This document shows positions 1-64,000 of a stretch of DNA of 64,000 nt, piece by piece; positions within the stretch are counted from its first letter, which is position 1; each line of letters begins with the position of its first letter. The DNA is from a virus, in the IMG/VR virus record IMGVR_UViG_3300013117_000236, positions 4,547-68,546 of that record; one strand, 5' to 3'. A model generated the notes under the pieces. The model ran no database searches. It saw nothing but the letters and a program-made list of their open reading frames with translations, and was not told the origin of the DNA. The translations under genes were made by a program, and so were the position numbers.

Positions 1-321
1 CCCAAACTTTGTCTTTTTTCAAGTGCCAAATAACTTTCTCAATCCTGTCTCTTGATTCAATAAGCAAATCCCTAAGAGTTGTATCTCCAATCTCCATAAT
101 GCTTTTTTCAAGATGTGATTTAACTACTGAAAGCCTGTTTTCAATTTCTTTCATACATCCCCCTTTTTATTTTTCATGCTTCTCCTTTTTAATCAACATC
201 CCAATCACTATCGCCTCTGGAATTTTCTTAACCACTTGTTTTGTTGTAATATCACAGCCGTCACATTCTCTCGGAAATTCAAAGGGTAAATCCGACAGTG
301 TTTTCCAGCACCAGTCACATT

Positions 322-663
322 TCATAACTCCCTCTCCCTCAAAGTTTTTATTCTATCCCTTAACTTCTTGGCGTATTTGAGCCAGGTTTTGAAACTGCCA
401 CTGTAAAATGACCCTTCGACGCTCATTTTTTGCCAATAAATGTGGCAACCATTTTCATAACAGTTCTTTTTTAGAGGGCAGTTTTCAGAGTCCGTAAGAA
501 CCTCACAAAGAGCGCAGGTCATACTATCCCAATATATTGGATTGGGAATTCTCCCCCCCTTTTCTGCCCACTCAACAAGTCTATTGTATTTATCCAAAGT
601 TATTTTTAGTGGTGTTTCTTTTTTTAACCTTCTCAACATTTCTGTTCTTGACATTAGTTTCAT
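322..663 (-). CDS. hypothetical Cys-containing early protein
   Basis: 113-aa ORF with CxxC and further Cys; same strand as neighbouring genes. Confidence 0.5.
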   Translation of the reverse strand: MKLMSRTEMLRRLKKETPLKITLDKYNRLVEWAEKGGRIPNPIYWDSMTCALCEVLTDSENCPLKKNCYENGCHIYWQKMSVEGSFYSGSFKTWLKYAKKLRDRIKTLREREL

Positions 664-978
664 GGTTTCACCCTTTCAAACAACTTTCTCTGACCATGTT
701 CTGGAAAGAAAGCTCTATAACCACACACTTTACAGATTGGTGCTTCTGGGTCATACCGCTTGTTTTTGCGACATCTTTCATGGCTTCTTAATTTTCCTTG
801 ACTCATCTTCCCCTCCCAACATGGCTGATAAACTCCACATTATAGTCGTTTATTTTAGGGATTCTATTACAAAGATAATAAGCGCATTCGTCTTTTATTT
901 CACCAACGAATTCCAAGTTATATTTATCCTCTAACCTATATGGGTCTTCTCCTTTCAGCCTAACTCTTATTAAGTTTT

Positions 979-1173
979 TCATTCTTTATCCCTCAATTTC
1001 TCACCGCAAAACGGGCAAATATCAAATAGTTTCTTTGGAAAGTCCCCATGTCTTCCGCAATGTTTCCTCCAGCTTTCTTCCACTTTAATTGTTTTGGACA
1101 TGAAAGGCACTTTTCCTGATTTCACATCATTTATTTCCTTTTTGGAAAACAATTTTATTTTCATATCAATCAC
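979..1173 (-). CDS. small zinc-ribbon protein
   Basis: CGRHG...CPFCG motifs. Confidence 0.5.
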   Translation of the reverse strand: MIDMKIKLFSKKEINDVKSGKVPFMSKTIKVEESWRKHCGRHGDFPKKLFDICPFCGEKLRDKE

Positions 1174-1337
1174 TTAACACATCCCAAATATTATTAGCCA
1201 CGAATGTATTAGTATGCCTGACGTTAATAGTGCCCACACGAATATTATCATCCATAACCATAATGGTATTTCTTTGACCATATTTAATCACTCAATTCTA
1301 TAAATCTGCACTTAGGTAATTTATATTTTTTTTCATA

Positions 1338-2954
1338 TTAATCACTCAATATAAAGTTCATTAGTTGTTTACGTAAGTCAAACGCAACTACTTTTTCAAA
1401 TAGGTCGCTTTTACCTTTCATAACATCAAATATATATGATTCTAACCCATCTGAAATTAAATTAATAACCATAACTTCTTTCTTCTGGTCTAATCTATAT
1501 ACTCTATCCATGCGCTGTTTTAATACTGCATGATTCCATGGGATGTCAAAGTTAATTACAACGTTTGCAAATGGCATATTAACACCATATGCATATGCAT
1601 CTGTAGCAACTAAATACTTATGTTTTTCTTTGAATGATTTAATTACTTCTTCTTTATTAGTATCACCAGTACCTAGTATCGCGGCATCTCCTAATTCAGC
1701 TCTAATTATCTTTGCCATCCTCTTGAATCGTGTAAATATAACTGTCTTACTACCATTAACTTCATTCAAGATGGAACGTAATTCCGTCATTTTCGCTGAT
1801 GATGATTTAATATTCTCTTTATTTATTCCTGCCAAACTTCTCGCGGTAGATAGTTTAATCAAGTCTGTAGAGTTTTCTACCATAGGTAATAGTACATACT
1901 CTGTAATAGTAGTTCCAGTTCCCTCTCTCTTTATTTTTTCTTTAAGAATATATCTTATTTTCTCTCCTAATGCCTTTTGTGATGGTGTCCTCTCTATAAT
2001 TCTATCATATATAATACGCTTTGGCATGTTAGTAACATCATCTCTCTTTCTTCTAATACCAATTCTCATAAGCTTGTTCATAAACACATCTACGTTCTTA
2101 TATCGGTTTAATGACTTGAAACCAAAATTACTTGTAAACACACAATAATCATTATAAAAATCATATTTAGTCATCCATTCGGGATGTATAATATTGGCGA
2201 TAGTGTATGCATCTATTAATTTGTTCTCTACTGGAGTCCCTGTCAAACCTAATATGTATCGGGGAATGAGTCTCTTTATTCGTTGAGTTCTCTTCGCTTT
2301 TGGATTCTTCACTTTACTCGCCTCATCTATAATAAATAACTGGTATCTCGTGAGCCTATAAATGTTTAAAAAGTCTGGTAATAGTTGTTCGTAATTGATA
2401 ATATAAACTTTCTTCTTTTCATTATATTGTTCTTTTCGTTGATATTGTTGCCCTTGTACTATAATTGTATTTTTTAATAGGTGGGGATAGAACTTCTTTA
2501 TTTCATCTTTCCATTGCCATTTAATTGATTGTGGACAACAAATTACAAAGTGGTCAATGTCTCCCTTTTTCAGACGATAGTCTGCAATAGCTAATGATTC
2601 TACTGTCTTACCTAATCCCATTTCGTCAGCGATAAGTAGGTTACCATTAATTATTGCTTTCGCGAAACATTCCCTCTGAAACTTCTTTAGAAATGGATAC
2701 ATTTGGTGTGATTCTTTTAATAAGAAATTATACATCTCTTGTTGGTCTCGAGTCATAGCTTGTAACTGCTGTTTTAAACCCTCTATATTAAAACCCCAAG
2801 TTTCTAATTTAGATATTGCATCCTCTGAAACAGGAACATACCAACTTTTGTCAATAGTGTCCCATCTATTGTTCTTAATTTGTCTAACTCGGTAAATTAT
2901 TTTCGGGTCATCTACTTTAATTTGGATGTTACCCCTATAAACTCTTGCTTTCAT
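1338..2954 (-). CDS. SNF2-family SF2 helicase/translocase
   Basis: LIADEMGLGKT (motif I), IIDEAS (II), LTGTPVEN (III), QRMDRVYRLDQ (VI). Confidence 0.93.
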   Translation of the reverse strand: MKARVYRGNIQIKVDDPKIIYRVRQIKNNRWDTIDKSWYVPVSEDAISKLETWGFNIEGLKQQLQAMTRDQQEMYNFLLKESHQMYPFLKKFQRECFAKAIINGNLLIADEMGLGKTVESLAIADYRLKKGDIDHFVICCPQSIKWQWKDEIKKFYPHLLKNTIIVQGQQYQRKEQYNEKKKVYIINYEQLLPDFLNIYRLTRYQLFIIDEASKVKNPKAKRTQRIKRLIPRYILGLTGTPVENKLIDAYTIANIIHPEWMTKYDFYNDYCVFTSNFGFKSLNRYKNVDVFMNKLMRIGIRRKRDDVTNMPKRIIYDRIIERTPSQKALGEKIRYILKEKIKREGTGTTITEYVLLPMVENSTDLIKLSTARSLAGINKENIKSSSAKMTELRSILNEVNGSKTVIFTRFKRMAKIIRAELGDAAILGTGDTNKEEVIKSFKEKHKYLVATDAYAYGVNMPFANVVINFDIPWNHAVLKQRMDRVYRLDQKKEVMVINLISDGLESYIFDVMKGKSDLFEKVVAFDLRKQLMNFILSD

Positions 2955-3160
2955 TTAAATCTCCTAACCACTTCATTATAGCAAATTATAGCAGAAATTT
3001 TACGCATGAAATCGCCGATACAATTAATAACAAACGATTCATTTTTCTGAGTGAGTTTACTCATAGAAATTGCAGAACTTAATGGATAAGCTTTTAATAA
3101 TATAGCATTAATAGCAAATTTCTTTAGTTTCTTAATTTTCATATTGACCGGCCGCAACAC
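2951..3160 (-). CDS. hypothetical protein
   Basis: ORF whose stop overlaps the helicase start; start uncertain. Confidence 0.35.
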   Translation of the reverse strand: MLRPVNMKIKKLKKFAINAILLKAYPLSSAISMSKLTQKNESFVINCIGDFMRKISAIICYNEVVRRFK

Positions 3161-3536
3161 ATTTCTAACTAACCTACTGAGGTGTAGGACTATGACAAGA
3201 TATGTGTGGTGTTACAACCTTTAGTCATCTTTCTTTACTAATCTTTTCGCGCGGTCTAATATACTTTGATTGTGTTTTTGTGCATCTTCCATACGCTCTA
3301 ATATTGAACATAATTTTAAATATATAATGAATCCTATAATGCAACTAATGATTATAATTACTGCTGGCACATTCATTAGCTCGCCTCCTCTTCTCTCAAA
3401 AGTTTATTCAAACACCTAAGATGTGCGCCATTCTTAACTTCGTACTTTGTTTTCCGTAGGAAATGACAAACAGGGCACATAGTTTGTTGTATGAAGTCTG
3501 CTTCCCGATACCAATTTGTCTTCTTTACATGTATTT

Positions 3537-3749
3537 CTAAAAGTCTTGTCGCTTTCTGAAGTACTGGGCTGGGACTATCCATTTCTCCACCTCCTCATCG
3601 TATATGTAAATAGTTTTTAATCTTGTAACTTTGCCCTGAATTTGTAGTTGGACTAATTCATTATATCTCTTAGGGTTCACTGCCTCTTCGTTACTACATT
3701 TAGAAGAACTTCTTCCTGCCCCTGTAACATATCTTACCTTCCTCAACAT
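3537..3749 (-). CDS. hypothetical protein
   Basis: ATG preceded by GGAG, TATA-like TTTATAAA near 3802-3809. Confidence 0.5.
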   Translation of the reverse strand: MLRKVRYVTGAGRSSSKCSNEEAVNPKRYNELVQLQIQGKVTRLKTIYIYDEEVEKWIVPAQYFRKRQDF

Positions 3750-3984
3750 TTCGTTCTCCTTAGTTCATTTCACTTTTTTGTTTTTATATTTAGATTGATT
3801 CTTTATAAAGCTTTAAACCGCGCGCCTGCAACATGTTAAATTTAACTTTAAATTAAAACCAGTAGCAAGCGAAACGACTAGTATCAATAAGAAATTTAAT
3901 GAAAATAAGCGATGCATTAGTGCGCATCGTAATCATAATCATCATCGATAGTTTAACCTCAGAAACTCTGACCCATAATATCTA

Positions 3985-4089
3985 ATTAGCGGGCTGCCCT
4001 CAGTTCGGTTGAGCTTGTGTTGAACTGTAATCTAAAGACAGGACCATAAGTGCTCATCTCTCAGGTGCCTGTTTAACCTTTCGCCTAAT
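3985..4089 (-). ncRNA. candidate structured RNA (multi-stem junction)
   Basis: Minus strand: ATTAGGCG/CGCTAAT closing stem, ACAGG..ACC/GGT.CCTGT and CAGTTC/GAACTG stems; GC-rich intergenic segment. Confidence 0.35.
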
Positions 4090-4100
4090 GATAATAAAGG

Positions 4101-4128
4101 AAATTGGGGCAATTTCGCTCCCCTAATT
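4101..4128 (-). terminator. hairpin downstream of the wHTH gene
   Basis: aattgggg...cccctaatt inverted repeat just past the stop codon at 4142. Confidence 0.45.
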
Positions 4129-4141
4129 AATGGGTCACATT

Positions 4142-4444
4142 TTACTCAGCTGCTTCTTCTTTTCCTGTGTTATTTTCTGTTCTAATGAAGTATGCGGTCT
4201 TGTCCACATATCTCCTGCCAACCTTTTTGTCGCGGTATAGGTTGTTCAGTGCCTGAGTTACTTTTGTCTTTGCGTTGCTGTCAGTTAGCCTTAGTACTTC
4301 AACAACAGCCACAACGTTCATACCTTCCTCTTCGGAAAGAGCGTTGAGGACACTACCACGGAAAGAAGGTCCGCCTTCAGGTCTCTTCTCTTCTCCTGCT
4401 TCGAACTCTTCCATAGAGATTGTATTTCTTGCTTCGTCTGCCAT
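4142..4444 (-). CDS. winged-helix DNA-binding protein (acidic paralogue)
   Basis: VTQALNNLYRDKKVGRRYVDKTAYF wHTH-like pattern; GGAGGTGA RBS; similar to 6555..6824. Confidence 0.6.
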   Translation of the reverse strand: MADEARNTISMEEFEAGEEKRPEGGPSFRGSVLNALSEEEGMNVVAVVEVLRLTDSNAKTKVTQALNNLYRDKKVGRRYVDKTAYFIRTENNTGKEEAAE

Positions 4445-4612
4445 ATTTATTCACCTCCTGTAAGGTTAATCGGGTGCAAAACTTTGTATTATGATAGTTA
4501 TATTTGTTTTAATAGTTTAAATATGTGTCGTTTTACGAAATGCTATTGCTTGTGCTCGGTTTTGAGTTTTGTTAGATTTTTGTCCCTTAAGAGGGGGGAA
4601 TCCTCTTAAAAC

Positions 4613-4858
4613 CTAATTCCCCTCTTTATCTGATTTCCTAAGGTCGTCTGCGGCATCGATGGCCCTCTCTTCATCTGATTGTTTACTAAATTCCTTAAAT
4701 TTCTCACTGGGGAATTCAGGCGATTCTACCTTATTTGGGCGATGTTCTTCACAGTAATATGTATATCCTGCACCAAGTGGGTCAGCTATTGCTACTACTG
4801 ACTCTTTGTTACACTCAATACACGTTCTACCAATCTTGCTATATTCCTTCTGTGACAT
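4613..4858 (-). CDS. small Zn-finger protein
   Basis: CIEC...YCEEH; GAGG RBS; hairpin downstream at 4587-4609. Confidence 0.55.
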   Translation of the reverse strand: MSQKEYSKIGRTCIECNKESVVAIADPLGAGYTYYCEEHRPNKVESPEFPSEKFKEFSKQSDEERAIDAADDLRKSDKEGN

Positions 4859-4923
4859 AATTCCTCCTTAACCCTAATTACTTTCATAATTAGGGCATCG
4901 GGAAAATCTAACAAACTCTTCCC

Positions 4924-5133
4924 CTATTTTTTAGGGGGTTTCTCCTCTTCTTCTTCTATGGGCATCGGTTTTTCTTTAGCATATGGGTCGTTTTTAATTG
5001 CTAATTCTAATGTCTTGAAGTTCTGTTTACTAATTGTTCCGTCTTCTATGATTTTCACTACTCCTGCGACCACGTCATCTTGTGATTTTGTTCTAAATCG
5101 CACCTTACATAATGGACACCAATTTCTTGCCAT
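4924..5133 (-). CDS. small Zn-finger protein
   Basis: WCPLC; GGAGGTGA RBS before MARN. Confidence 0.55.
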   Translation of the reverse strand: MARNWCPLCKVRFRTKSQDDVVAGVVKIIEDGTISKQNFKTLELAIKNDPYAKEKPMPIEEEEEKPPKK

Positions 5134-5299
5134 AGTTTTCACCTCCTAACAAATCTTTCCTAATTACAAAGGGCGCAGAATTAAGCTTTCCTCCATACTT
5201 TTAGTTCGGTCTCGATTTCTTTTATTTTCTCTTTGTGGTAATTTAGAGACCATTCGAGGTCCTTAATTTTCTTTGCTTTTAGTTCTTCTTCGTTCATAG

Positions 5300-5494
5300 T
5301 TAATCACCTCCTTGTTCGTAAGTTTGTCTTTTGCCCATCTCTTTCCAGAGTGTTCGAGCGCCACCAATTAAAGTCTCTAATATAAAACGCTCGGACAAAT
5401 CTAAAGAATGTGCTTGGTCGTCGTGGTCACGTAATTTATAAAGTTGCCCAAGGATTTTATCAAGCACTTCCTGATTAGCTTTTGGTCTGTTCAT
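5300..5494 (-). CDS. hypothetical protein
   Basis: GGAGG RBS; ATG start. Confidence 0.55.
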   Translation of the reverse strand: MNRPKANQEVLDKILGQLYKLRDHDDQAHSLDLSERFILETLIGGARTLWKEMGKRQTYEQGGD

Positions 5495-5731
5495 AACTTT
5501 CGCCTCCTTTTATATAAAACGACGTCCTCGGCATTCGCCACATAATACTAATTGGCCATACTCGAAGACAAGTTCGCTTCCACTACAATTCGTGCACACC
5601 ATAGTTTCACCATTGTATTATTGGGGAGTTGTTAGAATCTGTCCCCTCCTGCTCAGAATCATGCCAGTTCAGTTAGAACCAGTCATCGTCCGCCCTTGTG
5701 TTCAACCAAGGACATCATTTTCCTATTAATA

Positions 5732-5755
5732 ATTAACTTGATACTTTAAATACTT
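5732..5755 (-). promoter_or_regulatory. archaeal BRE/TATA early promoter (copy 1)
   Basis: Minus strand AAGTATTTAAAGTAT-AAGTTAAT; near-identical copy at 7762-7785. Confidence 0.6.
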
Positions 5756-5814
5756 ATCGTAGTAGTTAAACATATATTTTCTACTAACTAGGTTGTAGGA
5801 TAGTGCGGTAAAAT

Positions 5815-6182
5815 TTTAGCTTTTTACCTCTTAAAATGCACAAAACCAAGCACCTGCGCTAGTGTTGTTTAGTTTTTTAGTATTTTACGGCCTGTGGGTA
5901 AAAAATAGAATAAGAAAGTAAGAAAAAGAAAGAGAAAGAGAAAGTATATATATCGAGTGCATCGAAATAGGGGGGATATAATATATATTATAATAATGTG
6001 TTTATTCTTATACTTCACATACACCCCGGGCATGCATCACCCCTTCCACCTCCCCCGACACACTCGCCCATACTCTATCTATCTATTACTTATATATACC
6101 CAAAGGGGGTAAAATACTAAAAAACTAAAATGCAGAGCCTCTTGCGAGCGGTTTTGTGCATTTTAAGACTTAAAACGCTAAA
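5815..6182. repeat. large symmetric inverted-repeat element, candidate replication origin or packaging site
   Basis: Blocks 5815-20/6177-82, 5829-47/6150-68, 5868-88/6109-29 and 5895-900/6097-102 are exact reverse complements about one axis (5998.5); AT-rich centre. Confidence 0.75.
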
Positions 6183-6241
6183 ATACATCACGGGAAAAAG
6201 AGCGCGGGATTTTTGTGAAACATAATAAAATGGGCGCCAGA

Positions 6242-6338
6242 GTTTAGTGACAAAACTAATAATGGGCGGGCGAACGAGGGAGTGGGCGGCCGGGTTTAGT
6301 GACAAAACTAATCTATGGGCATTAGTGCAGGTACTAAT
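6242..6338. repeat. repeated palindromic operator-like motif TTAGT-N6-ACTAA
   Basis: GTTTAGTGACAAAACTAAT at 6242-6260 and 6294-6312, variant at 6321-6338, further copy at 7311-7329. Confidence 0.7.
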
Positions 6339-6554
6339 ACATGGGCGAATGTTTATATGGGCGGGGGGGTTGATACGGTGGGTGTGATGGGCTCACAGGT
6401 CCCCGTTATAACACAAATGAAAGAAAGAAGGGGGGCTTTCACCCCCTAAATTCTAAGCAAATTCTTTATTAAAGTAATCCACTTGTTTTCTAAGTTGACT
6501 ACTTCATAACCCCATATATACTCTTTTACTTTAGGTTTCATATATACCTCCTAT

Positions 6555-6824
6555 CTATATCATCAAACATATATCTCCTTTGAAATAATAGGGTATATCA
6601 TTATGATATAGCCTATTCAAGCGCTTATGTCTTACGAGATTGTTTAAAGCTCTCGTTACTTTCTTTTTATTTTTTTCGTTTGTTACTTTTAAAGTCTCTA
6701 TAACGTCCGTTTCTGTATATGGTGTTTTTTGTTTTATTGTTTGCTCAACAGCTCCCATAAAGGAGCTTCTTTTCTTTTTACCTTTTTTTATCAATTGCTC
6801 TAAACTAATTTTTGTTTTTGACAT
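6555..6824 (-). CDS. winged-helix DNA-binding protein (basic paralogue)
   Basis: VTRALNNLVRHKRLNRLYHNDIPYYF; aligns by eye to 4142..4444. Confidence 0.6.
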   Translation of the reverse strand: MSKTKISLEQLIKKGKKKRSSFMGAVEQTIKQKTPYTETDVIETLKVTNEKNKKKVTRALNNLVRHKRLNRLYHNDIPYYFKGDICLMI

Positions 6825-6877
6825 TTATATCACATAAGGTATATGTTTGATAATATATATCATAAAATATATCTCCT

Positions 6878-7075
6878 TTAACAGCCTACGAAAAACTCTA
6901 TAATCACTTTATTTGCGTATACGTTTAATATACGTATACAAATAGATTTGTTATACTTTTTAGATTGTAATTCACATTCGTTATATAATTCTTTCATTGA
7001 AACTTTGTTGTTAATCTCGTAAATGTTTGTGTTAATTCTTTTAAACTTTTTATTAGTTATTCTCATAGACATCAC
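6878..7075 (-). CDS. hypothetical protein
   Basis: 65-aa ORF; upstream sequence resembles that of 6555..6824. Confidence 0.45.
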   Translation of the reverse strand: MMSMRITNKKFKRINTNIYEINNKVSMKELYNECELQSKKYNKSICIRILNVYANKVIIEFFVGC

Positions 7076-7401
7076 ATAAAGTATATTTTACGATATATAT
7101 GTTAGTTGATGTTGCCTGCATCAAACGCATTCTTTTAACGCGCTCTCATTACTTTATATTATCCCGTAGTTCTTTAAATACGTTGCGGTCGGGTAGAGTA
7201 TATAAACGTTTCGTTCATCGAAAGTATATCTTCGAACACATATCTTCGAGTTTGAGTTTGAGTAGAGGGGAAGGGAACTCAACTCACACCCAATAGTAAG
7301 TATGAGTAGAGTTTAGTGCCAAAACTAATTCGTATATACTTTAATATATATATTAATATATATACCACACAATATACCCACTAAAACACATATATTCTAT
7401 C

Positions 7402-7487
7402 ATATACTTTAATATATATCATAATATCCTATATACTTTAATATATATCATAATATCCTATATACTTTAATATATATCATATATCCT
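7402..7487. repeat. 29-bp tandem repeat x3
   Basis: ATATACTTTAATATATATCATAATATCCT at 7402, 7431 and 7460 (last copy has a 1-nt deletion). Confidence 0.9.
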
Positions 7488-7521
7488 ATATTTTAAAAAA
7501 AAAAAATTATATTATATATAT

Positions 7522-7722
7522 TCAATCATATATTTCTAATATATAATATAATATATCAAATACATCTTCCCTTTTTTTATCATTCCAATTATCAACATTC
7601 ATTTCACTTTCATCACAATATTCAATAAATAATTCATATAACTTTTTTAAATCAATTTTCATATTTTTATTTTTCAATTTATTAAATATTTTTTTACATT
7701 CATTTTCCATTTCATTTTTCAT
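7522..7722 (-). CDS. 66-aa protein encoded by a C-free coding strand
   Basis: GGAGGTGA RBS at 7727-7734, TATA promoter upstream, T-run downstream; protein lacks Ala/Thr/Pro/Gln/His. Confidence 0.75.
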   Translation of the reverse strand: MKNEMENECKKIFNKLKNKNMKIDLKKLYELFIEYCDESEMNVDNWNDKKREDVFDILYYILEIYD

Positions 7723-7761
7723 TTTATCACCTCCTTATTATTATATTATTCTATATATATT

Positions 7762-7785
7762 ATTAACTTTATACTTTAAATACTT
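7762..7785 (-). promoter_or_regulatory. archaeal BRE/TATA early promoter (copy 2)
   Basis: AAGTATTTAAAGTAT about 50 nt upstream of the 7722 start codon. Confidence 0.6.
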
Positions 7786-8067
7786 TTATTCCTACTTAAA
7801 TATATATATTAAACTATATAAATAATTAATCATTAATATTTAAACACATATTTTCAAACACATATTTTCAAACATCGATTCTGAAACATAGGTAATAGAG
7901 TATATATATACTTACAACCGGTACCTCCCTCACGAATTGTGCAATCTGAAACACCTCGGTCACTTTCGGAACTTTCAATCTGTCACTCTGGGGATGTAAA
8001 AAATCAAACGCCCCGATGCACAGCCCATCACATACGTTTATAAAGTTTTAAATTAATTATAATAATA

Positions 8068-8192
8068 CTGACGACGCACAAAATCAGCTGATGGTAAAAA
8101 TTTCGCTACCACGATGGAGAAAAGCCGATACGCAAGTTGATAGGAACTCGGTAATACCCTGACGGACATCATTTGATGTGCACGGTTGTCAG
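8068..8192 (+). ncRNA. candidate structured RNA or leader
   Basis: 5' CTGACGAC-GCACA pairs with 3' TGTGC-ACG-GTTGTCAG; TTTATAAA TATA box at 8037-8044. Confidence 0.45.
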
Positions 8193-8202
8193 ATAGTGGA
8201 TT

Positions 8203-8424
8203 GTGGATATGGATAAGAACTTTGGTAAATACTTTTTAGTTGTTTATAGAGACGACGAACGAGTCGTCCACCGGAAGAAACTTATTCTAGAGAGTGCCGA
8301 TGATAAGTTCTTCTATTTTCATAATCCATACAAAGACATCACGGAAATACTACCCCGATTACCCGAAGTAATAGTACGGATGGAAGAATTAAGGGAGGAT
8401 AATAATGGAAAGAAAAAGCATTAA
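8203..8424 (+). CDS. hypothetical protein
   Basis: first ORF of the plus-strand arm; overlaps the next gene. Confidence 0.5.
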   Translation: MDMDKNFGKYFLVVYRDDERVVHRKKLILESADDKFFYFHNPYKDITEILPRLPEVIVRMEELREDNNGKKKH

Positions 8425-8647
8425 GTACGAAGTCATTTCTGAAGAAACACACAAGTTCGGCAAAAACAACTTTTTAGAAGTGGCACGAAAAACTGCTACG
8501 CCAGAAGGCGGCGAAACCAACAAGTTCATCAACATCGCACGTGGTTGGTTTGGGCCAGATGGTAACAAAAGGTACAAGAACACAGTAGCTATACCTGACG
8601 ACGCAGACGTAAAGAAGTTCATATCAGAACAGTTATTGAAAATATAA
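8405..8647 (+). CDS. small archaeal-type protein, possible PC4-like nucleic-acid-binding fold
   Basis: FGKNNFLEVARK...FINIARGWFGPDG...IPDD resembles a small conserved archaeal family (recalled, not searched); GGAGG RBS. Confidence 0.55.
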   Translation: MERKSIKYEVISEETHKFGKNNFLEVARKTATPEGGETNKFINIARGWFGPDGNKRYKNTVAIPDDADVKKFISEQLLKI

Positions 8648-8656
8648 TTTTTCCCT

Positions 8657-8899
8657 GTGAATTATTATAGAAGAGAGAGTGTTACTATGGTAAGTAGTGT
8701 ATTAGGTGGAGTATGGGCCGTAATAGGAGGGTTATGCCCTATATTATATTGGGGATGTAAGATATTCTTTAACTTAATGGGAATATATTACATATACGCT
8801 CTCATAACAGGGGAAATGGATATGTATATTCACATAACGGGAATAATGGGATTATTATTCCTTATTTCAACTATAAGATGGAATTTAGGAGGTAATTAA
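8657..8899 (+). CDS. small membrane protein
   Basis: two or three hydrophobic segments. Confidence 0.55.
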   Translation: MNYYRRESVTMVSSVLGGVWAVIGGLCPILYWGCKIFFNLMGIYYIYALITGEMDMYIHITGIMGLLFLISTIRWNLGGN

Positions 8900-9030
8900 T
8901 ATGACACGATATTGTTATAAACATCAGCAAAAGTTCGTAGATGGGGCCTGTCCTGAGTGCGACAAAATAGGTTCTAACTTAGATAGAAAAGGGCTAAACT
9001 TAGATAGAAAAAGTCTAACAGGTGATAAGA

Positions 9031-9222
9031 ATGAAGTGTCCAAAGTGCGGAAAACAAAACGTGAAGTACAATCAAAAGAGACCAAAACATCCAAAAGGGA
9101 CAAAGAATTACCCGAGGAGACATTTGACACACAAATCGGGGAGAGGTGACTTGGTAAAAGATTGGAAACGAACTGATTTTACAGCTACTTGCAAGGATTG
9201 TAATTGGTCAGGAGAGATATGA
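9031..9222 (+). CDS. zinc-ribbon protein
   Basis: MKCPKCG...TCKDCNW; GGTGA RBS. Confidence 0.6.
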   Translation: MKCPKCGKQNVKYNQKRPKHPKGTKNYPRRHLTHKSGRGDLVKDWKRTDFTATCKDCNWSGEI

Positions 9223-9223
9223 T

Positions 9224-9583
9224 ATGGGAACAGATTATTACGCGAAAATTCCTGCATGGAAAACTTTATACATGTTAGGAAGAAGAGATTTCGAGGATAA
9301 TGAGTTGGAAGTATTTATTGATAAATATAAGGAGTTAGAAAAAGAGATAGAGAACTTTAATTTTGATATGTTAGAACAAAGTTATAAAGGTACTATTTCA
9401 CTTACTGATTTTGCCGATTTAATTCGACTCGCAAGAAGTGTTTATTATTTAATAGATAACTACTTCCCTAAATTCATGTTTCTGAAAATACTTAAAAGAG
9501 CAAAAGTGAAATTTGAAATTATAAATGATATAACAGTAGATATTTACGAACTTGAAAGGAAAGGTTGGTTATTAGTAGATTAA
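9224..9583 (+). CDS. hypothetical protein
   Basis: operon-like 1-nt spacing to neighbours. Confidence 0.6.
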   Translation: MGTDYYAKIPAWKTLYMLGRRDFEDNELEVFIDKYKELEKEIENFNFDMLEQSYKGTISLTDFADLIRLARSVYYLIDNYFPKFMFLKILKRAKVKFEIINDITVDIYELERKGWLLVD

Positions 9584-9584
9584 T

Positions 9585-9875
9585 ATGGAAAGAACTAAAG
9601 TTACTAGAGATAAAGAGGGCAATTTAAAGAATATCGCCTTCACCGAAAAAGAGGGTCGGAATGCGTTAGTTATTTATATTGATAAGAAAACTAAAAGACC
9701 TTCTATTTTTTGGACTGTTCAACCCGAGGATGCGCCAGCGTTCGCCGCCACCTTAGAGTTTCTAATGAAGGAGTTTAAAAATAGGATTTTCCAAGATATA
9801 CATGATGGTACTAAGTATCACGACGAGGAGGAATCTGCTCCGAAAAGAGATGGTAATTTAAGATATATAGGTTAG
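9585..9875 (+). CDS. hypothetical protein
   Basis: operon-like spacing. Confidence 0.6.
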   Translation: MERTKVTRDKEGNLKNIAFTEKEGRNALVIYIDKKTKRPSIFWTVQPEDAPAFAATLEFLMKEFKNRIFQDIHDGTKYHDEEESAPKRDGNLRYIG

Positions 9876-9885
9876 GTGGAGATGG

Positions 9886-11151
9886 ATGACACTGTTAGAC
9901 AGTTTGTGGACCTTGTGGAAAGAATACGTAGATTATTATGTTGTAGGTAATTCGGAACTTAAAAAGATAATGTTCCATGTTTTTCTAGGTGTAGTTCTAA
10001 CTACTAAAGGTTATGGCTACGCCGAAAGTGGTAAAAAGAAGAGCGTGCGTTTTCACACTTTTATGATTCAGGATTCTGGTACAGGTAAAAGTCAGATGAT
10101 GAAAGCATACCACGACCTAGTAAAAGATTACGCTGGTATTGAAATTAATAAATCATCTCGCGCAAGAATGACAGTGAAAGATAATGAAGCTTCTTTAACA
10201 GGTAGTGTTTATAGAGACCAGAGAACAAGTAAGATAGTAAAGAGAAAAGGGATGTTACATTACTTGTACACTCTTTGTTGGGATGAAGGTAGCATTTTAC
10301 TTAAACCTTCCGCGTTTATGGATATAATGACCGACGTTTTTCAGGTTGTTATGGATGAACCAGGACGTGTTTCTAAAGGAATGAAACTCGGTAATATAGA
10401 GTATCCTACTGATGTTACTTTAGTTGCGGGTTCCTATATGTTTGACGCATTTAGAGAAACATTAATAACTAAAGGATTTCTCCAGAGAATGTTTTTATTT
10501 CATAAAGAATTCACGCCTAAAGAGAAGCGAGACATTAGAATTGGTGTTAATTTAATGAAGTTACATACAGACCCTGAAAAAATAGAAAAAATAAAACGTG
10601 CAATTGCTGTACAAATTGATAGAATACCAACGTTAGTTGACCATATTATTAAGTTTAATCGCGAAGATGTATTAGTCTTTAATGAAGAACTAGAGAACAT
10701 GTATGGAAAATTCTTTGATAGACAGTTTGGAGGCGAAAAACAACGAGTTTTAGAAACATTCTATAGTAGGATTCATATTCTGGTTGATAAAGTTGCCACC
10801 ATAAAAGCGATAATAGAAGGAAAAAGTGAAGTTGACATAGAAGATTTGAAATATGCACGTATGACATGTCAAATGCATATAGATAGTTTACTCGCTTTGT
10901 TTGAATTCCTGAAAGCTGGGAAAGTTTTAACTGTTCCTGAAGAGAGACAAAACGTAATACTTTCGCTAGTTAGGCAGAATGATGGTAAATTGATGCAAAA
11001 AGAACTGATGACAAGGTTAAAAGAAATGAAAGATGCAGGTAATTGGGATTTGGGGATGAATAAAACGCTCAAACTGATAGAAAATATGGAAAGGTCTAGT
11101 AGAGTGCACGTACAAATTTTGAAAAAAGGTGCGAAACTACTTTTTGTTTGA
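9886..11151 (+). CDS. MCM-like AAA+ ATPase lacking the N-terminal domain
   Basis: Walker A DSGTGKSQ, ASLTGSVYRD (MCM h2i-like), Walker B CWDEG, FLQRM Arg-finger-like motif, possible C-terminal wHTH. Confidence 0.7.
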   Translation: MTLLDSLWTLWKEYVDYYVVGNSELKKIMFHVFLGVVLTTKGYGYAESGKKKSVRFHTFMIQDSGTGKSQMMKAYHDLVKDYAGIEINKSSRARMTVKDNEASLTGSVYRDQRTSKIVKRKGMLHYLYTLCWDEGSILLKPSAFMDIMTDVFQVVMDEPGRVSKGMKLGNIEYPTDVTLVAGSYMFDAFRETLITKGFLQRMFLFHKEFTPKEKRDIRIGVNLMKLHTDPEKIEKIKRAIAVQIDRIPTLVDHIIKFNREDVLVFNEELENMYGKFFDRQFGGEKQRVLETFYSRIHILVDKVATIKAIIEGKSEVDIEDLKYARMTCQMHIDSLLALFEFLKAGKVLTVPEERQNVILSLVRQNDGKLMQKELMTRLKEMKDAGNWDLGMNKTLKLIENMERSSRVHVQILKKGAKLLFV

Positions 11152-11219
11152 ATTTTCTTTAATTTCGGTTAACTTTTTAAACACGTATATAAATATTAAC
11201 GGCTAATATAATAATCACT

Positions 11220-11933
11220 ATGCTCAAATTTGAAGAGGATAGACTTAGTTGGGATTATAATATCCCACGAAGTGTGATTTTTGAATTTGTAAACTATAAT
11301 AATTGTCCAATATGTCAACATGAGGAGATAAGAGAATGGACAGCACCTTATATTGTTGCCTTAGTTCCTTTTGATAGAGTTTGTTATTTATTAAAGAAAT
11401 ATTTCGATTACGTTACTACACCTGAAATTGTTTCCAATCACCAAAAACATATAAGGGTAAAATTTATGCCAAAAGAAGAGATTGTAGCAGAAGCAATAAA
11501 TCAGTTAAAGACAATCGAGTCTGATGTATCACAACAGATTGACGAGAAGAAAGTTATTGAGAGTGCTATAAGAGGACTTTTTGCCCGAAAGATACAGTTA
11601 GAAATGGAGGCGAATTACGGTAGAGAGTACATGGGTGTAATTAATAGTCTTAACAAGTGGGTTGAATTGAAGTCAAGGTTAAAGGGAGACATAAAAACCG
11701 AAGATTCTGTCTCACTTGTTGATGTAATTAAAAATTTAGCTAGGGGGAATAATGAATCCAATGTTTCACCAACACCAGAACAACGTGTTACCCGGTCAAG
11801 AGTTATTACCAGAGATGGAACGAAAGAAAGTATCGAGTACTTTGTTAGAGGATATCCGGAAAGTAGACATATGCCAAGTAATAAACTCGATATTCCGAAT
11901 AAGGAACAACCAGGGAAAATTAATAGACTATAA
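11220..11933 (+). CDS. putative terminase small subunit
   Basis: CPICQH..H motif, helical core; immediately upstream of and overlapping TerL. Confidence 0.45.
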   Translation: MLKFEEDRLSWDYNIPRSVIFEFVNYNNCPICQHEEIREWTAPYIVALVPFDRVCYLLKKYFDYVTTPEIVSNHQKHIRVKFMPKEEIVAEAINQLKTIESDVSQQIDEKKVIESAIRGLFARKIQLEMEANYGREYMGVINSLNKWVELKSRLKGDIKTEDSVSLVDVIKNLARGNNESNVSPTPEQRVTRSRVITRDGTKESIEYFVRGYPESRHMPSNKLDIPNKEQPGKINRL

Positions 11934-13419
11934 GGTTATTGAACCTCATCAAAAGATATTAAGAACCGGGTTACTGGGTGACCAGAGTGCGTTGTATAGG
12001 ATAATAAATAAAGGTAGACAAGGAGGTTTCTCTTTCTTACTTAATGTAGAATGTTTAATGATTGCTCAATTAATGCCCAATACTAATCAATTTTATGTTG
12101 CTACTAAAGAAGACCTCGCCGAAGATTGGTTAAAAAAGAGTGATAAGTTAGCTCGTGATGCGCGCCTCTTTCCTAATGGTGAACCAGTAATTGATATGGA
12201 TTATGTAAAGTCAAAAAATTTAATGAAATATATAAAACATTTCCCTAATAAGTTTAAGAAACAAGTTGAACACTCATTTATAATTGGTTGTGCTGCATCA
12301 CCTTCTGGTACTCAAGGAATGACAGGGATTAATATTGTTTTAGATGAGTTTGCTAGAATGAATAAAACTAAAACGTTACAGAAAGATTTATTTAACGCAA
12401 TTAGATACTTTATTTCTCAGGGTGGGCAGATGACTATACAATCTGTACCTTTAGTGAGGTCGGATTGGTTTTGGAAACTTTATGATAATGCTCCAAAGTA
12501 CATGTTGTCACCATATTATTGCCCAATAATTGAAAATTGGGAAGAAATTGATTTAAATAAAGATTTAAGAAATCAAAAACTTAAAATACCTTATTGGTGG
12601 ACTGATATTAATGAGTTAGAACAGATTAGGAGAGCAGATTTAGATTCATTTAAACAAGAGGTTTTGGGAATTCCTGCGGATATACTGTATAGATTCATAC
12701 CTCCTGAATTATGGTTATCATGTATTGATAGTACATATAAATTTAGAAATGATAATCAGGGTTTTTATAGGATTGGTGTTGATATTGGACAGAAGAGAGA
12801 TACAACAGTAGCTACTGTTGGTGAAATTATTGGTGACCACATTTGGGAACGTTATATTTATGAGTCACAAAAACCATATAATGAACAAATACCAGAATTA
12901 ATACAATTATGCGAGTGGTTTAAGCCAATAGAACTTAGGATTGATAATACTGGTGTTGGTGTTCCAATTTCTGACGCGTTAGAAGGTACTCCAGGAATGC
13001 CACCAATAAAGAGGATTGAATTTGCTTCTTATATTGAGTTGGAAAAGAAGAAAACTAGAATGCCAACTTATTTGTCAGAGTGTTTCAAGAATATGTTATT
13101 AAATAAACAATATCATGCAGTAGAGAATTCAACTGCGACACAGCATGTATTGAGAGTTGAGAAGATTGTTACTGATGCTAATGTTATAAGATTTACAGGT
13201 AAAAAAGGTAATCAAAGAGATGACCATTATTGGAGTAAGGCGATTTTAGCAGCAAGTTTTGATATGTTAAATAGAGGAGCTGTATTTTCTGTACCTAAAG
13301 AGAAAACGTTTACTTCGAAGGGGGATAAACGTAGAGCTACGGGAGTACAGAAACTAAAATCAAATGCGATAAATCAATCGTTTAGGGAAAATAGAGGAGG
13401 TAGTTATTTAGCATGGTAG
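11752..13419 (+). CDS. terL: terminase large subunit
   Basis: KGRQGGFS Walker A, IVLDEFA Walker B, IGVDIGQKRD and DDHYWS nuclease motifs. Confidence 0.9.
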   Translation: MNPMFHQHQNNVLPGQELLPEMERKKVSSTLLEDIRKVDICQVINSIFRIRNNQGKLIDYKVIEPHQKILRTGLLGDQSALYRIINKGRQGGFSFLLNVECLMIAQLMPNTNQFYVATKEDLAEDWLKKSDKLARDARLFPNGEPVIDMDYVKSKNLMKYIKHFPNKFKKQVEHSFIIGCAASPSGTQGMTGINIVLDEFARMNKTKTLQKDLFNAIRYFISQGGQMTIQSVPLVRSDWFWKLYDNAPKYMLSPYYCPIIENWEEIDLNKDLRNQKLKIPYWWTDINELEQIRRADLDSFKQEVLGIPADILYRFIPPELWLSCIDSTYKFRNDNQGFYRIGVDIGQKRDTTVATVGEIIGDHIWERYIYESQKPYNEQIPELIQLCEWFKPIELRIDNTGVGVPISDALEGTPGMPPIKRIEFASYIELEKKKTRMPTYLSECFKNMLLNKQYHAVENSTATQHVLRVEKIVTDANVIRFTGKKGNQRDDHYWSKAILAASFDMLNRGAVFSVPKEKTFTSKGDKRRATGVQKLKSNAINQSFRENRGGSYLAW

Positions 13420-15011
13420 AAGAAAAAGGAAAATCGGGAGAGGAAGTAAAGATAGAGAGAAGAGAGGAATTAGAGGCTAAAATACAGAGTTACATAAAAG
13501 ATACCACAAGTATGCCTATTCAGGTATTTGGAGCACATGCAGGTTCATCTGTTAGTGCGGCAGTAGAAGAAGCAACTGCAGGAGCTACTCCTCCTGAAGA
13601 ATTTGCAGATATTAATGTAGATGATAGAGCAGTAAAAGTAGTTATAGATAGAGGAGATACAGGTTGTGAGTGGGCTTATGAGAACGATGTTGCAGTTTAT
13701 AACAATTTACAAAGATTAACTAATACATTTAATAACGGTTATGAAGTTGTAATAACTGATAGAGAAATGGAAGATAATAGAGCCGCAAAGAGAGCGAAGG
13801 AATACTTAGAATTGAAAAAAGAGGAATTAGAGTTACAGAAGAAAACAGATGTACTAATAATAAATAAAGGAATTTTTGGATTTGGAATATTAAAGAAAAG
13901 AGTTAATAATGGTAATGAAATAATAGGTTTGGTTCCTTTAGATTGTCACGAGGATAGGTGTGTACCAATCATAAATTCAATGACAGGTGAGTTAGGAGGA
14001 GAAACAGGTTTAGGATTAGACCCTAATAATGAAAAAGCAGAAGTTGCTTTAATACAGAAAGGTAAAGTTGCAAAGTATGACGCAGAAGGTAATATAAGTT
14101 ATACAGACAAACCTTTTTACTTTGCAAAAGAGGAGATTATTGCACTTCCAGGTAATGAGAGAGGAAAGTTTAAAGGGATATCTGCTGTACGAAGAGTACT
14201 TAGGTTAGTTGAAATTAAGAAGACACTTGAAAATGTTGTAGAATTTATTGTACGAAGATATGGTCCACAAATTTGGATAATTGTAGGTAATAAAGATTAC
14301 AATTTATCTAATACAAGAATACCGGAAGGCTATTTGAGAGATTCAGATGGTAACCCTATTGATTTAGATATTGCTAGAAAAAATTATAAGAATGCAATAT
14401 TTAAAGATATAGAAGATGGAATACAAAAATGGGTAGAAGGAGAAACAATGTTGCAAATTGCGGAATATGGAATTGAACCTGTAATGAAAGCACCACAAAC
14501 TAATTTGTTCCAATATTCAAGATATATAGACCTATTTGCAGATTATATTAAAGTTGGAATATTTGGTTTAGATGTTGCAGGTAGAATTGATGTTACTTCT
14601 GCAATAATGCAGGATAGATTGTATAGAGACCTAAAAGACCGTGCAAGGAGAGAAAGAGCTCACATTGAAAATCTATTACATAGAACGTTAACAATACCTT
14701 TACTCAAAAGTAAGGGATTTTCAGATAAGGTAATTAATGTTGTTAGATATCAATTTTTACCATTAGATAAAACAGACTTTAAAGAAGATGCAGAAATGGA
14801 AAGGTCAAGAAGCATGACAGTTAAAAATTATATGGACGCAGGTGTAAAAGTTCCTAAATATTTGCAAGAGAGATGGGGACTTAAAATTGAAATGAATGAA
14901 GGAAGCGGAATGAACGGAGATAATAATGAGCCACCACAAACGCCACCTGAGAATCAAGAGACGCAGACTCCGCCGCAAGAGGGTTCTCCTAGGAGGGAGA
15001 GAAGAAGATGA
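13413..15011 (+). CDS. portal protein
   Basis: 532 aa directly after TerL; FKGISAVRRV portal-like segment; low-complexity C-terminus. Confidence 0.7.
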   Translation: MVEEKGKSGEEVKIERREELEAKIQSYIKDTTSMPIQVFGAHAGSSVSAAVEEATAGATPPEEFADINVDDRAVKVVIDRGDTGCEWAYENDVAVYNNLQRLTNTFNNGYEVVITDREMEDNRAAKRAKEYLELKKEELELQKKTDVLIINKGIFGFGILKKRVNNGNEIIGLVPLDCHEDRCVPIINSMTGELGGETGLGLDPNNEKAEVALIQKGKVAKYDAEGNISYTDKPFYFAKEEIIALPGNERGKFKGISAVRRVLRLVEIKKTLENVVEFIVRRYGPQIWIIVGNKDYNLSNTRIPEGYLRDSDGNPIDLDIARKNYKNAIFKDIEDGIQKWVEGETMLQIAEYGIEPVMKAPQTNLFQYSRYIDLFADYIKVGIFGLDVAGRIDVTSAIMQDRLYRDLKDRARRERAHIENLLHRTLTIPLLKSKGFSDKVINVVRYQFLPLDKTDFKEDAEMERSRSMTVKNYMDAGVKVPKYLQERWGLKIEMNEGSGMNGDNNEPPQTPPENQETQTPPQEGSPRRERRR

Positions 15012-15265
15012 ACATTTACGGAGGACCAGCAGCGGGGGTAGCACTAGGTAAATTTCAACAATTACAAGGGAGCGATTTTAGTGGTAGTGATGGAGATTCA
15101 AATAGAACAGTTACTCTAACGAATACTCCTTTAACTTCTGGGACTGCCCTCATTTATATTAATGGAAGACTTATACATAAAACACAAGAATATTCTATAA
15201 GTGGTAGTGTTTTAACTATAATAGGTGCTTTATATGATAACTCATATATAGATGTGTGGTACTAA
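15008..15265 (+). CDS. small beta-rich virion-type protein
   Basis: GDSNRTVTL..IYINGRL..EYSISGSVLT pattern seen in phage structural domains. Confidence 0.5.
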   Translation: MNIYGGPAAGVALGKFQQLQGSDFSGSDGDSNRTVTLTNTPLTSGTALIYINGRLIHKTQEYSISGSVLTIIGALYDNSYIDVWY

Positions 15266-16140
15266 TGAAATTATTATTATCTATTATAATATCAATATTA
15301 ATGTTTATGGGAAGTGTGCAAGCGTTAGATTTTGACCCTAGAGGTAATATTATTGGTAGACATACTTGGAAAATAATTAATTTTACGGAAATAGATGCGG
15401 AGGACGCGAATTTCAACGGGACTACTAATATGAGTACAGGGTACGTTAATATTTTAGGGATAAACTACACCTCACCCCAGCATCCTTTACAAGTAAGGGG
15501 AATAATGGCGAGTGGGACATCAGATACTACATATGGTGAAATAAGGGCTTATGGTAACGGGCCAAGCTCTAACATAGGAGGAAGGAATTTGTTGTACACA
15601 GCAGCTAACTATGATACTGTTGTAAATTATTACTTAATTAGGGCATGGCAGGACACATTAAGAATAGGACGGGAAACTAATTCGGATTTAGTTTTAGACG
15701 AGTCAGGAAACATAGCAATAGCAAATGACCTTAATGTGAGCAATAACGTGAATGTGAGTGAAAATATTACAGCCCAGTTTCATGTTGGAGCTTTAGACAC
15801 TGGAACTATTCAAATTATAGATGACATAGATAAAGACCATATAGAGGGAGATGTAAATACTTTTGTAGATGTGGCAGGAGATAATTGGGAAGGTAACATG
15901 ACTATGGGGACTAACAAATCTATAAGCATAGGGAATCAAACAAGCTGGGGTGACCAAATTTGGTTTGATATGGTTACGGCAGTTAAGATGTTTGTCGGAC
16001 AATTAGCTGTTTTAGGAAACCTGACTTTGAGCGAAGAAATGACGCATCTGGACAACAAAAGAGAATACTGGGGCACTGATTTGGATTGTTGGGATGTATA
16101 CAACTCAACCCATTTAATAAGGAAGTGTGCGCCATTATGA
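15265..16140 (+). CDS. secreted beta-rich glycoprotein candidate (fibre-like)
   Basis: signal peptide MKLLLSIIISILMFMGSVQA; about 12 N-x-S/T sequons. Confidence 0.6.
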   Translation: MKLLLSIIISILMFMGSVQALDFDPRGNIIGRHTWKIINFTEIDAEDANFNGTTNMSTGYVNILGINYTSPQHPLQVRGIMASGTSDTTYGEIRAYGNGPSSNIGGRNLLYTAANYDTVVNYYLIRAWQDTLRIGRETNSDLVLDESGNIAIANDLNVSNNVNVSENITAQFHVGALDTGTIQIIDDIDKDHIEGDVNTFVDVAGDNWEGNMTMGTNKSISIGNQTSWGDQIWFDMVTAVKMFVGQLAVLGNLTLSEEMTHLDNKREYWGTDLDCWDVYNSTHLIRKCAPL

Positions 16141-17042
16141 AAAAAATATTGTTTGTCCTTGCACTAATAGTATTTATGAATTTTTCAGTTTCAGGAAGCT
16201 CGGCAGATTTGGTTAAGATAACGAACTTTACTTGGGATGGAAGCCTTGAGGAGCAGACAACAATACCACCAAGTTATATAAGAAATGACAATATAGACGA
16301 TATTGAACTCGGTTCTTTTGGTTTGAATAGAGTTCCACAAAGCCAAGACATTAACCACAGAATAGACTTTGATATTAATTTAACACCTTTTGACCAGTTG
16401 GGTGATTTGGAAGGTCTTGATATTGAAAGGATAAAATTTCACATTTACATAATACAGAACGCCTCTTCAGATTCAGACATTCTAAGGCTGAGAATCAGTC
16501 ACATGGAACAGAACTCAACCCAGTATCCTGATGTGCCGCAGATAGGAAACTTTTTATTCTGGAACGACACAGCCAACGGAACATTATATCATCAAAGTAA
16601 CATATTCGGAATTAATGACACTGGTATAAATTTAACTCTTACAAATGCGGGAAGCGATTATATTGAAGCTAAACTTAAAGCAGGAGACTTTTTTCCATCA
16701 TTAGGATTTTCATTATCACAAGAAAATAGACCAAGACAGACAGACTGGACAAAGATGCTTATAGGGGCTTCAACGAACTCAAACCAAACGAGAGTTCCTG
16801 TCGTTTGGATTGATTATAATCTTGACCCATGTTATCCTTCTAAAATTGGAACTTGGTTTATAAATCAGACCTGTAATATAACAACAGATAGGGACAATAC
16901 AGGCTACCTGCTTCATGTCGGGAGCAATGGAAACGTTAATATTGAAGGTGACGGCAGGGTTCATACTTCAGAAGAACAGTGGGATAGAGGAAGCGTGCTA
17001 AGTATTAGTCATGGAGGAGAGTACGCATTGATAAGGAGTTAA
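16137..17042 (+). CDS. secreted glycoprotein candidate
   Basis: signal peptide MKKILFVLALIVF; about 12 N-x-S/T sequons. Confidence 0.6.
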   Translation: MKKILFVLALIVFMNFSVSGSSADLVKITNFTWDGSLEEQTTIPPSYIRNDNIDDIELGSFGLNRVPQSQDINHRIDFDINLTPFDQLGDLEGLDIERIKFHIYIIQNASSDSDILRLRISHMEQNSTQYPDVPQIGNFLFWNDTANGTLYHQSNIFGINDTGINLTLTNAGSDYIEAKLKAGDFFPSLGFSLSQENRPRQTDWTKMLIGASTNSNQTRVPVVWIDYNLDPCYPSKIGTWFINQTCNITTDRDNTGYLLHVGSNGNVNIEGDGRVHTSEEQWDRGSVLSISHGGEYALIRS

Positions 17043-17043
17043 T

Positions 17044-17403
17044 ATGGAATATAAAACAATAGCAGGGATATTGACCGTTTTGATTCTAACTAATCTCGGA
17101 ACTATGTATGTAATAGAAGATGATGGGTTTAAAAACTGTTCTGGGAACTGGAAATTCAATAAATACACAGGACAATATGACTGCGAAAGTCGAGGAATAA
17201 GTGAATGGTGTTTTAAAGTGAGTGGAGACGACCCGTTAGAAGGATATAGGTGTTACCTCGGAAAAGTTACCGATAACATGGAATATGTGAAAATTATAGG
17301 GAATAATTGTGAATATATATGCCCACTTATAGACGGAGAATTGAAATCATATACTTTATGTAAGTGTGGAAACAGAGAAACATATGCAGGAGAATTGATA
17401 TAA
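17044..17403 (+). CDS. membrane-anchored Cys-rich protein
   Basis: N-terminal hydrophobic helix, 8 Cys. Confidence 0.55.
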   Translation: MEYKTIAGILTVLILTNLGTMYVIEDDGFKNCSGNWKFNKYTGQYDCESRGISEWCFKVSGDDPLEGYRCYLGKVTDNMEYVKIIGNNCEYICPLIDGELKSYTLCKCGNRETYAGELI

Positions 17404-17681
17404 TGGTGAAATTAGACGAAGTGAGTATGGAAATAGGAAAATTAAAATCGTCAGTTAAAAGTATTATTAAACACATGGACGGGCATCATATTGCGGCAAT
17501 GAAAAGATTTGATAAAGTAGATTTACATTTTGAAAAACTAAATAATACTGTAATAAAAAATGAAAATAGAATAAAACATTTAGAAAATAGTAGATGGACA
17601 TTGAAAAAAGCTTCTTTAACGATAGGAGTTATTGCTACCATTGTAGGGATATTAACATCTATTATTATAATAATAAGGTGA
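17403..17681 (+). CDS. coiled-coil protein with C-terminal TM helix (holin/XhlA-like architecture)
   Basis: heptad region followed by IGVIATIVGILTSIIIII. Confidence 0.5.
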   Translation: MVKLDEVSMEIGKLKSSVKSIIKHMDGHHIAAMKRFDKVDLHFEKLNNTVIKNENRIKHLENSRWTLKKASLTIGVIATIVGILTSIIIIIR

Positions 17682-17685
17682 TATA

Positions 17686-18327
17686 ATGCAAGTTGAACAA
17701 GGAAATCCTGCGATATTATTCGCTCATTTCCTGAAGCAAAGTGGAGAAGAAGCAACGATTAGTGGAACACCTACTATAACAATTCGTCACTATCAACATA
17801 CTACAAGTAGTTTAGATACAGATGTTAGTGCACAAGATATGACACTAATTAGTGGTTCACTTTATTATTATAAATGGGCTTATACTACAATAGTAAAGTC
17901 CCAATATGCCGCAACATTTGCTGCAACATATAATACTGGTGAGAGTGTGACTGGTACTAAAACATTTGCTTTGATGAGTAGTAAGATAATTGGTGCTGTA
18001 GTTGGTACATGGACACATGATGAAAAAGATAAAGTTTTAAAGTTAATGCAACAGATTTTAAGTTTAATAAGGGACAGGAAAAGTTTAGAAGCATTACAAA
18101 GTAATTTAGATATGTTAGTAAAAGATAATAAGTTGCAAGCAGTTGGCGATAAAAATAGAGCTAGTGAGATGATAAATGATATTAATAATGAATTTAATGT
18201 TGTTAAAGAGGAATTAAATTCTCTAAGAGAGAAAGTTGATTTACAGGCAAAAATGTTAACCAAAATGGCCGACCCGAAAATATTGGAGGAGATTTTAAAT
18301 GACAAAACTAAAGGAAATGGTAGCTGA
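17686..18327 (+). CDS. Ig-like plus coiled-coil virion-type protein
   Basis: beta-rich N-terminal half, coiled-coil C-terminal half. Confidence 0.45.
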   Translation: MQVEQGNPAILFAHFLKQSGEEATISGTPTITIRHYQHTTSSLDTDVSAQDMTLISGSLYYYKWAYTTIVKSQYAATFAATYNTGESVTGTKTFALMSSKIIGAVVGTWTHDEKDKVLKLMQQILSLIRDRKSLEALQSNLDMLVKDNKLQAVGDKNRASEMINDINNEFNVVKEELNSLREKVDLQAKMLTKMADPKILEEILNDKTKGNGS

Positions 18328-18661
18328 AGAGTATACAAGAAAAATGAGACAATTAGAAAGTTCAATTAAAGAAAGAAAGTCTCTACTTGGGATATTAAGT
18401 ACTACTATAATTGAAAAAGAAGAAGTTGTTACTAGTTTAGAAGGTAAGATTAAAGAGTTAAATGACGAAGTTAATATTTTACAAGAGAGAAGAGATAATG
18501 CTCTTAAAGGAATGATGGAAGAGATTAATACACCTGTTAATGTTCCTAAATCACAATCTACTAATCAACCAAAAGAACCAGCTTCAGATAATTATGACCA
18601 AATTATAGTTTACGATGATAAAAAATTATCAAAGAGAAGAAAAGGTAGATTAGGGAGTTAG
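18317..18661 (+). CDS. coiled-coil protein
   Basis: heptad pattern; in operon. Confidence 0.5.
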   Translation: MVAEEYTRKMRQLESSIKERKSLLGILSTTIIEKEEVVTSLEGKIKELNDEVNILQERRDNALKGMMEEINTPVNVPKSQSTNQPKEPASDNYDQIIVYDDKKLSKRRKGRLGS

Positions 18662-18662
18662 A

Positions 18663-19127
18663 ATGCCAGGTGGATTTAGAATACAAATGAGAGCATATGA
18701 TTCGAAAGTAATAAGCGGAATAAGAAATTTTAAAATTAGACAGTTAAAAAAGAGTAGGCTAGCAGTTATGACTTATGTAAGAGAATTCATGAGAGAGGCA
18801 AAAAGGAATGCTCCAGTTATGACAGGAAGGCTTAGAGATAGTATAGGAAATCCATCAAAGGAAGGAATATTAAGAATATCTCCTAAAGGATTATCTGCTC
18901 AAGTAGGAACTGCAGTACCATATTCTACTATAATAGAAATGGGTGCTACTAAAGAATGGGTAATAGCTGCAAAAAAAATGAAGTATTTGAGATTTTCTGG
19001 TGCAACAGGTGGTCAGTATATATTTAGCAAGAGAGTTAAACATCCTCCTATTAAAGGGAAACACTTTATGTTACGAGCATCTAAAGTTGCAATACAAAAA
19101 GTAAGGACGAAATATGCGATGTTATGA
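18663..19127 (+). CDS. HK97 gp10-like neck/tail-completion protein
   Basis: AKRNAPVMTGRLRDSI, VGTAVPYSTIIEMG, VKHPPIKGKHFM. Confidence 0.8.
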   Translation: MPGGFRIQMRAYDSKVISGIRNFKIRQLKKSRLAVMTYVREFMREAKRNAPVMTGRLRDSIGNPSKEGILRISPKGLSAQVGTAVPYSTIIEMGATKEWVIAAKKMKYLRFSGATGGQYIFSKRVKHPPIKGKHFMLRASKVAIQKVRTKYAML

Positions 19128-19300
19128 TTAAAAAAATTACGTTATTTGGTAAATTAAGAGCAGATAGTAATGGTTGTTTAAGTGTAGCAATACCGAAAGA
19201 TATATCAGTGAAAATGGATAGAAATGCCAAATATGAAATTACAGTGACAAAGATAGAGAGATTTGAAGCTAAGTATGGGAGGGTAGTTATAATACCCTAA
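19124..19300 (+). CDS. 58-aa AbrB/SpoVT-like protein (not in the ORF track)
   Basis: MIKKITLFGKLRADSNGCLSVAIPKDI...YEITVTKI; ATGA overlap with previous stop. Confidence 0.5.
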   Translation: MIKKITLFGKLRADSNGCLSVAIPKDISVKMDRNAKYEITVTKIERFEAKYGRVVIIP

Positions 19301-19374
19301 TCGGGGGTTTCATTTAACTAATTAATCAATTTATATAAGGGTACTTATTTAATATAATGATAATTAGGAGGTAA

Positions 19375-20496
19375 ATGAATATGGAATTCAAACCTAAAGA
19401 TTTGGAATTTACTTATGGAACTAGAATGAAGGTAGAAACAGTAGAAGCAAAAGGTAAAAGAAAGGTATTTTTAGGTACAACGTTCATGGACAATAGTATA
19501 AACAAGAATGGTTGGAGATTACCTCAAGAAGAATTAGATAATATAGCAAAACAAGTAAATGGCAATCCTCTAAAGATTGCGCATTCTAAAAGTGATTGGG
19601 ACATACTGGGTACAGGTGTAGAAGGTAGAGTAGATGGTAATACAATTAAAGCAAGAGATGAAGTTACCGACCCAGATGCAATATCGAAATTCGAGTCTGG
19701 TACTTGGAACGAGAAAAATATGGGAATTAGTCCAAGAGTTAGATTCGAGAGCATAGCATGTTCTATATGTGGTGAAAAAGTTAGTGCTGCGAATAGACCA
19801 ATTGAAACACATAGACATAAAATGAATCAGAAATACGATAATGAGAAGTGTTTTTATGACGTTATGGGTGCAAAACTAATTGAAAGGTCTCTCACTTCAG
19901 AACCTGCTTATAGACCTACCGCAGGGAATATTGACTCAGTTACTTTAAGTGCGAGTTTACAGAGGTTTGTTAATAATTCAAAAACGGAGGAAAAAAATAT
20001 GTCTGGTGAAAGCAACAAAAATAGTCTAGAAGCCGTATTGTCAGAAAAAGATAATAGAATCGAGCAGTTAGCTGCAGAAAACGCTACTAAGATTAAAACA
20101 ATTGAAGACCTTGAAGCTTCTGTTAAAGAACTTAAGAAACTTGAGCCTCTAAAAGAGAAACATGAAAAACTTGAGGCAGAGCTCAAAGAAAAGAAAGAGA
20201 AACTAGGTGAGTTCGTACAGGCAAAGAGAAAGGCAGAGCTTAGTGAAGTAATAAAAGACGAAGAAGTTATTGCAGAAACTCTAAAGAAAGAATTAACTGA
20301 TGAAGAATTTGAGGCAGAAGTAAAGAGAATCAAGAAAATAATGACTGTAAGTGCAAATGCGCCAGCAGATAAAGGTACGATATCAGCCGAAAAGAAAACG
20401 GAGAAACATAAAGGACTAGAAGCAAAATTTGGAACTGAGATGTTCGGTGGTAACTACCAAGAATTAATAGGAGAAAAGAAGGAGGGGGATAAATAA
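19375..20496 (+). CDS. prohead protease fused to coiled-coil scaffold
   Basis: INKNGW, LKIAH, CSICG, ERSLTSEPAY motifs; charged coiled-coil C-terminal half; upstream TATA and GGAGGT. Confidence 0.8.
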   Translation: MNMEFKPKDLEFTYGTRMKVETVEAKGKRKVFLGTTFMDNSINKNGWRLPQEELDNIAKQVNGNPLKIAHSKSDWDILGTGVEGRVDGNTIKARDEVTDPDAISKFESGTWNEKNMGISPRVRFESIACSICGEKVSAANRPIETHRHKMNQKYDNEKCFYDVMGAKLIERSLTSEPAYRPTAGNIDSVTLSASLQRFVNNSKTEEKNMSGESNKNSLEAVLSEKDNRIEQLAAENATKIKTIEDLEASVKELKKLEPLKEKHEKLEAELKEKKEKLGEFVQAKRKAELSEVIKDEEVIAETLKKELTDEEFEAEVKRIKKIMTVSANAPADKGTISAEKKTEKHKGLEAKFGTEMFGGNYQELIGEKKEGDK

Positions 20497-20497
20497 T

Positions 20498-20971
20498 ATG
20501 TCAGAAGGACTTGTTTATTACCCTGGAGAAATAAAAGACTTTAAGACCGAATCTGCTGCAGATGGAGCACTTGAGAGACCAGGAATGGTTCTAAAAGTTG
20601 ATAACACGACTGTAACTGACCCTAGGGTTGGTAAGATTAATGCCTCAGGAGATACGCCTATGGGTATTGCTACGGAAGGTACATATAACCAGGACGAATC
20701 AATGTTGAGGTCCGGAGTTGGTGTAGGTGTTGTAACAGAAGGTACAGCGATGGTTGCAGTAGAAGCAGCAACATACAGAGTAGGAGACATAATTGTTTGC
20801 GCTGATACCTCAGATGGATATGGAAGGTCAACACCTTCTGGTGGATGTGCAATAATTGGAATTGCTGAAGAATATAAAGTTATTGCTACAGGAGATTACA
20901 CCGATAAATCGGACCAGATCGCAGTTAGACTCCTAATAGGACCCGCAAGTATTGGAGGCGTCGCTGCGTAG
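20498..20971 (+). CDS. capsid decoration/cement protein
   Basis: Gly/Val-rich beta protein between scaffold and MCP. Confidence 0.65.
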   Translation: MSEGLVYYPGEIKDFKTESAADGALERPGMVLKVDNTTVTDPRVGKINASGDTPMGIATEGTYNQDESMLRSGVGVGVVTEGTAMVAVEAATYRVGDIIVCADTSDGYGRSTPSGGCAIIGIAEEYKVIATGDYTDKSDQIAVRLLIGPASIGGVAA

Positions 20972-20981
20972 GAGGTAAATT

Positions 20982-21875
20982 ATGCCTGATTATGGACAAC
21001 AGATGGTGGAAACGGCAATTAGGAAAGATTTAATACGAAAAATAATTTATCACAATGCAAACCTAATATCTGTAGGTACAAAAGTCGTCCCTACAACTAT
21101 GGTAGATACACTTGCAATTAAGTTTGACTACCCTAGTGAAATGACAGCAAAATATCCAGTTGGTGATACAGCAGTAGCAAAGAGAGAGACAATTAATTGG
21201 AGTGAATTTAAAGTAGACCTTCAGAAAGCACAGGTTCACTACATGATAACAGACTCTGCAAAACTAAGAGCACTGCAAGGAACTCAGAATGCAATAATGG
21301 CGAGAAGAGCAGCAGAAGCGTTAGCAAAAGTAAAAGATGACGACATCCTAAGTGTTGTACACGGAGGAGCAGGAGAATCAGTAGCTGCAAGTGGTCAATG
21401 GAATGCAGCAGCAACAGATATAGAGTCAGATATAGTTACTGCATGGGCGAAGATTCTAGAAACCAGCAATGTTAATGAACAGGAACTTTTGAGAGCAATT
21501 ACACTTGTAGTTCCCGTTGATGCATTTGCTAGAGTTAATCAACTAACCCTCATTGGTAACGTACAGCAAACACTAAAACATTATCTTAAGACTGCTTACG
21601 GTGTAAGTATGTGGCCTACACGAAGCACGAAACTTGGTACATCTACATCAACAAATGCACTGATGTTCGTTCCAGGAGCTTTAACTGCACAGCACGGTGT
21701 CCTAAGTCCAGCAGCTGCCGCAAGTGCGCAGGTACCACTAGTAGAAAGAGAAAGAATAATGGGTAGTGGTTGGGACTACTTAATATCACAATGGTTTAAG
21801 ACAGTAGTTATTGACGATGGTAGTACAGCTGGTCAAACAGACAGAATATGTAAGATTACCAATGTAATCACGTAA
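20982..21875 (+). CDS. major capsid protein (HK97 fold, compact)
   Basis: position; E-loop-like region then MARRAAEALAKVKDDDILS spine helix; GGAGGT RBS. Confidence 0.8.
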   Translation: MPDYGQQMVETAIRKDLIRKIIYHNANLISVGTKVVPTTMVDTLAIKFDYPSEMTAKYPVGDTAVAKRETINWSEFKVDLQKAQVHYMITDSAKLRALQGTQNAIMARRAAEALAKVKDDDILSVVHGGAGESVAASGQWNAAATDIESDIVTAWAKILETSNVNEQELLRAITLVVPVDAFARVNQLTLIGNVQQTLKHYLKTAYGVSMWPTRSTKLGTSTSTNALMFVPGALTAQHGVLSPAAAASAQVPLVERERIMGSGWDYLISQWFKTVVIDDGSTAGQTDRICKITNVIT

Positions 21876-21909
21876 GTGATTGTGTTGTGTAATTTACAGG
21901 AGGTATACC

Positions 21910-22191
21910 ATGTTTGATTTAGTACAACAGATAAACAGGACAAGAACAGCAGCAACCGGTGCCGGAGTACAGATTTTAATGGGCTCGGGAACAACTAATA
22001 CGGCCGTGTCGTACGTACAACCATTTAAATCTGGTTCAGAAGTTATGGTTGTGCATTCTCTCGCCGCAAGCGGAGATGCAACATGGTCTCACCGATACCT
22101 AATTTCTGGCGACCATGGTTACCACGCTGTTTTGGCTTCAGGAAATAACGCATACTATTGGATTGCAGTTGGACCTAAAGTAACACAATAG
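21910..22191 (+). CDS. small virion protein
   Basis: GGAGGT RBS; C-terminal YYWIAVG resembles fibre-tip/H-lectin-like domains. Confidence 0.5.
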   Translation: MFDLVQQINRTRTAATGAGVQILMGSGTTNTAVSYVQPFKSGSEVMVVHSLAASGDATWSHRYLISGDHGYHAVLASGNNAYYWIAVGPKVTQ

Positions 22192-22273
22192 TTTCCTAAT
22201 GCATAATAATTTCCCTTTAAATGGATACATTTGTTTTTTGGTATCCGATTATAATTTAAGTAGGTGATAGTAT

Positions 22274-22648
22274 ATGGTACAACCAGCATTTGTAACCGCA
22301 AGAAGAATTCAAGAAAAATTAACTACAGATAGTAGTGGAGATGGTAGTGCAACCATTGATGTATCCGGAGAACTAAGAATGGTTAAAATGTATTGTAGTA
22401 CAACTGGTGCTTATTGTAGTGTTGTTGAGTTAGTTCAAGGAGAAAGTTTAACTCTTTCAGGAGATACATTAGCTGAGGGAATTATTACTGCTAATTCAAC
22501 AATAAGACCGTATGTTAATAAAGTAGATGTTACTGGTTCAAGTTTAGGAGATACAACTGTTACTTCGCCAGTAATAGATTTAGTAAAAGTTACTGTAGCA
22601 TCAGGTGGTGACACGAAAGCTGCGAACTTTTACCTTTACATGGTTTAG
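22274..22648 (+). CDS. virion beta-sandwich protein
   Basis: Thr/Ser/Gly-rich; in head module. Confidence 0.5.
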   Translation: MVQPAFVTARRIQEKLTTDSSGDGSATIDVSGELRMVKMYCSTTGAYCSVVELVQGESLTLSGDTLAEGIITANSTIRPYVNKVDVTGSSLGDTTVTSPVIDLVKVTVASGGDTKAANFYLYMV

Positions 22649-22654
22649 GTAAAT

Positions 22655-23083
22655 ATGGCTAACTACATAACTGCATTGCAATTTACAGAAACTACTGGTA
22701 TAACAGCAAATGAAGTAGAAGCTACTGGTTCTGAGTCTGTTATTCGTGATGCTAGAATTACTGAAGCTCAAAAAGAGTTTGAGAGAGATGTTCAGAAAAC
22801 TTTTGATGGTACAGAAGATGATTATGCACTAGCTCAGCGAGCAATAGCATTTTTAACAGCTCATTTATTTAGGTTACGAAAAATTGAACTAATACCTACT
22901 TCAGCTGAAGGCGTTCAAAATGTTTCTTCTCCTTTCCTATCAGAATATAGGAGATTGAAAGGATTGATTCATAAAGGAAAATCCGTTGAGACCACACCAG
23001 TATTTGGTGGTGGATTTAAAGTTTCTACTTCAGAGGACTTACCAGATAAATACCAGAGGCCTGGTTTTGTTGAACCAGATTAA
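22655..23083 (+). CDS. head-tail adaptor
   Basis: MANYIT start, helical, AIAFLTAHL; position. Confidence 0.6.
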   Translation: MANYITALQFTETTGITANEVEATGSESVIRDARITEAQKEFERDVQKTFDGTEDDYALAQRAIAFLTAHLFRLRKIELIPTSAEGVQNVSSPFLSEYRRLKGLIHKGKSVETTPVFGGGFKVSTSEDLPDKYQRPGFVEPD

Positions 23084-23120
23084 TCTCCAATTTGGGAGAT
23101 AAAGTGCAAGGAGGCACAAT

Positions 23121-23579
23121 ATGACAATATACACTATCAAGAAAGGCGTTAGAGATGACTTGAGAAGTAATATAACTGACCCTCTAGATAGAAAGAGTAC
23201 AGAGGGTGGTCAGTGGGTTCATATAGGCGATTTATCTAATGTAGGAAAGACGCCAGTAATTTATATTGAAGATGTTGTTTCTCCCGACCAAGTTAATTTT
23301 ATTGGTGGTAGTCAAGCGAATTTTTGGGCACTTGATGTTCACATTGTTGGAAGTGACTCAGATAGAGGAATTTCTCCAATTGATGGAGGAACTGTAATAG
23401 TTACAGATTCTGATAAAATAAGGAATGATTTAGTACAGGCAACTAAAAATAGACTACTAGCCGCAAGAGTTTCTATAACAGGTGCTTCTACTATAACATT
23501 TGAAAGAGTTTTAGGTACGTTCAGAATACCTAATAATAAAAGGTCTACTACTATGAGATATATTGCTCAGAGTGAATAA
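23121..23579 (+). CDS. tail terminator-like protein
   Basis: size, position, PVIYIE and LDVHIV strands. Confidence 0.5.
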   Translation: MTIYTIKKGVRDDLRSNITDPLDRKSTEGGQWVHIGDLSNVGKTPVIYIEDVVSPDQVNFIGGSQANFWALDVHIVGSDSDRGISPIDGGTVIVTDSDKIRNDLVQATKNRLLAARVSITGASTITFERVLGTFRIPNNKRSTTMRYIAQSE

Positions 23580-23580
23580 T

Positions 23581-24870
23581 ATGGCTAAAAGGATATTGTT
23601 CGTTACGGATGGGATATTTACACCATCAGGATTTGGTAATGTAGCGAAAAATATAATTGAAAATCTTTGCATTTCCAAAGTACCTAATGATTTCGAGATT
23701 GCGCATTTATCTTGGCAATATACTGGTAACACAATGGATTATTATCCAAAAGGATGGGAGAAACCATTAAAGTTATATCCTGTTAATAATCACCGTTTTG
23801 GACAAGATGTAATTGGTTATGTTTTAGGTGATTTCAAACCTGATATTGTTTTAACTATTGCTGATTTGTGGATGACTAATTATTTTGCTAACCCAGATAT
23901 TCAGAAAGTGCTAAAAGAAGGTAATATTAAGTGGTATTGGTACTTACCTTTAGATAGTAATTGTTTACCACCAATGTTTAAATCTCAAGTAACTGCGGCA
24001 GATAAGATAATTGCCATGTCTGATGCAGGTAGCTCTGTATTAAAGAAAGAGGGAATAAAACATGAGTTAATACATCATGGAGTTAATACAGAAGTATTTA
24101 AACCATTAGAAGGTATAACAAAGAAAGAGTTAAGAGCCAAAAAAGGTCATCATGTTAATAGGTTCATAATTGGTTGTGTTAATAGGAATCAAGATAGGAA
24201 ACAGTTACCAAGGTTAGTTAGAGCATTTTCATTATTCCAAAAGAAAAATGATAAGAAAGATGTGTTTTTACATTTACATATGGACCCTATGGACCCTGCT
24301 AATTTGTCTCAGGATTTTAATGGGAGAAAGTTTCCACATACAATTCAGGCAATTATGAGTTATAATGTTAGAGATTATGTAGGGTTTAGTTCAGATGTAA
24401 AGTCATATTGTAATGGAACAACTATTGAGGGAATGGCTGATGTGTATAATGTTTTTGATATTCATGCAAGTTCAACAAGTGGAGAAGGTTTTGGATTATC
24501 TACTCTTGAATCAATCGCGTGTGGGGTTCCTAATGTGATTACAGACTTCACAAGTTCCCGTGAACTTGTAGAAGGGCATGGTGAGCTTGTAAAGGTAAAA
24601 ACTTACATCTTTGGAACATTTGGTACTGATAGAGCAATAATAGATGAAGAACACATGGTAGAAATATTTGAAAAGCTCTATGATGATTGGAAGCATGGAG
24701 GTAAGTTATTAAAAGAATACAGTGATAAAGGTTTAAAACATAGCGAAACATATAATTGGACAAGAAACATAGTTCCTCAGTGGAAAGAACTATTTGAAAA
24801 TGAGGAAAATAAGAAAGTGATAAGGTCAAAAAAGGCAGTGCCTCAAGCTGCTGTAGAAATTAGACTTTAA
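23581..24870 (+). CDS. GT4-family glycosyltransferase
   Basis: PSGFG, HGVNTEVF, NRNQDRK, EGFGLSTLESIACGVP. Confidence 0.92.
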   Translation: MAKRILFVTDGIFTPSGFGNVAKNIIENLCISKVPNDFEIAHLSWQYTGNTMDYYPKGWEKPLKLYPVNNHRFGQDVIGYVLGDFKPDIVLTIADLWMTNYFANPDIQKVLKEGNIKWYWYLPLDSNCLPPMFKSQVTAADKIIAMSDAGSSVLKKEGIKHELIHHGVNTEVFKPLEGITKKELRAKKGHHVNRFIIGCVNRNQDRKQLPRLVRAFSLFQKKNDKKDVFLHLHMDPMDPANLSQDFNGRKFPHTIQAIMSYNVRDYVGFSSDVKSYCNGTTIEGMADVYNVFDIHASSTSGEGFGLSTLESIACGVPNVITDFTSSRELVEGHGELVKVKTYIFGTFGTDRAIIDEEHMVEIFEKLYDDWKHGGKLLKEYSDKGLKHSETYNWTRNIVPQWKELFENEENKKVIRSKKAVPQAAVEIRL

Positions 24871-24914
24871 CACACTTTTAAATTTAAAAAATAAATATAA
24901 TAAAGAGGTGAAAT

Positions 24915-25265
24915 ATGCCGTTTGCAGGATTTAAAGACTTTGATGATTGTGTAACAAAACAAATGGATAAGGGAAATAGTAGAGAAGCTGCATCTAGAAT
25001 TTGTGGTGCAATAAAACGTCGTGTTGAAGGTAGTATTATTGATGAGAGTTTGCAAGCACAATTTAATGAACAACTTTTTGGAGGACAAAACTCAGTTCCT
25101 TTGAGTATTGATGGGTCATGTCCTGAAGGATATAAAAAAGTTGGGAATAGGTGTGCAAAAATAAATGATGATAAATCGGAACAACAAAGTAACATGGGCG
25201 GTGGTACAATAATGAATCAGAAGAGAGGAGACTTTAAAATGTTATCACCATCCGATAGGCCCTAG
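24915..25265 (+). CDS. small Cys-containing protein
   Basis: MPFAGFKDFDDCV...ICGAIK and CPEGYKKVGNRC; own TATA-like element and GAGGTGA RBS. Confidence 0.6.
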   Translation: MPFAGFKDFDDCVTKQMDKGNSREAASRICGAIKRRVEGSIIDESLQAQFNEQLFGGQNSVPLSIDGSCPEGYKKVGNRCAKINDDKSEQQSNMGGGTIMNQKRGDFKMLSPSDRP

Positions 25266-25272
25266 GTGTAAA

Positions 25273-26025
25273 ATGAGAAAAAGATATGCGGATAACAGTT
25301 TTAACTGGCAAAATGATAAGGATGTAGTATTTATGCAAATGTTACATAATTTATATACTGTGATGAGAAAAGAAATTAATCCACAAAAAAATGATATGTT
25401 ATTAGATGTAGGATGTGGACGAGGTAATTTTGTGCCTTATAGTAATGATTCATCATATCATGGAATTGATATATCTAATAATAATATTGAACATTGTAAA
25501 AGAAATCATAAGGAGAAAAATTTTGAAGTTATGGATTGTTGTGATATGAACTATGAAGATAACGTTTTTGATAAAGTAATATGCTCTGAGGTTTTAGAAC
25601 ATATGAATTATGAGGAAATTCATCGAACACTATTTGAGTTAAGCAGAGTAGTTAAATCTGGTGGAAAAATAATTATAACTGTACCAAATTTATATTATTT
25701 ATGGGGTATTTTACCGTGGAGTTTTAAACCTATAAAGAGGAGATTGAAAATAAGGGATTTGATAAAAGGTATTAAGAATGGTTGTGCATACGAAGAGTAC
25801 ACACATCCCCACATGAGGTTTAAACCATCATATTGGAAAAAGATATTGCAAGAGTACTTTGTTGTAGAAGGTTATACAACAAGTTTTTGGTTTAATAATA
25901 GAGCAATACATGAATTTACACCAAATATGCAAAGATTAATACACAATTTTAGTTGGAAAGGTAATCACATGTTTGGTAATAATATTATAGCTGTGTTAAA
26001 AAATAATAAGGGTGCATCTGCATGA
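25273..26025 (+). CDS. class I SAM-dependent methyltransferase
   Basis: LLDVGCGRG, GIDIS, FDKVICSEVLEH. Confidence 0.9.
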   Translation: MRKRYADNSFNWQNDKDVVFMQMLHNLYTVMRKEINPQKNDMLLDVGCGRGNFVPYSNDSSYHGIDISNNNIEHCKRNHKEKNFEVMDCCDMNYEDNVFDKVICSEVLEHMNYEEIHRTLFELSRVVKSGGKIIITVPNLYYLWGILPWSFKPIKRRLKIRDLIKGIKNGCAYEEYTHPHMRFKPSYWKKILQEYFVVEGYTTSFWFNNRAIHEFTPNMQRLIHNFSWKGNHMFGNNIIAVLKNNKGASA

Positions 26026-26717
26026 GTGTAAGTATAGCATGTCTAATATATAAAAATATAAAGTACTTAGAATTTGTAAAGAATATGGTTGAAACATATA
26101 CACCTAATAGTAAGTATTGTGAATTCTTTTTTGTAGCTAATGACCCAACAGATGAGGTAGTTAAATATTTACAAGATAATGAAATACCACATTATATATA
26201 TAGAAATAAAGACCATAAAGAATATTATATTAATAGAGTTTATAGGGCATGGAACTTTGCGGTTGAAAAAGCAAAAGGTGATATTGTTGTGTTAGTTAAT
26301 AGTGATATGGCGTTTAGTGAAGGTTGGTTAGAAGGATTAATTAATCACGTTAAGCCTGATAATGTAATTTCATCAAGATTAGTTGAATCAGGTAAAATGC
26401 CATCTGGTCGTCATGGTATATCTAAGGATTTTGGAAAAGGTCCTGATGAGTTCAAGAACGAGGAATTTCAGAAGTATGCGCAAGAAATTAGTATTAAAAG
26501 TAGATTAGAACCAGGAGGGTTGTATTCTCCTATTTGTTGTTATAGAAAAACATTTTTGGAGAATGGTGGATATCCTCATGGTAATATTATGATTAATGGT
26601 ATAATAGTACCAGGTGATATGTTATTTTGGGCAATAATGAGAACAAAAGGGATATTACATTACACATCATTTGAGTCAATTGTATATCATATCCAGACAG
26701 GAGAGCAAGATGAATAA
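26022..26717 (+). CDS. GT2-like glycosyltransferase
   Basis: RAWNFAVEKAKGDIVVLVNSD; paralogous to 30464..31180. Confidence 0.8.
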   Translation: MSVSIACLIYKNIKYLEFVKNMVETYTPNSKYCEFFFVANDPTDEVVKYLQDNEIPHYIYRNKDHKEYYINRVYRAWNFAVEKAKGDIVVLVNSDMAFSEGWLEGLINHVKPDNVISSRLVESGKMPSGRHGISKDFGKGPDEFKNEEFQKYAQEISIKSRLEPGGLYSPICCYRKTFLENGGYPHGNIMINGIIVPGDMLFWAIMRTKGILHYTSFESIVYHIQTGEQDE

Positions 26718-27213
26718 AATTAGAGTTTGTCCAAAATGTAAAATTGAGAAACCATTAGATAAAAAACACTTTCAAATGGTTTATGGTAAATATAAATATG
26801 AGTGTAAGATTTGTAAGAGTAATTATATGAGATTATATCATGCTGAAAATCAAGATAAAATGATGGAGAGTTGGAATAAATGGTATCAGAATAATAAAGA
26901 TAAGGTATATAAGAATTTAATTAATGCTAATGCTAGAAGAATAGAGGTTTATGACCAACTAACAGATAAAGATATTAGAGAAATTTTTTTGAAATATAAT
27001 CATAGATATATATATTGTGGTGATACTAGAAAATTAACAATTGACCATTTAACTCCTCTAACACGTAAAGGACCTAATGTTAAAGAAAATTTAGCTATTG
27101 CTTGTGGACCTTGTAATAGTTCAAAGAGAAATAAAACTTACGATGAGTATGTTGAGTGGTTAAATGAGAGAAATATAGAACCTTTTAATCCTGTAATGGA
27201 GGTGAAAAAATGA
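26710..27213 (+). CDS. HNH endonuclease (free-standing)
   Basis: CPKC/CKIC zinc finger, TIDHLTPL...NLAIACGPCNSSK. Confidence 0.88.
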   Translation: MNKIRVCPKCKIEKPLDKKHFQMVYGKYKYECKICKSNYMRLYHAENQDKMMESWNKWYQNNKDKVYKNLINANARRIEVYDQLTDKDIREIFLKYNHRYIYCGDTRKLTIDHLTPLTRKGPNVKENLAIACGPCNSSKRNKTYDEYVEWLNERNIEPFNPVMEVKK

Positions 27214-28328
27214 AAGCATTAGTAGTTGGTGGTGTAAGACCTGATTGGATTAATTTGAGTATATTACTAAAAGAATTTGAAAAGAAGGGTATTGATTATA
27301 TTTTAGCTCATACAGGTCAACATTATAATTACTTTCTCACGAAAGTATTTTTTGAAGAGTTAGGTATACCCGAACCAAAATACTTTATGAAAATTGGAAG
27401 TGGTACACCAGGGTACCAAGATGGTAAATTACTAGAAAAGATTGATACAATAATAAGGAAAGAAAAACCAGATATTGCAATATCTTTTTCTGATGCTAAT
27501 CCTAGTTTATTTGCTACTATCGCAAGTAAACATCACGTTAAAGTAGCACACGTTGAAGCTGGGATGAGAAGTAATGATTGGAGAATGCCAGAGGAGAAAA
27601 ATAGGAGAATTATTGATTCAATTTCAGATATGTTCTTTGTTCCTACAGGAGAAGCGATGAGTAATTTAAGAAATGAGGGAGTAGATGTTAAGAAAGTATA
27701 TATAGTAGGTAAATTAATAGTTGAAGCGATAAATAAATATAAAGATAAAATTGGAAGTTCTAATATCATGAAAGAGTATGGTATAACGAAAAGAAAATTT
27801 ATACTTTCTACAGTTCATAGACCAGAAAATGTTAATAGTAAAAAAAATATGAAAAATATTATTGAAGCTTTGAATGAATTGCAATATCATTATAATATGC
27901 CTATAATTGCATTATGGCACCCTAGAACTCAAAAAATGGTTGCTAAATATAAATTGAAACCGAAATTTGAGATTAGAGACCCTATTGGGTTTTTTGACTT
28001 TGTTAATTTGCAAATGAATACACGGTGCACAATTGGTGATAGTGGAGGAATTGAAGAGCAAGCATGTTGGTTGGGTACTCCTTGTGTAACACTAAGAATA
28101 TCTACTGAAAGACCTGAAACAATTTCTGCTGGTGCTAATGTTGTTATTTGTCATAGAGATGGATTAATACAAAAAGAAGCAATAATGAGTTGGTTTGATA
28201 GAGTAAAAGATAGAACTAGAGAGGATATTAAAAATCCATATGTATTAGGTGCGGCAAGTGCGATAACAGATATTTTACTTGAAAAAGAAGAATGGATTAA
28301 AAAACCAAAGGTGTGGTGGGATGAATAA
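27210..28328 (+). CDS. wecB: UDP-N-acetylglucosamine 2-epimerase (non-hydrolysing type)
   Basis: GVRPD, HTGQHY, HVEAGMRS, MPEEKNR, DSGGIEE, TERPET. Confidence 0.92.
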   Translation: MKALVVGGVRPDWINLSILLKEFEKKGIDYILAHTGQHYNYFLTKVFFEELGIPEPKYFMKIGSGTPGYQDGKLLEKIDTIIRKEKPDIAISFSDANPSLFATIASKHHVKVAHVEAGMRSNDWRMPEEKNRRIIDSISDMFFVPTGEAMSNLRNEGVDVKKVYIVGKLIVEAINKYKDKIGSSNIMKEYGITKRKFILSTVHRPENVNSKKNMKNIIEALNELQYHYNMPIIALWHPRTQKMVAKYKLKPKFEIRDPIGFFDFVNLQMNTRCTIGDSGGIEEQACWLGTPCVTLRISTERPETISAGANVVICHRDGLIQKEAIMSWFDRVKDRTREDIKNPYVLGAASAITDILLEKEEWIKKPKVWWDE

Positions 28329-28752
28329 AGAAATAGCAATATCTTCATTTAAGAAATATATACATATTGATGATAGAGGTTCAATTAAGCAATTAACAGA
28401 CGACGGAGTTCCTTTCAAAATAAAGAGAATATATCTTGTAAAACCGCTAAAAGGAATAGTTAGAGCTTTCCATGGTCATAAGAAAGAATATAAAGCATTT
28501 TATGTTTTGAAAGGTGTTGTAAAATTTAATGTTGTAGATATAGAAACAGATAGATTAGTATATAGTAAAACATTGTCAAATAACGAAACTTTATATGTTC
28601 CTCCTGGGCTTTATAACGGTTTTGTTGCATTAACAGACAATGCGGAAATATTAGGATTTTCAAGTTTCACAGTTGAAGAAAGTAAAAAAGACGATTTTAG
28701 GAAGCCATTTGATTTTATTGGTAAAGATATATGGGAGAGTAAGTCAAGATGA
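28321..28752 (+). CDS. NDP-sugar 3,5-epimerase/isomerase (RmlC-like cupin)
   Basis: DDRG, RAFHGH, LYVPPG. Confidence 0.85.
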   Translation: MNKEIAISSFKKYIHIDDRGSIKQLTDDGVPFKIKRIYLVKPLKGIVRAFHGHKKEYKAFYVLKGVVKFNVVDIETDRLVYSKTLSNNETLYVPPGLYNGFVALTDNAEILGFSSFTVEESKKDDFRKPFDFIGKDIWESKSR

Positions 28753-29708
28753 AAGTATTAGTATTAGGTGGTAATGGATATTTAGGTAATGTACTATGTC
28801 CGAAACTTTATGATGCAGGTCATGAAGTAACTTCAATTGATTTGAATTGGTTTGGGGATTATTTACCTAAAACAATAAATAGTATAGTGGGAGATATAAG
28901 AGACGAGAAACTAATGAAGAAAGAAATAATAAACGCGGATGCTGTAATACATTTAGCGGCTGTTGTAGGACCGGGAATGTGTGATGTTATGCCAAAAACC
29001 GCACAAGAAGTAAATTATGACGCATTTAAGAATATAGTGCCATTAGTAAAGGAACATAAGAAAAAATATCTATATACATCAACTTGTAGTGTTTATGGTT
29101 TCGATGAAGAAAGGTTCTTAGGTGAAGACTCAACTGGGATATTCCCAGTATCACATTATGGAATAGTAAAGGCAAAAGCTGAAAAAATAATAACTGACCA
29201 GTTACCAGATGCTACAGTATTTAGATTAGGTACACTGTACGGATATTCCCCAAGAATGAGATATGATTTAGTTACAAATATATTTATCGCTCAAGGATTA
29301 AATAAAAAAACTATAACAGTACATGGTGGTGAGCAGTGGAGACCGATGGTATGTGTAGAAGATGTTGCAAATGCGTTTGTCTGGTCTTTAGATAGAGACG
29401 TATCAGGACTTTATAATGTAATATATAATAATTACACGATAAAACTACTCGCAGAAATACTATCAGCAAAGTTTGATGTACCATATACTGTTGACCCAAC
29501 AAAGTCTGACGTAAGAAGTACATTTGCCAAAGGTAATAAGTTGAGAGTAAAAGGATTCACCCCAAAGTATGGTCCTTTGCATGTAATTGACAAGATAAGA
29601 GAAAGTGGAACATGGAAAGACTTTGATAAGATTCTCTCTTATAGCAATATTAAAATTGCTAATAGTATAAGGTATAGATATGAAAAAGGAGAGGTTGTAG
29701 TACAATGA
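28749..29708 (+). CDS. NAD-dependent NDP-sugar epimerase/dehydratase
   Basis: GGNGYLG, HLAA, STCSVYG, YGIVK (YxxxK). Confidence 0.92.
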   Translation: MKVLVLGGNGYLGNVLCPKLYDAGHEVTSIDLNWFGDYLPKTINSIVGDIRDEKLMKKEIINADAVIHLAAVVGPGMCDVMPKTAQEVNYDAFKNIVPLVKEHKKKYLYTSTCSVYGFDEERFLGEDSTGIFPVSHYGIVKAKAEKIITDQLPDATVFRLGTLYGYSPRMRYDLVTNIFIAQGLNKKTITVHGGEQWRPMVCVEDVANAFVWSLDRDVSGLYNVIYNNYTIKLLAEILSAKFDVPYTVDPTKSDVRSTFAKGNKLRVKGFTPKYGPLHVIDKIRESGTWKDFDKILSYSNIKIANSIRYRYEKGEVVVQ

Positions 29709-30463
29709 AAGTACCAACTGTATTAATAACAGGTGCAAGTGGTAAATTGGGTAAAGAAGTAGCTAAACTATTTATTACTCCTTTAACACCTAGTCATAGT
29801 GTGTTACCAATAGATGACCCAATAAAAGTAGATGAATATATACAAAGAGAAAAACCAGACATAGTAATCCATCTTGCCGCGGCAGTTAGTCCACCTAAGT
29901 GTGAAAAGAATAGAGATAATACTTGGAGAACTAATGTAGACGGTACTAGGAATCTAATAGAGGCGTGCAAAGATTATGTACCAAATTGTTATTTTATTTA
30001 TATGAGTACTCCTTGCGAATTTGGTGGAGGAAATGAATATCCAAAAGGAGAATATGATATGTATTTCCCTGATAATTATTATGGTTTTACAAAGTTGATT
30101 AGTTCAATGTTAGTACTTGAAAGTAAATTAAAATCATTAGTGATAAGGGGTAATTTCGTACCTAAAGTAAAGTGGCCTTACCCAAAAGCATTTGTAGATA
30201 GAAAGAGTAATTATCTTTTTGCTCACCAATTAGCAAAAGGAATTAAAGAGGTAATAGATACAGAAATAGAAGGAGTAATACATATAACTGGTAACAAAAT
30301 ATTAACTATGCATGAATTGGCACTTAAGTGTCCTGATTCAAAAAACGTTCAACATTATACATTAGCAGAGTACTATAAAGAAAATCCAGGTGCTTGTAAA
30401 CTAACAAAGAATATGATACTTGCTAATAATAGATGGAAAAGTTATAATATTGACGAGGATTAA
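29705..30463 (+). CDS. RmlD-like NDP-4-keto-sugar reductase
   Basis: TGASGKLG, HLAA, YMST, YGFTK. Confidence 0.85.
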   Translation: MKVPTVLITGASGKLGKEVAKLFITPLTPSHSVLPIDDPIKVDEYIQREKPDIVIHLAAAVSPPKCEKNRDNTWRTNVDGTRNLIEACKDYVPNCYFIYMSTPCEFGGGNEYPKGEYDMYFPDNYYGFTKLISSMLVLESKLKSLVIRGNFVPKVKWPYPKAFVDRKSNYLFAHQLAKGIKEVIDTEIEGVIHITGNKILTMHELALKCPDSKNVQHYTLAEYYKENPGACKLTKNMILANNRWKSYNIDED

Positions 30464-31180
30464 ATGAAAAGATGTAGTGTATTTACAATATGTAGTGAAG
30501 CGTTGGATATGTTAAAATATTCAACTAATATGGCAATTAATAGAGCAGGTACTGATAATTTTGATTTTATAGTTATACTATTTGATGCATCTGATGCAGT
30601 TAAAAGATGGTCACGTGAAAAGGGTTTAAGATGTTTTGAATATCACACTAAAAAAGATTTAAGTTTCATGGCTAATCTAAGAAATTGTTTTAATGAAGGT
30701 TTTATGAGAGGTTTTATGATGAATGAGTATACTGTTCCTATTAATACTGATAATTTATTTTATAATAATTGGTTGGTTAATTTAATGAAATATACTGAAC
30801 AGAATAGGATTGTGAATTGTAAGTTAATCGAGCCAGGTACAGTTCCAACAATACATACATCTAAAAACTTTGGTGAACCAACTGAAGAAAAATTTGATTT
30901 GGAGGAATTTGATGCTTATTGTAAACACATTTACCAAGACAAATTAATACATGAGAAAGATTATGGGAGAAGGTGCGATGCTACTCCATATATTTTACAT
31001 AAAAATACTTTTGCGAAATTCGGTCCTTGGGAATTAGAACCTATAAATGGAGTACCTCCTGATGTATTGTTCTTTGATAGGTGTAAAGCGGGGGGTATAG
31101 ATAATATGAAAAGTTTAGGAGCTATTTCATATCATCATGGAGGCGTAGAGATAAGGAGAAAGAGAGGTTTTTATGGTTAA
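30464..31180 (+). CDS. GT2-like glycosyltransferase
   Basis: INTD motif, KLIEPG..SKNFG shared with 26022..26717. Confidence 0.7.
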   Translation: MKRCSVFTICSEALDMLKYSTNMAINRAGTDNFDFIVILFDASDAVKRWSREKGLRCFEYHTKKDLSFMANLRNCFNEGFMRGFMMNEYTVPINTDNLFYNNWLVNLMKYTEQNRIVNCKLIEPGTVPTIHTSKNFGEPTEEKFDLEEFDAYCKHIYQDKLIHEKDYGRRCDATPYILHKNTFAKFGPWELEPINGVPPDVLFFDRCKAGGIDNMKSLGAISYHHGGVEIRRKRGFYG

Positions 31181-31421
31181 TACGGAAACAATAGGAGAAT
31201 TAATAGATAAGTTAAGTATAGTGAATATTAAAATGTCAAGATGGAACCATCGTAAAATAGAATTACATAATAAGAAGAAACTTGTTCCTGAAGAAAAGGA
31301 TGAGTTGATAAGTATTGATAAACAAATAATGGTTACTAATGAAATGAGAGTTGCTCTAAAGAATAAAATTAATGAGTTTTTTGGGCAAACGAAAGAGGAG
31401 AGAACTTATGAGCACAAATGA
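31173..31421 (+). CDS. small helical protein of a type found in glycosylation loci (DUF6165/DUF4254-like)
   Basis: TIGELIDKLSIVNIK...NEMRVALKNKIN. Confidence 0.55.
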   Translation: MVNTETIGELIDKLSIVNIKMSRWNHRKIELHNKKKLVPEEKDELISIDKQIMVTNEMRVALKNKINEFFGQTKEERTYEHK

Positions 31422-32175
31422 TATGATAAGTGTAATAATGCCATATTGGAGATATAATGGTAAGAGTATAAAATACATGAAAGAGGCATTAGATAGTTTA
31501 GCTAATCAAACTTACAAGAATTTTGAACTTAGATTGTGTTTAGATTGCCCAGATTTAGATACTATTACAGAAGTTCGTAAGTTAATACAGAATTATGATT
31601 TTAAAACATACTTCTCCGTTAGAGATAGTCACAAACCTAGTATCTCACTAACTAGAAATGCAATAATCCCTTCCGCTGAAGGAGATTGGATTGCCTTTTT
31701 AGATGCGGATAATATATGGCATAAGGACTGGTTAGCACAAATGATAGATAGCGCGAGGAAGGTATATCCTGATGCCACATATTCAAGGGCGGCGCCTGAT
31801 TTTAGAACTCTGTCCGAGGGAGAAGCTCAGTTAAAAATGTTTGAGAAATATGATAAAGCATTTGAAGTTATTGATGAGAATCATTTTACATACTATTTAA
31901 ATTGTCCTGCAAACCCGTTATTTGGGGCAGTAATGTTACATAAAGACCACATAGAGAAAATTGGTTTATTTAATGCCGAGTTAGAAATTTATGAGACGAG
32001 TTTGATGATGGCAAAGTTATTTTTGAACTTTAAAGTTCACTTTGTTAAGAAAGCATTTCTGTTTACTAGAATATGGGAAGGGGCAATATCTACTAGGGGA
32101 GGAAATCAGAAATTAGTAGACTTTAAAAAGCTATTTCAAGACAAGGCAAGATTATATAAGGAGAGTTTGAAATGA
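31408..32175 (+). CDS. GT2 glycosyltransferase
   Basis: ISVIMPY, SLANQTYKNFE, WIAFLDAD. Confidence 0.9.
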   Translation: MSTNDMISVIMPYWRYNGKSIKYMKEALDSLANQTYKNFELRLCLDCPDLDTITEVRKLIQNYDFKTYFSVRDSHKPSISLTRNAIIPSAEGDWIAFLDADNIWHKDWLAQMIDSARKVYPDATYSRAAPDFRTLSEGEAQLKMFEKYDKAFEVIDENHFTYYLNCPANPLFGAVMLHKDHIEKIGLFNAELEIYETSLMMAKLFLNFKVHFVKKAFLFTRIWEGAISTRGGNQKLVDFKKLFQDKARLYKESLK

Positions 32176-32936
32176 GTTATCCAACATCAGTATGGATGGA
32201 AACAACGAATATTTGTAATTATAGATGTATGTTTTGTCCACGAGAATTAATAAAAAAAACACAGAAAATTATGAGCTTAGAAGAGTTCAAAGTTATTGCA
32301 GATAAGTTAAAAGAAGCGGGAATAACTATTGGATGTATGAGTGGGTATGGTGAACCGTTACTAGACCCAACATTGTATGATAAATATAAGTATGGTAGAG
32401 AGATTGGAGTATTTAGAGGTATAGTAGGGATAAATACTAATGGTTCATTACTAACGAGAGATAAGTGGGATACTATATTAGAAAATTCTGATTTTTTAAC
32501 AATATCATGTGTTAATACTCATGATGACTATAGATTACTAACAGGTTATAGTTGGACGATTTTTTATAAGAAAGTTACCGAATTTATTATTGAGAGAAAC
32601 ATTAAAAAACCAGAATTCGTAATTAATATTGGATGTAATAAAGTAGAAGGACATGATTTAGATAAAGTTAATAAGGCATTTAGAGGATATAATGTTAATA
32701 TTATAGGTGACCCCGGTATTAAATGGACAAATAGCATAAAAGGACCAACATATTGTGATATGGAAGATGGGCACATGACAATATTAGTTGATGGTACTTG
32801 TACAAATTGTTGCTTTGATTTTAATGGTGAAAATTCGTTTGGTAACATACTAACAGATTCAGTTGAGCAGATAAAGGAAAACTTCACAAAAAAGAAAGAC
32901 TTTCCATTATGTAAGAGGTGTGATTATGTCGGCTAG
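32172..32936 (+). CDS. radical SAM protein with SPASM/twitch domain
   Basis: CNYRCMFC (CxxxCxxC), GEPLL, C-terminal CC..D...GN...CKRC. Confidence 0.92.
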   Translation: MSYPTSVWMETTNICNYRCMFCPRELIKKTQKIMSLEEFKVIADKLKEAGITIGCMSGYGEPLLDPTLYDKYKYGREIGVFRGIVGINTNGSLLTRDKWDTILENSDFLTISCVNTHDDYRLLTGYSWTIFYKKVTEFIIERNIKKPEFVINIGCNKVEGHDLDKVNKAFRGYNVNIIGDPGIKWTNSIKGPTYCDMEDGHMTILVDGTCTNCCFDFNGENSFGNILTDSVEQIKENFTKKKDFPLCKRCDYVG

Positions 32937-34116
32937 AGGTATGAGAGTATTCGTTATAGGAGTACCAAGGTCAGGAACAACTGTAATGTTAGAAGCAATA
33001 TCTCGATACCCAGGATTTAAATTTTATAATCAGAAACTTGAACATTACCCAACTTCACCTGAGGTAGATGCGATTATTAATAGTGGAGTAAATGTTGTAA
33101 TGAAATTGCCCGGAATGTGTTTTGATTTTCCAAAACATTATAGAATGTTTCCAGAAGCAAAATGGATATTAATGACGAGAGAATTGGAAGGTTTAAAAAA
33201 GTCTTATGAAAAGTTTAGTAAGTTTAGAACATTGAAAAACATAACTGTAAAAGGAATGATTGACCCAGAACAGGTAAGGGAGAAGTATATGGCAATGATT
33301 AGTGAGTATGGTAATTATGATAATTGTATGATTGTTTCACTTGAAGATTTTCAAAATAGTAGTGTGGTTGTGATGATTGATGTACTTAAATTCTTAGGAC
33401 TAGAATATAAAATAGATGTAATGAACTTCGTAGATAAGTATGTCGCGAAAGTTGCGCCAAAAGATTATCCTCTCACTGCAAGGTCATTTGAACGCGATAA
33501 TGGAGAGTATATGGAGTTTGAACAAATGGGAGAAGTAGAGGCCCAAAACTTTATGAAAACAAAAGAAGACCAAGAAATAAGGGGAATAATGAGGGAACAT
33601 GTTAGTGGAATAGGTGGTATGGTATTAGATGCTGGTTGTGGTAGAGGTATTGATAGTCAAAGATATCATCATACAAGATATGTTGGTATGGATATATCTC
33701 AACCTTTAATTAGTATAGCAATGAAGAATAATCCAGAACATAATTATGAAGTAGAAGATTTGAGAAGAATACCACATGAAAATAATGAGTTTGATAATGT
33801 AATATGTTTGTCTGTATTTGAACAACTCCATTCAGAAGACGATGCTATATTAGTGTTTAAAGAGTTAATTAGAGTATGTAATAAACAGTTATTAATTGGA
33901 TGGTATGCACAACCACGAGAAATAACTAAAAGCGAAATTAATATTGTAAAAGCTGATGATGTAAATAGAAAAGTATTTCAAAATATATATAGTAATAAAA
34001 GATTTAATGAAGTGATAACAAAAGTTGGTGCTAAACTTGAAGTAATTAATATAGATGAGACATGGGTACTATGGAAGATAAATTTAGAAGGGATTAACAA
34101 GGAGGCGAAAAAATGA
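32920..34116 (+). CDS. sulfotransferase-methyltransferase fusion
   Basis: N-terminal IGVPRSGTT (PAPS-binding loop); C-terminal VLDAGCGRG. Confidence 0.82.
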   Translation: MIMSARGMRVFVIGVPRSGTTVMLEAISRYPGFKFYNQKLEHYPTSPEVDAIINSGVNVVMKLPGMCFDFPKHYRMFPEAKWILMTRELEGLKKSYEKFSKFRTLKNITVKGMIDPEQVREKYMAMISEYGNYDNCMIVSLEDFQNSSVVVMIDVLKFLGLEYKIDVMNFVDKYVAKVAPKDYPLTARSFERDNGEYMEFEQMGEVEAQNFMKTKEDQEIRGIMREHVSGIGGMVLDAGCGRGIDSQRYHHTRYVGMDISQPLISIAMKNNPEHNYEVEDLRRIPHENNEFDNVICLSVFEQLHSEDDAILVFKELIRVCNKQLLIGWYAQPREITKSEINIVKADDVNRKVFQNIYSNKRFNEVITKVGAKLEVINIDETWVLWKINLEGINKEAKK

Positions 34117-34661
34117 AGTATCCTTATAAAGAATTTTTTAGAGGAGTATATGAAAATATGAATAACTTAATAACTAAAGATGATGTTGTAGTCGAAGTAG
34201 GATGTAGGGATGACAGGTGTGTAATTAGTAATAGAATGTTTAATTGCAAGAAATTTATTGGAATTGATAAGGACGATAAGAGAGTATTAAGTGGTATGGA
34301 GTTTATAATTATGGATGCTGTAACTGAGGAGTTGCCAAAGTGTGACATAATGATTACAACTGCATTGATTCAACATTACCCAAAAGAAGACTTACACAAA
34401 ATTATGAAAAATTTATCAATTAATACAAGAAAATACTTAATGTTAACTTGTCCTAATAGAGAAGTTCAACCAAAAGTATATGGAGACCACAAGTACCATC
34501 CTACTATAGGGGAGATAGTAGGAGAGTTAAGTAAGATAGGATTTAAAAGGGAAGTAGTTTACTATCATAGAGATTATATAAATAAAGAGTTTAAACCAAC
34601 GGGAGAATTTATAATGGTTGAAAAGGGAGCATTTACAATAGTTGCAAGGAGGAGAGTATGA
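34113..34661 (+). CDS. SAM-dependent methyltransferase-like protein
   Basis: VVEVGC, FIGID, DIMITTALIQH. Confidence 0.7.
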   Translation: MKYPYKEFFRGVYENMNNLITKDDVVVEVGCRDDRCVISNRMFNCKKFIGIDKDDKRVLSGMEFIIMDAVTEELPKCDIMITTALIQHYPKEDLHKIMKNLSINTRKYLMLTCPNREVQPKVYGDHKYHPTIGEIVGELSKIGFKREVVYYHRDYINKEFKPTGEFIMVEKGAFTIVARRRV

Positions 34662-35254
34662 TATATGAAGACTTTTATCCGATAACTGATGAGTTGGCTT
34701 TAATAACATCTGGTGAAGATTACGAACATTTACAGTGGCTAAAAATAGTTACTTATAAAGTAGGTTCGGATAGTAAGGTAATAATTACTAATGATGTAGC
34801 GTTTAAGAAAGGTACACATATTAGATTGGGAAATATATATAATGGAAAGATAGTTTATAGTGATAATAATGTGATAGAACCATTCAATATTAAAGGAGAA
34901 CAGCCCTTTATGACTAATAGAGGAGTATTATATACCAATGATGGAGGAATATATGAAAAAACATTTTCAGGTATTACAATAAAAGTTATACCAGATATAA
35001 ATAATGTGAAAATAATAGACTTATGGGGAGATATTAAAGAATTAGGTAATCCTTGTGAACATGATGGGTGGATTTACTTCGAGGCAAGGAAAGAACCTGC
35101 GCCTATGGGTTGGCAAATTTGGAAATTTAATATTAAAACTAGTGAAAGGAAGTTAGTAAGAGAATATGGTGCTAATCCTTATGTGTTTCGAGGAAAGTTA
35201 TACTTTAGCAAATGGGATGGAAAGAAATTTGAAACATTAGTGGAGGAACTATGA
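34658..35254 (+). CDS. hypothetical beta-rich protein
   Basis: repeated GNPC..DGWIYFE / ANPYVFRGKLYFS blade-like units. Confidence 0.5.
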   Translation: MIYEDFYPITDELALITSGEDYEHLQWLKIVTYKVGSDSKVIITNDVAFKKGTHIRLGNIYNGKIVYSDNNVIEPFNIKGEQPFMTNRGVLYTNDGGIYEKTFSGITIKVIPDINNVKIIDLWGDIKELGNPCEHDGWIYFEARKEPAPMGWQIWKFNIKTSERKLVREYGANPYVFRGKLYFSKWDGKKFETLVEEL

Positions 35255-35580
35255 AATATTCATTATTCATCGGTAGATGGCAACCCTTTCATGAAGGTCA
35301 TAAGAAAATGATACAAAAAGTAATAGATGAAGGAAAGAAACCTCTTATAGCGATAAGGAATACTCCTATTAATAAAGATAATCCATATACTTTGACAGAG
35401 AGAGTAAGAATGATTGAAAAAGAATTTCCAGAAAACGTTAAAATAGTAATTATACAAGATATAGAAGAAATATGTTATGGAAGAGATGTAGGATATAAAA
35501 TCAGGGAAATAAAACTCGACGAGGAAACTGAGAAAATATCAGGGACGGGGATTAGAAATGATAACGTGGATAACAGGTAA
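35251..35580 (+). CDS. minimal HIGH-family nucleotidyltransferase
   Basis: GRWQPFHEGH and ISGTGIR motifs. Confidence 0.85.
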   Translation: MKYSLFIGRWQPFHEGHKKMIQKVIDEGKKPLIAIRNTPINKDNPYTLTERVRMIEKEFPENVKIVIIQDIEEICYGRDVGYKIREIKLDEETEKISGTGIRNDNVDNR

Positions 35581-35893
35581 TAGTGGAGCAGGTAAAACAA
35601 GATTAGCGAAATCATTACAGGCAAAATACGGTGGAGTAATACTCGATGGTGAAGATATGAGAAGATGTTGGGACGACGTTAGATTTACAAAAGATGATAG
35701 ATGGAAACATAATATAAGAATTGCACAACTTGCCAAAATAATTGATAATCAGGGAATTGATGTTATAGTAGCTACAATTTGTCCTTACAAAGAATTAAGA
35801 GATAGGATTAAAATGATAATAAATTGTAGATTTATATACCTTGATGGTGGTAAGCCGTCAAGTAAGGAGTATCCGTATGAATTGGTTGGGTAA
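35558..35893 (+). CDS. cysC: adenylylsulfate kinase-like protein (short)
   Basis: WITGNSGAGKT, LDGEDMR, FTKDDR..HNIRI, VATICPY. Confidence 0.85.
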   Translation: MITWITGNSGAGKTRLAKSLQAKYGGVILDGEDMRRCWDDVRFTKDDRWKHNIRIAQLAKIIDNQGIDVIVATICPYKELRDRIKMIINCRFIYLDGGKPSSKEYPYELVG

Positions 35894-36404
35894 TGTAGTT
35901 AGTAAACATATAGAACCTGGTGATACTATATTGGATTTAGGATGTGGAGTGATGGGCGCAACGTTAGACACATTAGAATGGAATAATAATTATCCTAATA
36001 GATTAAATAATGTGATAGTTGGTGTTGATATGTATGTCCCTTATTTGAAAAGGATTAAAGATTTAAAAAATATAATTGCATTACGTCTTAACATAAAGGA
36101 CTTAAGTATATTTATGGACAAAAGTTTTGATGTTGTTATGGGATTAGATGTTGTTGAACACGTAAGGGAACCAATCGCATATGAATTAATAAGGGAAATG
36201 GAACGTATAGCACGAAAAAAAGTAATAATTTATACTCCTATAGAATTTAAAGAACAAGATAAACTAAATGCCTGGGAATTGGGTGTTAATGAGTATCAAA
36301 GACATTTCTGTCACATTCCTCCTTACTGGTTTGAAAATAACGGGTATAAGGTTACATTTCCGAAACCAGACGAGAATACATTAGCGGTAAAGGTGATTAA
36401 ATGA
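35877..36404 (+). CDS. SAM-dependent methyltransferase
   Basis: ILDLGCG, SFDVVMGLDVVEH. Confidence 0.88.
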   Translation: MNWLGNVVSKHIEPGDTILDLGCGVMGATLDTLEWNNNYPNRLNNVIVGVDMYVPYLKRIKDLKNIIALRLNIKDLSIFMDKSFDVVMGLDVVEHVREPIAYELIREMERIARKKVIIYTPIEFKEQDKLNAWELGVNEYQRHFCHIPPYWFENNGYKVTFPKPDENTLAVKVIK

Positions 36405-36465
36405 AAGAGTTACGAGTAATAATAGCATAGAAGCGGAAGGAGAATTTTAATAATTAGAGGATAAT

Positions 36466-37164
36466 ATGAGAGTATCAGCAATAATAATGTCTTATAATTC
36501 AGAGAAGTTCATAAGGGAATCTATACAAAGTGTACAGACACAAAGTATAAAACCTTACGAGATAATCGTAATTGATGACGGGTCAACTGACAATACTTTA
36601 AAGATTGCAAATGAGATGGGAATTAAGAAAGTTCATTCACAAAAACATACAGGAAGTATTGGTCAAGTTAGACAAAAAGGAGTTGATATGGCTACAGGAG
36701 ATTATGTAACATTTTTAGCTGCAGATGACGTTTGGCATAAGAGTTTCCTGAAAAGAATAACAACTGATTGGTTACAAGGTACTATAGCATATTGTAACTA
36801 TTTTAGATGTGACGAGAATCTGAATAAATTATTAGAGTATGTTGGTCCTATACCTACTGTAAGTAATATATTGGATTACGCGGAGAGACCTGACATGTTT
36901 ATTAATTTTAGTTCAATACTAATTCCAATGGAAGTATTCGATGAAGTAAAATTTGATAATAGAGCGAGAGTAGGTGAAGATTTAATATTTGTACTAGAAT
37001 GCTTGTTACATAAGTGGAGATTTACTAATGTTAAACATTCAATGACATTTTATAGAGTACATCCAGACCAAAGGACCACTGATTGGACAGAGGATGAAAG
37101 AAAATATTTGATGAATAAAGTAGGAGTGCTAACTCAGCAAATTAAAAAGGAGGTAATATTATGA
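36466..37164 (+). CDS. GT2 glycosyltransferase
   Basis: YNSEKFI, VIDDGSTD, FLAADD, GEDL. Confidence 0.92.
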   Translation: MRVSAIIMSYNSEKFIRESIQSVQTQSIKPYEIIVIDDGSTDNTLKIANEMGIKKVHSQKHTGSIGQVRQKGVDMATGDYVTFLAADDVWHKSFLKRITTDWLQGTIAYCNYFRCDENLNKLLEYVGPIPTVSNILDYAERPDMFINFSSILIPMEVFDEVKFDNRARVGEDLIFVLECLLHKWRFTNVKHSMTFYRVHPDQRTTDWTEDERKYLMNKVGVLTQQIKKEVIL

Positions 37165-37436
37165 ATATGATAACAATTTTGCAAGAGGCAATAAAACACA
37201 TAGGTAATTGTAAATACAAAGAAGCTACCCAAGTTTTGGAGTTTGCCCTAGAGAAGTTACAAACAACACAAGTAGTCGAAGAAGTTAAAGAAAAACCATA
37301 TGAGAGACTTTCCAAAACAGACCTTATAAATTTGAGTAGAGAAGAACAAATAAAGCTCATAAAGAATTGGGGTGGAATTACAATACCAAAGACCGAAAAA
37401 GATAGAGTAAAGTTACTATTAAAATTGCAGGGATAG
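37161..37436 (+). CDS. hypothetical helical protein
   Basis: GGAGGT RBS; C-terminal helix-extension-helix-like segment. Confidence 0.55.
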   Translation: MNMITILQEAIKHIGNCKYKEATQVLEFALEKLQTTQVVEEVKEKPYERLSKTDLINLSREEQIKLIKNWGGITIPKTEKDRVKLLLKLQG

Positions 37437-37437
37437 A

Positions 37438-38178
37438 ATGAAAATAGTTGGTTTGGTACAATTTTATAATGAAGGAGCAAATGGTAATTTGGAGAGGTGT
37501 ATGAAGAGCTTAAAAAGTTTTTGCGAAGATATTGTATGTTATGATGATGGTAGCACAGATAATAGTTTAGACGTTGCTAAACAGTTTACAGATAACATCA
37601 TAATAAACAAGAAAAGAGATTGGAGAAATGAGTTATCTCATAAAAACGCGATGTTACAAATGGCTCTTAAATTGAAACCTGATTGGTTATTTTGGTTAGA
37701 TGCGGATGAAGAGGTGGCTGCTGACGCAGATATCAAAATGCAGGCGATGGCAGGTGAACAATTAAATGTAGATGGTTGGGCATTTAATGAAGTTAATTTG
37801 TGGAAGAGTAACACATGGTATAGAGTTGATACGGAGTTTGGTAATGGATGGTTTGTGCGATTATGGAGGAATAATGGTAAATTGAATTACACCATTAGAG
37901 AGGGGTTACACTTAACGCCATTTCCTAATGGGTTAAATAAGTTGGCACAGAGTGAAATGAAAGTAATACATTATGGATTTAATACCGTTGAAAAGATAGT
38001 TGATAAGTATAAAGAATATTTAAAACACGATTTAACACACGCGTATTTGAATAGGATAATTAATGAGGGTCAACTAATAGTTAGACCAGTAAAGAAGGAG
38101 TGGTTTAGTAATGATTTCAACTATGAGAACAGGCCAGAGCCGATGGAGATGTTAGTATGGATGCGATTAATAGGTTAG
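37438..38178 (+). CDS. GT2 glycosyltransferase
   Basis: YDDGSTD, WLFWLDADE, IHYG. Confidence 0.88.
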   Translation: MKIVGLVQFYNEGANGNLERCMKSLKSFCEDIVCYDDGSTDNSLDVAKQFTDNIIINKKRDWRNELSHKNAMLQMALKLKPDWLFWLDADEEVAADADIKMQAMAGEQLNVDGWAFNEVNLWKSNTWYRVDTEFGNGWFVRLWRNNGKLNYTIREGLHLTPFPNGLNKLAQSEMKVIHYGFNTVEKIVDKYKEYLKHDLTHAYLNRIINEGQLIVRPVKKEWFSNDFNYENRPEPMEMLVWMRLIG

Positions 38179-38365
38179 TAAGAAAGTTAAGAAAAGTAGG
38201 AAATTTAACAAATAGGCTATATTTAACTAAAGATATCCATCAAATTCTGCAATTTCGGCTGATTTACTCAAGGGTACGAGTAGAACATTTGATTACAAAT
38301 GTGTCTTACAGCTTTATAAATTATATCGCTAATAATAACATTATAAAAGAATTTAAAGGAGAGTT

Positions 38366-39895
38366 ATGACTGAAAAACAACCATTAATAAGTGTGATAAT
38401 GCCAGTATATAATCAGAAGAAAGAATACTTAAAGAAAGCAATATTTTCTGTATTAGACCAAACATTTAGAAACTTAGAATTAATAATAGTTGATGATGGT
38501 AGTGATAAGCTAGTTAAGTTAGAAGACTACCTTTTACCGAGTAATATAGAGAGTAGAAATGTTAAGTTAATTAGAAAAGAAAATGGTGGTGTTGCTTCTG
38601 CACTTAACGCTGGTATTAATGCCATGAAAGGTCAATGGTTTGCTTGGTTATCAAGTGATGATATATGGACACCAGATAAGTTACATAAACAAGTAGATTA
38701 TAAATTAAAGAACCCAGATGCAAAGGTAATATACTCTGATTGGGAGTATATTGATGAAAATGGTAATCACATGAAGTATGAAACTGAACCTATATTTAAA
38801 AACTTAGAAGAAGTACAGTTTCACCTTTGTCATAAGTTTTTTGGGTGTGGGTCAACTATTATGATTCAAAAAGAAGTGTTTGATAAAGTTGGTAAATTTA
38901 ATGAAGAGTATAGGTCACACGAAGATTATGAAATGTGGTTTAGGATTGCTAAAGAGTATATGTTTCACAAAGTTCCTCTAGTACTAATGCAGTATAGAGA
39001 ACATGGTAAAGCATTAAGATATACAGCTAATGCTATAGGGGGAACATTTAATAAAGTGAGAGAAGATGGGAGGAAATTATTGGATTATTATGGTAAATTA
39101 GATAAAGTAAGTATTGTAATTGCCGCATATAACGTTGAAAACACAATTTGTGGTTGTTTAGATATAGTATTAAATACTAGGGGAGTTGATGAAGTGTTTG
39201 TAATTGATGATGCAAGTACTGATAATACAAGAAAGATATTAGATGGATTCTCCCATCCAAATTTAATAATCATAAATAATGCAAAGAATATGGGGAGAGC
39301 AATAACCCGAAATAAGGGATTAAAGAAAGCAAAAAATCATCTAATTGCTACAATTGATGGTGACATTATTCCAGACTTTAATTGGTTAGCAATTTTGAAA
39401 AAGAAGATGGAAAATATGTGGTTAGATGTTTGTGGAGGTTCAGTAAGGTGGAAATCTGTAAGTGGAGGTTACTGGACGGATTATTATGATTTTTATCAAA
39501 CTCAAGTTGCAAAAAGAAGTATTGGTACATGTTTAACATTATTTAAGAGAAGTGCGTTAGAAAGTGTTGGATTCCTAGATGAAGCATTAACAAGTGGTGA
39601 AGATAGTGAAATGATGTTTAGAATGCAACAAAAAGGATTTCAATTTTACAAGATTCATGATTTACTAGGAACACATATAGAAGAAAGAAATTTGTTTGAT
39701 GTAATAAAGAGACATTATGAATACGGAGTAGATAGGGCAATAATGGTTAAAAAACACCCAGATAAAGTGAAAGGACAATTTAACGAGAACGAAACTCAAC
39801 ATAATCCTGCAGAAATTGTAAATATATTACAAGAATTATTAAAATTAATAGGTACGTTAGGATTTAGAGAGGAATATTTAAAAGATGGGAGATAG
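38366..39895 (+). CDS. tandem double-GT2 glycosyltransferase
   Basis: two GT2 domains: ISVIMPVYN..DDGSD..SSDD..EDY and VSIVIAAYN..DDASTD..IDGD..GEDS. Confidence 0.92.
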   Translation: MTEKQPLISVIMPVYNQKKEYLKKAIFSVLDQTFRNLELIIVDDGSDKLVKLEDYLLPSNIESRNVKLIRKENGGVASALNAGINAMKGQWFAWLSSDDIWTPDKLHKQVDYKLKNPDAKVIYSDWEYIDENGNHMKYETEPIFKNLEEVQFHLCHKFFGCGSTIMIQKEVFDKVGKFNEEYRSHEDYEMWFRIAKEYMFHKVPLVLMQYREHGKALRYTANAIGGTFNKVREDGRKLLDYYGKLDKVSIVIAAYNVENTICGCLDIVLNTRGVDEVFVIDDASTDNTRKILDGFSHPNLIIINNAKNMGRAITRNKGLKKAKNHLIATIDGDIIPDFNWLAILKKKMENMWLDVCGGSVRWKSVSGGYWTDYYDFYQTQVAKRSIGTCLTLFKRSALESVGFLDEALTSGEDSEMMFRMQQKGFQFYKIHDLLGTHIEERNLFDVIKRHYEYGVDRAIMVKKHPDKVKGQFNENETQHNPAEIVNILQELLKLIGTLGFREEYLKDGR

Positions 39896-40382
39896 TATGG
39901 ATTTAAATTGGTTACTAGGATTTATTGAAGGTGAAGGGAGTTTTGTAGTAACTATACACAAACAGTATGGACACAAATGGGGAATTTGTACCCAACCAAA
40001 GTTTACAATTTGTTTGGGTAGATGGGATTTAGAAACATTAGAAGAAATACAAACTTTTTTACTTGAAGACTATAATATTGAATCAAGAATAGAACATAGA
40101 AATAGAGATAATAATAATCAATTAGTAATAAATAAAGTAGAAAGTTGTTTCAATTTAATTCCATTACTTAATAACTTAGAATGGCATACAAATAAAAGAA
40201 GAGACTATAATATTTGGAGTTATATAGTAGGAATGGTATTGAGAAAAGAACATAAGACAAAAGATGGATTGTTAAAAATATTCCTACTTAGAGAAGAAAT
40301 GAACAAAAATACAAATAGACGCAACACACAAGGAAAAAACGATGTACTTAGAGAAGAAATATTAAAAATTGGAGGTGATTAA
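39885..40382 (+). CDS. LAGLIDADG homing endonuclease (single motif)
   Basis: WLLGFIEGEGSF; C-terminal H.TKDGLLKI..LREEMN. Confidence 0.9.
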   Translation: MGDSMDLNWLLGFIEGEGSFVVTIHKQYGHKWGICTQPKFTICLGRWDLETLEEIQTFLLEDYNIESRIEHRNRDNNNQLVINKVESCFNLIPLLNNLEWHTNKRRDYNIWSYIVGMVLRKEHKTKDGLLKIFLLREEMNKNTNRRNTQGKNDVLREEILKIGGD

Positions 40383-40383
40383 T

Positions 40384-40764
40384 GTGACAGTAGTAACAGG
40401 AATTGTTGCTGACATTATTGTAAGTGGAGACTCAATTGCAGGTACTGATGAGGGAGGAATGGAAGCATCTATTACAACCGGAAAAGAACTAGAAAGATTC
40501 TTACCAGTAGGTACAGACCAATTTGAACTAATACGAGGAATGAAGGTTGTTAATGGAACTGCTAGAGCTGCTTGGATGACAGGTGGTACACTTTTCCAAA
40601 CCTTGCTTGACAGTGATTTGACATTTGAAGTTACAATTCAACTTACAGGTGATGTTGGAATAACTGCTAGTGGATGTAAAGTTGTTGACATTACAAGAAG
40701 AGTAGCACCAGGTACAGAAGTTATGACAGAAGAAATGACATTCTCTGGCCAGAATTGGTATTAA
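40384..40764 (+). CDS. tail tube protein
   Basis: GTG after GGAGGTGA; beta-rich, about 126 aa; upstream of chaperone and tape measure genes. Confidence 0.7.
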   Translation: MTVVTGIVADIIVSGDSIAGTDEGGMEASITTGKELERFLPVGTDQFELIRGMKVVNGTARAAWMTGGTLFQTLLDSDLTFEVTIQLTGDVGITASGCKVVDITRRVAPGTEVMTEEMTFSGQNWY

Positions 40765-40777
40765 ATGAGGTGATGAC

Positions 40778-41242
40778 ATGGGTTATTTAGAAAAAGAATT
40801 TATCCTTCATGAGAGAAATGAAAAGGGTAAATTAATACCTATAGATTATCCTATACCAGAATTAAATAATGAAACAGTTAGGGTAATTCCACTAACAAGA
40901 GGAGCGCTTTTATCTTTCGCCGAAAAAAGAAAAGCAGCTATAAATAAGAGAATTCAAGAACTTCAAGGAATGGCTAAAGATAAGGGAAAAGATAAGGAAG
41001 TTATTGCGCCTCTTAGTGTAGATGAGAGAGAAGTTACAGAAGACCTAATAATAAAACACGTTATACAGCCAAAGTTTACAAAAGAAGAATTAAAAAGTGC
41101 AAAACTAGTTTCTGTAATAGACAAAAAAACAGGTGAAAAGTATTATAAAGATTTGTTAATAATACTAATGGACGCAATTTATGCAGTTAGTGGTTTAGAA
41201 ATTGATATAGAAAATGAAGAAGAAAAAATAAAAAAAAACTAG
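40778..41242 (+). CDS. tail assembly chaperone (lambda G-like)
   Basis: between tube and TMP; ends KIKKN on a slippery sequence. Confidence 0.75.
   Translation: MGYLEKEFILHERNEKGKLIPIDYPIPELNNETVRVIPLTRGALLSFAEKRKAAINKRIQELQGMAKDKGKDKEVIAPLSVDEREVTEDLIIKHVIQPKFTKEELKSAKLVSVIDKKTGEKYYKDLLIILMDAIYAVSGLEIDIENEEEKIKKN
41233..41239 (+). other. programmed -1 frameshift site A AAA AAC
   Basis: X XXY YYZ heptamer just before the stop; the -1 frame is open to 41439. Confidence 0.8.
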
Positions 41243-41244
41243 GA

Positions 41245-41439
41245 TTGTTAACTAAAGTGAAGGATATAGAAGGAAAATTAACCCTTCATTACTTCTTGCA
41301 CGAAAGAGGATATAATTGTTTCACGATACCTCTTTTAACATATAAAGAAATAAGACAATTACTAGATGGACATAAAATATTGCACACACCAACAATTCAA
41401 CAAAGAACAAAAGAATTATCTATGGAAAAGAAAAGGTGA
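41245..41439 (+). CDS. frameshift extension of the tail chaperone (GT-like)
   Basis: -1 frame relative to 40778; TTG start only; LTYKEIRQL. Confidence 0.7.
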   Translation: MLTKVKDIEGKLTLHYFLHERGYNCFTIPLLTYKEIRQLLDGHKILHTPTIQQRTKELSMEKKR

Positions 41440-43943
41440 TAATTATGGCACAAGTAAAAGGTGACCAGTATATCATGGAGATGATGATTAGAGGCCAAGA
41501 ACAAGTAGCTACATCTATAGACAAGATGTCTAGGTCAGTTTCACGAATGACTTCTAGAATTAATAAGATGGGTACATCAGTTTCTAAAGATACTGCAAAA
41601 GTAAGAGGTAATATTACTTCAATGTCTTCCGCAGTTGTTGGCGCTACCGGTTCATTCTCCGCACTAGTTAAAACAGGTGCTATAATGAGTATTGGATGGC
41701 AAGCAATTAATGGAGTATTAACAGCAGTTACTCAAGGAATGAAAGATTTAGTTATGGGTGGAGTAGAACTAGAAGCCGCTATGATAGCCATAGAAACTGT
41801 AACAAAATCAACAGGTAGAAGTTATGGAGAAGTAATGCAACTCATGTCAAAACATACAGATGCTTTCTTAACAAAAACGGCTTTGGCACCTGGAATGCTA
41901 AGATTACTTTCAACGTCTTTAACAACTAACCAAATTGATAAGTTTATACAGGCAGTTAAAGATGGTTCTACAGCAATGGGTTATCAAGCTAATGAACAGC
42001 TACCTTTACTAGCAAGAGGTTTCAAACAGCTAACTGCTAATATTCTAGATAACATTGGTGTTACCGTTAATCTTAATAGATTAAGGAGACAATCAAGTAA
42101 AGAATTAGGAATAGCAGCAAATTTGCTTAGTGAAACTCAGTTGCACCAACAGCTATATAATCAGATAATACAACAAACAGAAAAATTTCAGGGTTTGTAT
42201 AATCAACAACTAGAAACAGCTAAGGGAGCAATGAATTCAGTTAGTGCTGCATGGGTATCATTAACTGAGGCTGTTGGTAATACTGAAGCGATAAAGGCAG
42301 CATCCACAGGAACAGCTGAATTAATTAGTGGTTTAGAAGATACAATTATAATAATTTCAGAAAGAATAAAAGTACAAGGTGAGTTAAAGGATGCAGAGAG
42401 AGATTTAGCTAAACAGGAAGAAGAATTATCGAATGAGACAGAAGCTATGGGTGAAGCAGGTAGAAAAACAAGGGAAGATATTAGTAATATGTTAAATGAA
42501 ATGTCTAGAGGAGAAGGAATATTAAGTACTTTTGCTTCAAATCTTCTCCATAATGCAGATGTAATAGACCAATATATTAATGTTGCCATTCAAGAATTTA
42601 AACAAAATCTCGCAGAAGCAGGAATTGAACAAGGCAGAACGACTGACCAGATTTTAAAATTTGCTCATAGCGAAGAAGCAATTATTGCTACGATGAAAGA
42701 TTATGTTAGTACTTTAGCATTTGCTAATTTAACAGGAGAAGATTTTAAAAGAGTACAAAGTGAAAATGAAATGGCTTTAAAGACACTATCAATGCAAACT
42801 GGTAAAAGTATAGAAGAGTTAATAAATTTAGGTTTTGCTGCAATTCAAGCAGACCAAGCAGAAAAAGGTTTTGGTGATACAGTTGATGTTGTTGAATTTA
42901 GTTTACAAAATATGAATAATAGAATTAGCGAATTATTAGATAATTATGGTAAATTAAGTCCTGAAGTTGCAGGGTTAGTGAAACAATTAGAGGAAGAGAC
43001 AGAATTGAGAGATGAATTACAACACCTAATTACAGATGAAGGGGTAAATATTGAAAATCTAACAGATATGATTAAAGCAGAAAATAAGGCAATGAGACAG
43101 AATAGGATACAGTTAAGAGAAACATCAAAAGAGTTAAAAATTTGGACAGATAAGCAAAGAGAAGCACAACAGGCAGTTGATGATTTGCAAAGACAATTAG
43201 AAAAGAAATTAAAGGTATTAATGCCAGAATTGTATCCTGAAGCAACTGAAGAGAAATTAGTAAATGTACAAAAAGAAAAAGAGTCATTATATAATCAAAA
43301 AATAAAAATTGAACAGACATTAAAAGAAACTACATCTGTTAAGAAGTATAATGAACTCCTTGCAGAAGCACAGGGTTTACAAACTCAGTTAGAAAAGTTA
43401 CAAAAAGAAGAAGTAGAGCTAACAGAACAATTAACTAAAGAGGTAGATGACCTTAAAAATTCGTTAGCGAAACAAAATGCAGAGTTATCTAATGCAACAT
43501 CGCATGTTAATAGTTTAACTTCTGAACAAGAAAAATTGAGAAGTTTAATTGAAAAATCAACTGATAATGTTGGATTATGGAACGAGCAATTAAGTGATGC
43601 TAGAGAGAAAGTTAAAGAATGGACAGAACAATTAACACCATTAACCGAACAAGGTGGAATACTTGACGAATTAAGGAGTAAATTAGAAGAAGCACTAACA
43701 AAGTGGAAAGAGTTTGCTGATGCAGATGATATATCAAAAACAATAACAATATTTGAAAATAAAGTATTTAAAGGTGGTAGTGGTGGTTTGGGTGGAGATG
43801 AAGATGTTCCTGGAAGTACAATATTTAATAATCAAACATTTAGTATTAGAATAGGTTCAGTTCACGCAGGAACTCCACAAATGCAAGAGAAGTTTTTCCA
43901 AAACCTGAGAAGTACAATAGGAGCGAGAACAGGAGGTTTATAA
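41436..43943 (+). CDS. tape measure protein
   Basis: 835 aa, helical/coiled-coil, ILDNIGV motif; follows chaperones. Confidence 0.88.
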   Translation: MIIMAQVKGDQYIMEMMIRGQEQVATSIDKMSRSVSRMTSRINKMGTSVSKDTAKVRGNITSMSSAVVGATGSFSALVKTGAIMSIGWQAINGVLTAVTQGMKDLVMGGVELEAAMIAIETVTKSTGRSYGEVMQLMSKHTDAFLTKTALAPGMLRLLSTSLTTNQIDKFIQAVKDGSTAMGYQANEQLPLLARGFKQLTANILDNIGVTVNLNRLRRQSSKELGIAANLLSETQLHQQLYNQIIQQTEKFQGLYNQQLETAKGAMNSVSAAWVSLTEAVGNTEAIKAASTGTAELISGLEDTIIIISERIKVQGELKDAERDLAKQEEELSNETEAMGEAGRKTREDISNMLNEMSRGEGILSTFASNLLHNADVIDQYINVAIQEFKQNLAEAGIEQGRTTDQILKFAHSEEAIIATMKDYVSTLAFANLTGEDFKRVQSENEMALKTLSMQTGKSIEELINLGFAAIQADQAEKGFGDTVDVVEFSLQNMNNRISELLDNYGKLSPEVAGLVKQLEEETELRDELQHLITDEGVNIENLTDMIKAENKAMRQNRIQLRETSKELKIWTDKQREAQQAVDDLQRQLEKKLKVLMPELYPEATEEKLVNVQKEKESLYNQKIKIEQTLKETTSVKKYNELLAEAQGLQTQLEKLQKEEVELTEQLTKEVDDLKNSLAKQNAELSNATSHVNSLTSEQEKLRSLIEKSTDNVGLWNEQLSDAREKVKEWTEQLTPLTEQGGILDELRSKLEEALTKWKEFADADDISKTITIFENKVFKGGSGGLGGDEDVPGSTIFNNQTFSIRIGSVHAGTPQMQEKFFQNLRSTIGARTGGL

Positions 43944-43944
43944 T

Positions 43945-44316
43945 ATGCCGAATATAGTATTGAAAAGTGAGGACCAAGTATCTACTATATATACATTTAC
44001 AAAAGTTTGGTTAGGTCCAGAAATACCTAATCAAAGATGGGTAGAACATCAAGTTGGAGGTAAAACAGGTGGAATAGTCCATTTTACTGGAACTGATAAT
44101 TCAGAGTTTTTAATGAGGGCACTAATCTCAAGTCATGCTGATGTTGAAACTTTAAAAAATGAAGTGTTAGCAGGTAATATAAGGTACTTAGACGCGAGTG
44201 CTTATGATGATAATGTAAGTGGTAAAGTTTATATAGTAGAATTTTCACCACGAAAAGTAAAAGGTGACCACGAAAATTATATAGTTGATATAACATTTAG
44301 GAGATATAACAATTAA
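43945..44316 (+). CDS. distal tail-like protein
   Basis: small beta protein directly after TMP. Confidence 0.5.
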   Translation: MPNIVLKSEDQVSTIYTFTKVWLGPEIPNQRWVEHQVGGKTGGIVHFTGTDNSEFLMRALISSHADVETLKNEVLAGNIRYLDASAYDDNVSGKVYIVEFSPRKVKGDHENYIVDITFRRYNN

Positions 44317-44317
44317 T

Positions 44318-46690
44318 ATGGCTTCCAAACGAATCTATGGTACTACTGTGAAAAAATGGGCGAAAAAGGTAGGTATGGTAGGGATACCCCTAGGAGTTTT
44401 AATATACGTATTCCTTGCCGTAAACGGATTTATTATAATTACCGGATATTCTGGAGACGTAACGTGCGCAGGAACTATAGAAGAACCATGTTATGCTTAT
44501 ATTAATTTCACACCAGTTATTGACGTATTCATATATCCTACAAACGATTCTACGTGGGTATTTAATGCCGAACCTACTGTAAGAGAGTTACAACTACATA
44601 GAACTTGGGGGAAAGGATGGAGAGAAATTAAGTTTGACCAAAAATGTAAGGGGACTTGGTGTGGTAAACCGTATAGCGATACTAGACCTACTGCTGAATA
44701 TATTTACGCATTTAGAGCAGGAAGGAACTATTCTATAAGATTTACTGCTTACAAAAACAAAATTACGGACACTGTTAAGTGGGGATTTGGAATAGTAGAC
44801 CCGACATGGTTAGGTTATACATCAGATGATTTCTTTGTTGAACTTATTGATAATAAAGTATTAGGTCCAACAAGCGGAGAAGCGATGTTCAAAATTACCA
44901 ATCCTTCAACGTTTAGTATTAATACTGATTTAGATATTTTAATTGAATCTGTATTAGGAGCATCAGAAATAACGAAGTTATTAATTTATGAAACTGAAAT
45001 AATTATAAAAAACATAACTACAAGTTTTAGAGTATCAGATAATACAGGATGTTTTACAATTAAAGAAATTGTCATTAATAATAAAACACAGGAAAAAATT
45101 AACAAGTCATACGGTTGTGAAACGTATCATATTGAAAATAAATATCATTTGGAAACAATATATGAATATGAAGAAATATTTGGCAATATCACTTTAAAAC
45201 CAAAAGAATCTAAAATATATACTATTAGAGGTTACTGGAATGCTAAATTAGGTGATAATAGTAGAGAGTGGATTCCAAAAATTATTGTCGCAGGGACAAA
45301 AATAAAACAGAATAAGTGGGCATGGTGGAATGCTAATTGGGGAAACAGAAGACAAATAAATGTTACTAATAATAATTGTTCTTATGCTTTACCGACAAAT
45401 TACTCTATTAATATTACATTAAATACAACTGGAGATAATTTTATGATTAATGGTAGTGACGTAAGGATAGTATTTAATAATGATACAGAACTTGATAGAG
45501 TTAATAGGACATTATTTAATACTGTAAATACTGATATATGGTTTGCAACAGTAGAAGAAATTCCTGCTTGTACTTCTGATTTAAGATATGAAGTATTTTA
45601 TAACTTCTCCACAGCAGGTGCTCCACCGAATAATGGAAGTAAAGTATTTCTTTCCTACACTGATTTTGATGATGGAACATTAGGAGAAGATTTATATGTC
45701 AATGCTTCTAACTTTGAAGCTGGTTCTGGTATTTCCTTCTTAAATAATACATTAGGTGTTTTGTTGGTTTCAAGTGGAGGTGTAGCATCTCATTACACAT
45801 TATACAGTAATGTGTCATACGGAGAAACTTATCCAAATAATTCTCTTATGGAGATTAGAATGAATTTTAGTAAAACTGACGCTGTGGGTTCTAATTTTAA
45901 ATTCGGGTTTAATAATGGAGCGGGTGGAACCGAAATTAATGCTACATATATTAGGTCTGATTATAATGCAAACCCAAAGTTTAGAATTACAAGTTATAGC
46001 AGTGGAAATTTAACTACTGTTGCACTATCTAATCCTCCCCCTCCCGCTAATGGTATATGGTATAAATATCAATTGATACGGAATAATACTGGTTGTTTCA
46101 GTATTGATGATGTTGTATTAGATTGTGTTGATGAAAATGTGTCACAAGCAGATATGGAGTTTTTCATTCAATATGAAGCAGGAATTTCAGGTAAAACAAC
46201 ACAATCAAGTATTGACCATATTCTCATCAGAAAATATTTACATCCCATACCTACCACATCTTTAGGTGATGAAGAGATAGGTAGAGTTGATACTAACTTT
46301 ACAGCATGGAATGGAACTCATTGGGAAGACCCATATATTTATTTCCCTACATATTATTGTAATATAAATGAGTCAAACTGTACTTCAACAGTATATAATG
46401 CTAGTAGGGGTGATTATAGGATAATTAATAATGGTACTGAAGTTGAAGGTAATACAATACAGATGAAATTAAATGAATCTTTAGTAGGTTCAGACTTAGA
46501 GTATACATGTGGTAACCAGAGTAATTTAAGCGCGGAAACGTTCTTTCAGATTAATTTAACTAATACATATTTGACAGTACATAATGGAACTATTGCAGTT
46601 GGTGATAGTGTTGATATATGGTGTTGGTTAAATGTAGGAACTACACCGAAGTTTGACAAATATATTGAAGTATTTGCCAATATTGTATAG
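44318..46690 (+). CDS. membrane-anchored, sequon-rich protein with DUF2341-like domain
   Basis: N-terminal TM helix; WWNANWGNRRQINV..NGSDVRIV..IWF..VFY..IDHILIRKY; more than 30 N-x-S/T sequons. Confidence 0.7.
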   Translation: MASKRIYGTTVKKWAKKVGMVGIPLGVLIYVFLAVNGFIIITGYSGDVTCAGTIEEPCYAYINFTPVIDVFIYPTNDSTWVFNAEPTVRELQLHRTWGKGWREIKFDQKCKGTWCGKPYSDTRPTAEYIYAFRAGRNYSIRFTAYKNKITDTVKWGFGIVDPTWLGYTSDDFFVELIDNKVLGPTSGEAMFKITNPSTFSINTDLDILIESVLGASEITKLLIYETEIIIKNITTSFRVSDNTGCFTIKEIVINNKTQEKINKSYGCETYHIENKYHLETIYEYEEIFGNITLKPKESKIYTIRGYWNAKLGDNSREWIPKIIVAGTKIKQNKWAWWNANWGNRRQINVTNNNCSYALPTNYSINITLNTTGDNFMINGSDVRIVFNNDTELDRVNRTLFNTVNTDIWFATVEEIPACTSDLRYEVFYNFSTAGAPPNNGSKVFLSYTDFDDGTLGEDLYVNASNFEAGSGISFLNNTLGVLLVSSGGVASHYTLYSNVSYGETYPNNSLMEIRMNFSKTDAVGSNFKFGFNNGAGGTEINATYIRSDYNANPKFRITSYSSGNLTTVALSNPPPPANGIWYKYQLIRNNTGCFSIDDVVLDCVDENVSQADMEFFIQYEAGISGKTTQSSIDHILIRKYLHPIPTTSLGDEEIGRVDTNFTAWNGTHWEDPYIYFPTYYCNINESNCTSTVYNASRGDYRIINNGTEVEGNTIQMKLNESLVGSDLEYTCGNQSNLSAETFFQINLTNTYLTVHNGTIAVGDSVDIWCWLNVGTTPKFDKYIEVFANIV

Positions 46691-46698
46691 GAGGTAAT

Positions 46699-48249
46699 AT
46701 GCCAGAAAGTAGAGGAAGAGTACATTTTGTAGTGAGGCGAGCGCATGAACCAAGGTTTAAGGTAGAGATTAATCATGCAGGAGAAGGTCTTATAGATGTT
46801 AGTAGCTATGTACTTGACGAAGCAAACTTTACTAAAAGTACCACTGAGATGGTAGGGACAGGTAATATGACATTAGATAAAGATGTATTAAATGCGATAA
46901 CTGATTTAAATTCAAACGATGAAATAAAAATTCACCTAAATTATACAAACCCAGATGAACACGTATTTACAGGAATAATAGAAAACATAGGGCAACAAGG
47001 TGACAAAATTAGTTTTGATTTTGCTGATTACGGGAAATTAGTAGTTCAAAGAACATATACAGGAGTATTTAGAGAAGATTCAGCTACAGGTAATTTAATT
47101 GACATAGTGAAAACAATATTAACAGTTAGATTTCCTGAGTTAACATATAATGATACTACCTTACCAACTACAACTGATGAGTTCTTTAGATATGCTGTAC
47201 AAAATACACCATGTAACGAAATATTCGATTATATTGCTGGGATACTTAATAGACAGTGGTGGATTGATAAAGATAAGATATTTCATATGGAGAATAGAGA
47301 ATTTGTAGACTCAGAACAAACAATTACTGTAGGTGTTAATGTAATAGGTAATTTGTTAATTGCTACTGATGTTAGTCGATGGGCGAATTATGTTATAGTT
47401 GATGGGAGGACATTTTTAGTAGGATTCCAAGATGGATTTTCGGGCGATGGTGTTACCACAGAATTTACTCTATCGGCAATACCTTTTGATATAGAAGTAA
47501 AAGTAGGTGCTACAGGTTCGGAAGTATATATGACAGGTAGTTTTGTTGGTGCTGAAGGTTATACTGCTGTAGATTACACCATAGACCAATTAGATAAAAC
47601 AATAACATTCCAAATTGCCGCACCAGCAAGTGGTGATAATATTTTGGTTGATTATAGATATATGGTAAAAGTTCACGAAGAATTACCTGATGATGCTTCG
47701 ATAGGAGAATTTAGGAGAGTCGAAAAGTATTTACCATTAGGTGCAGTTGAGAGTCAATCAGATGCACTTACTATTGCTCAAAATTATTTAACACTATATT
47801 CAAAACCATTAAAGATTTATACAGCACGTGTACCAGGGTCAATAAGTATTGACATTGGTAAGAAAGTAACTCTTGTTGATTCAGGAAATAGTATAAATAA
47901 GTTAGTTAATATAGTAGGTATAACACACAACTTTGGAACTAATGGTTGGACAACAGATGTACAAATGGTTGATTTCCCTGCAGAATTTCCAGATATGTAT
48001 GCAGACCTGATTGCAAGAGTTAGAAGATTAGAGGAACTTGATAAGATTAGTGGTTTATACATATTGAATTATTTATCTTATGGGAGTAGAATTGATATTG
48101 GTATTGTAGCAAATGTATATACTCAAGCAATTAATAATTCATTTGTATTAGACCATACAAATAATGGATTACTTGGTAGTGGTGGGAGTCCACAACCAAT
48201 ATTAGGAGATAATAGAGGAGCAGAAACGTTAATAGTGGAGGATTTGTAA
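46699..48249 (+). CDS. baseplate hub / tail tip protein
   Basis: WWIDKDKIFH, ANYVIVDG, SIGEF, IGKKVTL, ITHNF pattern of hub proteins. Confidence 0.7.
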   Translation: MPESRGRVHFVVRRAHEPRFKVEINHAGEGLIDVSSYVLDEANFTKSTTEMVGTGNMTLDKDVLNAITDLNSNDEIKIHLNYTNPDEHVFTGIIENIGQQGDKISFDFADYGKLVVQRTYTGVFREDSATGNLIDIVKTILTVRFPELTYNDTTLPTTTDEFFRYAVQNTPCNEIFDYIAGILNRQWWIDKDKIFHMENREFVDSEQTITVGVNVIGNLLIATDVSRWANYVIVDGRTFLVGFQDGFSGDGVTTEFTLSAIPFDIEVKVGATGSEVYMTGSFVGAEGYTAVDYTIDQLDKTITFQIAAPASGDNILVDYRYMVKVHEELPDDASIGEFRRVEKYLPLGAVESQSDALTIAQNYLTLYSKPLKIYTARVPGSISIDIGKKVTLVDSGNSINKLVNIVGITHNFGTNGWTTDVQMVDFPAEFPDMYADLIARVRRLEELDKISGLYILNYLSYGSRIDIGIVANVYTQAINNSFVLDHTNNGLLGSGGSPQPILGDNRGAETLIVEDL

Positions 48250-48250
48250 T

Positions 48251-48649
48251 ATGGTAATAAAAGTAACTGATATTTTAACTAACCTATTAGCTACTCATTT
48301 AGAGTCTAAGAATCAATACTTTTGTGTAGGAACAGGTGATGTTGCAACAAGTGGCGACCAATCGGATTTGAATTATCCAATTGCAATAGATTCAGGTGAC
48401 CCTACAAATAGAAATAAAGTTATTGAAAGTGGTACCATCAATGCTAACATGGTTGTATTGACATATAGATTAGCTTCAACGGAACCATCTGGAATACCTG
48501 TAACACTTAATGAAATAGGAACATTTAATGCACAAACAGATAGTGATGATTTGAATTCAAGATATGTACTACCGACAGGTCAAACAAAAGATAATTTAAG
48601 TGAGTGGGTAATAAGGGCTACCGCAACAATAATTGAAAGCGGTACTTAG
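48251..48649 (+). CDS. baseplate/fibre-attachment protein
   Basis: VGTG..L, TLNEIGTFN motifs. Confidence 0.6.
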   Translation: MVIKVTDILTNLLATHLESKNQYFCVGTGDVATSGDQSDLNYPIAIDSGDPTNRNKVIESGTINANMVVLTYRLASTEPSGIPVTLNEIGTFNAQTDSDDLNSRYVLPTGQTKDNLSEWVIRATATIIESGT

Positions 48650-48658
48650 GAGTAAAGT

Positions 48659-49081
48659 ATGGCATTCGGAAAATGGAATGTAACAGGGGACCTTACGTGG
48701 GTTGATAGTGAAATATTGTTTTCATCAGAATTGAATGATACTTTAGATGAGGCGATACAACCAGTAGGAAGTATTATGGCTTGGGCTAAGAGTTTTACTG
48801 GAGTACCTAATTTACCTATTGGTTGGGTAGAGTGCGATGGTAGTACTTTAAGTGATAGTGATAGTCCTTTAGATGGAGAAACTCTACCTGATTTAAATGG
48901 AGATAATAGATTCCTTAGAGGAGATAGTACAAGCGGAACAACAGGTGGAGCTGGTTCGCATACGCATGGTAATCCTGTTAGTTCATCAATCTATGGACAT
49001 GATGGTTCTAATCAACAACACGCATCCTCTTCTAATTTACCGGTGTACTATGAGATTGTTTGGATTATAAGGATTAAGTAA
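48659..49081 (+). CDS. tail-collar-domain fibre protein 1
   Basis: PVGSIMAW, GWVECDG, LPDLNG..FLRG, HTH. Confidence 0.85.
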   Translation: MAFGKWNVTGDLTWVDSEILFSSELNDTLDEAIQPVGSIMAWAKSFTGVPNLPIGWVECDGSTLSDSDSPLDGETLPDLNGDNRFLRGDSTSGTTGGAGSHTHGNPVSSSIYGHDGSNQQHASSSNLPVYYEIVWIIRIK

Positions 49082-49082
49082 T

Positions 49083-49502
49083 ATGGCTTTCGGAAAATGG
49101 AATACTAGCGGAGAAACGACATGGACAGATGACGACGTGTTAATGGCTACTGATTTAAATGATACGTTTGATGGGACAATTCCACCGATAGGTTCTATTA
49201 TGGGATGGACGAAGTCATTTGGTGGTGTTCCTCAAACTATACCTACTGGGTGGATGGAATGTGATGGTTCTACGATTGATGATGCTGACTCGCCTATGGA
49301 TAATACCACAGTACCGGATTTAACAGGTGGTCAATTAACTAGAGGTAATTCAACAAGTGGAGGAACAGGTGGTGGTGATACGCATACGCACGGAGTACAA
49401 GCAGGTGGTGGTTATGGTCACAATGGAAATAGTAGAATACATAGTACCGAAAATAGCGTTCCACCATACTATGAAGTTGTTTGGATTATAAGATTTAAGT
49501 GA
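49083..49502 (+). CDS. tail-collar-domain fibre protein 2
   Basis: PIGSIMGW, GWMECDG, VPDL, HTH. Confidence 0.85.
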   Translation: MAFGKWNTSGETTWTDDDVLMATDLNDTFDGTIPPIGSIMGWTKSFGGVPQTIPTGWMECDGSTIDDADSPMDNTTVPDLTGGQLTRGNSTSGGTGGGDTHTHGVQAGGGYGHNGNSRIHSTENSVPPYYEVVWIIRFK

Positions 49503-49506
49503 TATT

Positions 49507-49920
49507 ATGGCATTTGGTAAATTTAGTAGCGGTGAATTAGATTGGAAGAAAGGAGGAGTGTTAACTGCAAGTGATTTGAATCAAATAGCAAAAGTTATTC
49601 CACCGATAGGAGGAATAATTCCTTGGCTTAAAACACTAACAGGCGTTCCTCAAACACTTCCTGCAGGATATGCTGAGTGTGATGGTTCAGCTATTAGTGA
49701 TGGTGATAGCCCTTTAGATGGTGAAACTTTACCAGACCTAAATGGGAATAATAATTTTCTTAGGGGCGAAACTACTAGTGGAGGTACTGGAGGAGCATCT
49801 ACGCATACACATGGAGTAACTGCAGGAGGAGTTTATGCTCATTCTGGTAGTATGCCTCATACTACTGATAGTCATGAACCTACATACTATGATGTTGTAT
49901 ATATTATGAGAATAAAATAA
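49507..49920 (+). CDS. tail-collar-domain fibre protein 3
   Basis: PIGGIIPW, GYAECDG, LPDLNG..FLRG, HTH. Confidence 0.85.
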   Translation: MAFGKFSSGELDWKKGGVLTASDLNQIAKVIPPIGGIIPWLKTLTGVPQTLPAGYAECDGSAISDGDSPLDGETLPDLNGNNNFLRGETTSGGTGGASTHTHGVTAGGVYAHSGSMPHTTDSHEPTYYDVVYIMRIK

Positions 49921-49933
49921 TGGAGGTAAAAAT

Positions 49934-50167
49934 ATGGTAGAAGCAATAATAACTTCAGATAAAACATTTGGTGATAATAGAGAAATAGCCTTTAAAGTTA
50001 CTGCTAAAGGAGAGGAAGTTTACTCTTCATTCATCATAGGGAAAGACACACAAGATGAAAAGATAAAACTAGAAGTTAAAAAAATATCAAAAGAAATAAT
50101 AGGCAAAGCGAATAAGACTAATACTACTAATAACAACTTAACTAACACCAAAGTTAACGTAGATTAA
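49934..50167 (+). CDS. hypothetical protein
   Basis: GGAGGT RBS. Confidence 0.6.
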   Translation: MVEAIITSDKTFGDNREIAFKVTAKGEEVYSSFIIGKDTQDEKIKLEVKKISKEIIGKANKTNTTNNNLTNTKVNVD

Positions 50168-50191
50168 AATTTAAAAAAGGAGGGTTAAAAT

Positions 50192-50470
50192 ATGGATGCA
50201 ATGATAATAGTACCATTCCTGTTAGCAATAGGAAGAGCTATTAACGGAGCTGCAAAAGCATGGAAGAATATGGGACCAGAATTTGAAATGAATTGGATTA
50301 GATTCATTGGCAGTATAGTAATCCTTTTAGTAATTGCTCTTGTAGCACAGTTTGGAATGGCAACTCTAGGTATGGTCGACACTTTAATGTTAATACTCGG
50401 CCAAATAGGATTTGGATGGATAGGTACTAACATAATTGAAGACGTAATTCAGGGTAAGAACGGAGAATGA
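50192..50470 (+). CDS. small membrane protein, holin-like
   Basis: up to three hydrophobic helices; last gene of the late arm. Confidence 0.5.
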   Translation: MDAMIIVPFLLAIGRAINGAAKAWKNMGPEFEMNWIRFIGSIVILLVIALVAQFGMATLGMVDTLMLILGQIGFGWIGTNIIEDVIQGKNGE

Positions 50471-50664
50471 TTATAATTTACACTAAAAATCCATTTCCCT
50501 TTTTTTAGTGGGGGTATTTTTTATTGATTTTCAATGCCCTCTACTGTTTTTTGTTCATAGTTAATTGTATATTATCTATAGTATTATTTATTGTAGATAC
50601 TAGATATTTAAAGAGTTTAAAGAATTGTATGGATGTAAAGCAAATACCCTACCTGCTTCTAGAA

Positions 50665-51348
50665 TTATCCACTATCTTCTTTTGTTTGGTTGATGTTGAG
50701 TAATTCCTGCGTGATTGCGCGTCCAATCCCCTTGATTATAGGGAAGTTCTCAATAGTTATAGGTTCTTTATTACTTTTATTAATTACCATTAAGTCTAAC
50801 TTACTTTTTATTGCTTCGGCTCTACCCTGACTTATTTTTGGTATGCACATAAACATTGTCATTTTAACGTCTTCTATCGTCATCTTTGACCTTATTGTCA
50901 TCAAGTCAGTATCTAATATGGTAGGCGCTTTACCTTCTTTCGCTTTCTCAACTATTTTACCTACTAACTTAATTAGTTGGGTATCATTATCTACTTGCGC
51001 CATCTTTACATTGTATTTCACTAGTAGTGAGGATAATAATCCTACTTGATGGTTTACTGTCCATCCTCTCATGTGTGGATTAAAATATAATTCTTTAAAC
51101 GACCCACTAATTAGTAAATAATTATTTGGGTAATTTTCTTGCATTTGTAATAGTTGTTTCTGTAACCTTTTAGTTCTTACCGACATAACCAAATCTTGAA
51201 TTGTCTTTCTCTCTATACAAATATCTTTATAGACAAAATCACCTATTGGTAATGCTTCTTTTGTATGTTCTATCCCTTCCCTTTTCAGCATGTTAAATAT
51301 TCTTGGGGTTTCTCTGGTATCTACCTTTAATGTATATTCATGTTCCAT
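50665..51348 (-). CDS. ERCC4/XPF-family nuclease with HhH motifs
   Basis: VDTRE, LPIGDF, IERKT..DL..S, IKGIG. Confidence 0.92.
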   Translation of the reverse strand: MEHEYTLKVDTRETPRIFNMLKREGIEHTKEALPIGDFVYKDICIERKTIQDLVMSVRTKRLQKQLLQMQENYPNNYLLISGSFKELYFNPHMRGWTVNHQVGLLSSLLVKYNVKMAQVDNDTQLIKLVGKIVEKAKEGKAPTILDTDLMTIRSKMTIEDVKMTMFMCIPKISQGRAEAIKSKLDLMVINKSNKEPITIENFPIIKGIGRAITQELLNINQTKEDSG

Positions 51349-51352
51349 AATA

Positions 51353-52324
51353 TCATTTATAAAACTTAAATTCCTTATCTTTTTTTGTTATAGGGTAACC
51401 TTCCCTTATCAAAAATTCCCAACGTGGGAAAAACAAGTCACCTCTTCCATAAATGTAATGAAATTGCCTTTCATCAACAAGAGAGTGTTGGAACTTTTCG
51501 GGGCTCCAGTATTTTTTACAATACTCAATACAAAGTGGTAATGGAAAACCGGCTTCTCTAAACGCTAATATTGTGTAATACCTATCCCTCCACCCGCATC
51601 GCTTAGCCATTAGCATAGTAGTTATTAATGGTGGTAGTTTATCTATCAAGAACTTAAAATCTATATCTTTTGGTCCTGTAGGAGTAGTTAACAAACCTAA
51701 TTCTAATATATCTATTTCTGGGTTATTAATATAACTTTTTAAATCTATTAAAAACCCTTTATCTATTACTTGTTTAAAACTTTGTGATTGGGCAATATCT
51801 TCTATTTTTTTCAAGCTCAACTCATTAAGTTCAAAATCTGAAATAGGGATACAGAATCTTCTTCTATATGGTTTAATATTAAATGTATTTGGTATACGAG
51901 TAATTCTTCTCACATCTCCAATAACATGTTGGTCAACATCTTCCTTCTTTAAACCTGCTTTACTTATTAAATCTAATTGTGCGTTACGTAATGCTGTTTT
52001 AGGATGTTGTGGCACTATTGTAGTATCAACAAAAACATATACATGAAATCCTCCACCACTAAATAATACTACATGTTCCAATCCATTTTTTACTAGTAAC
52101 TCATGGAATTGTCTGGTCTTTTCTAATGCTTTCGGTCCGTCAAAATCAAAGAATAACTTATCAATACGAGGATTTTCGCTGCAATTATAAACACTTATGT
52201 AACAATCTATTTTACCATTGTACTTGTTGATGAGATAATATAACTCATCTCTATTTCTTACAAGTACTCTCTTCCTACCAAATTCCCTCGGAAAGTCAGG
52301 GAACAATGTATCAATCAGATTCAT
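51353..52324 (-). CDS. archaeo-eukaryotic primase, PriS with fused PriL/PriX-like C-terminus
   Basis: FFDFDG, SGGGFHVY, DVRRITRIPNT; helical C-terminal extension. Confidence 0.88.
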   Translation of the reverse strand: MNLIDTLFPDFPREFGRKRVLVRNRDELYYLINKYNGKIDCYISVYNCSENPRIDKLFFDFDGPKALEKTRQFHELLVKNGLEHVVLFSGGGFHVYVFVDTTIVPQHPKTALRNAQLDLISKAGLKKEDVDQHVIGDVRRITRIPNTFNIKPYRRRFCIPISDFELNELSLKKIEDIAQSQSFKQVIDKGFLIDLKSYINNPEIDILELGLLTTPTGPKDIDFKFLIDKLPPLITTMLMAKRCGWRDRYYTILAFREAGFPLPLCIEYCKKYWSPEKFQHSLVDERQFHYIYGRGDLFFPRWEFLIREGYPITKKDKEFKFYK

Positions 52325-52494
52325 TTTCTACCACCTGTGTAAATAGTGCTAATAATATCCAAAAGATTGCATATAGTATTGCTACTGTTTGGTGAGTTGC
52401 ATATTCTGATACAAACTCCGCTATACACATTTGGTATATTGCACAAAGGACGAAAATTGCTGATGCGATTTCTCGTAAACCTACCTTCATATTA

Positions 52495-52668
52495 TCACCT
52501 CTTTACTTTTTTAATTGTTATTTCTATTTTATCGTCATTTTCTAGATTTAGAGTTCTAGCTATCTTCCCCTTATTAGAAACCCATAACTCTCCTTGAATT
52601 CTTCCAAATTCAAAATTTATTTTATTCCATTGTATTTTAGTTCGGGCACTAAAAGTTACGCTTGTCAT
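52495..52668 (-). CDS. 57-aa AbrB-like protein (not in the ORF track)
   Basis: ...IARTLNLENDDKIEITIKKV; GGAGGTGA RBS; ATGA overlap. Confidence 0.5.
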   Translation of the reverse strand: MTSVTFSARTKIQWNKINFEFGRIQGELWVSNKGKIARTLNLENDDKIEITIKKVKR

Positions 52669-53402
52669 TTTCTCACCTCCTCTAGTAAATGTTTCTCCCA
52701 GTCTCCTTTATTGTTTTCGTGACACAATTTCTTTACATTTTGTGGACACCAGAAACAGTTCTTTGGTTTAATAGGAAAATATTCCATAGTAATACTCTTT
52801 TTAACTTGTTTTACTATACCTAACATCTTGTTAATATGTTCTTCAGTAATATCTATCGATAGAATCTTACCTGTTTTTACAGCTATGATTCCTACTTTAG
52901 GTATAGGTTTCTTGAACGCTTCTCTAAATAAATAAGCATATACTGTCATCTCAAATAAGTGTTTCTTAATTCCCTGAACTGTTCCTGTTTTATAATCATA
53001 AATATGGTAACGACCTTCTTTTGGCTCGTAATCAACTCTATCAATTATACCGCTCAAAGGACCAATCTTTAACTTTACTTCTTTATGTTTTGGTCTATAA
53101 TGATGGCGCGGTAACCTGTTAAACCTTTCTGTTTCAATCTTTATAAAATTATCCATCCAATCTTTATGGGCTCTCCAACTAATATCAGTCATTAAACTCT
53201 TTAAAGTGTTTTCAAAGTTTTTTGGTTGCATTGTTCCATAATCTAATCTATTAAAAAACTTCTCTGCTATATCGTGGAACCACGTACCTGCTTGCATGGC
53301 GGGGCTTGTAAACGGAACATCATTCAATTGTACGAGTTTATATTGTTGTGGACAATTGCAATATTGCAATATTCTACTCTTACTTAGTTTTGGCACTTCC
53401 AT
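52665..53402 (-). CDS. PD-(D/E)XK exonuclease (Cas4/RecB-like)
   Basis: CP..Y, GTWFH, GIIDRVD, DYKTG, CFWC..C. Confidence 0.88.
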   Translation of the reverse strand: MEVPKLSKSRILQYCNCPQQYKLVQLNDVPFTSPAMQAGTWFHDIAEKFFNRLDYGTMQPKNFENTLKSLMTDISWRAHKDWMDNFIKIETERFNRLPRHHYRPKHKEVKLKIGPLSGIIDRVDYEPKEGRYHIYDYKTGTVQGIKKHLFEMTVYAYLFREAFKKPIPKVGIIAVKTGKILSIDITEEHINKMLGIVKQVKKSITMEYFPIKPKNCFWCPQNVKKLCHENNKGDWEKHLLEEVRK

Positions 53403-55599
53403 GCTTAAACCACTTCCCTAAATCTTGTGTTTTAGAAATCCAACCCATAGCATCATAAACTTTATCTAATTTATTTGTGAAAGTTAATTGCTCCATCTTT
53501 TCCCAATTAACATCTAAACCTTCTGGCACTTTCTGGGTAAAACAAATAACATTTGTTGAGGGTTTCCCTTTAACTCCTTTAACGTAAATCATTTTAATCT
53601 TATCACCAGCAAATATTCGTTCGCCTAAATATTTATTAGCATACTCTGCACCGCGTACGTGCGCCTGCTTTACTTTATAATCTTCAAACTTTGACTTAAT
53701 TCCTTTTGGTATCGCTATTTGGTCTAGTGGTATCTTTTGGAACTCTTTCTTCCTTTCTGCGACAAATCCCTCTATGTCCTTCTTCTTCTTTCCGTCTAAT
53801 AATAAGTTAAATAACTCTTGTTGAAACTTTTGTCCGAAAGGATTAAAATCACTTCTAATTGCTTCAAATCCCGTAATATCTAATGTAGGTTCTTTTTTTT
53901 CACCGTCAACCCAAACCAACCTACCAGCATACCTCTTCTTTGCGTTTGTTTCTAAAAATTTTATGTAAACTTTCTCTGCCCTATTCAAAAGGTATTTATT
54001 CTCTTTACACCCGAACTGCTTAACAAATTCAGTATAACTATCGTTTACTACCTTCTCTAACTTGGCTCTTATTTCTAGTATTTCTTCTAAATTTTCCTTG
54101 TTAGTTCTTATTATACAAGAATCAGTATCCGCGTAAATGACTTTCAAATCTGGTGAGTAATCTTCTATAACTTGCTTTGTCCATTTTATACACTCTCTAC
54201 CTATCCAAGTTATACTTTTCGCTATGTCAGGGTTAAATAACCTGAAGTTTGGATATGCTGTAGCGCCATAGACTGCATTAATAACAAACTTCATCGCGAA
54301 CTGAAAGGCGTATAACGACTTATACTCAATAGAACCATATTCAGTTTGCCTCATCTTTTTCTTTACTTTATCTCTCTCGTTAATTAGGTATTCAATCATA
54401 CTAGGTATAAGACCTTCGGGTTCGCTCTTAAAGCTAATTCCGTTACCAAGTTTGAGGTCCCCTTCTTTGCTAATAGTTTCAGTGCTCATATTAAATTGTA
54501 ATATAATAGAAGGATATAGTGACTTCAAATCCATAACCATAACTCCTTTGTGTACTCCTGGTTTTGTTGTAAGAACGAAACCACCCTCAAATTTTTCTCT
54601 TTTACCGTAAGTACGAGTAGGTAAAATCTCTCCTCTTTCTTTTGCTTTACGTAATAAAAGTACGTCATTAAGCATGCTAAATTCAAATGTATATTTCCAC
54701 ACACTACCACATAATAAACGCAGGGTATTATAAAAGTCAATCAGCATTTTCTTTTTGTCAATTAAAACACATAACTCAACATCGTGTCTATTATATTCAA
54801 TTAACGTATCTAAGTTCTCCCACAAATCACGAAGGTATGGTTTCCCCTTGTCCAAACCTAATTCTTTCTTTGCTACGTAATCTAAACTATTATACGTTGA
54901 GCTATATAATTTCTTATACGCTCTCAACAAATCAAATACTATTCTACCTTTTACAACAATATCAAAATATCTACCCTGCATCCTTTCTTGTATTGCTGTA
55001 TAATTTTCACGACTTAGTTTATTAGGATTGAGATTTAATACTCTAAATCTATTAATAATATACTTCATATCAAATCTATCAACTGCCCATCCAGTAAATA
55101 CATCGGGGTCAGTTTCATTTATAAACTTAGTAAACTTTTCTAACATTCTTATTTCACTATTAAAAAAAAATGTTGAGTGATTGGAACTCTTCTCTGTTTT
55201 AGGTATAACATCTTCGCGCCAAACAAAAGTAACATACTTCTTTAAAAAATTATCATAACAAGTAACACTCATAATTGGTTCGGGTGTCGTATCAACATCT
55301 AAACAGGCGTTAGCAGTTTCAATATCTAAATAACAAATTCGAAGTGGTTCTTTCTTCATTGGTATTGGTATTTTATCAATTAAATAACGTTGTGGGTAGG
55401 GGATATCACTCTCATACGTTTTAGGATACATTCTTCGTCTATGTTGTACATCTGAAGGAGTAAATACTTCTATTCTTTCCCTCTTATCATTGTAAAAATA
55501 TGGCTTAAACGAATTGTCAGTTTCAACATACAATTTCCCATTTTTATCTCTTCCATATATTTTAATTCCTGCCCTTCCAACTTGTTCAATTATATTCAT
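53380..55599 (-). CDS. polB: family B DNA polymerase
   Basis: LDIET exonuclease motif, DLKSLYPS, KFVINAVYG, YADTDS, KKRY. Confidence 0.97.
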   Translation of the reverse strand: MNIIEQVGRAGIKIYGRDKNGKLYVETDNSFKPYFYNDKRERIEVFTPSDVQHRRRMYPKTYESDIPYPQRYLIDKIPIPMKKEPLRICYLDIETANACLDVDTTPEPIMSVTCYDNFLKKYVTFVWREDVIPKTEKSSNHSTFFFNSEIRMLEKFTKFINETDPDVFTGWAVDRFDMKYIINRFRVLNLNPNKLSRENYTAIQERMQGRYFDIVVKGRIVFDLLRAYKKLYSSTYNSLDYVAKKELGLDKGKPYLRDLWENLDTLIEYNRHDVELCVLIDKKKMLIDFYNTLRLLCGSVWKYTFEFSMLNDVLLLRKAKERGEILPTRTYGKREKFEGGFVLTTKPGVHKGVMVMDLKSLYPSIILQFNMSTETISKEGDLKLGNGISFKSEPEGLIPSMIEYLINERDKVKKKMRQTEYGSIEYKSLYAFQFAMKFVINAVYGATAYPNFRLFNPDIAKSITWIGRECIKWTKQVIEDYSPDLKVIYADTDSCIIRTNKENLEEILEIRAKLEKVVNDSYTEFVKQFGCKENKYLLNRAEKVYIKFLETNAKKRYAGRLVWVDGEKKEPTLDITGFEAIRSDFNPFGQKFQQELFNLLLDGKKKKDIEGFVAERKKEFQKIPLDQIAIPKGIKSKFEDYKVKQAHVRGAEYANKYLGERIFAGDKIKMIYVKGVKGKPSTNVICFTQKVPEGLDVNWEKMEQLTFTNKLDKVYDAMGWISKTQDLGKWFKHGSAKTK

Positions 55600-56054
55600 A
55601 CCTTTTTACCAATAAATACTTTAGGCGGTACACAAAGCTCTTTTTCTATTTTAAAATATTTCTCATTTCTATAAAACATTTTTCTAGCAGTTTGATTTGT
55701 AACTTTTTTGGTGCGTACAATTTCTCTTAATAATTCTATTAATAATAACTTTCTACCATTTAAAATTTCCTTAATCTCATTAACACTTATTTTCTTTTGA
55801 AAGTGTTTACTTAAATGTTTACCGTTATTACTAAATAATTCTAAATTTTTAATTCTATTATCATTTCTAACACTATTTTTATGATGTACTCTTTCATTAG
55901 GTTTTAAATATCTACCTAATTTTTCTTCCATAACTAATCTATGTTCAAAAACATAAAATTTATTATGGTGGGCAAAAGGATGTTCGGGTTTATATATCAA
56001 TATGTATCCATCCCTATTAACAAATCTTCCTCCCTTCCAGTTACCTTTTCTCAT
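55596..56054 (-). CDS. HNH endonuclease (free-standing)
   Basis: NWKGG, EHRLVME, VHHKNSVRNDNRIKNL. Confidence 0.9.
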   Translation of the reverse strand: MRKGNWKGGRFVNRDGYILIYKPEHPFAHHNKFYVFEHRLVMEEKLGRYLKPNERVHHKNSVRNDNRIKNLELFSNNGKHLSKHFQKKISVNEIKEILNGRKLLLIELLREIVRTKKVTNQTARKMFYRNEKYFKIEKELCVPPKVFIGKKV

Positions 56055-56238
56055 TCAATCTCTCCTTTAATCTCTGTATCTTAGTGAATAATAAAAATGA
56101 CCATGCACAAATATCTAGGATTTCTTCTTCTACTTCGTCCTCGAGGTCTCTGTCCATAAAGGTATCTTTACCGTATTCAAGCTCCCCGATTTCTAACCTT
56201 TTGTTAATTCTTTCTGTAAACTCTTTTGATAGTTTCAT
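56041..56238 (-). CDS. MazG-like all-alpha dNTP pyrophosphohydrolase candidate
   Basis: G..EYG and EVEEEILD (EExxD) motif; located between folE and polB. Confidence 0.5.
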   Translation of the reverse strand: MKLSKEFTERINKRLEIGELEYGKDTFMDRDLEDEVEEEILDICAWSFLLFTKIQRLKERLNEKR

Positions 56239-56834
56239 AATTTTATCAACTTGAAAAATTCGTTCTTTGGACTTTTACCTTTTGGTTCTTTTAGGAATAC
56301 ACCTTTTACTGCACTAGTTACAAAATCGCCTTCGTCGCCTTGTAGTTCTGCGCACATATGTCTCGCCTTTATAGTTACTACTACTCCAAGTGGTTTTACG
56401 TTATCATTTATCCATTCTGTAATTTGTTTTGTCATTCTCTCTTGTATTTGTAATCTAGCAGCGTAATATTGTACAACCTTATCTATTTTGTTCATTCCTA
56501 ATATTTTCTTATCTGGGATAATACCTACATGCGCTTCACCAAAAAAAGGTACTATGTGATGTTCACAGAATGACCAGAACTTTACCTTCCTGATTAATAG
56601 TTCATTATACTCATCATCATTATCAAAAACAGTTATGGGGATTATATTTTTACCGAATTCACTATTTCTTGTGGTCTCATTCATAATTTGTAACTTATTT
56701 CTATAACTGTAAAAACATTTTTTATATAACCTCGCAACTCGTTCCGGTGTACAATCTATTCCCTCACGTTCAGTATCTTCTCCTATCTCTTGTAAAATTG
56801 TAAGTATTGCGCTCTCAACATTTTTTTCAATCAT
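56235..56834 (-). CDS. folE: GTP cyclohydrolase I
   Basis: TPERVAR, SFCEHHIVPFFG, RLQIQER, HMC. Confidence 0.95.
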   Translation of the reverse strand: MIEKNVESAILTILQEIGEDTEREGIDCTPERVARLYKKCFYSYRNKLQIMNETTRNSEFGKNIIPITVFDNDDEYNELLIRKVKFWSFCEHHIVPFFGEAHVGIIPDKKILGMNKIDKVVQYYAARLQIQERMTKQITEWINDNVKPLGVVVTIKARHMCAELQGDEGDFVTSAVKGVFLKEPKGKSPKNEFFKLIKL

Positions 56835-57570
56835 TTAATACCTCCTTAATCCATCTTACATTCCAATAAATCGCTAATTTTTGTTCTTCTGTAATTTCAC
56901 TTATATTAAAATAATCTTTTGGTCGTTTTACGTTATCTGGAGTTGTACCCATTAGTTTTCCGAATAAACCTAATTTAAATGGCATTGTGCTATCAATTGA
57001 TGTTATATAAGGTTTATTTAACTCAGATAAATTTTCCCAATTATCTAACGCTAATAAGTGTATATTTTTCTTAATAACGAAACTAGATTCGATTAACTTT
57101 AACAACTCAGTTCTCGGTATATTTGTGTACTGTTCTAACATGTGGTCTGGTATTGCTATTGTATTCACTCTATGCATTTCGTTTAATATGCTAAACGCTT
57201 CTACGAACTTACCAATATTTTTCGCTAATGGTATTACCATTATTTTTAAATCCTTTGGTACTACTGAGAGCATATCTTTCAATTCTTTTGTAAATTGTTT
57301 ATCACCATAATAAAAAGTGTCAGGTAATACTATATAATGTGCACCAATTAATTTCGCTTTCTCAACTAATTCTGGTACTTTAGCTGCTTCTAATCTTTCA
57401 AAATATCCATTATCTAAAATTTTTAATCCTTCTAATTTTTTCCATTCTTCTGTATACTTATTACCATCTTCAATTAAATGAGCTACAGCTAGATGTCTAT
57501 CACTACACCAAAAGTATTTATCGTTCACAAATGCTGTTGGAAGTATATTAACGAATTGCATATTAATCAA
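56827..57570 (-). CDS. TGT/DpdA-like TIM-barrel transglycosylase candidate
   Basis: ILDNGYFE, IVLPD, IHLLA, SIDST motifs; embedded in the preQ0 operon. Confidence 0.65.
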   Translation of the reverse strand: MINMQFVNILPTAFVNDKYFWCSDRHLAVAHLIEDGNKYTEEWKKLEGLKILDNGYFERLEAAKVPELVEKAKLIGAHYIVLPDTFYYGDKQFTKELKDMLSVVPKDLKIMVIPLAKNIGKFVEAFSILNEMHRVNTIAIPDHMLEQYTNIPRTELLKLIESSFVIKKNIHLLALDNWENLSELNKPYITSIDSTMPFKLGLFGKLMGTTPDNVKRPKDYFNISEITEEQKLAIYWNVRWIKEVLND

Positions 57571-58621
57571 CTAAAGGGTCTTTCATTTCAGCTTTTTGAA
57601 AAGCTTCTATACGTTCAACACAAGCTCCGCACTTCATACAGGGATTTACTTTCCCTTTATAGCAAGTATGTGTTAAACTATAATCTACATTTAACTTTTT
57701 TCCAAGAATTGCTATGTCTCCCTTATCCATTTTCAAAAATGGTGCAATAACTTCAATTCCATCTTGTACAATAGTATATTTTTTATCTCCTTTACCATGA
57801 TTTTTACCTGGTATTTTTTCAAAAAAGTATTGATGTTCTTCATACCATTTTCTAAATTGTTCTTGTCTTTTTTCTAATTTAATACTATCTTTCATTAAAT
57901 CAATAAATAATCTACAATCATGTCCAAATAGTTTGTAGGCAAACATTTCTTTTCCAGATTTCTTATGAATACCTTTTGAATGTACGCACCCCCTATTAAA
58001 AAAGAACTTTTTTATTTCTTCTAATATTACTCTATCATTTTGTGTAAATAATACTATTGGCCAGAATTCTCTATCTTTTTCTTTTGTAGTATGTCTCGAA
58101 TCTTGACCTAAAGTACCTTCACATTCCCAAAAAGCTCTAACAAATTCCGGTGTTAAAGTTCCTCTTTCTGCATTTGATGATTGGTCAAATACAGTATTAT
58201 TAAATCCATCTAGAAATCTCTTTCTACAATCCCAATATATTTCGTGGTCTCCTGAATGAGCCCCATAAAAAATCTTTGTAATTTTCATTCCTCTAGCAAA
58301 TGCAGATACTACACTTAACATTAACATATTTCGCATTGGAACAACTGTTTGGTTCATTGTAGATGATGTATAATGTCCTTCTGGAACTTCCCAATTTTCT
58401 CTTGTTAATGATGATGGTGATACCAAATTTATTACTTTTAAATCTATAATAAAGTGTTGAACACCTAATTTTTTACACGTTTTTTTCGCACATTCAATTT
58501 CTCTCTTATGTTTCTGTCCGTAATTGAAGCTAATAGCGTAAGGACTATATCCTTTATCCAATACATAATATAAAAGTGTCGTTGAATCCATCCCACCCGA
58601 CAAAACAACTACTGCTTTCAT
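57563..58621 (-). CDS. queC: 7-cyano-7-deazaguanine synthase with in-frame LAGLIDADG insertion
   Basis: LSGGMDS, YGQKH, VPMRN, YWDCR, TCY...CMKCGAC; about 135-aa insert with FVRAFWECEG. Confidence 0.93.
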   Translation of the reverse strand: MKAVVVLSGGMDSTTLLYYVLDKGYSPYAISFNYGQKHKREIECAKKTCKKLGVQHFIIDLKVINLVSPSSLTRENWEVPEGHYTSSTMNQTVVPMRNMLMLSVVSAFARGMKITKIFYGAHSGDHEIYWDCRKRFLDGFNNTVFDQSSNAERGTLTPEFVRAFWECEGTLGQDSRHTTKEKDREFWPIVLFTQNDRVILEEIKKFFFNRGCVHSKGIHKKSGKEMFAYKLFGHDCRLFIDLMKDSIKLEKRQEQFRKWYEEHQYFFEKIPGKNHGKGDKKYTIVQDGIEVIAPFLKMDKGDIAILGKKLNVDYSLTHTCYKGKVNPCMKCGACVERIEAFQKAEMKDPLVD

Positions 58622-58623
58622 AT

Positions 58624-59337
58624 TTACACTCCTTTCATATTCCCCCATAATAATACTTGTAATTGTGGTAATACTTTCAGATCTTTTATCTGTGATAATA
58701 ATTCATCGTTCTTAATTGTGTCTATTAATTTAGCATAACTCTTTAATAAGTAATGCAAACTATTAGGTGCACCTGGTGCTGGATTAAGTGTTTGAACTAC
58801 AAATTTCTCATCGGGGTAACTCTTACATAACATCTTGAGAAACTCTAAATCCTTTTCATCACCAACAACAACCTTAATTTCTCTATCAGTAATTAATGGA
58901 TTATTTATAAATCTATTAAATACATCATCATTAAATTTCATTCCTGAACTCGGTGGTTTCGGTGATAATGTTAAATAATCTACTTCACTAAACCAATCCT
59001 TAAATATACTCCCTTGTGTTTCTACTAAAATAAAATAATTAAACGAGTGTAAATAAATAATTAACTCACCTAATTCGTGTATTGCAGGGTTACCTCCACT
59101 AAATACTACACTATTACATCCTAAACTTCCTAGAGCATCTCCTATTGCTTGCTTATTCATCTCTTTCCATTCCTTACCAAATTTTTTCTCATCTCGCGCA
59201 TATTGTGTGTCACACCATTTACAATTAAAATCACAACCGGCGAATCGCACAAATGAAACTAGTTCTCCAATATTGTACCCTTCACCTTGAATTGTCGGTC
59301 CGAATATCTCTACAATCTTGAATAGTTTTTCTTTCAT
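58624..59337 (-). CDS. queE: 7-carboxy-7-deazaguanine synthase (radical SAM)
   Basis: EIFGPTIQGEG, CDFNCKWCDT, SGGNP, ETQG, SPKPPSS, PQLQ. Confidence 0.95.
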   Translation of the reverse strand: MKEKLFKIVEIFGPTIQGEGYNIGELVSFVRFAGCDFNCKWCDTQYARDEKKFGKEWKEMNKQAIGDALGSLGCNSVVFSGGNPAIHELGELIIYLHSFNYFILVETQGSIFKDWFSEVDYLTLSPKPPSSGMKFNDDVFNRFINNPLITDREIKVVVGDEKDLEFLKMLCKSYPDEKFVVQTLNPAPGAPNSLHYLLKSYAKLIDTIKNDELLSQIKDLKVLPQLQVLLWGNMKGV

Positions 59338-59744
59338 GCTAAATGCCCCGTATCCGCATATGAGTTCTCTGTTTCCCAAACTTTAACTCTTATTCCCATT
59401 ATTATCGTTTTAACATCTGCTAATTCTTTTACTATATCTCTAATTTTGAACGCTATACTCTCTGCTGTTGGTTCGTCGTCAAATTTTAAATATTTGCAAC
59501 CACATACGTTAGCAAATCCCACTAAGTTATTATCTTGTTTATTTACTAATAATGCATGGTCAAATTTGTCGTTAATCAACTCTTTAATGTGTCCGAAATC
59601 TATAACCATACCTGTTCTACTATTAATTGAACCATCTATCTCTATCTTTACTCTATATGTATGGCCATGAATATTCTTGCATAAACCTTTATGATGCATT
59701 AACCGGTGTGCCGCGTGAAACTTAATAGTTTTCATTATTTTCAT
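59334..59744 (-). CDS. queD: 6-carboxytetrahydropterin synthase
   Basis: FHAAHRL, CKNIHGHTY, DFG, FDH, PTAE, WET. Confidence 0.95.
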   Translation of the reverse strand: MKIMKTIKFHAAHRLMHHKGLCKNIHGHTYRVKIEIDGSINSRTGMVIDFGHIKELINDKFDHALLVNKQDNNLVGFANVCGCKYLKFDDEPTAESIAFKIRDIVKELADVKTIIMGIRVKVWETENSYADTGHLA

Positions 59745-60011
59745 TTTTTCGCCTCTAAATCGTGAACAATATATTCTATAGTAACAGTTCTTTTAAATAA
59801 AATTTGTATTGCTAACCAAAACCTATCTTTTAATGGTTTCTGCATGTGTGCTGTCATGGTAAATGTCTGTTGACTCATCTTTCCATCTCCTTTCTCAATA
59901 CTTTCCCCATTAACGTGAGAACTTCTCCCTGTTTTTCTATTATCGTAGTTAAGTCGGAATGTTGTTGATGGAGGTAATCCATATATTCTTCCTTACTAAG
60001 TAGTTTTCTAC

Positions 60012-60485
60012 TCATTTCATCCACCTTCCTAATCCCGTTGGTTTGGGTTTATCAATCGGTATTTTATATTTCTTATATAACTTTAAGTCAGTACCCATAA
60101 AATCCATCATCTCTTTAAGCGCTTTCTTATCTTCACATAATTGTAATATCAATGGTTTCATTACCCCTAATTTTTTGTCTGTCCAATTAAAATACTCCTG
60201 TAATCCTCTCATTATAAAATCAAATTCTGCTTCTTTTTCCTTCGACTTTTTCACATAATTAAACCATGGTGCGCGCCTCATTTTGGGTACTGTTCCTATC
60301 ATTATTTTCAATAACATATCATTACCTAAGTGAAACATGTAACGGTCTAACCTTCTCGCAACACCATAAGTTTTACTACTAAAGGATAGGAATCTGTTAA
60401 GTATATAAGGAGGCGATTTTATTTCGCCATCTTTTTTCGTAAACAATATATTTAAATCTTCGTAAAGAGTCATATTCCGTGACAC
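60012..60485 (-). CDS. clamp loader accessory subunit (T4 gp62-like)
   Basis: PYILNRFLS...VPK....NYVKK; near the clamp-loader ATPase; C-terminal GLGRWM PIP-like tail. Confidence 0.6.
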   Translation of the reverse strand: MSRNMTLYEDLNILFTKKDGEIKSPPYILNRFLSFSSKTYGVARRLDRYMFHLGNDMLLKIMIGTVPKMRRAPWFNYVKKSKEKEAEFDFIMRGLQEYFNWTDKKLGVMKPLILQLCEDKKALKEMMDFMGTDLKLYKKYKIPIDKPKPTGLGRWMK

Positions 60486-60916
60486 CTCCTATAATCTTGT
60501 AAAGTATTCTTTTCTCTATTTTTCCATTTTTTAAATATCACATCTTCCTCTTTTTCAATTTCAGGAAATTTTACTCTTGATTTCCAAAGATTTTTCTTTC
60601 GGAAAATACACATTTCTTTAAATATTTCAAATTCTTTTTGTTTGATTGGATGCTTCAACTTTCCTTCTACTAATGAAATAAATTTTAACATGTCTTTAGA
60701 ACTTATACTTAAGTGCATTGAATTCCCACTATTTTGTGGAATAGTACTCTTAATTCCAAAATTTGTTAGTATTTGATGTGTTTTCTCTAATGTTTTTATG
60801 TTAGTTTGGGAAATAAAACACTGCACCATCATACTAGTTGTTCCTCTGGCTATACTAAAACCTCCTTCTCCCTCAAAGAAACCTACTAACCATCCCAAGT
60901 CAAATTCGTTATTCAT
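60470..60916 (-). CDS. LAGLIDADG homing endonuclease (single motif)
   Basis: WLVGFFEGEGGF, ISQT, HPIKQ. Confidence 0.88.
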   Translation of the reverse strand: MNNEFDLGWLVGFFEGEGGFSIARGTTSMMVQCFISQTNIKTLEKTHQILTNFGIKSTIPQNSGNSMHLSISSKDMLKFISLVEGKLKHPIKQKEFEIFKEMCIFRKKNLWKSRVKFPEIEKEEDVIFKKWKNREKNTLQDYRRCHGI

Positions 60917-60920
60917 ATAT

Positions 60921-61907
60921 TTATCCCCATACTTCCTCAAATTTCTTAATGAATGAAAACATTTGGATATCCGGGTCAGCACCCATACTAATCCTAAAAT
61001 CGGCTTCAGCTATTTCCCAGATGGTTTGTCTGCGCCTTTTCTCAAATTCTTCCTCTTTAAACATCACTTCAGCTCTTGTGTTTGCTACATCCGGAGTTAA
61101 CTTTAACGTCTCATCCAAAATATACCGTAACACCTCTCTCGGGTCAAGACCATTTTGAATGATATACTTACGTGCGTTATAGGATTTTCCGCTTTTTAAA
61201 ATACTAAAAAGCTCTTGCTCATGCTCGGTTTTGGTTTTAATTTTGTCTAAAGTTATGTTTGGAGCAAGCTCTTGAAGATGATTTATCATTCGCCTGATAT
61301 CCGGGTAATGGATATCAACAATTTTCTCTATTGCTTTGTATTCAACTTTACCCTTTTCTCCTCCAACTTCCTTTAAACCTTCGTTCACACAAACTAGGGT
61401 TAATTTTGATGCAATATCTAACTTATCAATATCTTTTAACTGCATGTGAATACATCTACTTTTTATAGGGTTAATAATCTTAGTATCATCATTCGCAGTT
61501 AATATGAACTTGCAATTACTAGAATACTTTTCCATAATGAATCGTAATGCATCCTGACTGGCCGAAAGCATGCCATCAAACTCGTCCATAATTACTAATC
61601 GTGGAACACCTTTCTTGCTCCTCATCGTTAGCGCGAAATTTTTAACTCGCCCTCTAATTGTTTCTATTTTACGGTCGTCGGAACTATTTAATACTAAAAC
61701 ATCAGAATTCGGGCAACCTATCTCATGTTGTATCACATAAGCTAAACTTGTCTTTCCTGTACCAGGTGACCTACTTGTAAATAAGAAGTGTGGCATTGCA
61801 ATCGGGTTCTTTGTTAATTCCTTAATGTTTTCTTTAAAGTCTTCGGTAGCAATGTAATCACTCATCTCTTTTGGCCGGTACTTTTCACTCCATACTATGT
61901 CTTTCAT
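60921..61907 (-). CDS. clamp loader ATPase (RFC small / gp44-like)
   Basis: WSEKYRP, PGTGKT, LNSSDDR, MDEFD, SRC, DIRRMIN. Confidence 0.95.
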   Translation of the reverse strand: MKDIVWSEKYRPKEMSDYIATEDFKENIKELTKNPIAMPHFLFTSRSPGTGKTSLAYVIQHEIGCPNSDVLVLNSSDDRKIETIRGRVKNFALTMRSKKGVPRLVIMDEFDGMLSASQDALRFIMEKYSSNCKFILTANDDTKIINPIKSRCIHMQLKDIDKLDIASKLTLVCVNEGLKEVGGEKGKVEYKAIEKIVDIHYPDIRRMINHLQELAPNITLDKIKTKTEHEQELFSILKSGKSYNARKYIIQNGLDPREVLRYILDETLKLTPDVANTRAEVMFKEEEFEKRRRQTIWEIAEADFRISMGADPDIQMFSFIKKFEEVWG

Positions 61908-62128
61908 TTTTTCAGTCTCCTCATCGCTCTCAATAAACCATCCAAATAAAATTCCATTGCAAAAAGAATGGTTTCTGGGTCTTTATTTTTCAATCTAATC
62001 CATCTTTGCATATTATTAACTTCATCTAAAAGTGTATCTGTATGCTCATCAGTACCAAACTCTTCTACAATATTATCAATTTGTTCTTTTACTCTTCTCG
62101 CTATCTTATAAACTTCTTCTTTATTCAT
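61904..62128 (-). CDS. hypothetical protein
   Basis: ATGA-coupled to the clamp loader gene. Confidence 0.55.
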   Translation of the reverse strand: MNKEEVYKIARRVKEQIDNIVEEFGTDEHTDTLLDEVNNMQRWIRLKNKDPETILFAMEFYLDGLLRAMRRLKK

Positions 62129-62296
62129 ATTCTAACACCTATTGCTTTCATACCTTTCTTCATTTTATCTGTTACCTTAACTTTAACTGTTCCTTTCATT
62201 CTAACATTATGTCCCATCATACTATGTGCGTCAGCTCTCTTTTGACAACACATCTTTTCCTTGCATGTTTCACAATAATAATGTGGTTTAGTCATA

Positions 62297-62530
62297 TTAA
62301 ATTACCATTATAATATCTCTTTTAGTCCAAATAATTTTCATTCCATCTATTTCTGAAACATTTGTTTGGCCAATATGAAGTTCTAATGCTTCTTCTTTTA
62401 ATTTCTGTTTAAATACCTCATGTAATATTACATGAGTAGGTTCCACACCAGTATTCTCATAGTAATCTTTACGTCCAGCTCGTATTGTTCCTAATAAAGT
62501 ATCTTTAAACTGTAAATCTTCAAATTTCAT
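62297..62530 (-). CDS. hypothetical protein
   Basis: operon spacing. Confidence 0.5.
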   Translation of the reverse strand: MKFEDLQFKDTLLGTIRAGRKDYYENTGVEPTHVILHEVFKQKLKEEALELHIGQTNVSEIDGMKIIWTKRDIIMVI

Positions 62531-62531
62531 A

Positions 62532-62750
62532 TTATTGCCTCGGATTTATATAGTCCCTATCAAGTGGTGAAACTAATTTACCAACCATGTAAACGAACTT
62601 CAACGCCAAATCAGGGTCAACCTCTTTTAATATATTAAATATCTTTCTCTGGTCTATACTTAAAGGGTTAGCGAAGAACTTTCTTCCTTCTATTTTTAGT
62701 ACAATTGTACCTTCAGGCCTCTTTATCGCTTTCTGCATCTCCACCATCAC
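62532..62750 (-). CDS. hypothetical protein
   Basis: overlaps the end of the clamp gene. Confidence 0.5.
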   Translation of the reverse strand: MMVEMQKAIKRPEGTIVLKIEGRKFFANPLSIDQRKIFNILKEVDPDLALKFVYMVGKLVSPLDRDYINPRQ

Positions 62751-63450
62751 CTTCTGCCATAGGCGCTAAATATATTTTTCGTTTAATTTTATTTGCTTTT
62801 TCTATAAACATTACTGGATGGTCTGTTTTTGTATTCATTTGTATCAAACCTTCTGTCATTGACTCTATAATCTGCTTGAAGTACTTACTATTTAATTCTA
62901 CTTTAGATTCGTGTTTAACTGTGGCACTTTTAGAAGTAGTAGATATTATGTGGTCATCTGATTTCATCTTAAGTGTTATTTCAGCAGGTTTAGTTATAAT
63001 GAACATAGATGTTCCCAAAAATGTACTCACATCCTTAGTGAACTCCTGTAATGTACCTGTATCCATTGTAAATGTATCCTGCCCGAAATCTAATTCACTG
63101 GACTCAATTGATGTTCTACCAATAAAATCAGGGTCGGCAAGTTTGGTTTCTATTGTTTTACCTTTTCCCTTTAACATTAATATGTTCTTATTAATGTTCA
63201 TTTCAACTTCATCTTTGAATCTACTAATAAACTTTATCAAAAGTGGCACATCTTTCACACCAATCTCACCAACTGCTTCATAACCTTGTATGTCACCTAT
63301 ACTCATATTTGAAGAAACTATTATGAGATTACTCATATCATCAAAACATTTAATACTATCCTTATCAAAATTAAGTATTGTTTTTTCTATGGCTCCATTT
63401 AACGTTGCCTTTTTTAGAAATTCTAATATATCTTTAGTTTTTACAATCAT
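62713..63450 (-). CDS. sliding clamp (PCNA/gp45-like)
   Basis: 245 aa, two-domain alpha/beta pattern, ends IYLAPM; near clamp loader; PolB ends with PIP-like QDLGKWF. Confidence 0.72.
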   Translation of the reverse strand: MIVKTKDILEFLKKATLNGAIEKTILNFDKDSIKCFDDMSNLIIVSSNMSIGDIQGYEAVGEIGVKDVPLLIKFISRFKDEVEMNINKNILMLKGKGKTIETKLADPDFIGRTSIESSELDFGQDTFTMDTGTLQEFTKDVSTFLGTSMFIITKPAEITLKMKSDDHIISTTSKSATVKHESKVELNSKYFKQIIESMTEGLIQMNTKTDHPVMFIEKANKIKRKIYLAPMAEGDGGDAESDKEA

Positions 63451-63451
63451 A

Positions 63452-63751
63452 TCATCTCCTCAAAAACTTCCTTACTTTTTGCCAAAAGGCAAGTTCTGGT
63501 ATTTTATCTAATTCAGTAGCAGAAGATAATGTCGACCCTGTCATTCCTGTTGTTGGTAAATCTGATTCTTCAAACGGTCCACCTTTAGCTAACCAGTTAA
63601 TATACTTCCTCCTGATTCTGGAATATGTTGGTATGTTAGAAACTTTATATATGTCTTTCATCCGTTCTTCTATTTGTCTGTATGATATTCCATTGTTACG
63701 CATTACATGTATTGAATTCAACTGTTGATTAGTTAGTTCTTTCTTTTTCAT
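63452..63751 (-). CDS. HTH DNA-binding protein
   Basis: MRNNGISYRQIEERM. Confidence 0.55.
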   Translation of the reverse strand: MKKKELTNQQLNSIHVMRNNGISYRQIEERMKDIYKVSNIPTYSRIRRKYINWLAKGGPFEESDLPTTGMTGSTLSSATELDKIPELAFWQKVRKFLRR

Positions 63752-63752
63752 A

Positions 63753-63962
63753 TCAGTTTCTCCCTAGTATCCATAATATTAGCGCTACAATTCCTAATAC
63801 CGCTAAAATTACGAGAATGACAAAGAATATTATCCATAGTACGAACCAAAATCCACTCCATGCAATATCCCAAGCATCGTCAAATGTTAATTGTCCTACT
63901 AATATAGCTACACACATCAACGCGAACAGTCCTACGATGAAATATCCTATATATCCTTTCAT
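63753..63962 (-). CDS. small membrane protein
   Basis: two hydrophobic helices; GGAGG RBS. Confidence 0.6.
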   Translation of the reverse strand: MKGYIGYFIVGLFALMCVAILVGQLTFDDAWDIAWSGFWFVLWIIFFVILVILAVLGIVALILWILGRN

Positions 63963-64000
63963 TTTTTCCCTCCTGTCTTAATCTTCTCCAAATCTCCTGT

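What the first reader, a model, noticed from the sequence alone, without database searches (positions are those of the whole stretch)
7333..7876. 544-nt G-free strand containing a whole gene with its promoter, RBS and terminator, in a guanine-modifying virus
Seen: the + strand has no G between the Gs at 7332 and 7877, although C is common there. Inside lies a complete minus-strand unit: BRE/TATA (7771-7785), GGAGGTGA RBS, a 66-aa ORF (7522-7722) and a T-run (7495-7506). The mRNA has no C, and the protein lacks exactly the residues that require a C in the codon (Ala, Thr, Pro, Gln, His). Even at 5% G per base, chance is about 0.95^544, or 1e-12. The zone extends upstream of the promoter and about 190 nt past the stop, which points to selection on the DNA strand and not only on the mRNA. 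Inference: the virus encodes a 7-deazaguanine pathway, so the template strand of this gene would carry no modified base. It may be an immediate-early 'bootstrap' gene that naive host RNA polymerase can read, with a product that enables expression of the modified genome or blocks a defence. Alternatives: an mRNA insensitive to CTP depletion or C-specific RNases, or a strand that can be made without dGTP at an origin or terminus.
Basis: partly seen in the sequence, partly recalled or inferred. Interest (0 to 1): 0.93.

Follow-up and report, generated by a model that had tools for sequence, protein, structure and literature searches.

The report
Virus gene cassette without cytosine
A marine archaeal-type virus keeps one small gene and the control DNA around it completely free of the letter C on the coding strand, related viruses do the same at the same spot, and the reason is not yet proven.

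Summary
Window 7333-7876 has no G on the + strand (A215 T250 C79). The next longest G-free run in the 68.5-kb genome is 83 nt. Contigs from two studies reproduce both boundaries without a difference, so it is neither chance nor an assembly error.

The tract is a discrete cassette where the two gene arms diverge. Two copies of an ~80-nt repeat module with a tract-specific 16-nt iteron flank a 66-codon ORFan that has a GGAGGTGA ribosome site and a T12 run. C is excluded from synonymous sites, from amino-acid choice and from the non-coding flanks, so the constraint acts on the nucleic acid.

Relatives share the property but not the sequence. L004 has 673 G-free nt with the same layout. G001 has a 548-nt tract in which all 26 C are CpG. 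G002 has none. The restricted strand is the sense strand of the embedded gene in 4 of 4 cases.

The virus encodes FolE, QueD, QueE, QueC and a DpdA3-like transglycosylase. My best reading, at about 0.35, is a read strand kept free of modifiable guanine. G002 has the same enzymes and no cassette, so the link is not obligatory.

This scan has noted similar cytosine-free early genes on other viral DNA. I found no published account.

The parts
7333..7876 (-). C-restricted cassette: no C on the minus strand, which is no G on the + strand, over 544 nt
   Evidence: independent contigs
7522..7722 (-). 66-aa ORFan with C-free coding sequence; predicted three-helix bundle
   Evidence: An ATG-ORF of at least 66 aa arose in 3 of 5000 Markov and 5 of 5000 shuffled versions. 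Only itself was found among 1.84 billion representatives. pLDDT 79, no PDB match
7727..7734 (-). GGAGGTGA ribosome-binding site, 4 nt before the ATG
   Evidence: This 8-mer occurs 7 times in the genome, both strands counted. By a crude motif, 55 of 118 genes have an SD
7495..7506 (-). T12 run 16 nt after the stop codon; candidate archaeal oligo-T terminator (inferred)
   Evidence: it lies at the centre of an AT-only imperfect palindrome (I2)
7336..7477 (+). four exact direct copies of the 16-nt iteron ATACTTTAATATATAT, starting at 7336, 7404, 7433 and 7462; the last three lie in a 29-bp x3.1 tandem array (7402-7491)
7802..7817 (-). inverted iteron copy; its only mismatch puts G where the motif's single C would fall on the minus strand
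   Evidence: I4
7337..7417 (.). left copy of the flanking repeat module
   Evidence: families D6 and D7 (7337-7364 vs 7793-7820 89%; 7384-7417 vs 7842-7875 76%; spacing 456-458 nt)
7793..7875 (.). right copy of the flanking repeat module, including a 14-bp x2.4 tandem array (7842-7874)
   Evidence: inference only
7900..7911 (-). GTATATATATAC just outside the tract; a TATA box here would put a leftward start at about 7876-7878, the tract's edge (C at -1, G at +1)
   Evidence: inference only
7877..8035 (.). G+C-richer boundary block shared in kind with L004 and L001; begins GATTCTGAA, as in L004
9886..11151 (+). 421-aa P-loop helicase-like protein used as the synteny marker
56235..59744 (-). 7-deazaguanine gene set: FolE 56235-56834, DpdA3-like 56827-57570, QueC 57563-58648, QueE 58624-59379, QueD 59334-59744

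Best explanation
The tract is a self-contained gene cassette in the control hub between the two divergently transcribed arms of a marine, archaeal-type tailed virus. Two copies of an ~80-nt repeat module carrying a tract-specific 16-nt iteron flank a 66-codon ORFan with a consensus ribosome site and an oligo-T run. Selection on the nucleic acid itself keeps the whole 544 nt free of C on the gene's sense strand, which means free of G on the strand that RNA polymerase reads. The most likely purpose is this. Virion DNA carries 7-substituted 7-deazaguanines made by FolE-QueD-QueE-QueC and inserted by a DpdA3-like transglycosylase. A read strand without G then carries no modified base, so host RNA polymerase can express this first gene from incoming DNA without hindrance. 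In the relative G001, which has a different TGT-type enzyme, template G is tolerated only in CpG. I read that as a context its enzyme spares. Shown: the tract, its non-randomness, independent contigs, the layout, the property kept without sequence conservation, the agreement between restricted strand and gene sense, and the gene set. Inferred: early timing, the promoters, that the DNA is modified, that archaeal RNA polymerase is hindered by the modification, and that CpG is spared.
For: The C exclusion acts at three independent levels. Given the protein, P(all synonymous choices are C-free) is 10^-4.46. P(no Ala/Thr/Pro/Gln/His in 66 residues) is 8.7e-7. The non-coding flanks hold 47 C and 0 G. 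The ORF is an outlier among 118 genes: sense-strand C is 0, against a mean of 0.123 (sd 0.033) and a next-lowest value of 0.065. The inverted iteron copy swaps the motif's only C for G on the minus strand. Across 33 records (400,377 nt, both strands, five rules), runs of at least 200 nt occur in 4 records: this genome, L004, G001 and, more weakly, L017. L004 has 673 nt, two SD-led ORFs, flanking direct repeats 481 nt apart and the same GATTCTGAA edge. G001 has 548 nt with 26 of 26 C in CpG, against a genome rate of 0.074, giving P=3.7e-30. The ORFs of the window and L004 cassettes, and of the window and G001, show no detectable similarity. The restricted strand is the sense strand of the embedded ORF in 4 of 4 cases, although the cassette points left in the window and L004 and right in G001. 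The 244-aa model has pLDDT 91; its top PDB matches are TGT, with DpdA 7ui4 at rank 11. hhalign to the immuto-type DpdA gives probability 98.4%, E 1e-14. DpdA3 is linked to complete G replacement (PMC10516641, passages). Cultured phage immuto_13-6C, from that group, has its four longest C-free runs (158, 117, 99, 90 nt) at 68.25-69.53 kb on the sense strand, and a 508-nt run whose 11 C are all CT. Bulky 7-substituted 7-deazaG templates nearly abolish bacterial RNA polymerase transcription in vitro (PMC4838386, passages).
Against: G002 (62.4 kb, estimated 82% complete) has QueC and a 43%-identical DpdA-like gene, yet its longest run under any of the five rules is 106 nt, and none of its ORFs of at least 40 aa has less than 3.5% C. 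Every other gene of this virus has ordinary G content in its template strand and must be read from the same DNA. The other strand of the tract still carries 79 G. The in-vitro inhibition was assigned mainly to promoter recognition rather than elongation, used bacterial enzymes and non-natural substituents, and plain 7-deazaG was tolerated. The restricted zone runs more than 100 nt upstream of the likeliest promoter of the ORF, which a pure template argument explains only if another start lies at the tract's edge. L004's contig is 8.6 kb, so whether it has que genes is unknown. No modified base has been measured for this virus. RNA contigs were found only to the right of the tract. The enzyme-to-rule correlation rests on one genome of each kind.
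Confidence: 0.35

Rival explanations
1. RNA-level shield. The message, not the template, is what must lack C, because a host or viral factor acts on C in nascent or free RNA in a sequence context. Examples would be an endoribonuclease toxin or another RNA-targeting defence. A C-less early message escapes it.
For: It predicts the same strand as the best explanation, sense in 4 of 4 cases. The context-dependent exemptions (CpG in G001, CT in immuto) fit an agent with sequence specificity. It does not need the que genes, which fits G002 having them without a cassette. The product is a small ORFan, as expected of a counter-defence gene. Some earlier follow-up notes of this scan lean this way (unchecked).
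Against: No such factor is identified here. The restriction also covers DNA upstream of the likeliest promoter in the window, L004 and G001, which need not be transcribed. It does not explain why the cases I could check carry G-modification genes.
Confidence: 0.25
2. CTP-independent or ddhCTP-proof transcription. The unit can be transcribed without CTP, so it is immune to CTP depletion or to viperin-type chain terminators.
For: A G-free template needs no CTP for 544 nt. Prokaryotic and archaeal viperins that make ddhCTP appear in the literature (search listing only).
Against: The equivalent tract in G001 contains 26 C and the one in immuto contains 11 C, so CTP is needed there. There is no evidence of such a defence in the unknown host.
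Confidence: 0.07
3. Replication origin or other DNA-level strand asymmetry. The tract would be an AT-rich unwinding region with iterons, one strand of which can be copied without dGTP or dCTP.
For: The tract is 85.5% A+T. It has 4 direct and 1 inverted iteron copies, and the only other copy with 2 or fewer mismatches outside the tract is a minus-strand one at 46658-46673. It lies 240 nt from the cumulative GC-skew minimum and 2 kb from a helicase-like gene.
Against: The skew switch coincides with the switch in gene orientation, so it says little about replication. The tract holds a well-formed gene. The restricted strand flips with the embedded gene in G001 while the neighbouring helicase gene keeps its orientation. 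In immuto the C-poor stretch is an ordinary small gene in a gene array. An origin role would not by itself explain the absence of G.
Confidence: 0.08
4. Mutational erosion. Cytosines of the displaced non-template strand were lost by deamination or by an editing deaminase, without selection.
For: It is strand-specific and would affect coding and non-coding DNA alike.
Against: Loss of C to T should enrich T on the sense strand. Instead the ORF's sense strand is 50% A and 34% T. The count is exactly zero with sharp edges next to ordinary DNA. The ORF, its SD and the repeats are intact. The property persists in L004 after complete sequence turnover. G001 keeps 26 C, all in one context.
Confidence: 0.04
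5. Chance or an assembly artefact.
For: The region is low in complexity and repeat-rich, and public contigs break at the repeats.
Against: The probabilities are. Zero-difference contigs from a second study cover both edges. The same property occurs in separate contigs of relatives.
Confidence: 0.01

Closest known systems
Synthetic C-less / G-less cassettes for in-vitro transcription
   Same: A stretch of several hundred nt whose template lacks one base, so the transcript is made from three NTPs. If a start lies at 7876, the tract would behave exactly like one.
   Different: Those are engineered tools; the 'C-less' hits whose listings and abstract starts I saw are in-vitro transcription or RNA-biochemistry studies, and I did not open them. 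This one is natural, holds a gene with its translation signals, and recurs in relatives.
Viral 7-deazaguanine DNA modification systems (preQ0 pathway plus DpdA; Hutinet 2019 PMC6884629, abstract start only; Cui 2023 PMC10516641, passages)
   Same: This genome has FolE, QueD, QueE, QueC and a TGT/DpdA-fold protein related to the immuto-type DpdA.
   Different: In the passages I read, those papers describe anti-restriction protection. My 'find' on Cui 2023 returned 0 occurrences of 'transcription', and I saw nothing about G-free template genes. The 244-aa protein matches neither PF01702 nor PF20314.
Purine bias of sense strands as Rho avoidance (Dierksheide 2026, PMC13323073, abstract only)
   Same: C-poor, purine-rich coding strands that protect a nascent message. 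This genome's genes are generally C-poor on the sense strand, at 0.123.
   Different: That is a graded bias in bacteria that have Rho. This is an absolute, local exclusion that includes non-coding DNA, in a virus with archaeal-type replication genes. The archaeal factor FttA/aCPSF1 reads U-tracts, not C-rich RNA (PMC13675443, passages).
PeSL (promoter-early, stem-loop) cassettes of T4-type phages
   Same: Small ORFans, each flanked by repeated promoter-type modules, in a hypervariable early region. L001 has three small ORFs that each follow a near-identical upstream module.
   Different: A different virus group with no T4-type stem-loop. As far as I know, base exclusion is not part of the PeSL description.
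Iteron-type replication origins of plasmids and viruses
   Same: AT-rich, with direct and inverted copies of a specific short motif near a helicase gene.
   Different: Origins are not known to lack one base on one strand, and this tract encodes a protein.

Membership tests
Viral 7-deazaguanine DNA modification system | preQ0 synthesis genes FolE, QueD, QueE and QueC | tested here: met
   PF01227 2.5e-49, PF01242 2.9e-29 and PF06508 4.1e-62. TIGR03365 QueE scores 221 bits against a cut-off of 206, and FolE subfamily NF006826 scores 165.7 bits against a cut-off of 162, while the folE equivalog TIGR00063 stays below its cut-off (156.4 against 181.6).
Viral 7-deazaguanine DNA modification system | a DpdA-family DNA guanine transglycosylase | tested here: met
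   No PF01702 or PF20314 match. However, the model (pLDDT 91) matches TGT best and DpdA 7ui4 at rank 11, and the profile matches the annotated immuto DpdA at 98.4% probability. This is membership by fold and profile, not by a curated model.
Viral 7-deazaguanine DNA modification system | 7-deazaguanine derivative present in virion DNA | not testable with these tools
   Needs LC-MS or nanopore analysis of virus DNA.
C-less cassette (functional analogue only) | no G in the template over the whole unit | tested here: met
C-less cassette (functional analogue only) | transcription start at the upstream edge of the G-free run | tested here: inconclusive
   A TATA-like GTATATATATAC at 7900-7911 would put the start at about 7876-7878. 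Other TATA-like boxes lie inside the tract, and no RNA ends are available.
Iteron-type replication origin | AT-rich region with several copies of a specific binding motif | tested here: met
   85.5% A+T; 4 exact direct copies and 1 inverted copy
Iteron-type replication origin | replication starts there | not testable with these tools
   The GC-skew minimum at window 8112 coincides with the change in gene orientation, so it cannot settle the question.
Rho-avoiding purine-biased genes | host uses the termination factor Rho | tested here: inconclusive
   The host is unknown. RFC small subunit, Hef/Xpf and PolB are of archaeal type, and a BHB-flanked circular RNA lies next to the tract. Archaea lack Rho (own knowledge).
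Deaminase hypermutation tract | excess of the deamination product (T on the C-depleted strand) and damaged genes | tested here: not met
   The sense strand of the ORF is A 50%, T 34%. The ORF and its SD are intact.
PeSL-type early gene cassette | small ORFans bounded by repeated promoter modules in a variable region | tested here: met
   Flank repeats in the window and L004. The region differs in content among the window, L001, L002 and L004.
PeSL-type early gene cassette | T4-type early promoter and stem-loop terminator | tested here: not met
   Archaeal-type TATA boxes. The terminator scan of 6500-9000 found no G+C hairpin terminator inside the tract: its 3 hits lie at 6750, 8357 and 8728.

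The most novel reading that the evidence does not exclude
Viruses that rewrite their guanines carry 'launch cassettes' whose read strand contains G only in contexts their own DNA transglycosylase does not modify: none at all with a DpdA3-like enzyme, and CpG only with the G001-type enzyme. That would mean host RNA polymerases are measurably hindered by natural 7-deazaguanine derivatives. It would also mean the sequence grammar of a cassette reports the specificity of the virus's modification enzyme.
Probability: 0.25. Interest if true: 0.92.

Novelty: categorically new. Interest (0 to 1): 0.8.

Why it matters
A natural transcription unit from which one of the four bases is wholly excluded, in coding and non-coding parts alike, is not something I could find described. 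If the cause is the virus's own guanine modification, it exposes a hidden cost of DNA hypermodification: the host polymerase must read the modified DNA. It would also expose the virus's workaround and give a sequence-only way to predict which viruses modify G and in which contexts. If the cause is instead an RNA-level agent, it points to an unrecognised host factor that acts on cytosine. Either way the test is direct. The cassette is also a ready-made natural C-less template for archaeal transcription work.

Tried and rejected
- **Close DNA relatives in the phage collection:** none.
- **Single-sequence searches of viral contigs:** neither the helicase-like protein nor the 66-aa ORF gave confirmed relatives.
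- **Profile search of prokaryote genomes for proviruses:** none, so the host was not identified.
- **Family and structure searches on the small ORFs:** PHROGs on ten small ORFs around the tract gave nothing useful. Rfam on 5000-10000 gave one chance-level hit. The 66-aa protein has no Pfam match even at E<=10, no homologue, no PDB fold match and only generic three-helix look-alikes in the atlas.
- **Homology between the cassette ORFs:** the window's ORF has no significant similarity to those of L004 or L001.
- **A viral CpG methylase as the cause of G001's CpG exemption:** no PF00145 or PF01555 match in G000, G001 or G002. These records may be incomplete.
- **DpdA4 (PF20314):** no match in the three records.
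- **A Rho-like explanation through the archaeal factor FttA:** the review passages say it reads U-tracts.
- **RNA support for the tract:** the two metatranscriptome runs gave contigs only at 8082-8183 and 8279-8572. No cover over the tract shows nothing either way.
- **Sigma-70 promoter scan:** uninformative in this AT-rich region, with 23 sites against 17.3 expected.
- **Checks not done:** I did not fetch Campylobacter phage CPt10, CAjan or phiSM, and I ran no negative-control phages without que genes. The association with G modification therefore remains anecdotal.
- **Material I could not see:** supplementary files of Cui 2023 (lists of DpdA3/DpdA4 viruses), which may bear on the subfamily call.
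Full report
**The observation**

The + strand of the window has no G from 7333 to 7876, a run of 544 nt (A215, T250, C79). The next longest G-free run in the window, and in the whole 68,546-bp genome, is 83 nt. The longest C-free run is 80 nt. The flanking 500 nt on each side have balanced G and C (74/76 and 96/100), so the edges are sharp.

Chance does not explain it. At half the local G+C content the chance of no G is 1.6e-18. If the 79 G/C positions followed the left arm's skew, the chance that all are C is 2e-19.

It is not an assembly artefact. Contigs of a DNA run from a second study (X2) match 7114-7431, 7402-7460 and 7817-7967 with no difference, which covers both edges. Contigs of X1, which may be the source sample, cover 6700-7329, 7402-7460, 7527-7654 and 7681-7844, also with no difference. 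No exactly matching contig covers 7461-7526 or 7655-7680 (two X1 pieces with 3-4 other letters lie on 7487-7543), because contigs break at the repeats.

**The virus**

The contig has a 119-bp terminal overlap. It encodes an SNF2 helicase, PolB, an RFC small-subunit homologue, a Hef/Xpf-type nuclease, a PD-(D/E)XK nuclease, a large glycan-synthesis block and many proteins without a family. PolB is closest to haloarchaeal tailed viruses, at 28% identity. Genes are preceded by TTTATATA/TTTATAAA boxes 40-60 nt before the start codon. The runs that hold the sequence are labelled marine or seawater metagenomes. I call it an archaeal-type tailed virus; the host is unknown.

**Anatomy of the tract**

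The tract lies where leftward genes give way to rightward genes, 240 nt from the cumulative GC-skew minimum. It contains the following.
- **A 66-codon minus-strand ORF (7522-7722).** It has GGAGGTGA four bases before the ATG and a T12 run 16 nt after the stop.
- **A tract-specific 16-nt motif.** ATACTTTAATATATAT occurs in four exact direct copies (starting at 7336, 7404, 7433 and 7462), the last three within a 29-bp x3.1 tandem array. One inverted copy lies at 7802-7817. Outside the tract the only copy with two or fewer mismatches is a minus-strand one at 46658-46673.
- **Two repeat modules flanking the ORF.** The DNA left of the ORF (7337-7417) and right of it (7793-7875) are direct repeats of each other, 456-458 nt apart.

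The ORF is very likely real. An ATG-ORF of this length arose in 3 of 5000 Markov simulations and 5 of 5000 shuffles of the tract. By a crude motif, SD sites precede 55 of 118 genes. The product is predicted as a three-helix bundle (pLDDT 79 from a single sequence). It has no homologue among 1.84 billion representatives and no fold match.

**What kind of constraint this is**

The ORF's sense strand has no C. The 118 genes of the genome average 0.123 (sd 0.033), with a next-lowest value of 0.065, and the ORF's neighbours are ordinary. So this is an island, not a gradient.

The exclusion is seen at three independent levels.
- Given the protein, the chance that every synonymous choice is C-free is 10^-4.46.
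- The chance of having no Ala, Thr, Pro, Gln or His in 66 residues is 8.7e-7.
- The non-coding flanks hold 47 C and 0 G on the + strand.

There is a fourth sign. In the inverted copy of the iteron, the motif's only C would fall on the minus strand, and it is G there instead. The constraint is therefore on the nucleic acid strand, not on the protein.

**Relatives**

The 421-aa helicase-like neighbour (9886-11151) has 43 relatives besides itself (44 hits). A profile of 29 of these sequences brought in 2 viral and 30 metagenome loci. I scanned 33 records (400,377 nt) on both strands under five rules: no C, or C allowed only before A, C, G or T. Runs of at least 200 nt occur in four records.
- **This genome:** 544 nt.
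- **L004:** its helicase is 52% identical. The tract is 673 nt with no G on the helicase's strand and lies 0.9-1.5 kb upstream of that gene. It holds two minus-strand ORFs (48 and 39 aa) with GGAGGAG and GAGGTGAT sites and has flanking direct repeats 481 nt apart. Its right edge begins with the same GATTCTGAA.
- **G001 (the contig of L001):** its helicase is 48% identical. The tract is 548 nt on the + strand in which all 26 C are followed by G. Only 7.4% of that genome's C are CpG, giving P=3.7e-30, and the next longest such run is 110 nt. It covers 105 nt upstream of a 119-aa + strand ORF, the ORF itself and 83 nt downstream, and it abuts the same kind of boundary block.
- **L017 (28% identical):** several weaker runs of 219-309 nt.

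G002 (the contig of L002; 54% identical, 62.4 kb) has nothing. Its longest run under any rule is 106 nt. There the leftward arm starts directly with a winged-helix-type gene that is homologous to the gene following the cassette in L004. The cassette is therefore an add-on to a variable hub. The window's ORF has no detectable similarity to the cassette ORFs of L004 or L001. Among 1,901 ORFs of at least 40 aa in these records, the only C-free ones are the window's ORF and two in L004.

**Strand logic**

The cassette points left in the window and L004 and right in G001. In each case, and also in the cultured phage below, the restricted strand is the sense strand of the embedded gene (4 of 4). This ties the constraint to transcription of the unit rather than to a fixed replication direction.

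The restricted zone does extend beyond the likeliest promoter of each ORF. In the window it runs more than 100 nt beyond the box at 7771-7785. Either the whole unit is transcribed from its outer edge, or the constraint is read on DNA. For the first possibility, a TATA-like GTATATATATAC at 7900-7911 would place a start at about 7876-7878, with C at -1 and G at +1. That placement is inference only.

**The guanine-modification link**

The genome encodes FolE, QueD, QueE and QueC. Between QueC and FolE lies a 244-aa protein that no Pfam model recognises. Three lines identify it.
- Its model (pLDDT 91) matches tRNA-guanine transglycosylases best, with the DNA preQ0 insertase DpdA (7ui4) at rank 11.
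- Its profile matches the annotated DpdA of Flavobacterium phage immuto_13-6C at 98.4% probability over 211 columns.
- Cui et al. 2023 place the immuto phage's enzyme in DpdA3, the subfamily linked to complete replacement of G, and report about 30% replacement for the archaeal DpdA4 virus HVTV-1 (PMC10516641, passages).

In immuto_13-6C the four longest C-free runs (158, 117, 99 and 90 nt, against 59 nt for the longest G-free run) cluster at 68.25-69.53 kb on the sense strand. One gene has 5 C in 357 nt, and a 508-nt run has 11 C, all before T.

Raindlova et al. 2016 found that templates with 7-vinyl-, 7-ethynyl- or 7-phenyl-7-deazaguanine almost abolished transcription by E. coli and B. subtilis RNA polymerases. 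Unsubstituted 7-deazaguanine was tolerated, and the effect was assigned mainly to promoter recognition (PMC4838386, passages).

Against an obligatory link, G002 has QueC and a 43%-identical copy of the same DpdA-like gene but no cassette. All other genes of this virus have ordinary template G.

G001 carries a different, PF01702-type enzyme and shows the CpG-only rule. The window, with the DpdA3-like enzyme, shows the no-G rule. That is one genome of each kind, so it is suggestive and testable but not evidence of cause.

**What the CpG exemption excludes**

G001's cassette needs CTP 26 times. A general explanation by CTP-free or ddhCTP-proof transcription is therefore unlikely. None of the three records has a PF00145 or PF01555 DNA methyltransferase. 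A context-dependent exemption fits an agent with sequence specificity: either a DNA transglycosylase, which is my best reading, or an RNA-cutting factor, which is the main rival. Rho avoidance, proposed for bacterial purine bias (PMC13323073, abstract), does not carry over, because the archaeal factor FttA/aCPSF1 reads U-tracts (PMC13675443, passages). Deamination is unlikely because the sense strand is A-rich rather than T-rich, the count is exactly zero and the gene is intact.

**Comparison with what is known, and novelty**

The nearest functional analogue is the engineered C-less cassette of in-vitro transcription. My three searches for natural cytosine-free or guanine-free viral genes listed no description of one; I judged this from listings and abstract starts and did not open the papers. 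The library holds open-access papers and preprints only. Earlier notes of this scan report similar cytosine-free early genes on other viral DNA, many beside 7-deazaguanine genes, with the cause left open. Those are unchecked notes. The one claim I tested, a C-poor gene in an immuto-type phage, held in immuto_13-6C.

This window adds four things:
- an archaeal-type case in which non-coding repeat modules share the rule;
- a syntenic series of relatives;
- a context-relaxed (CpG-only) variant in a relative with another enzyme type;
- a relative with the enzymes but no cassette.

**Verdict**

The feature is real, selected, strand-specific and tied to a small gene cassette. Its cause is not shown. 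I put 0.35 on a read strand kept free of modifiable guanine, 0.25 on an RNA-level shield, and smaller odds on the rest.

Noticed in passing
window 8082-8183 (context 8062-8203): An RNA-library contig (run X5, depth 8.2) joins 8183 back to 8082. Its length of 132 equals 102 + 30, as a k=31 assembler gives for a 102-nt circle. In the predicted fold both junction sites lie in 3-nt bulges on opposite strands, separated by a GCAC/GUGC helix and closed by an 8-bp outer helix. That is a bulge-helix-bulge layout, the substrate of the archaeal splicing endonuclease. It is probably a circular viral small RNA 200 nt right of the tract, and it supports an archaeal host. The fold's z-score is only -0.95.
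   Followed up: partly
L017 5385-5693: A distant relative has a G-rich (about 27% G), apparently non-coding stretch just after its helicase gene. It has a 219-nt C-free run, and 309 nt if C is allowed before T. The same locus has further C-poor runs at 6563-6730 and 12350-12584 and, on the minus strand, at 2733-3005.
   Followed up: partly
L001 8147-8210, 8500-8550, 9165-9215: Three small rightward ORFs are each preceded by a near-identical upstream module (TTTAAATAATACGTATTA...AAACGAGGCGAT-type). It looks like a promoter-plus-leader unit reused for each cassette gene.
   Followed up: no
window 7877-8035; L001 9640-9745: The G+C-richer block beside the tract carries repeated GTCACYYT-type motifs in the window and in L001. 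L004 shares the GATTCTGAA edge. These may be binding sites of the control hub.
   Followed up: no
window 57563-58648: QueC is 361 aa and matches the QueC model in two stretches, so it carries a large insertion. A first-stage note calls the insertion a LAGLIDADG domain. A free-standing LAGLIDADG gene (60470-60982) and an HNH gene (55596-56054) lie nearby.
   Followed up: no
L002 8919-9689: The relative without a cassette instead has, in the same hub, a 256-aa Cys- and Thr-rich protein that appears to have a signal peptide and a C-terminal anchor.
   Followed up: no
MW353177.1 68172-68679: In cultured Flavobacterium phage immuto_13-6C, a 508-nt stretch around gene 127 has 11 C, all followed by T. 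The genome rate is 0.318 and the next longest such run is 135 nt.
   Followed up: partly
window 7076-7332: About 250 nt between the tract and the next leftward ORF hold no convincing ORF, but they do hold short repeats (GAGTTT x2.7; AGTTTGAGTAGAG / AGTATGAGTAGAG). This could be a leader or a small RNA.
   Followed up: no
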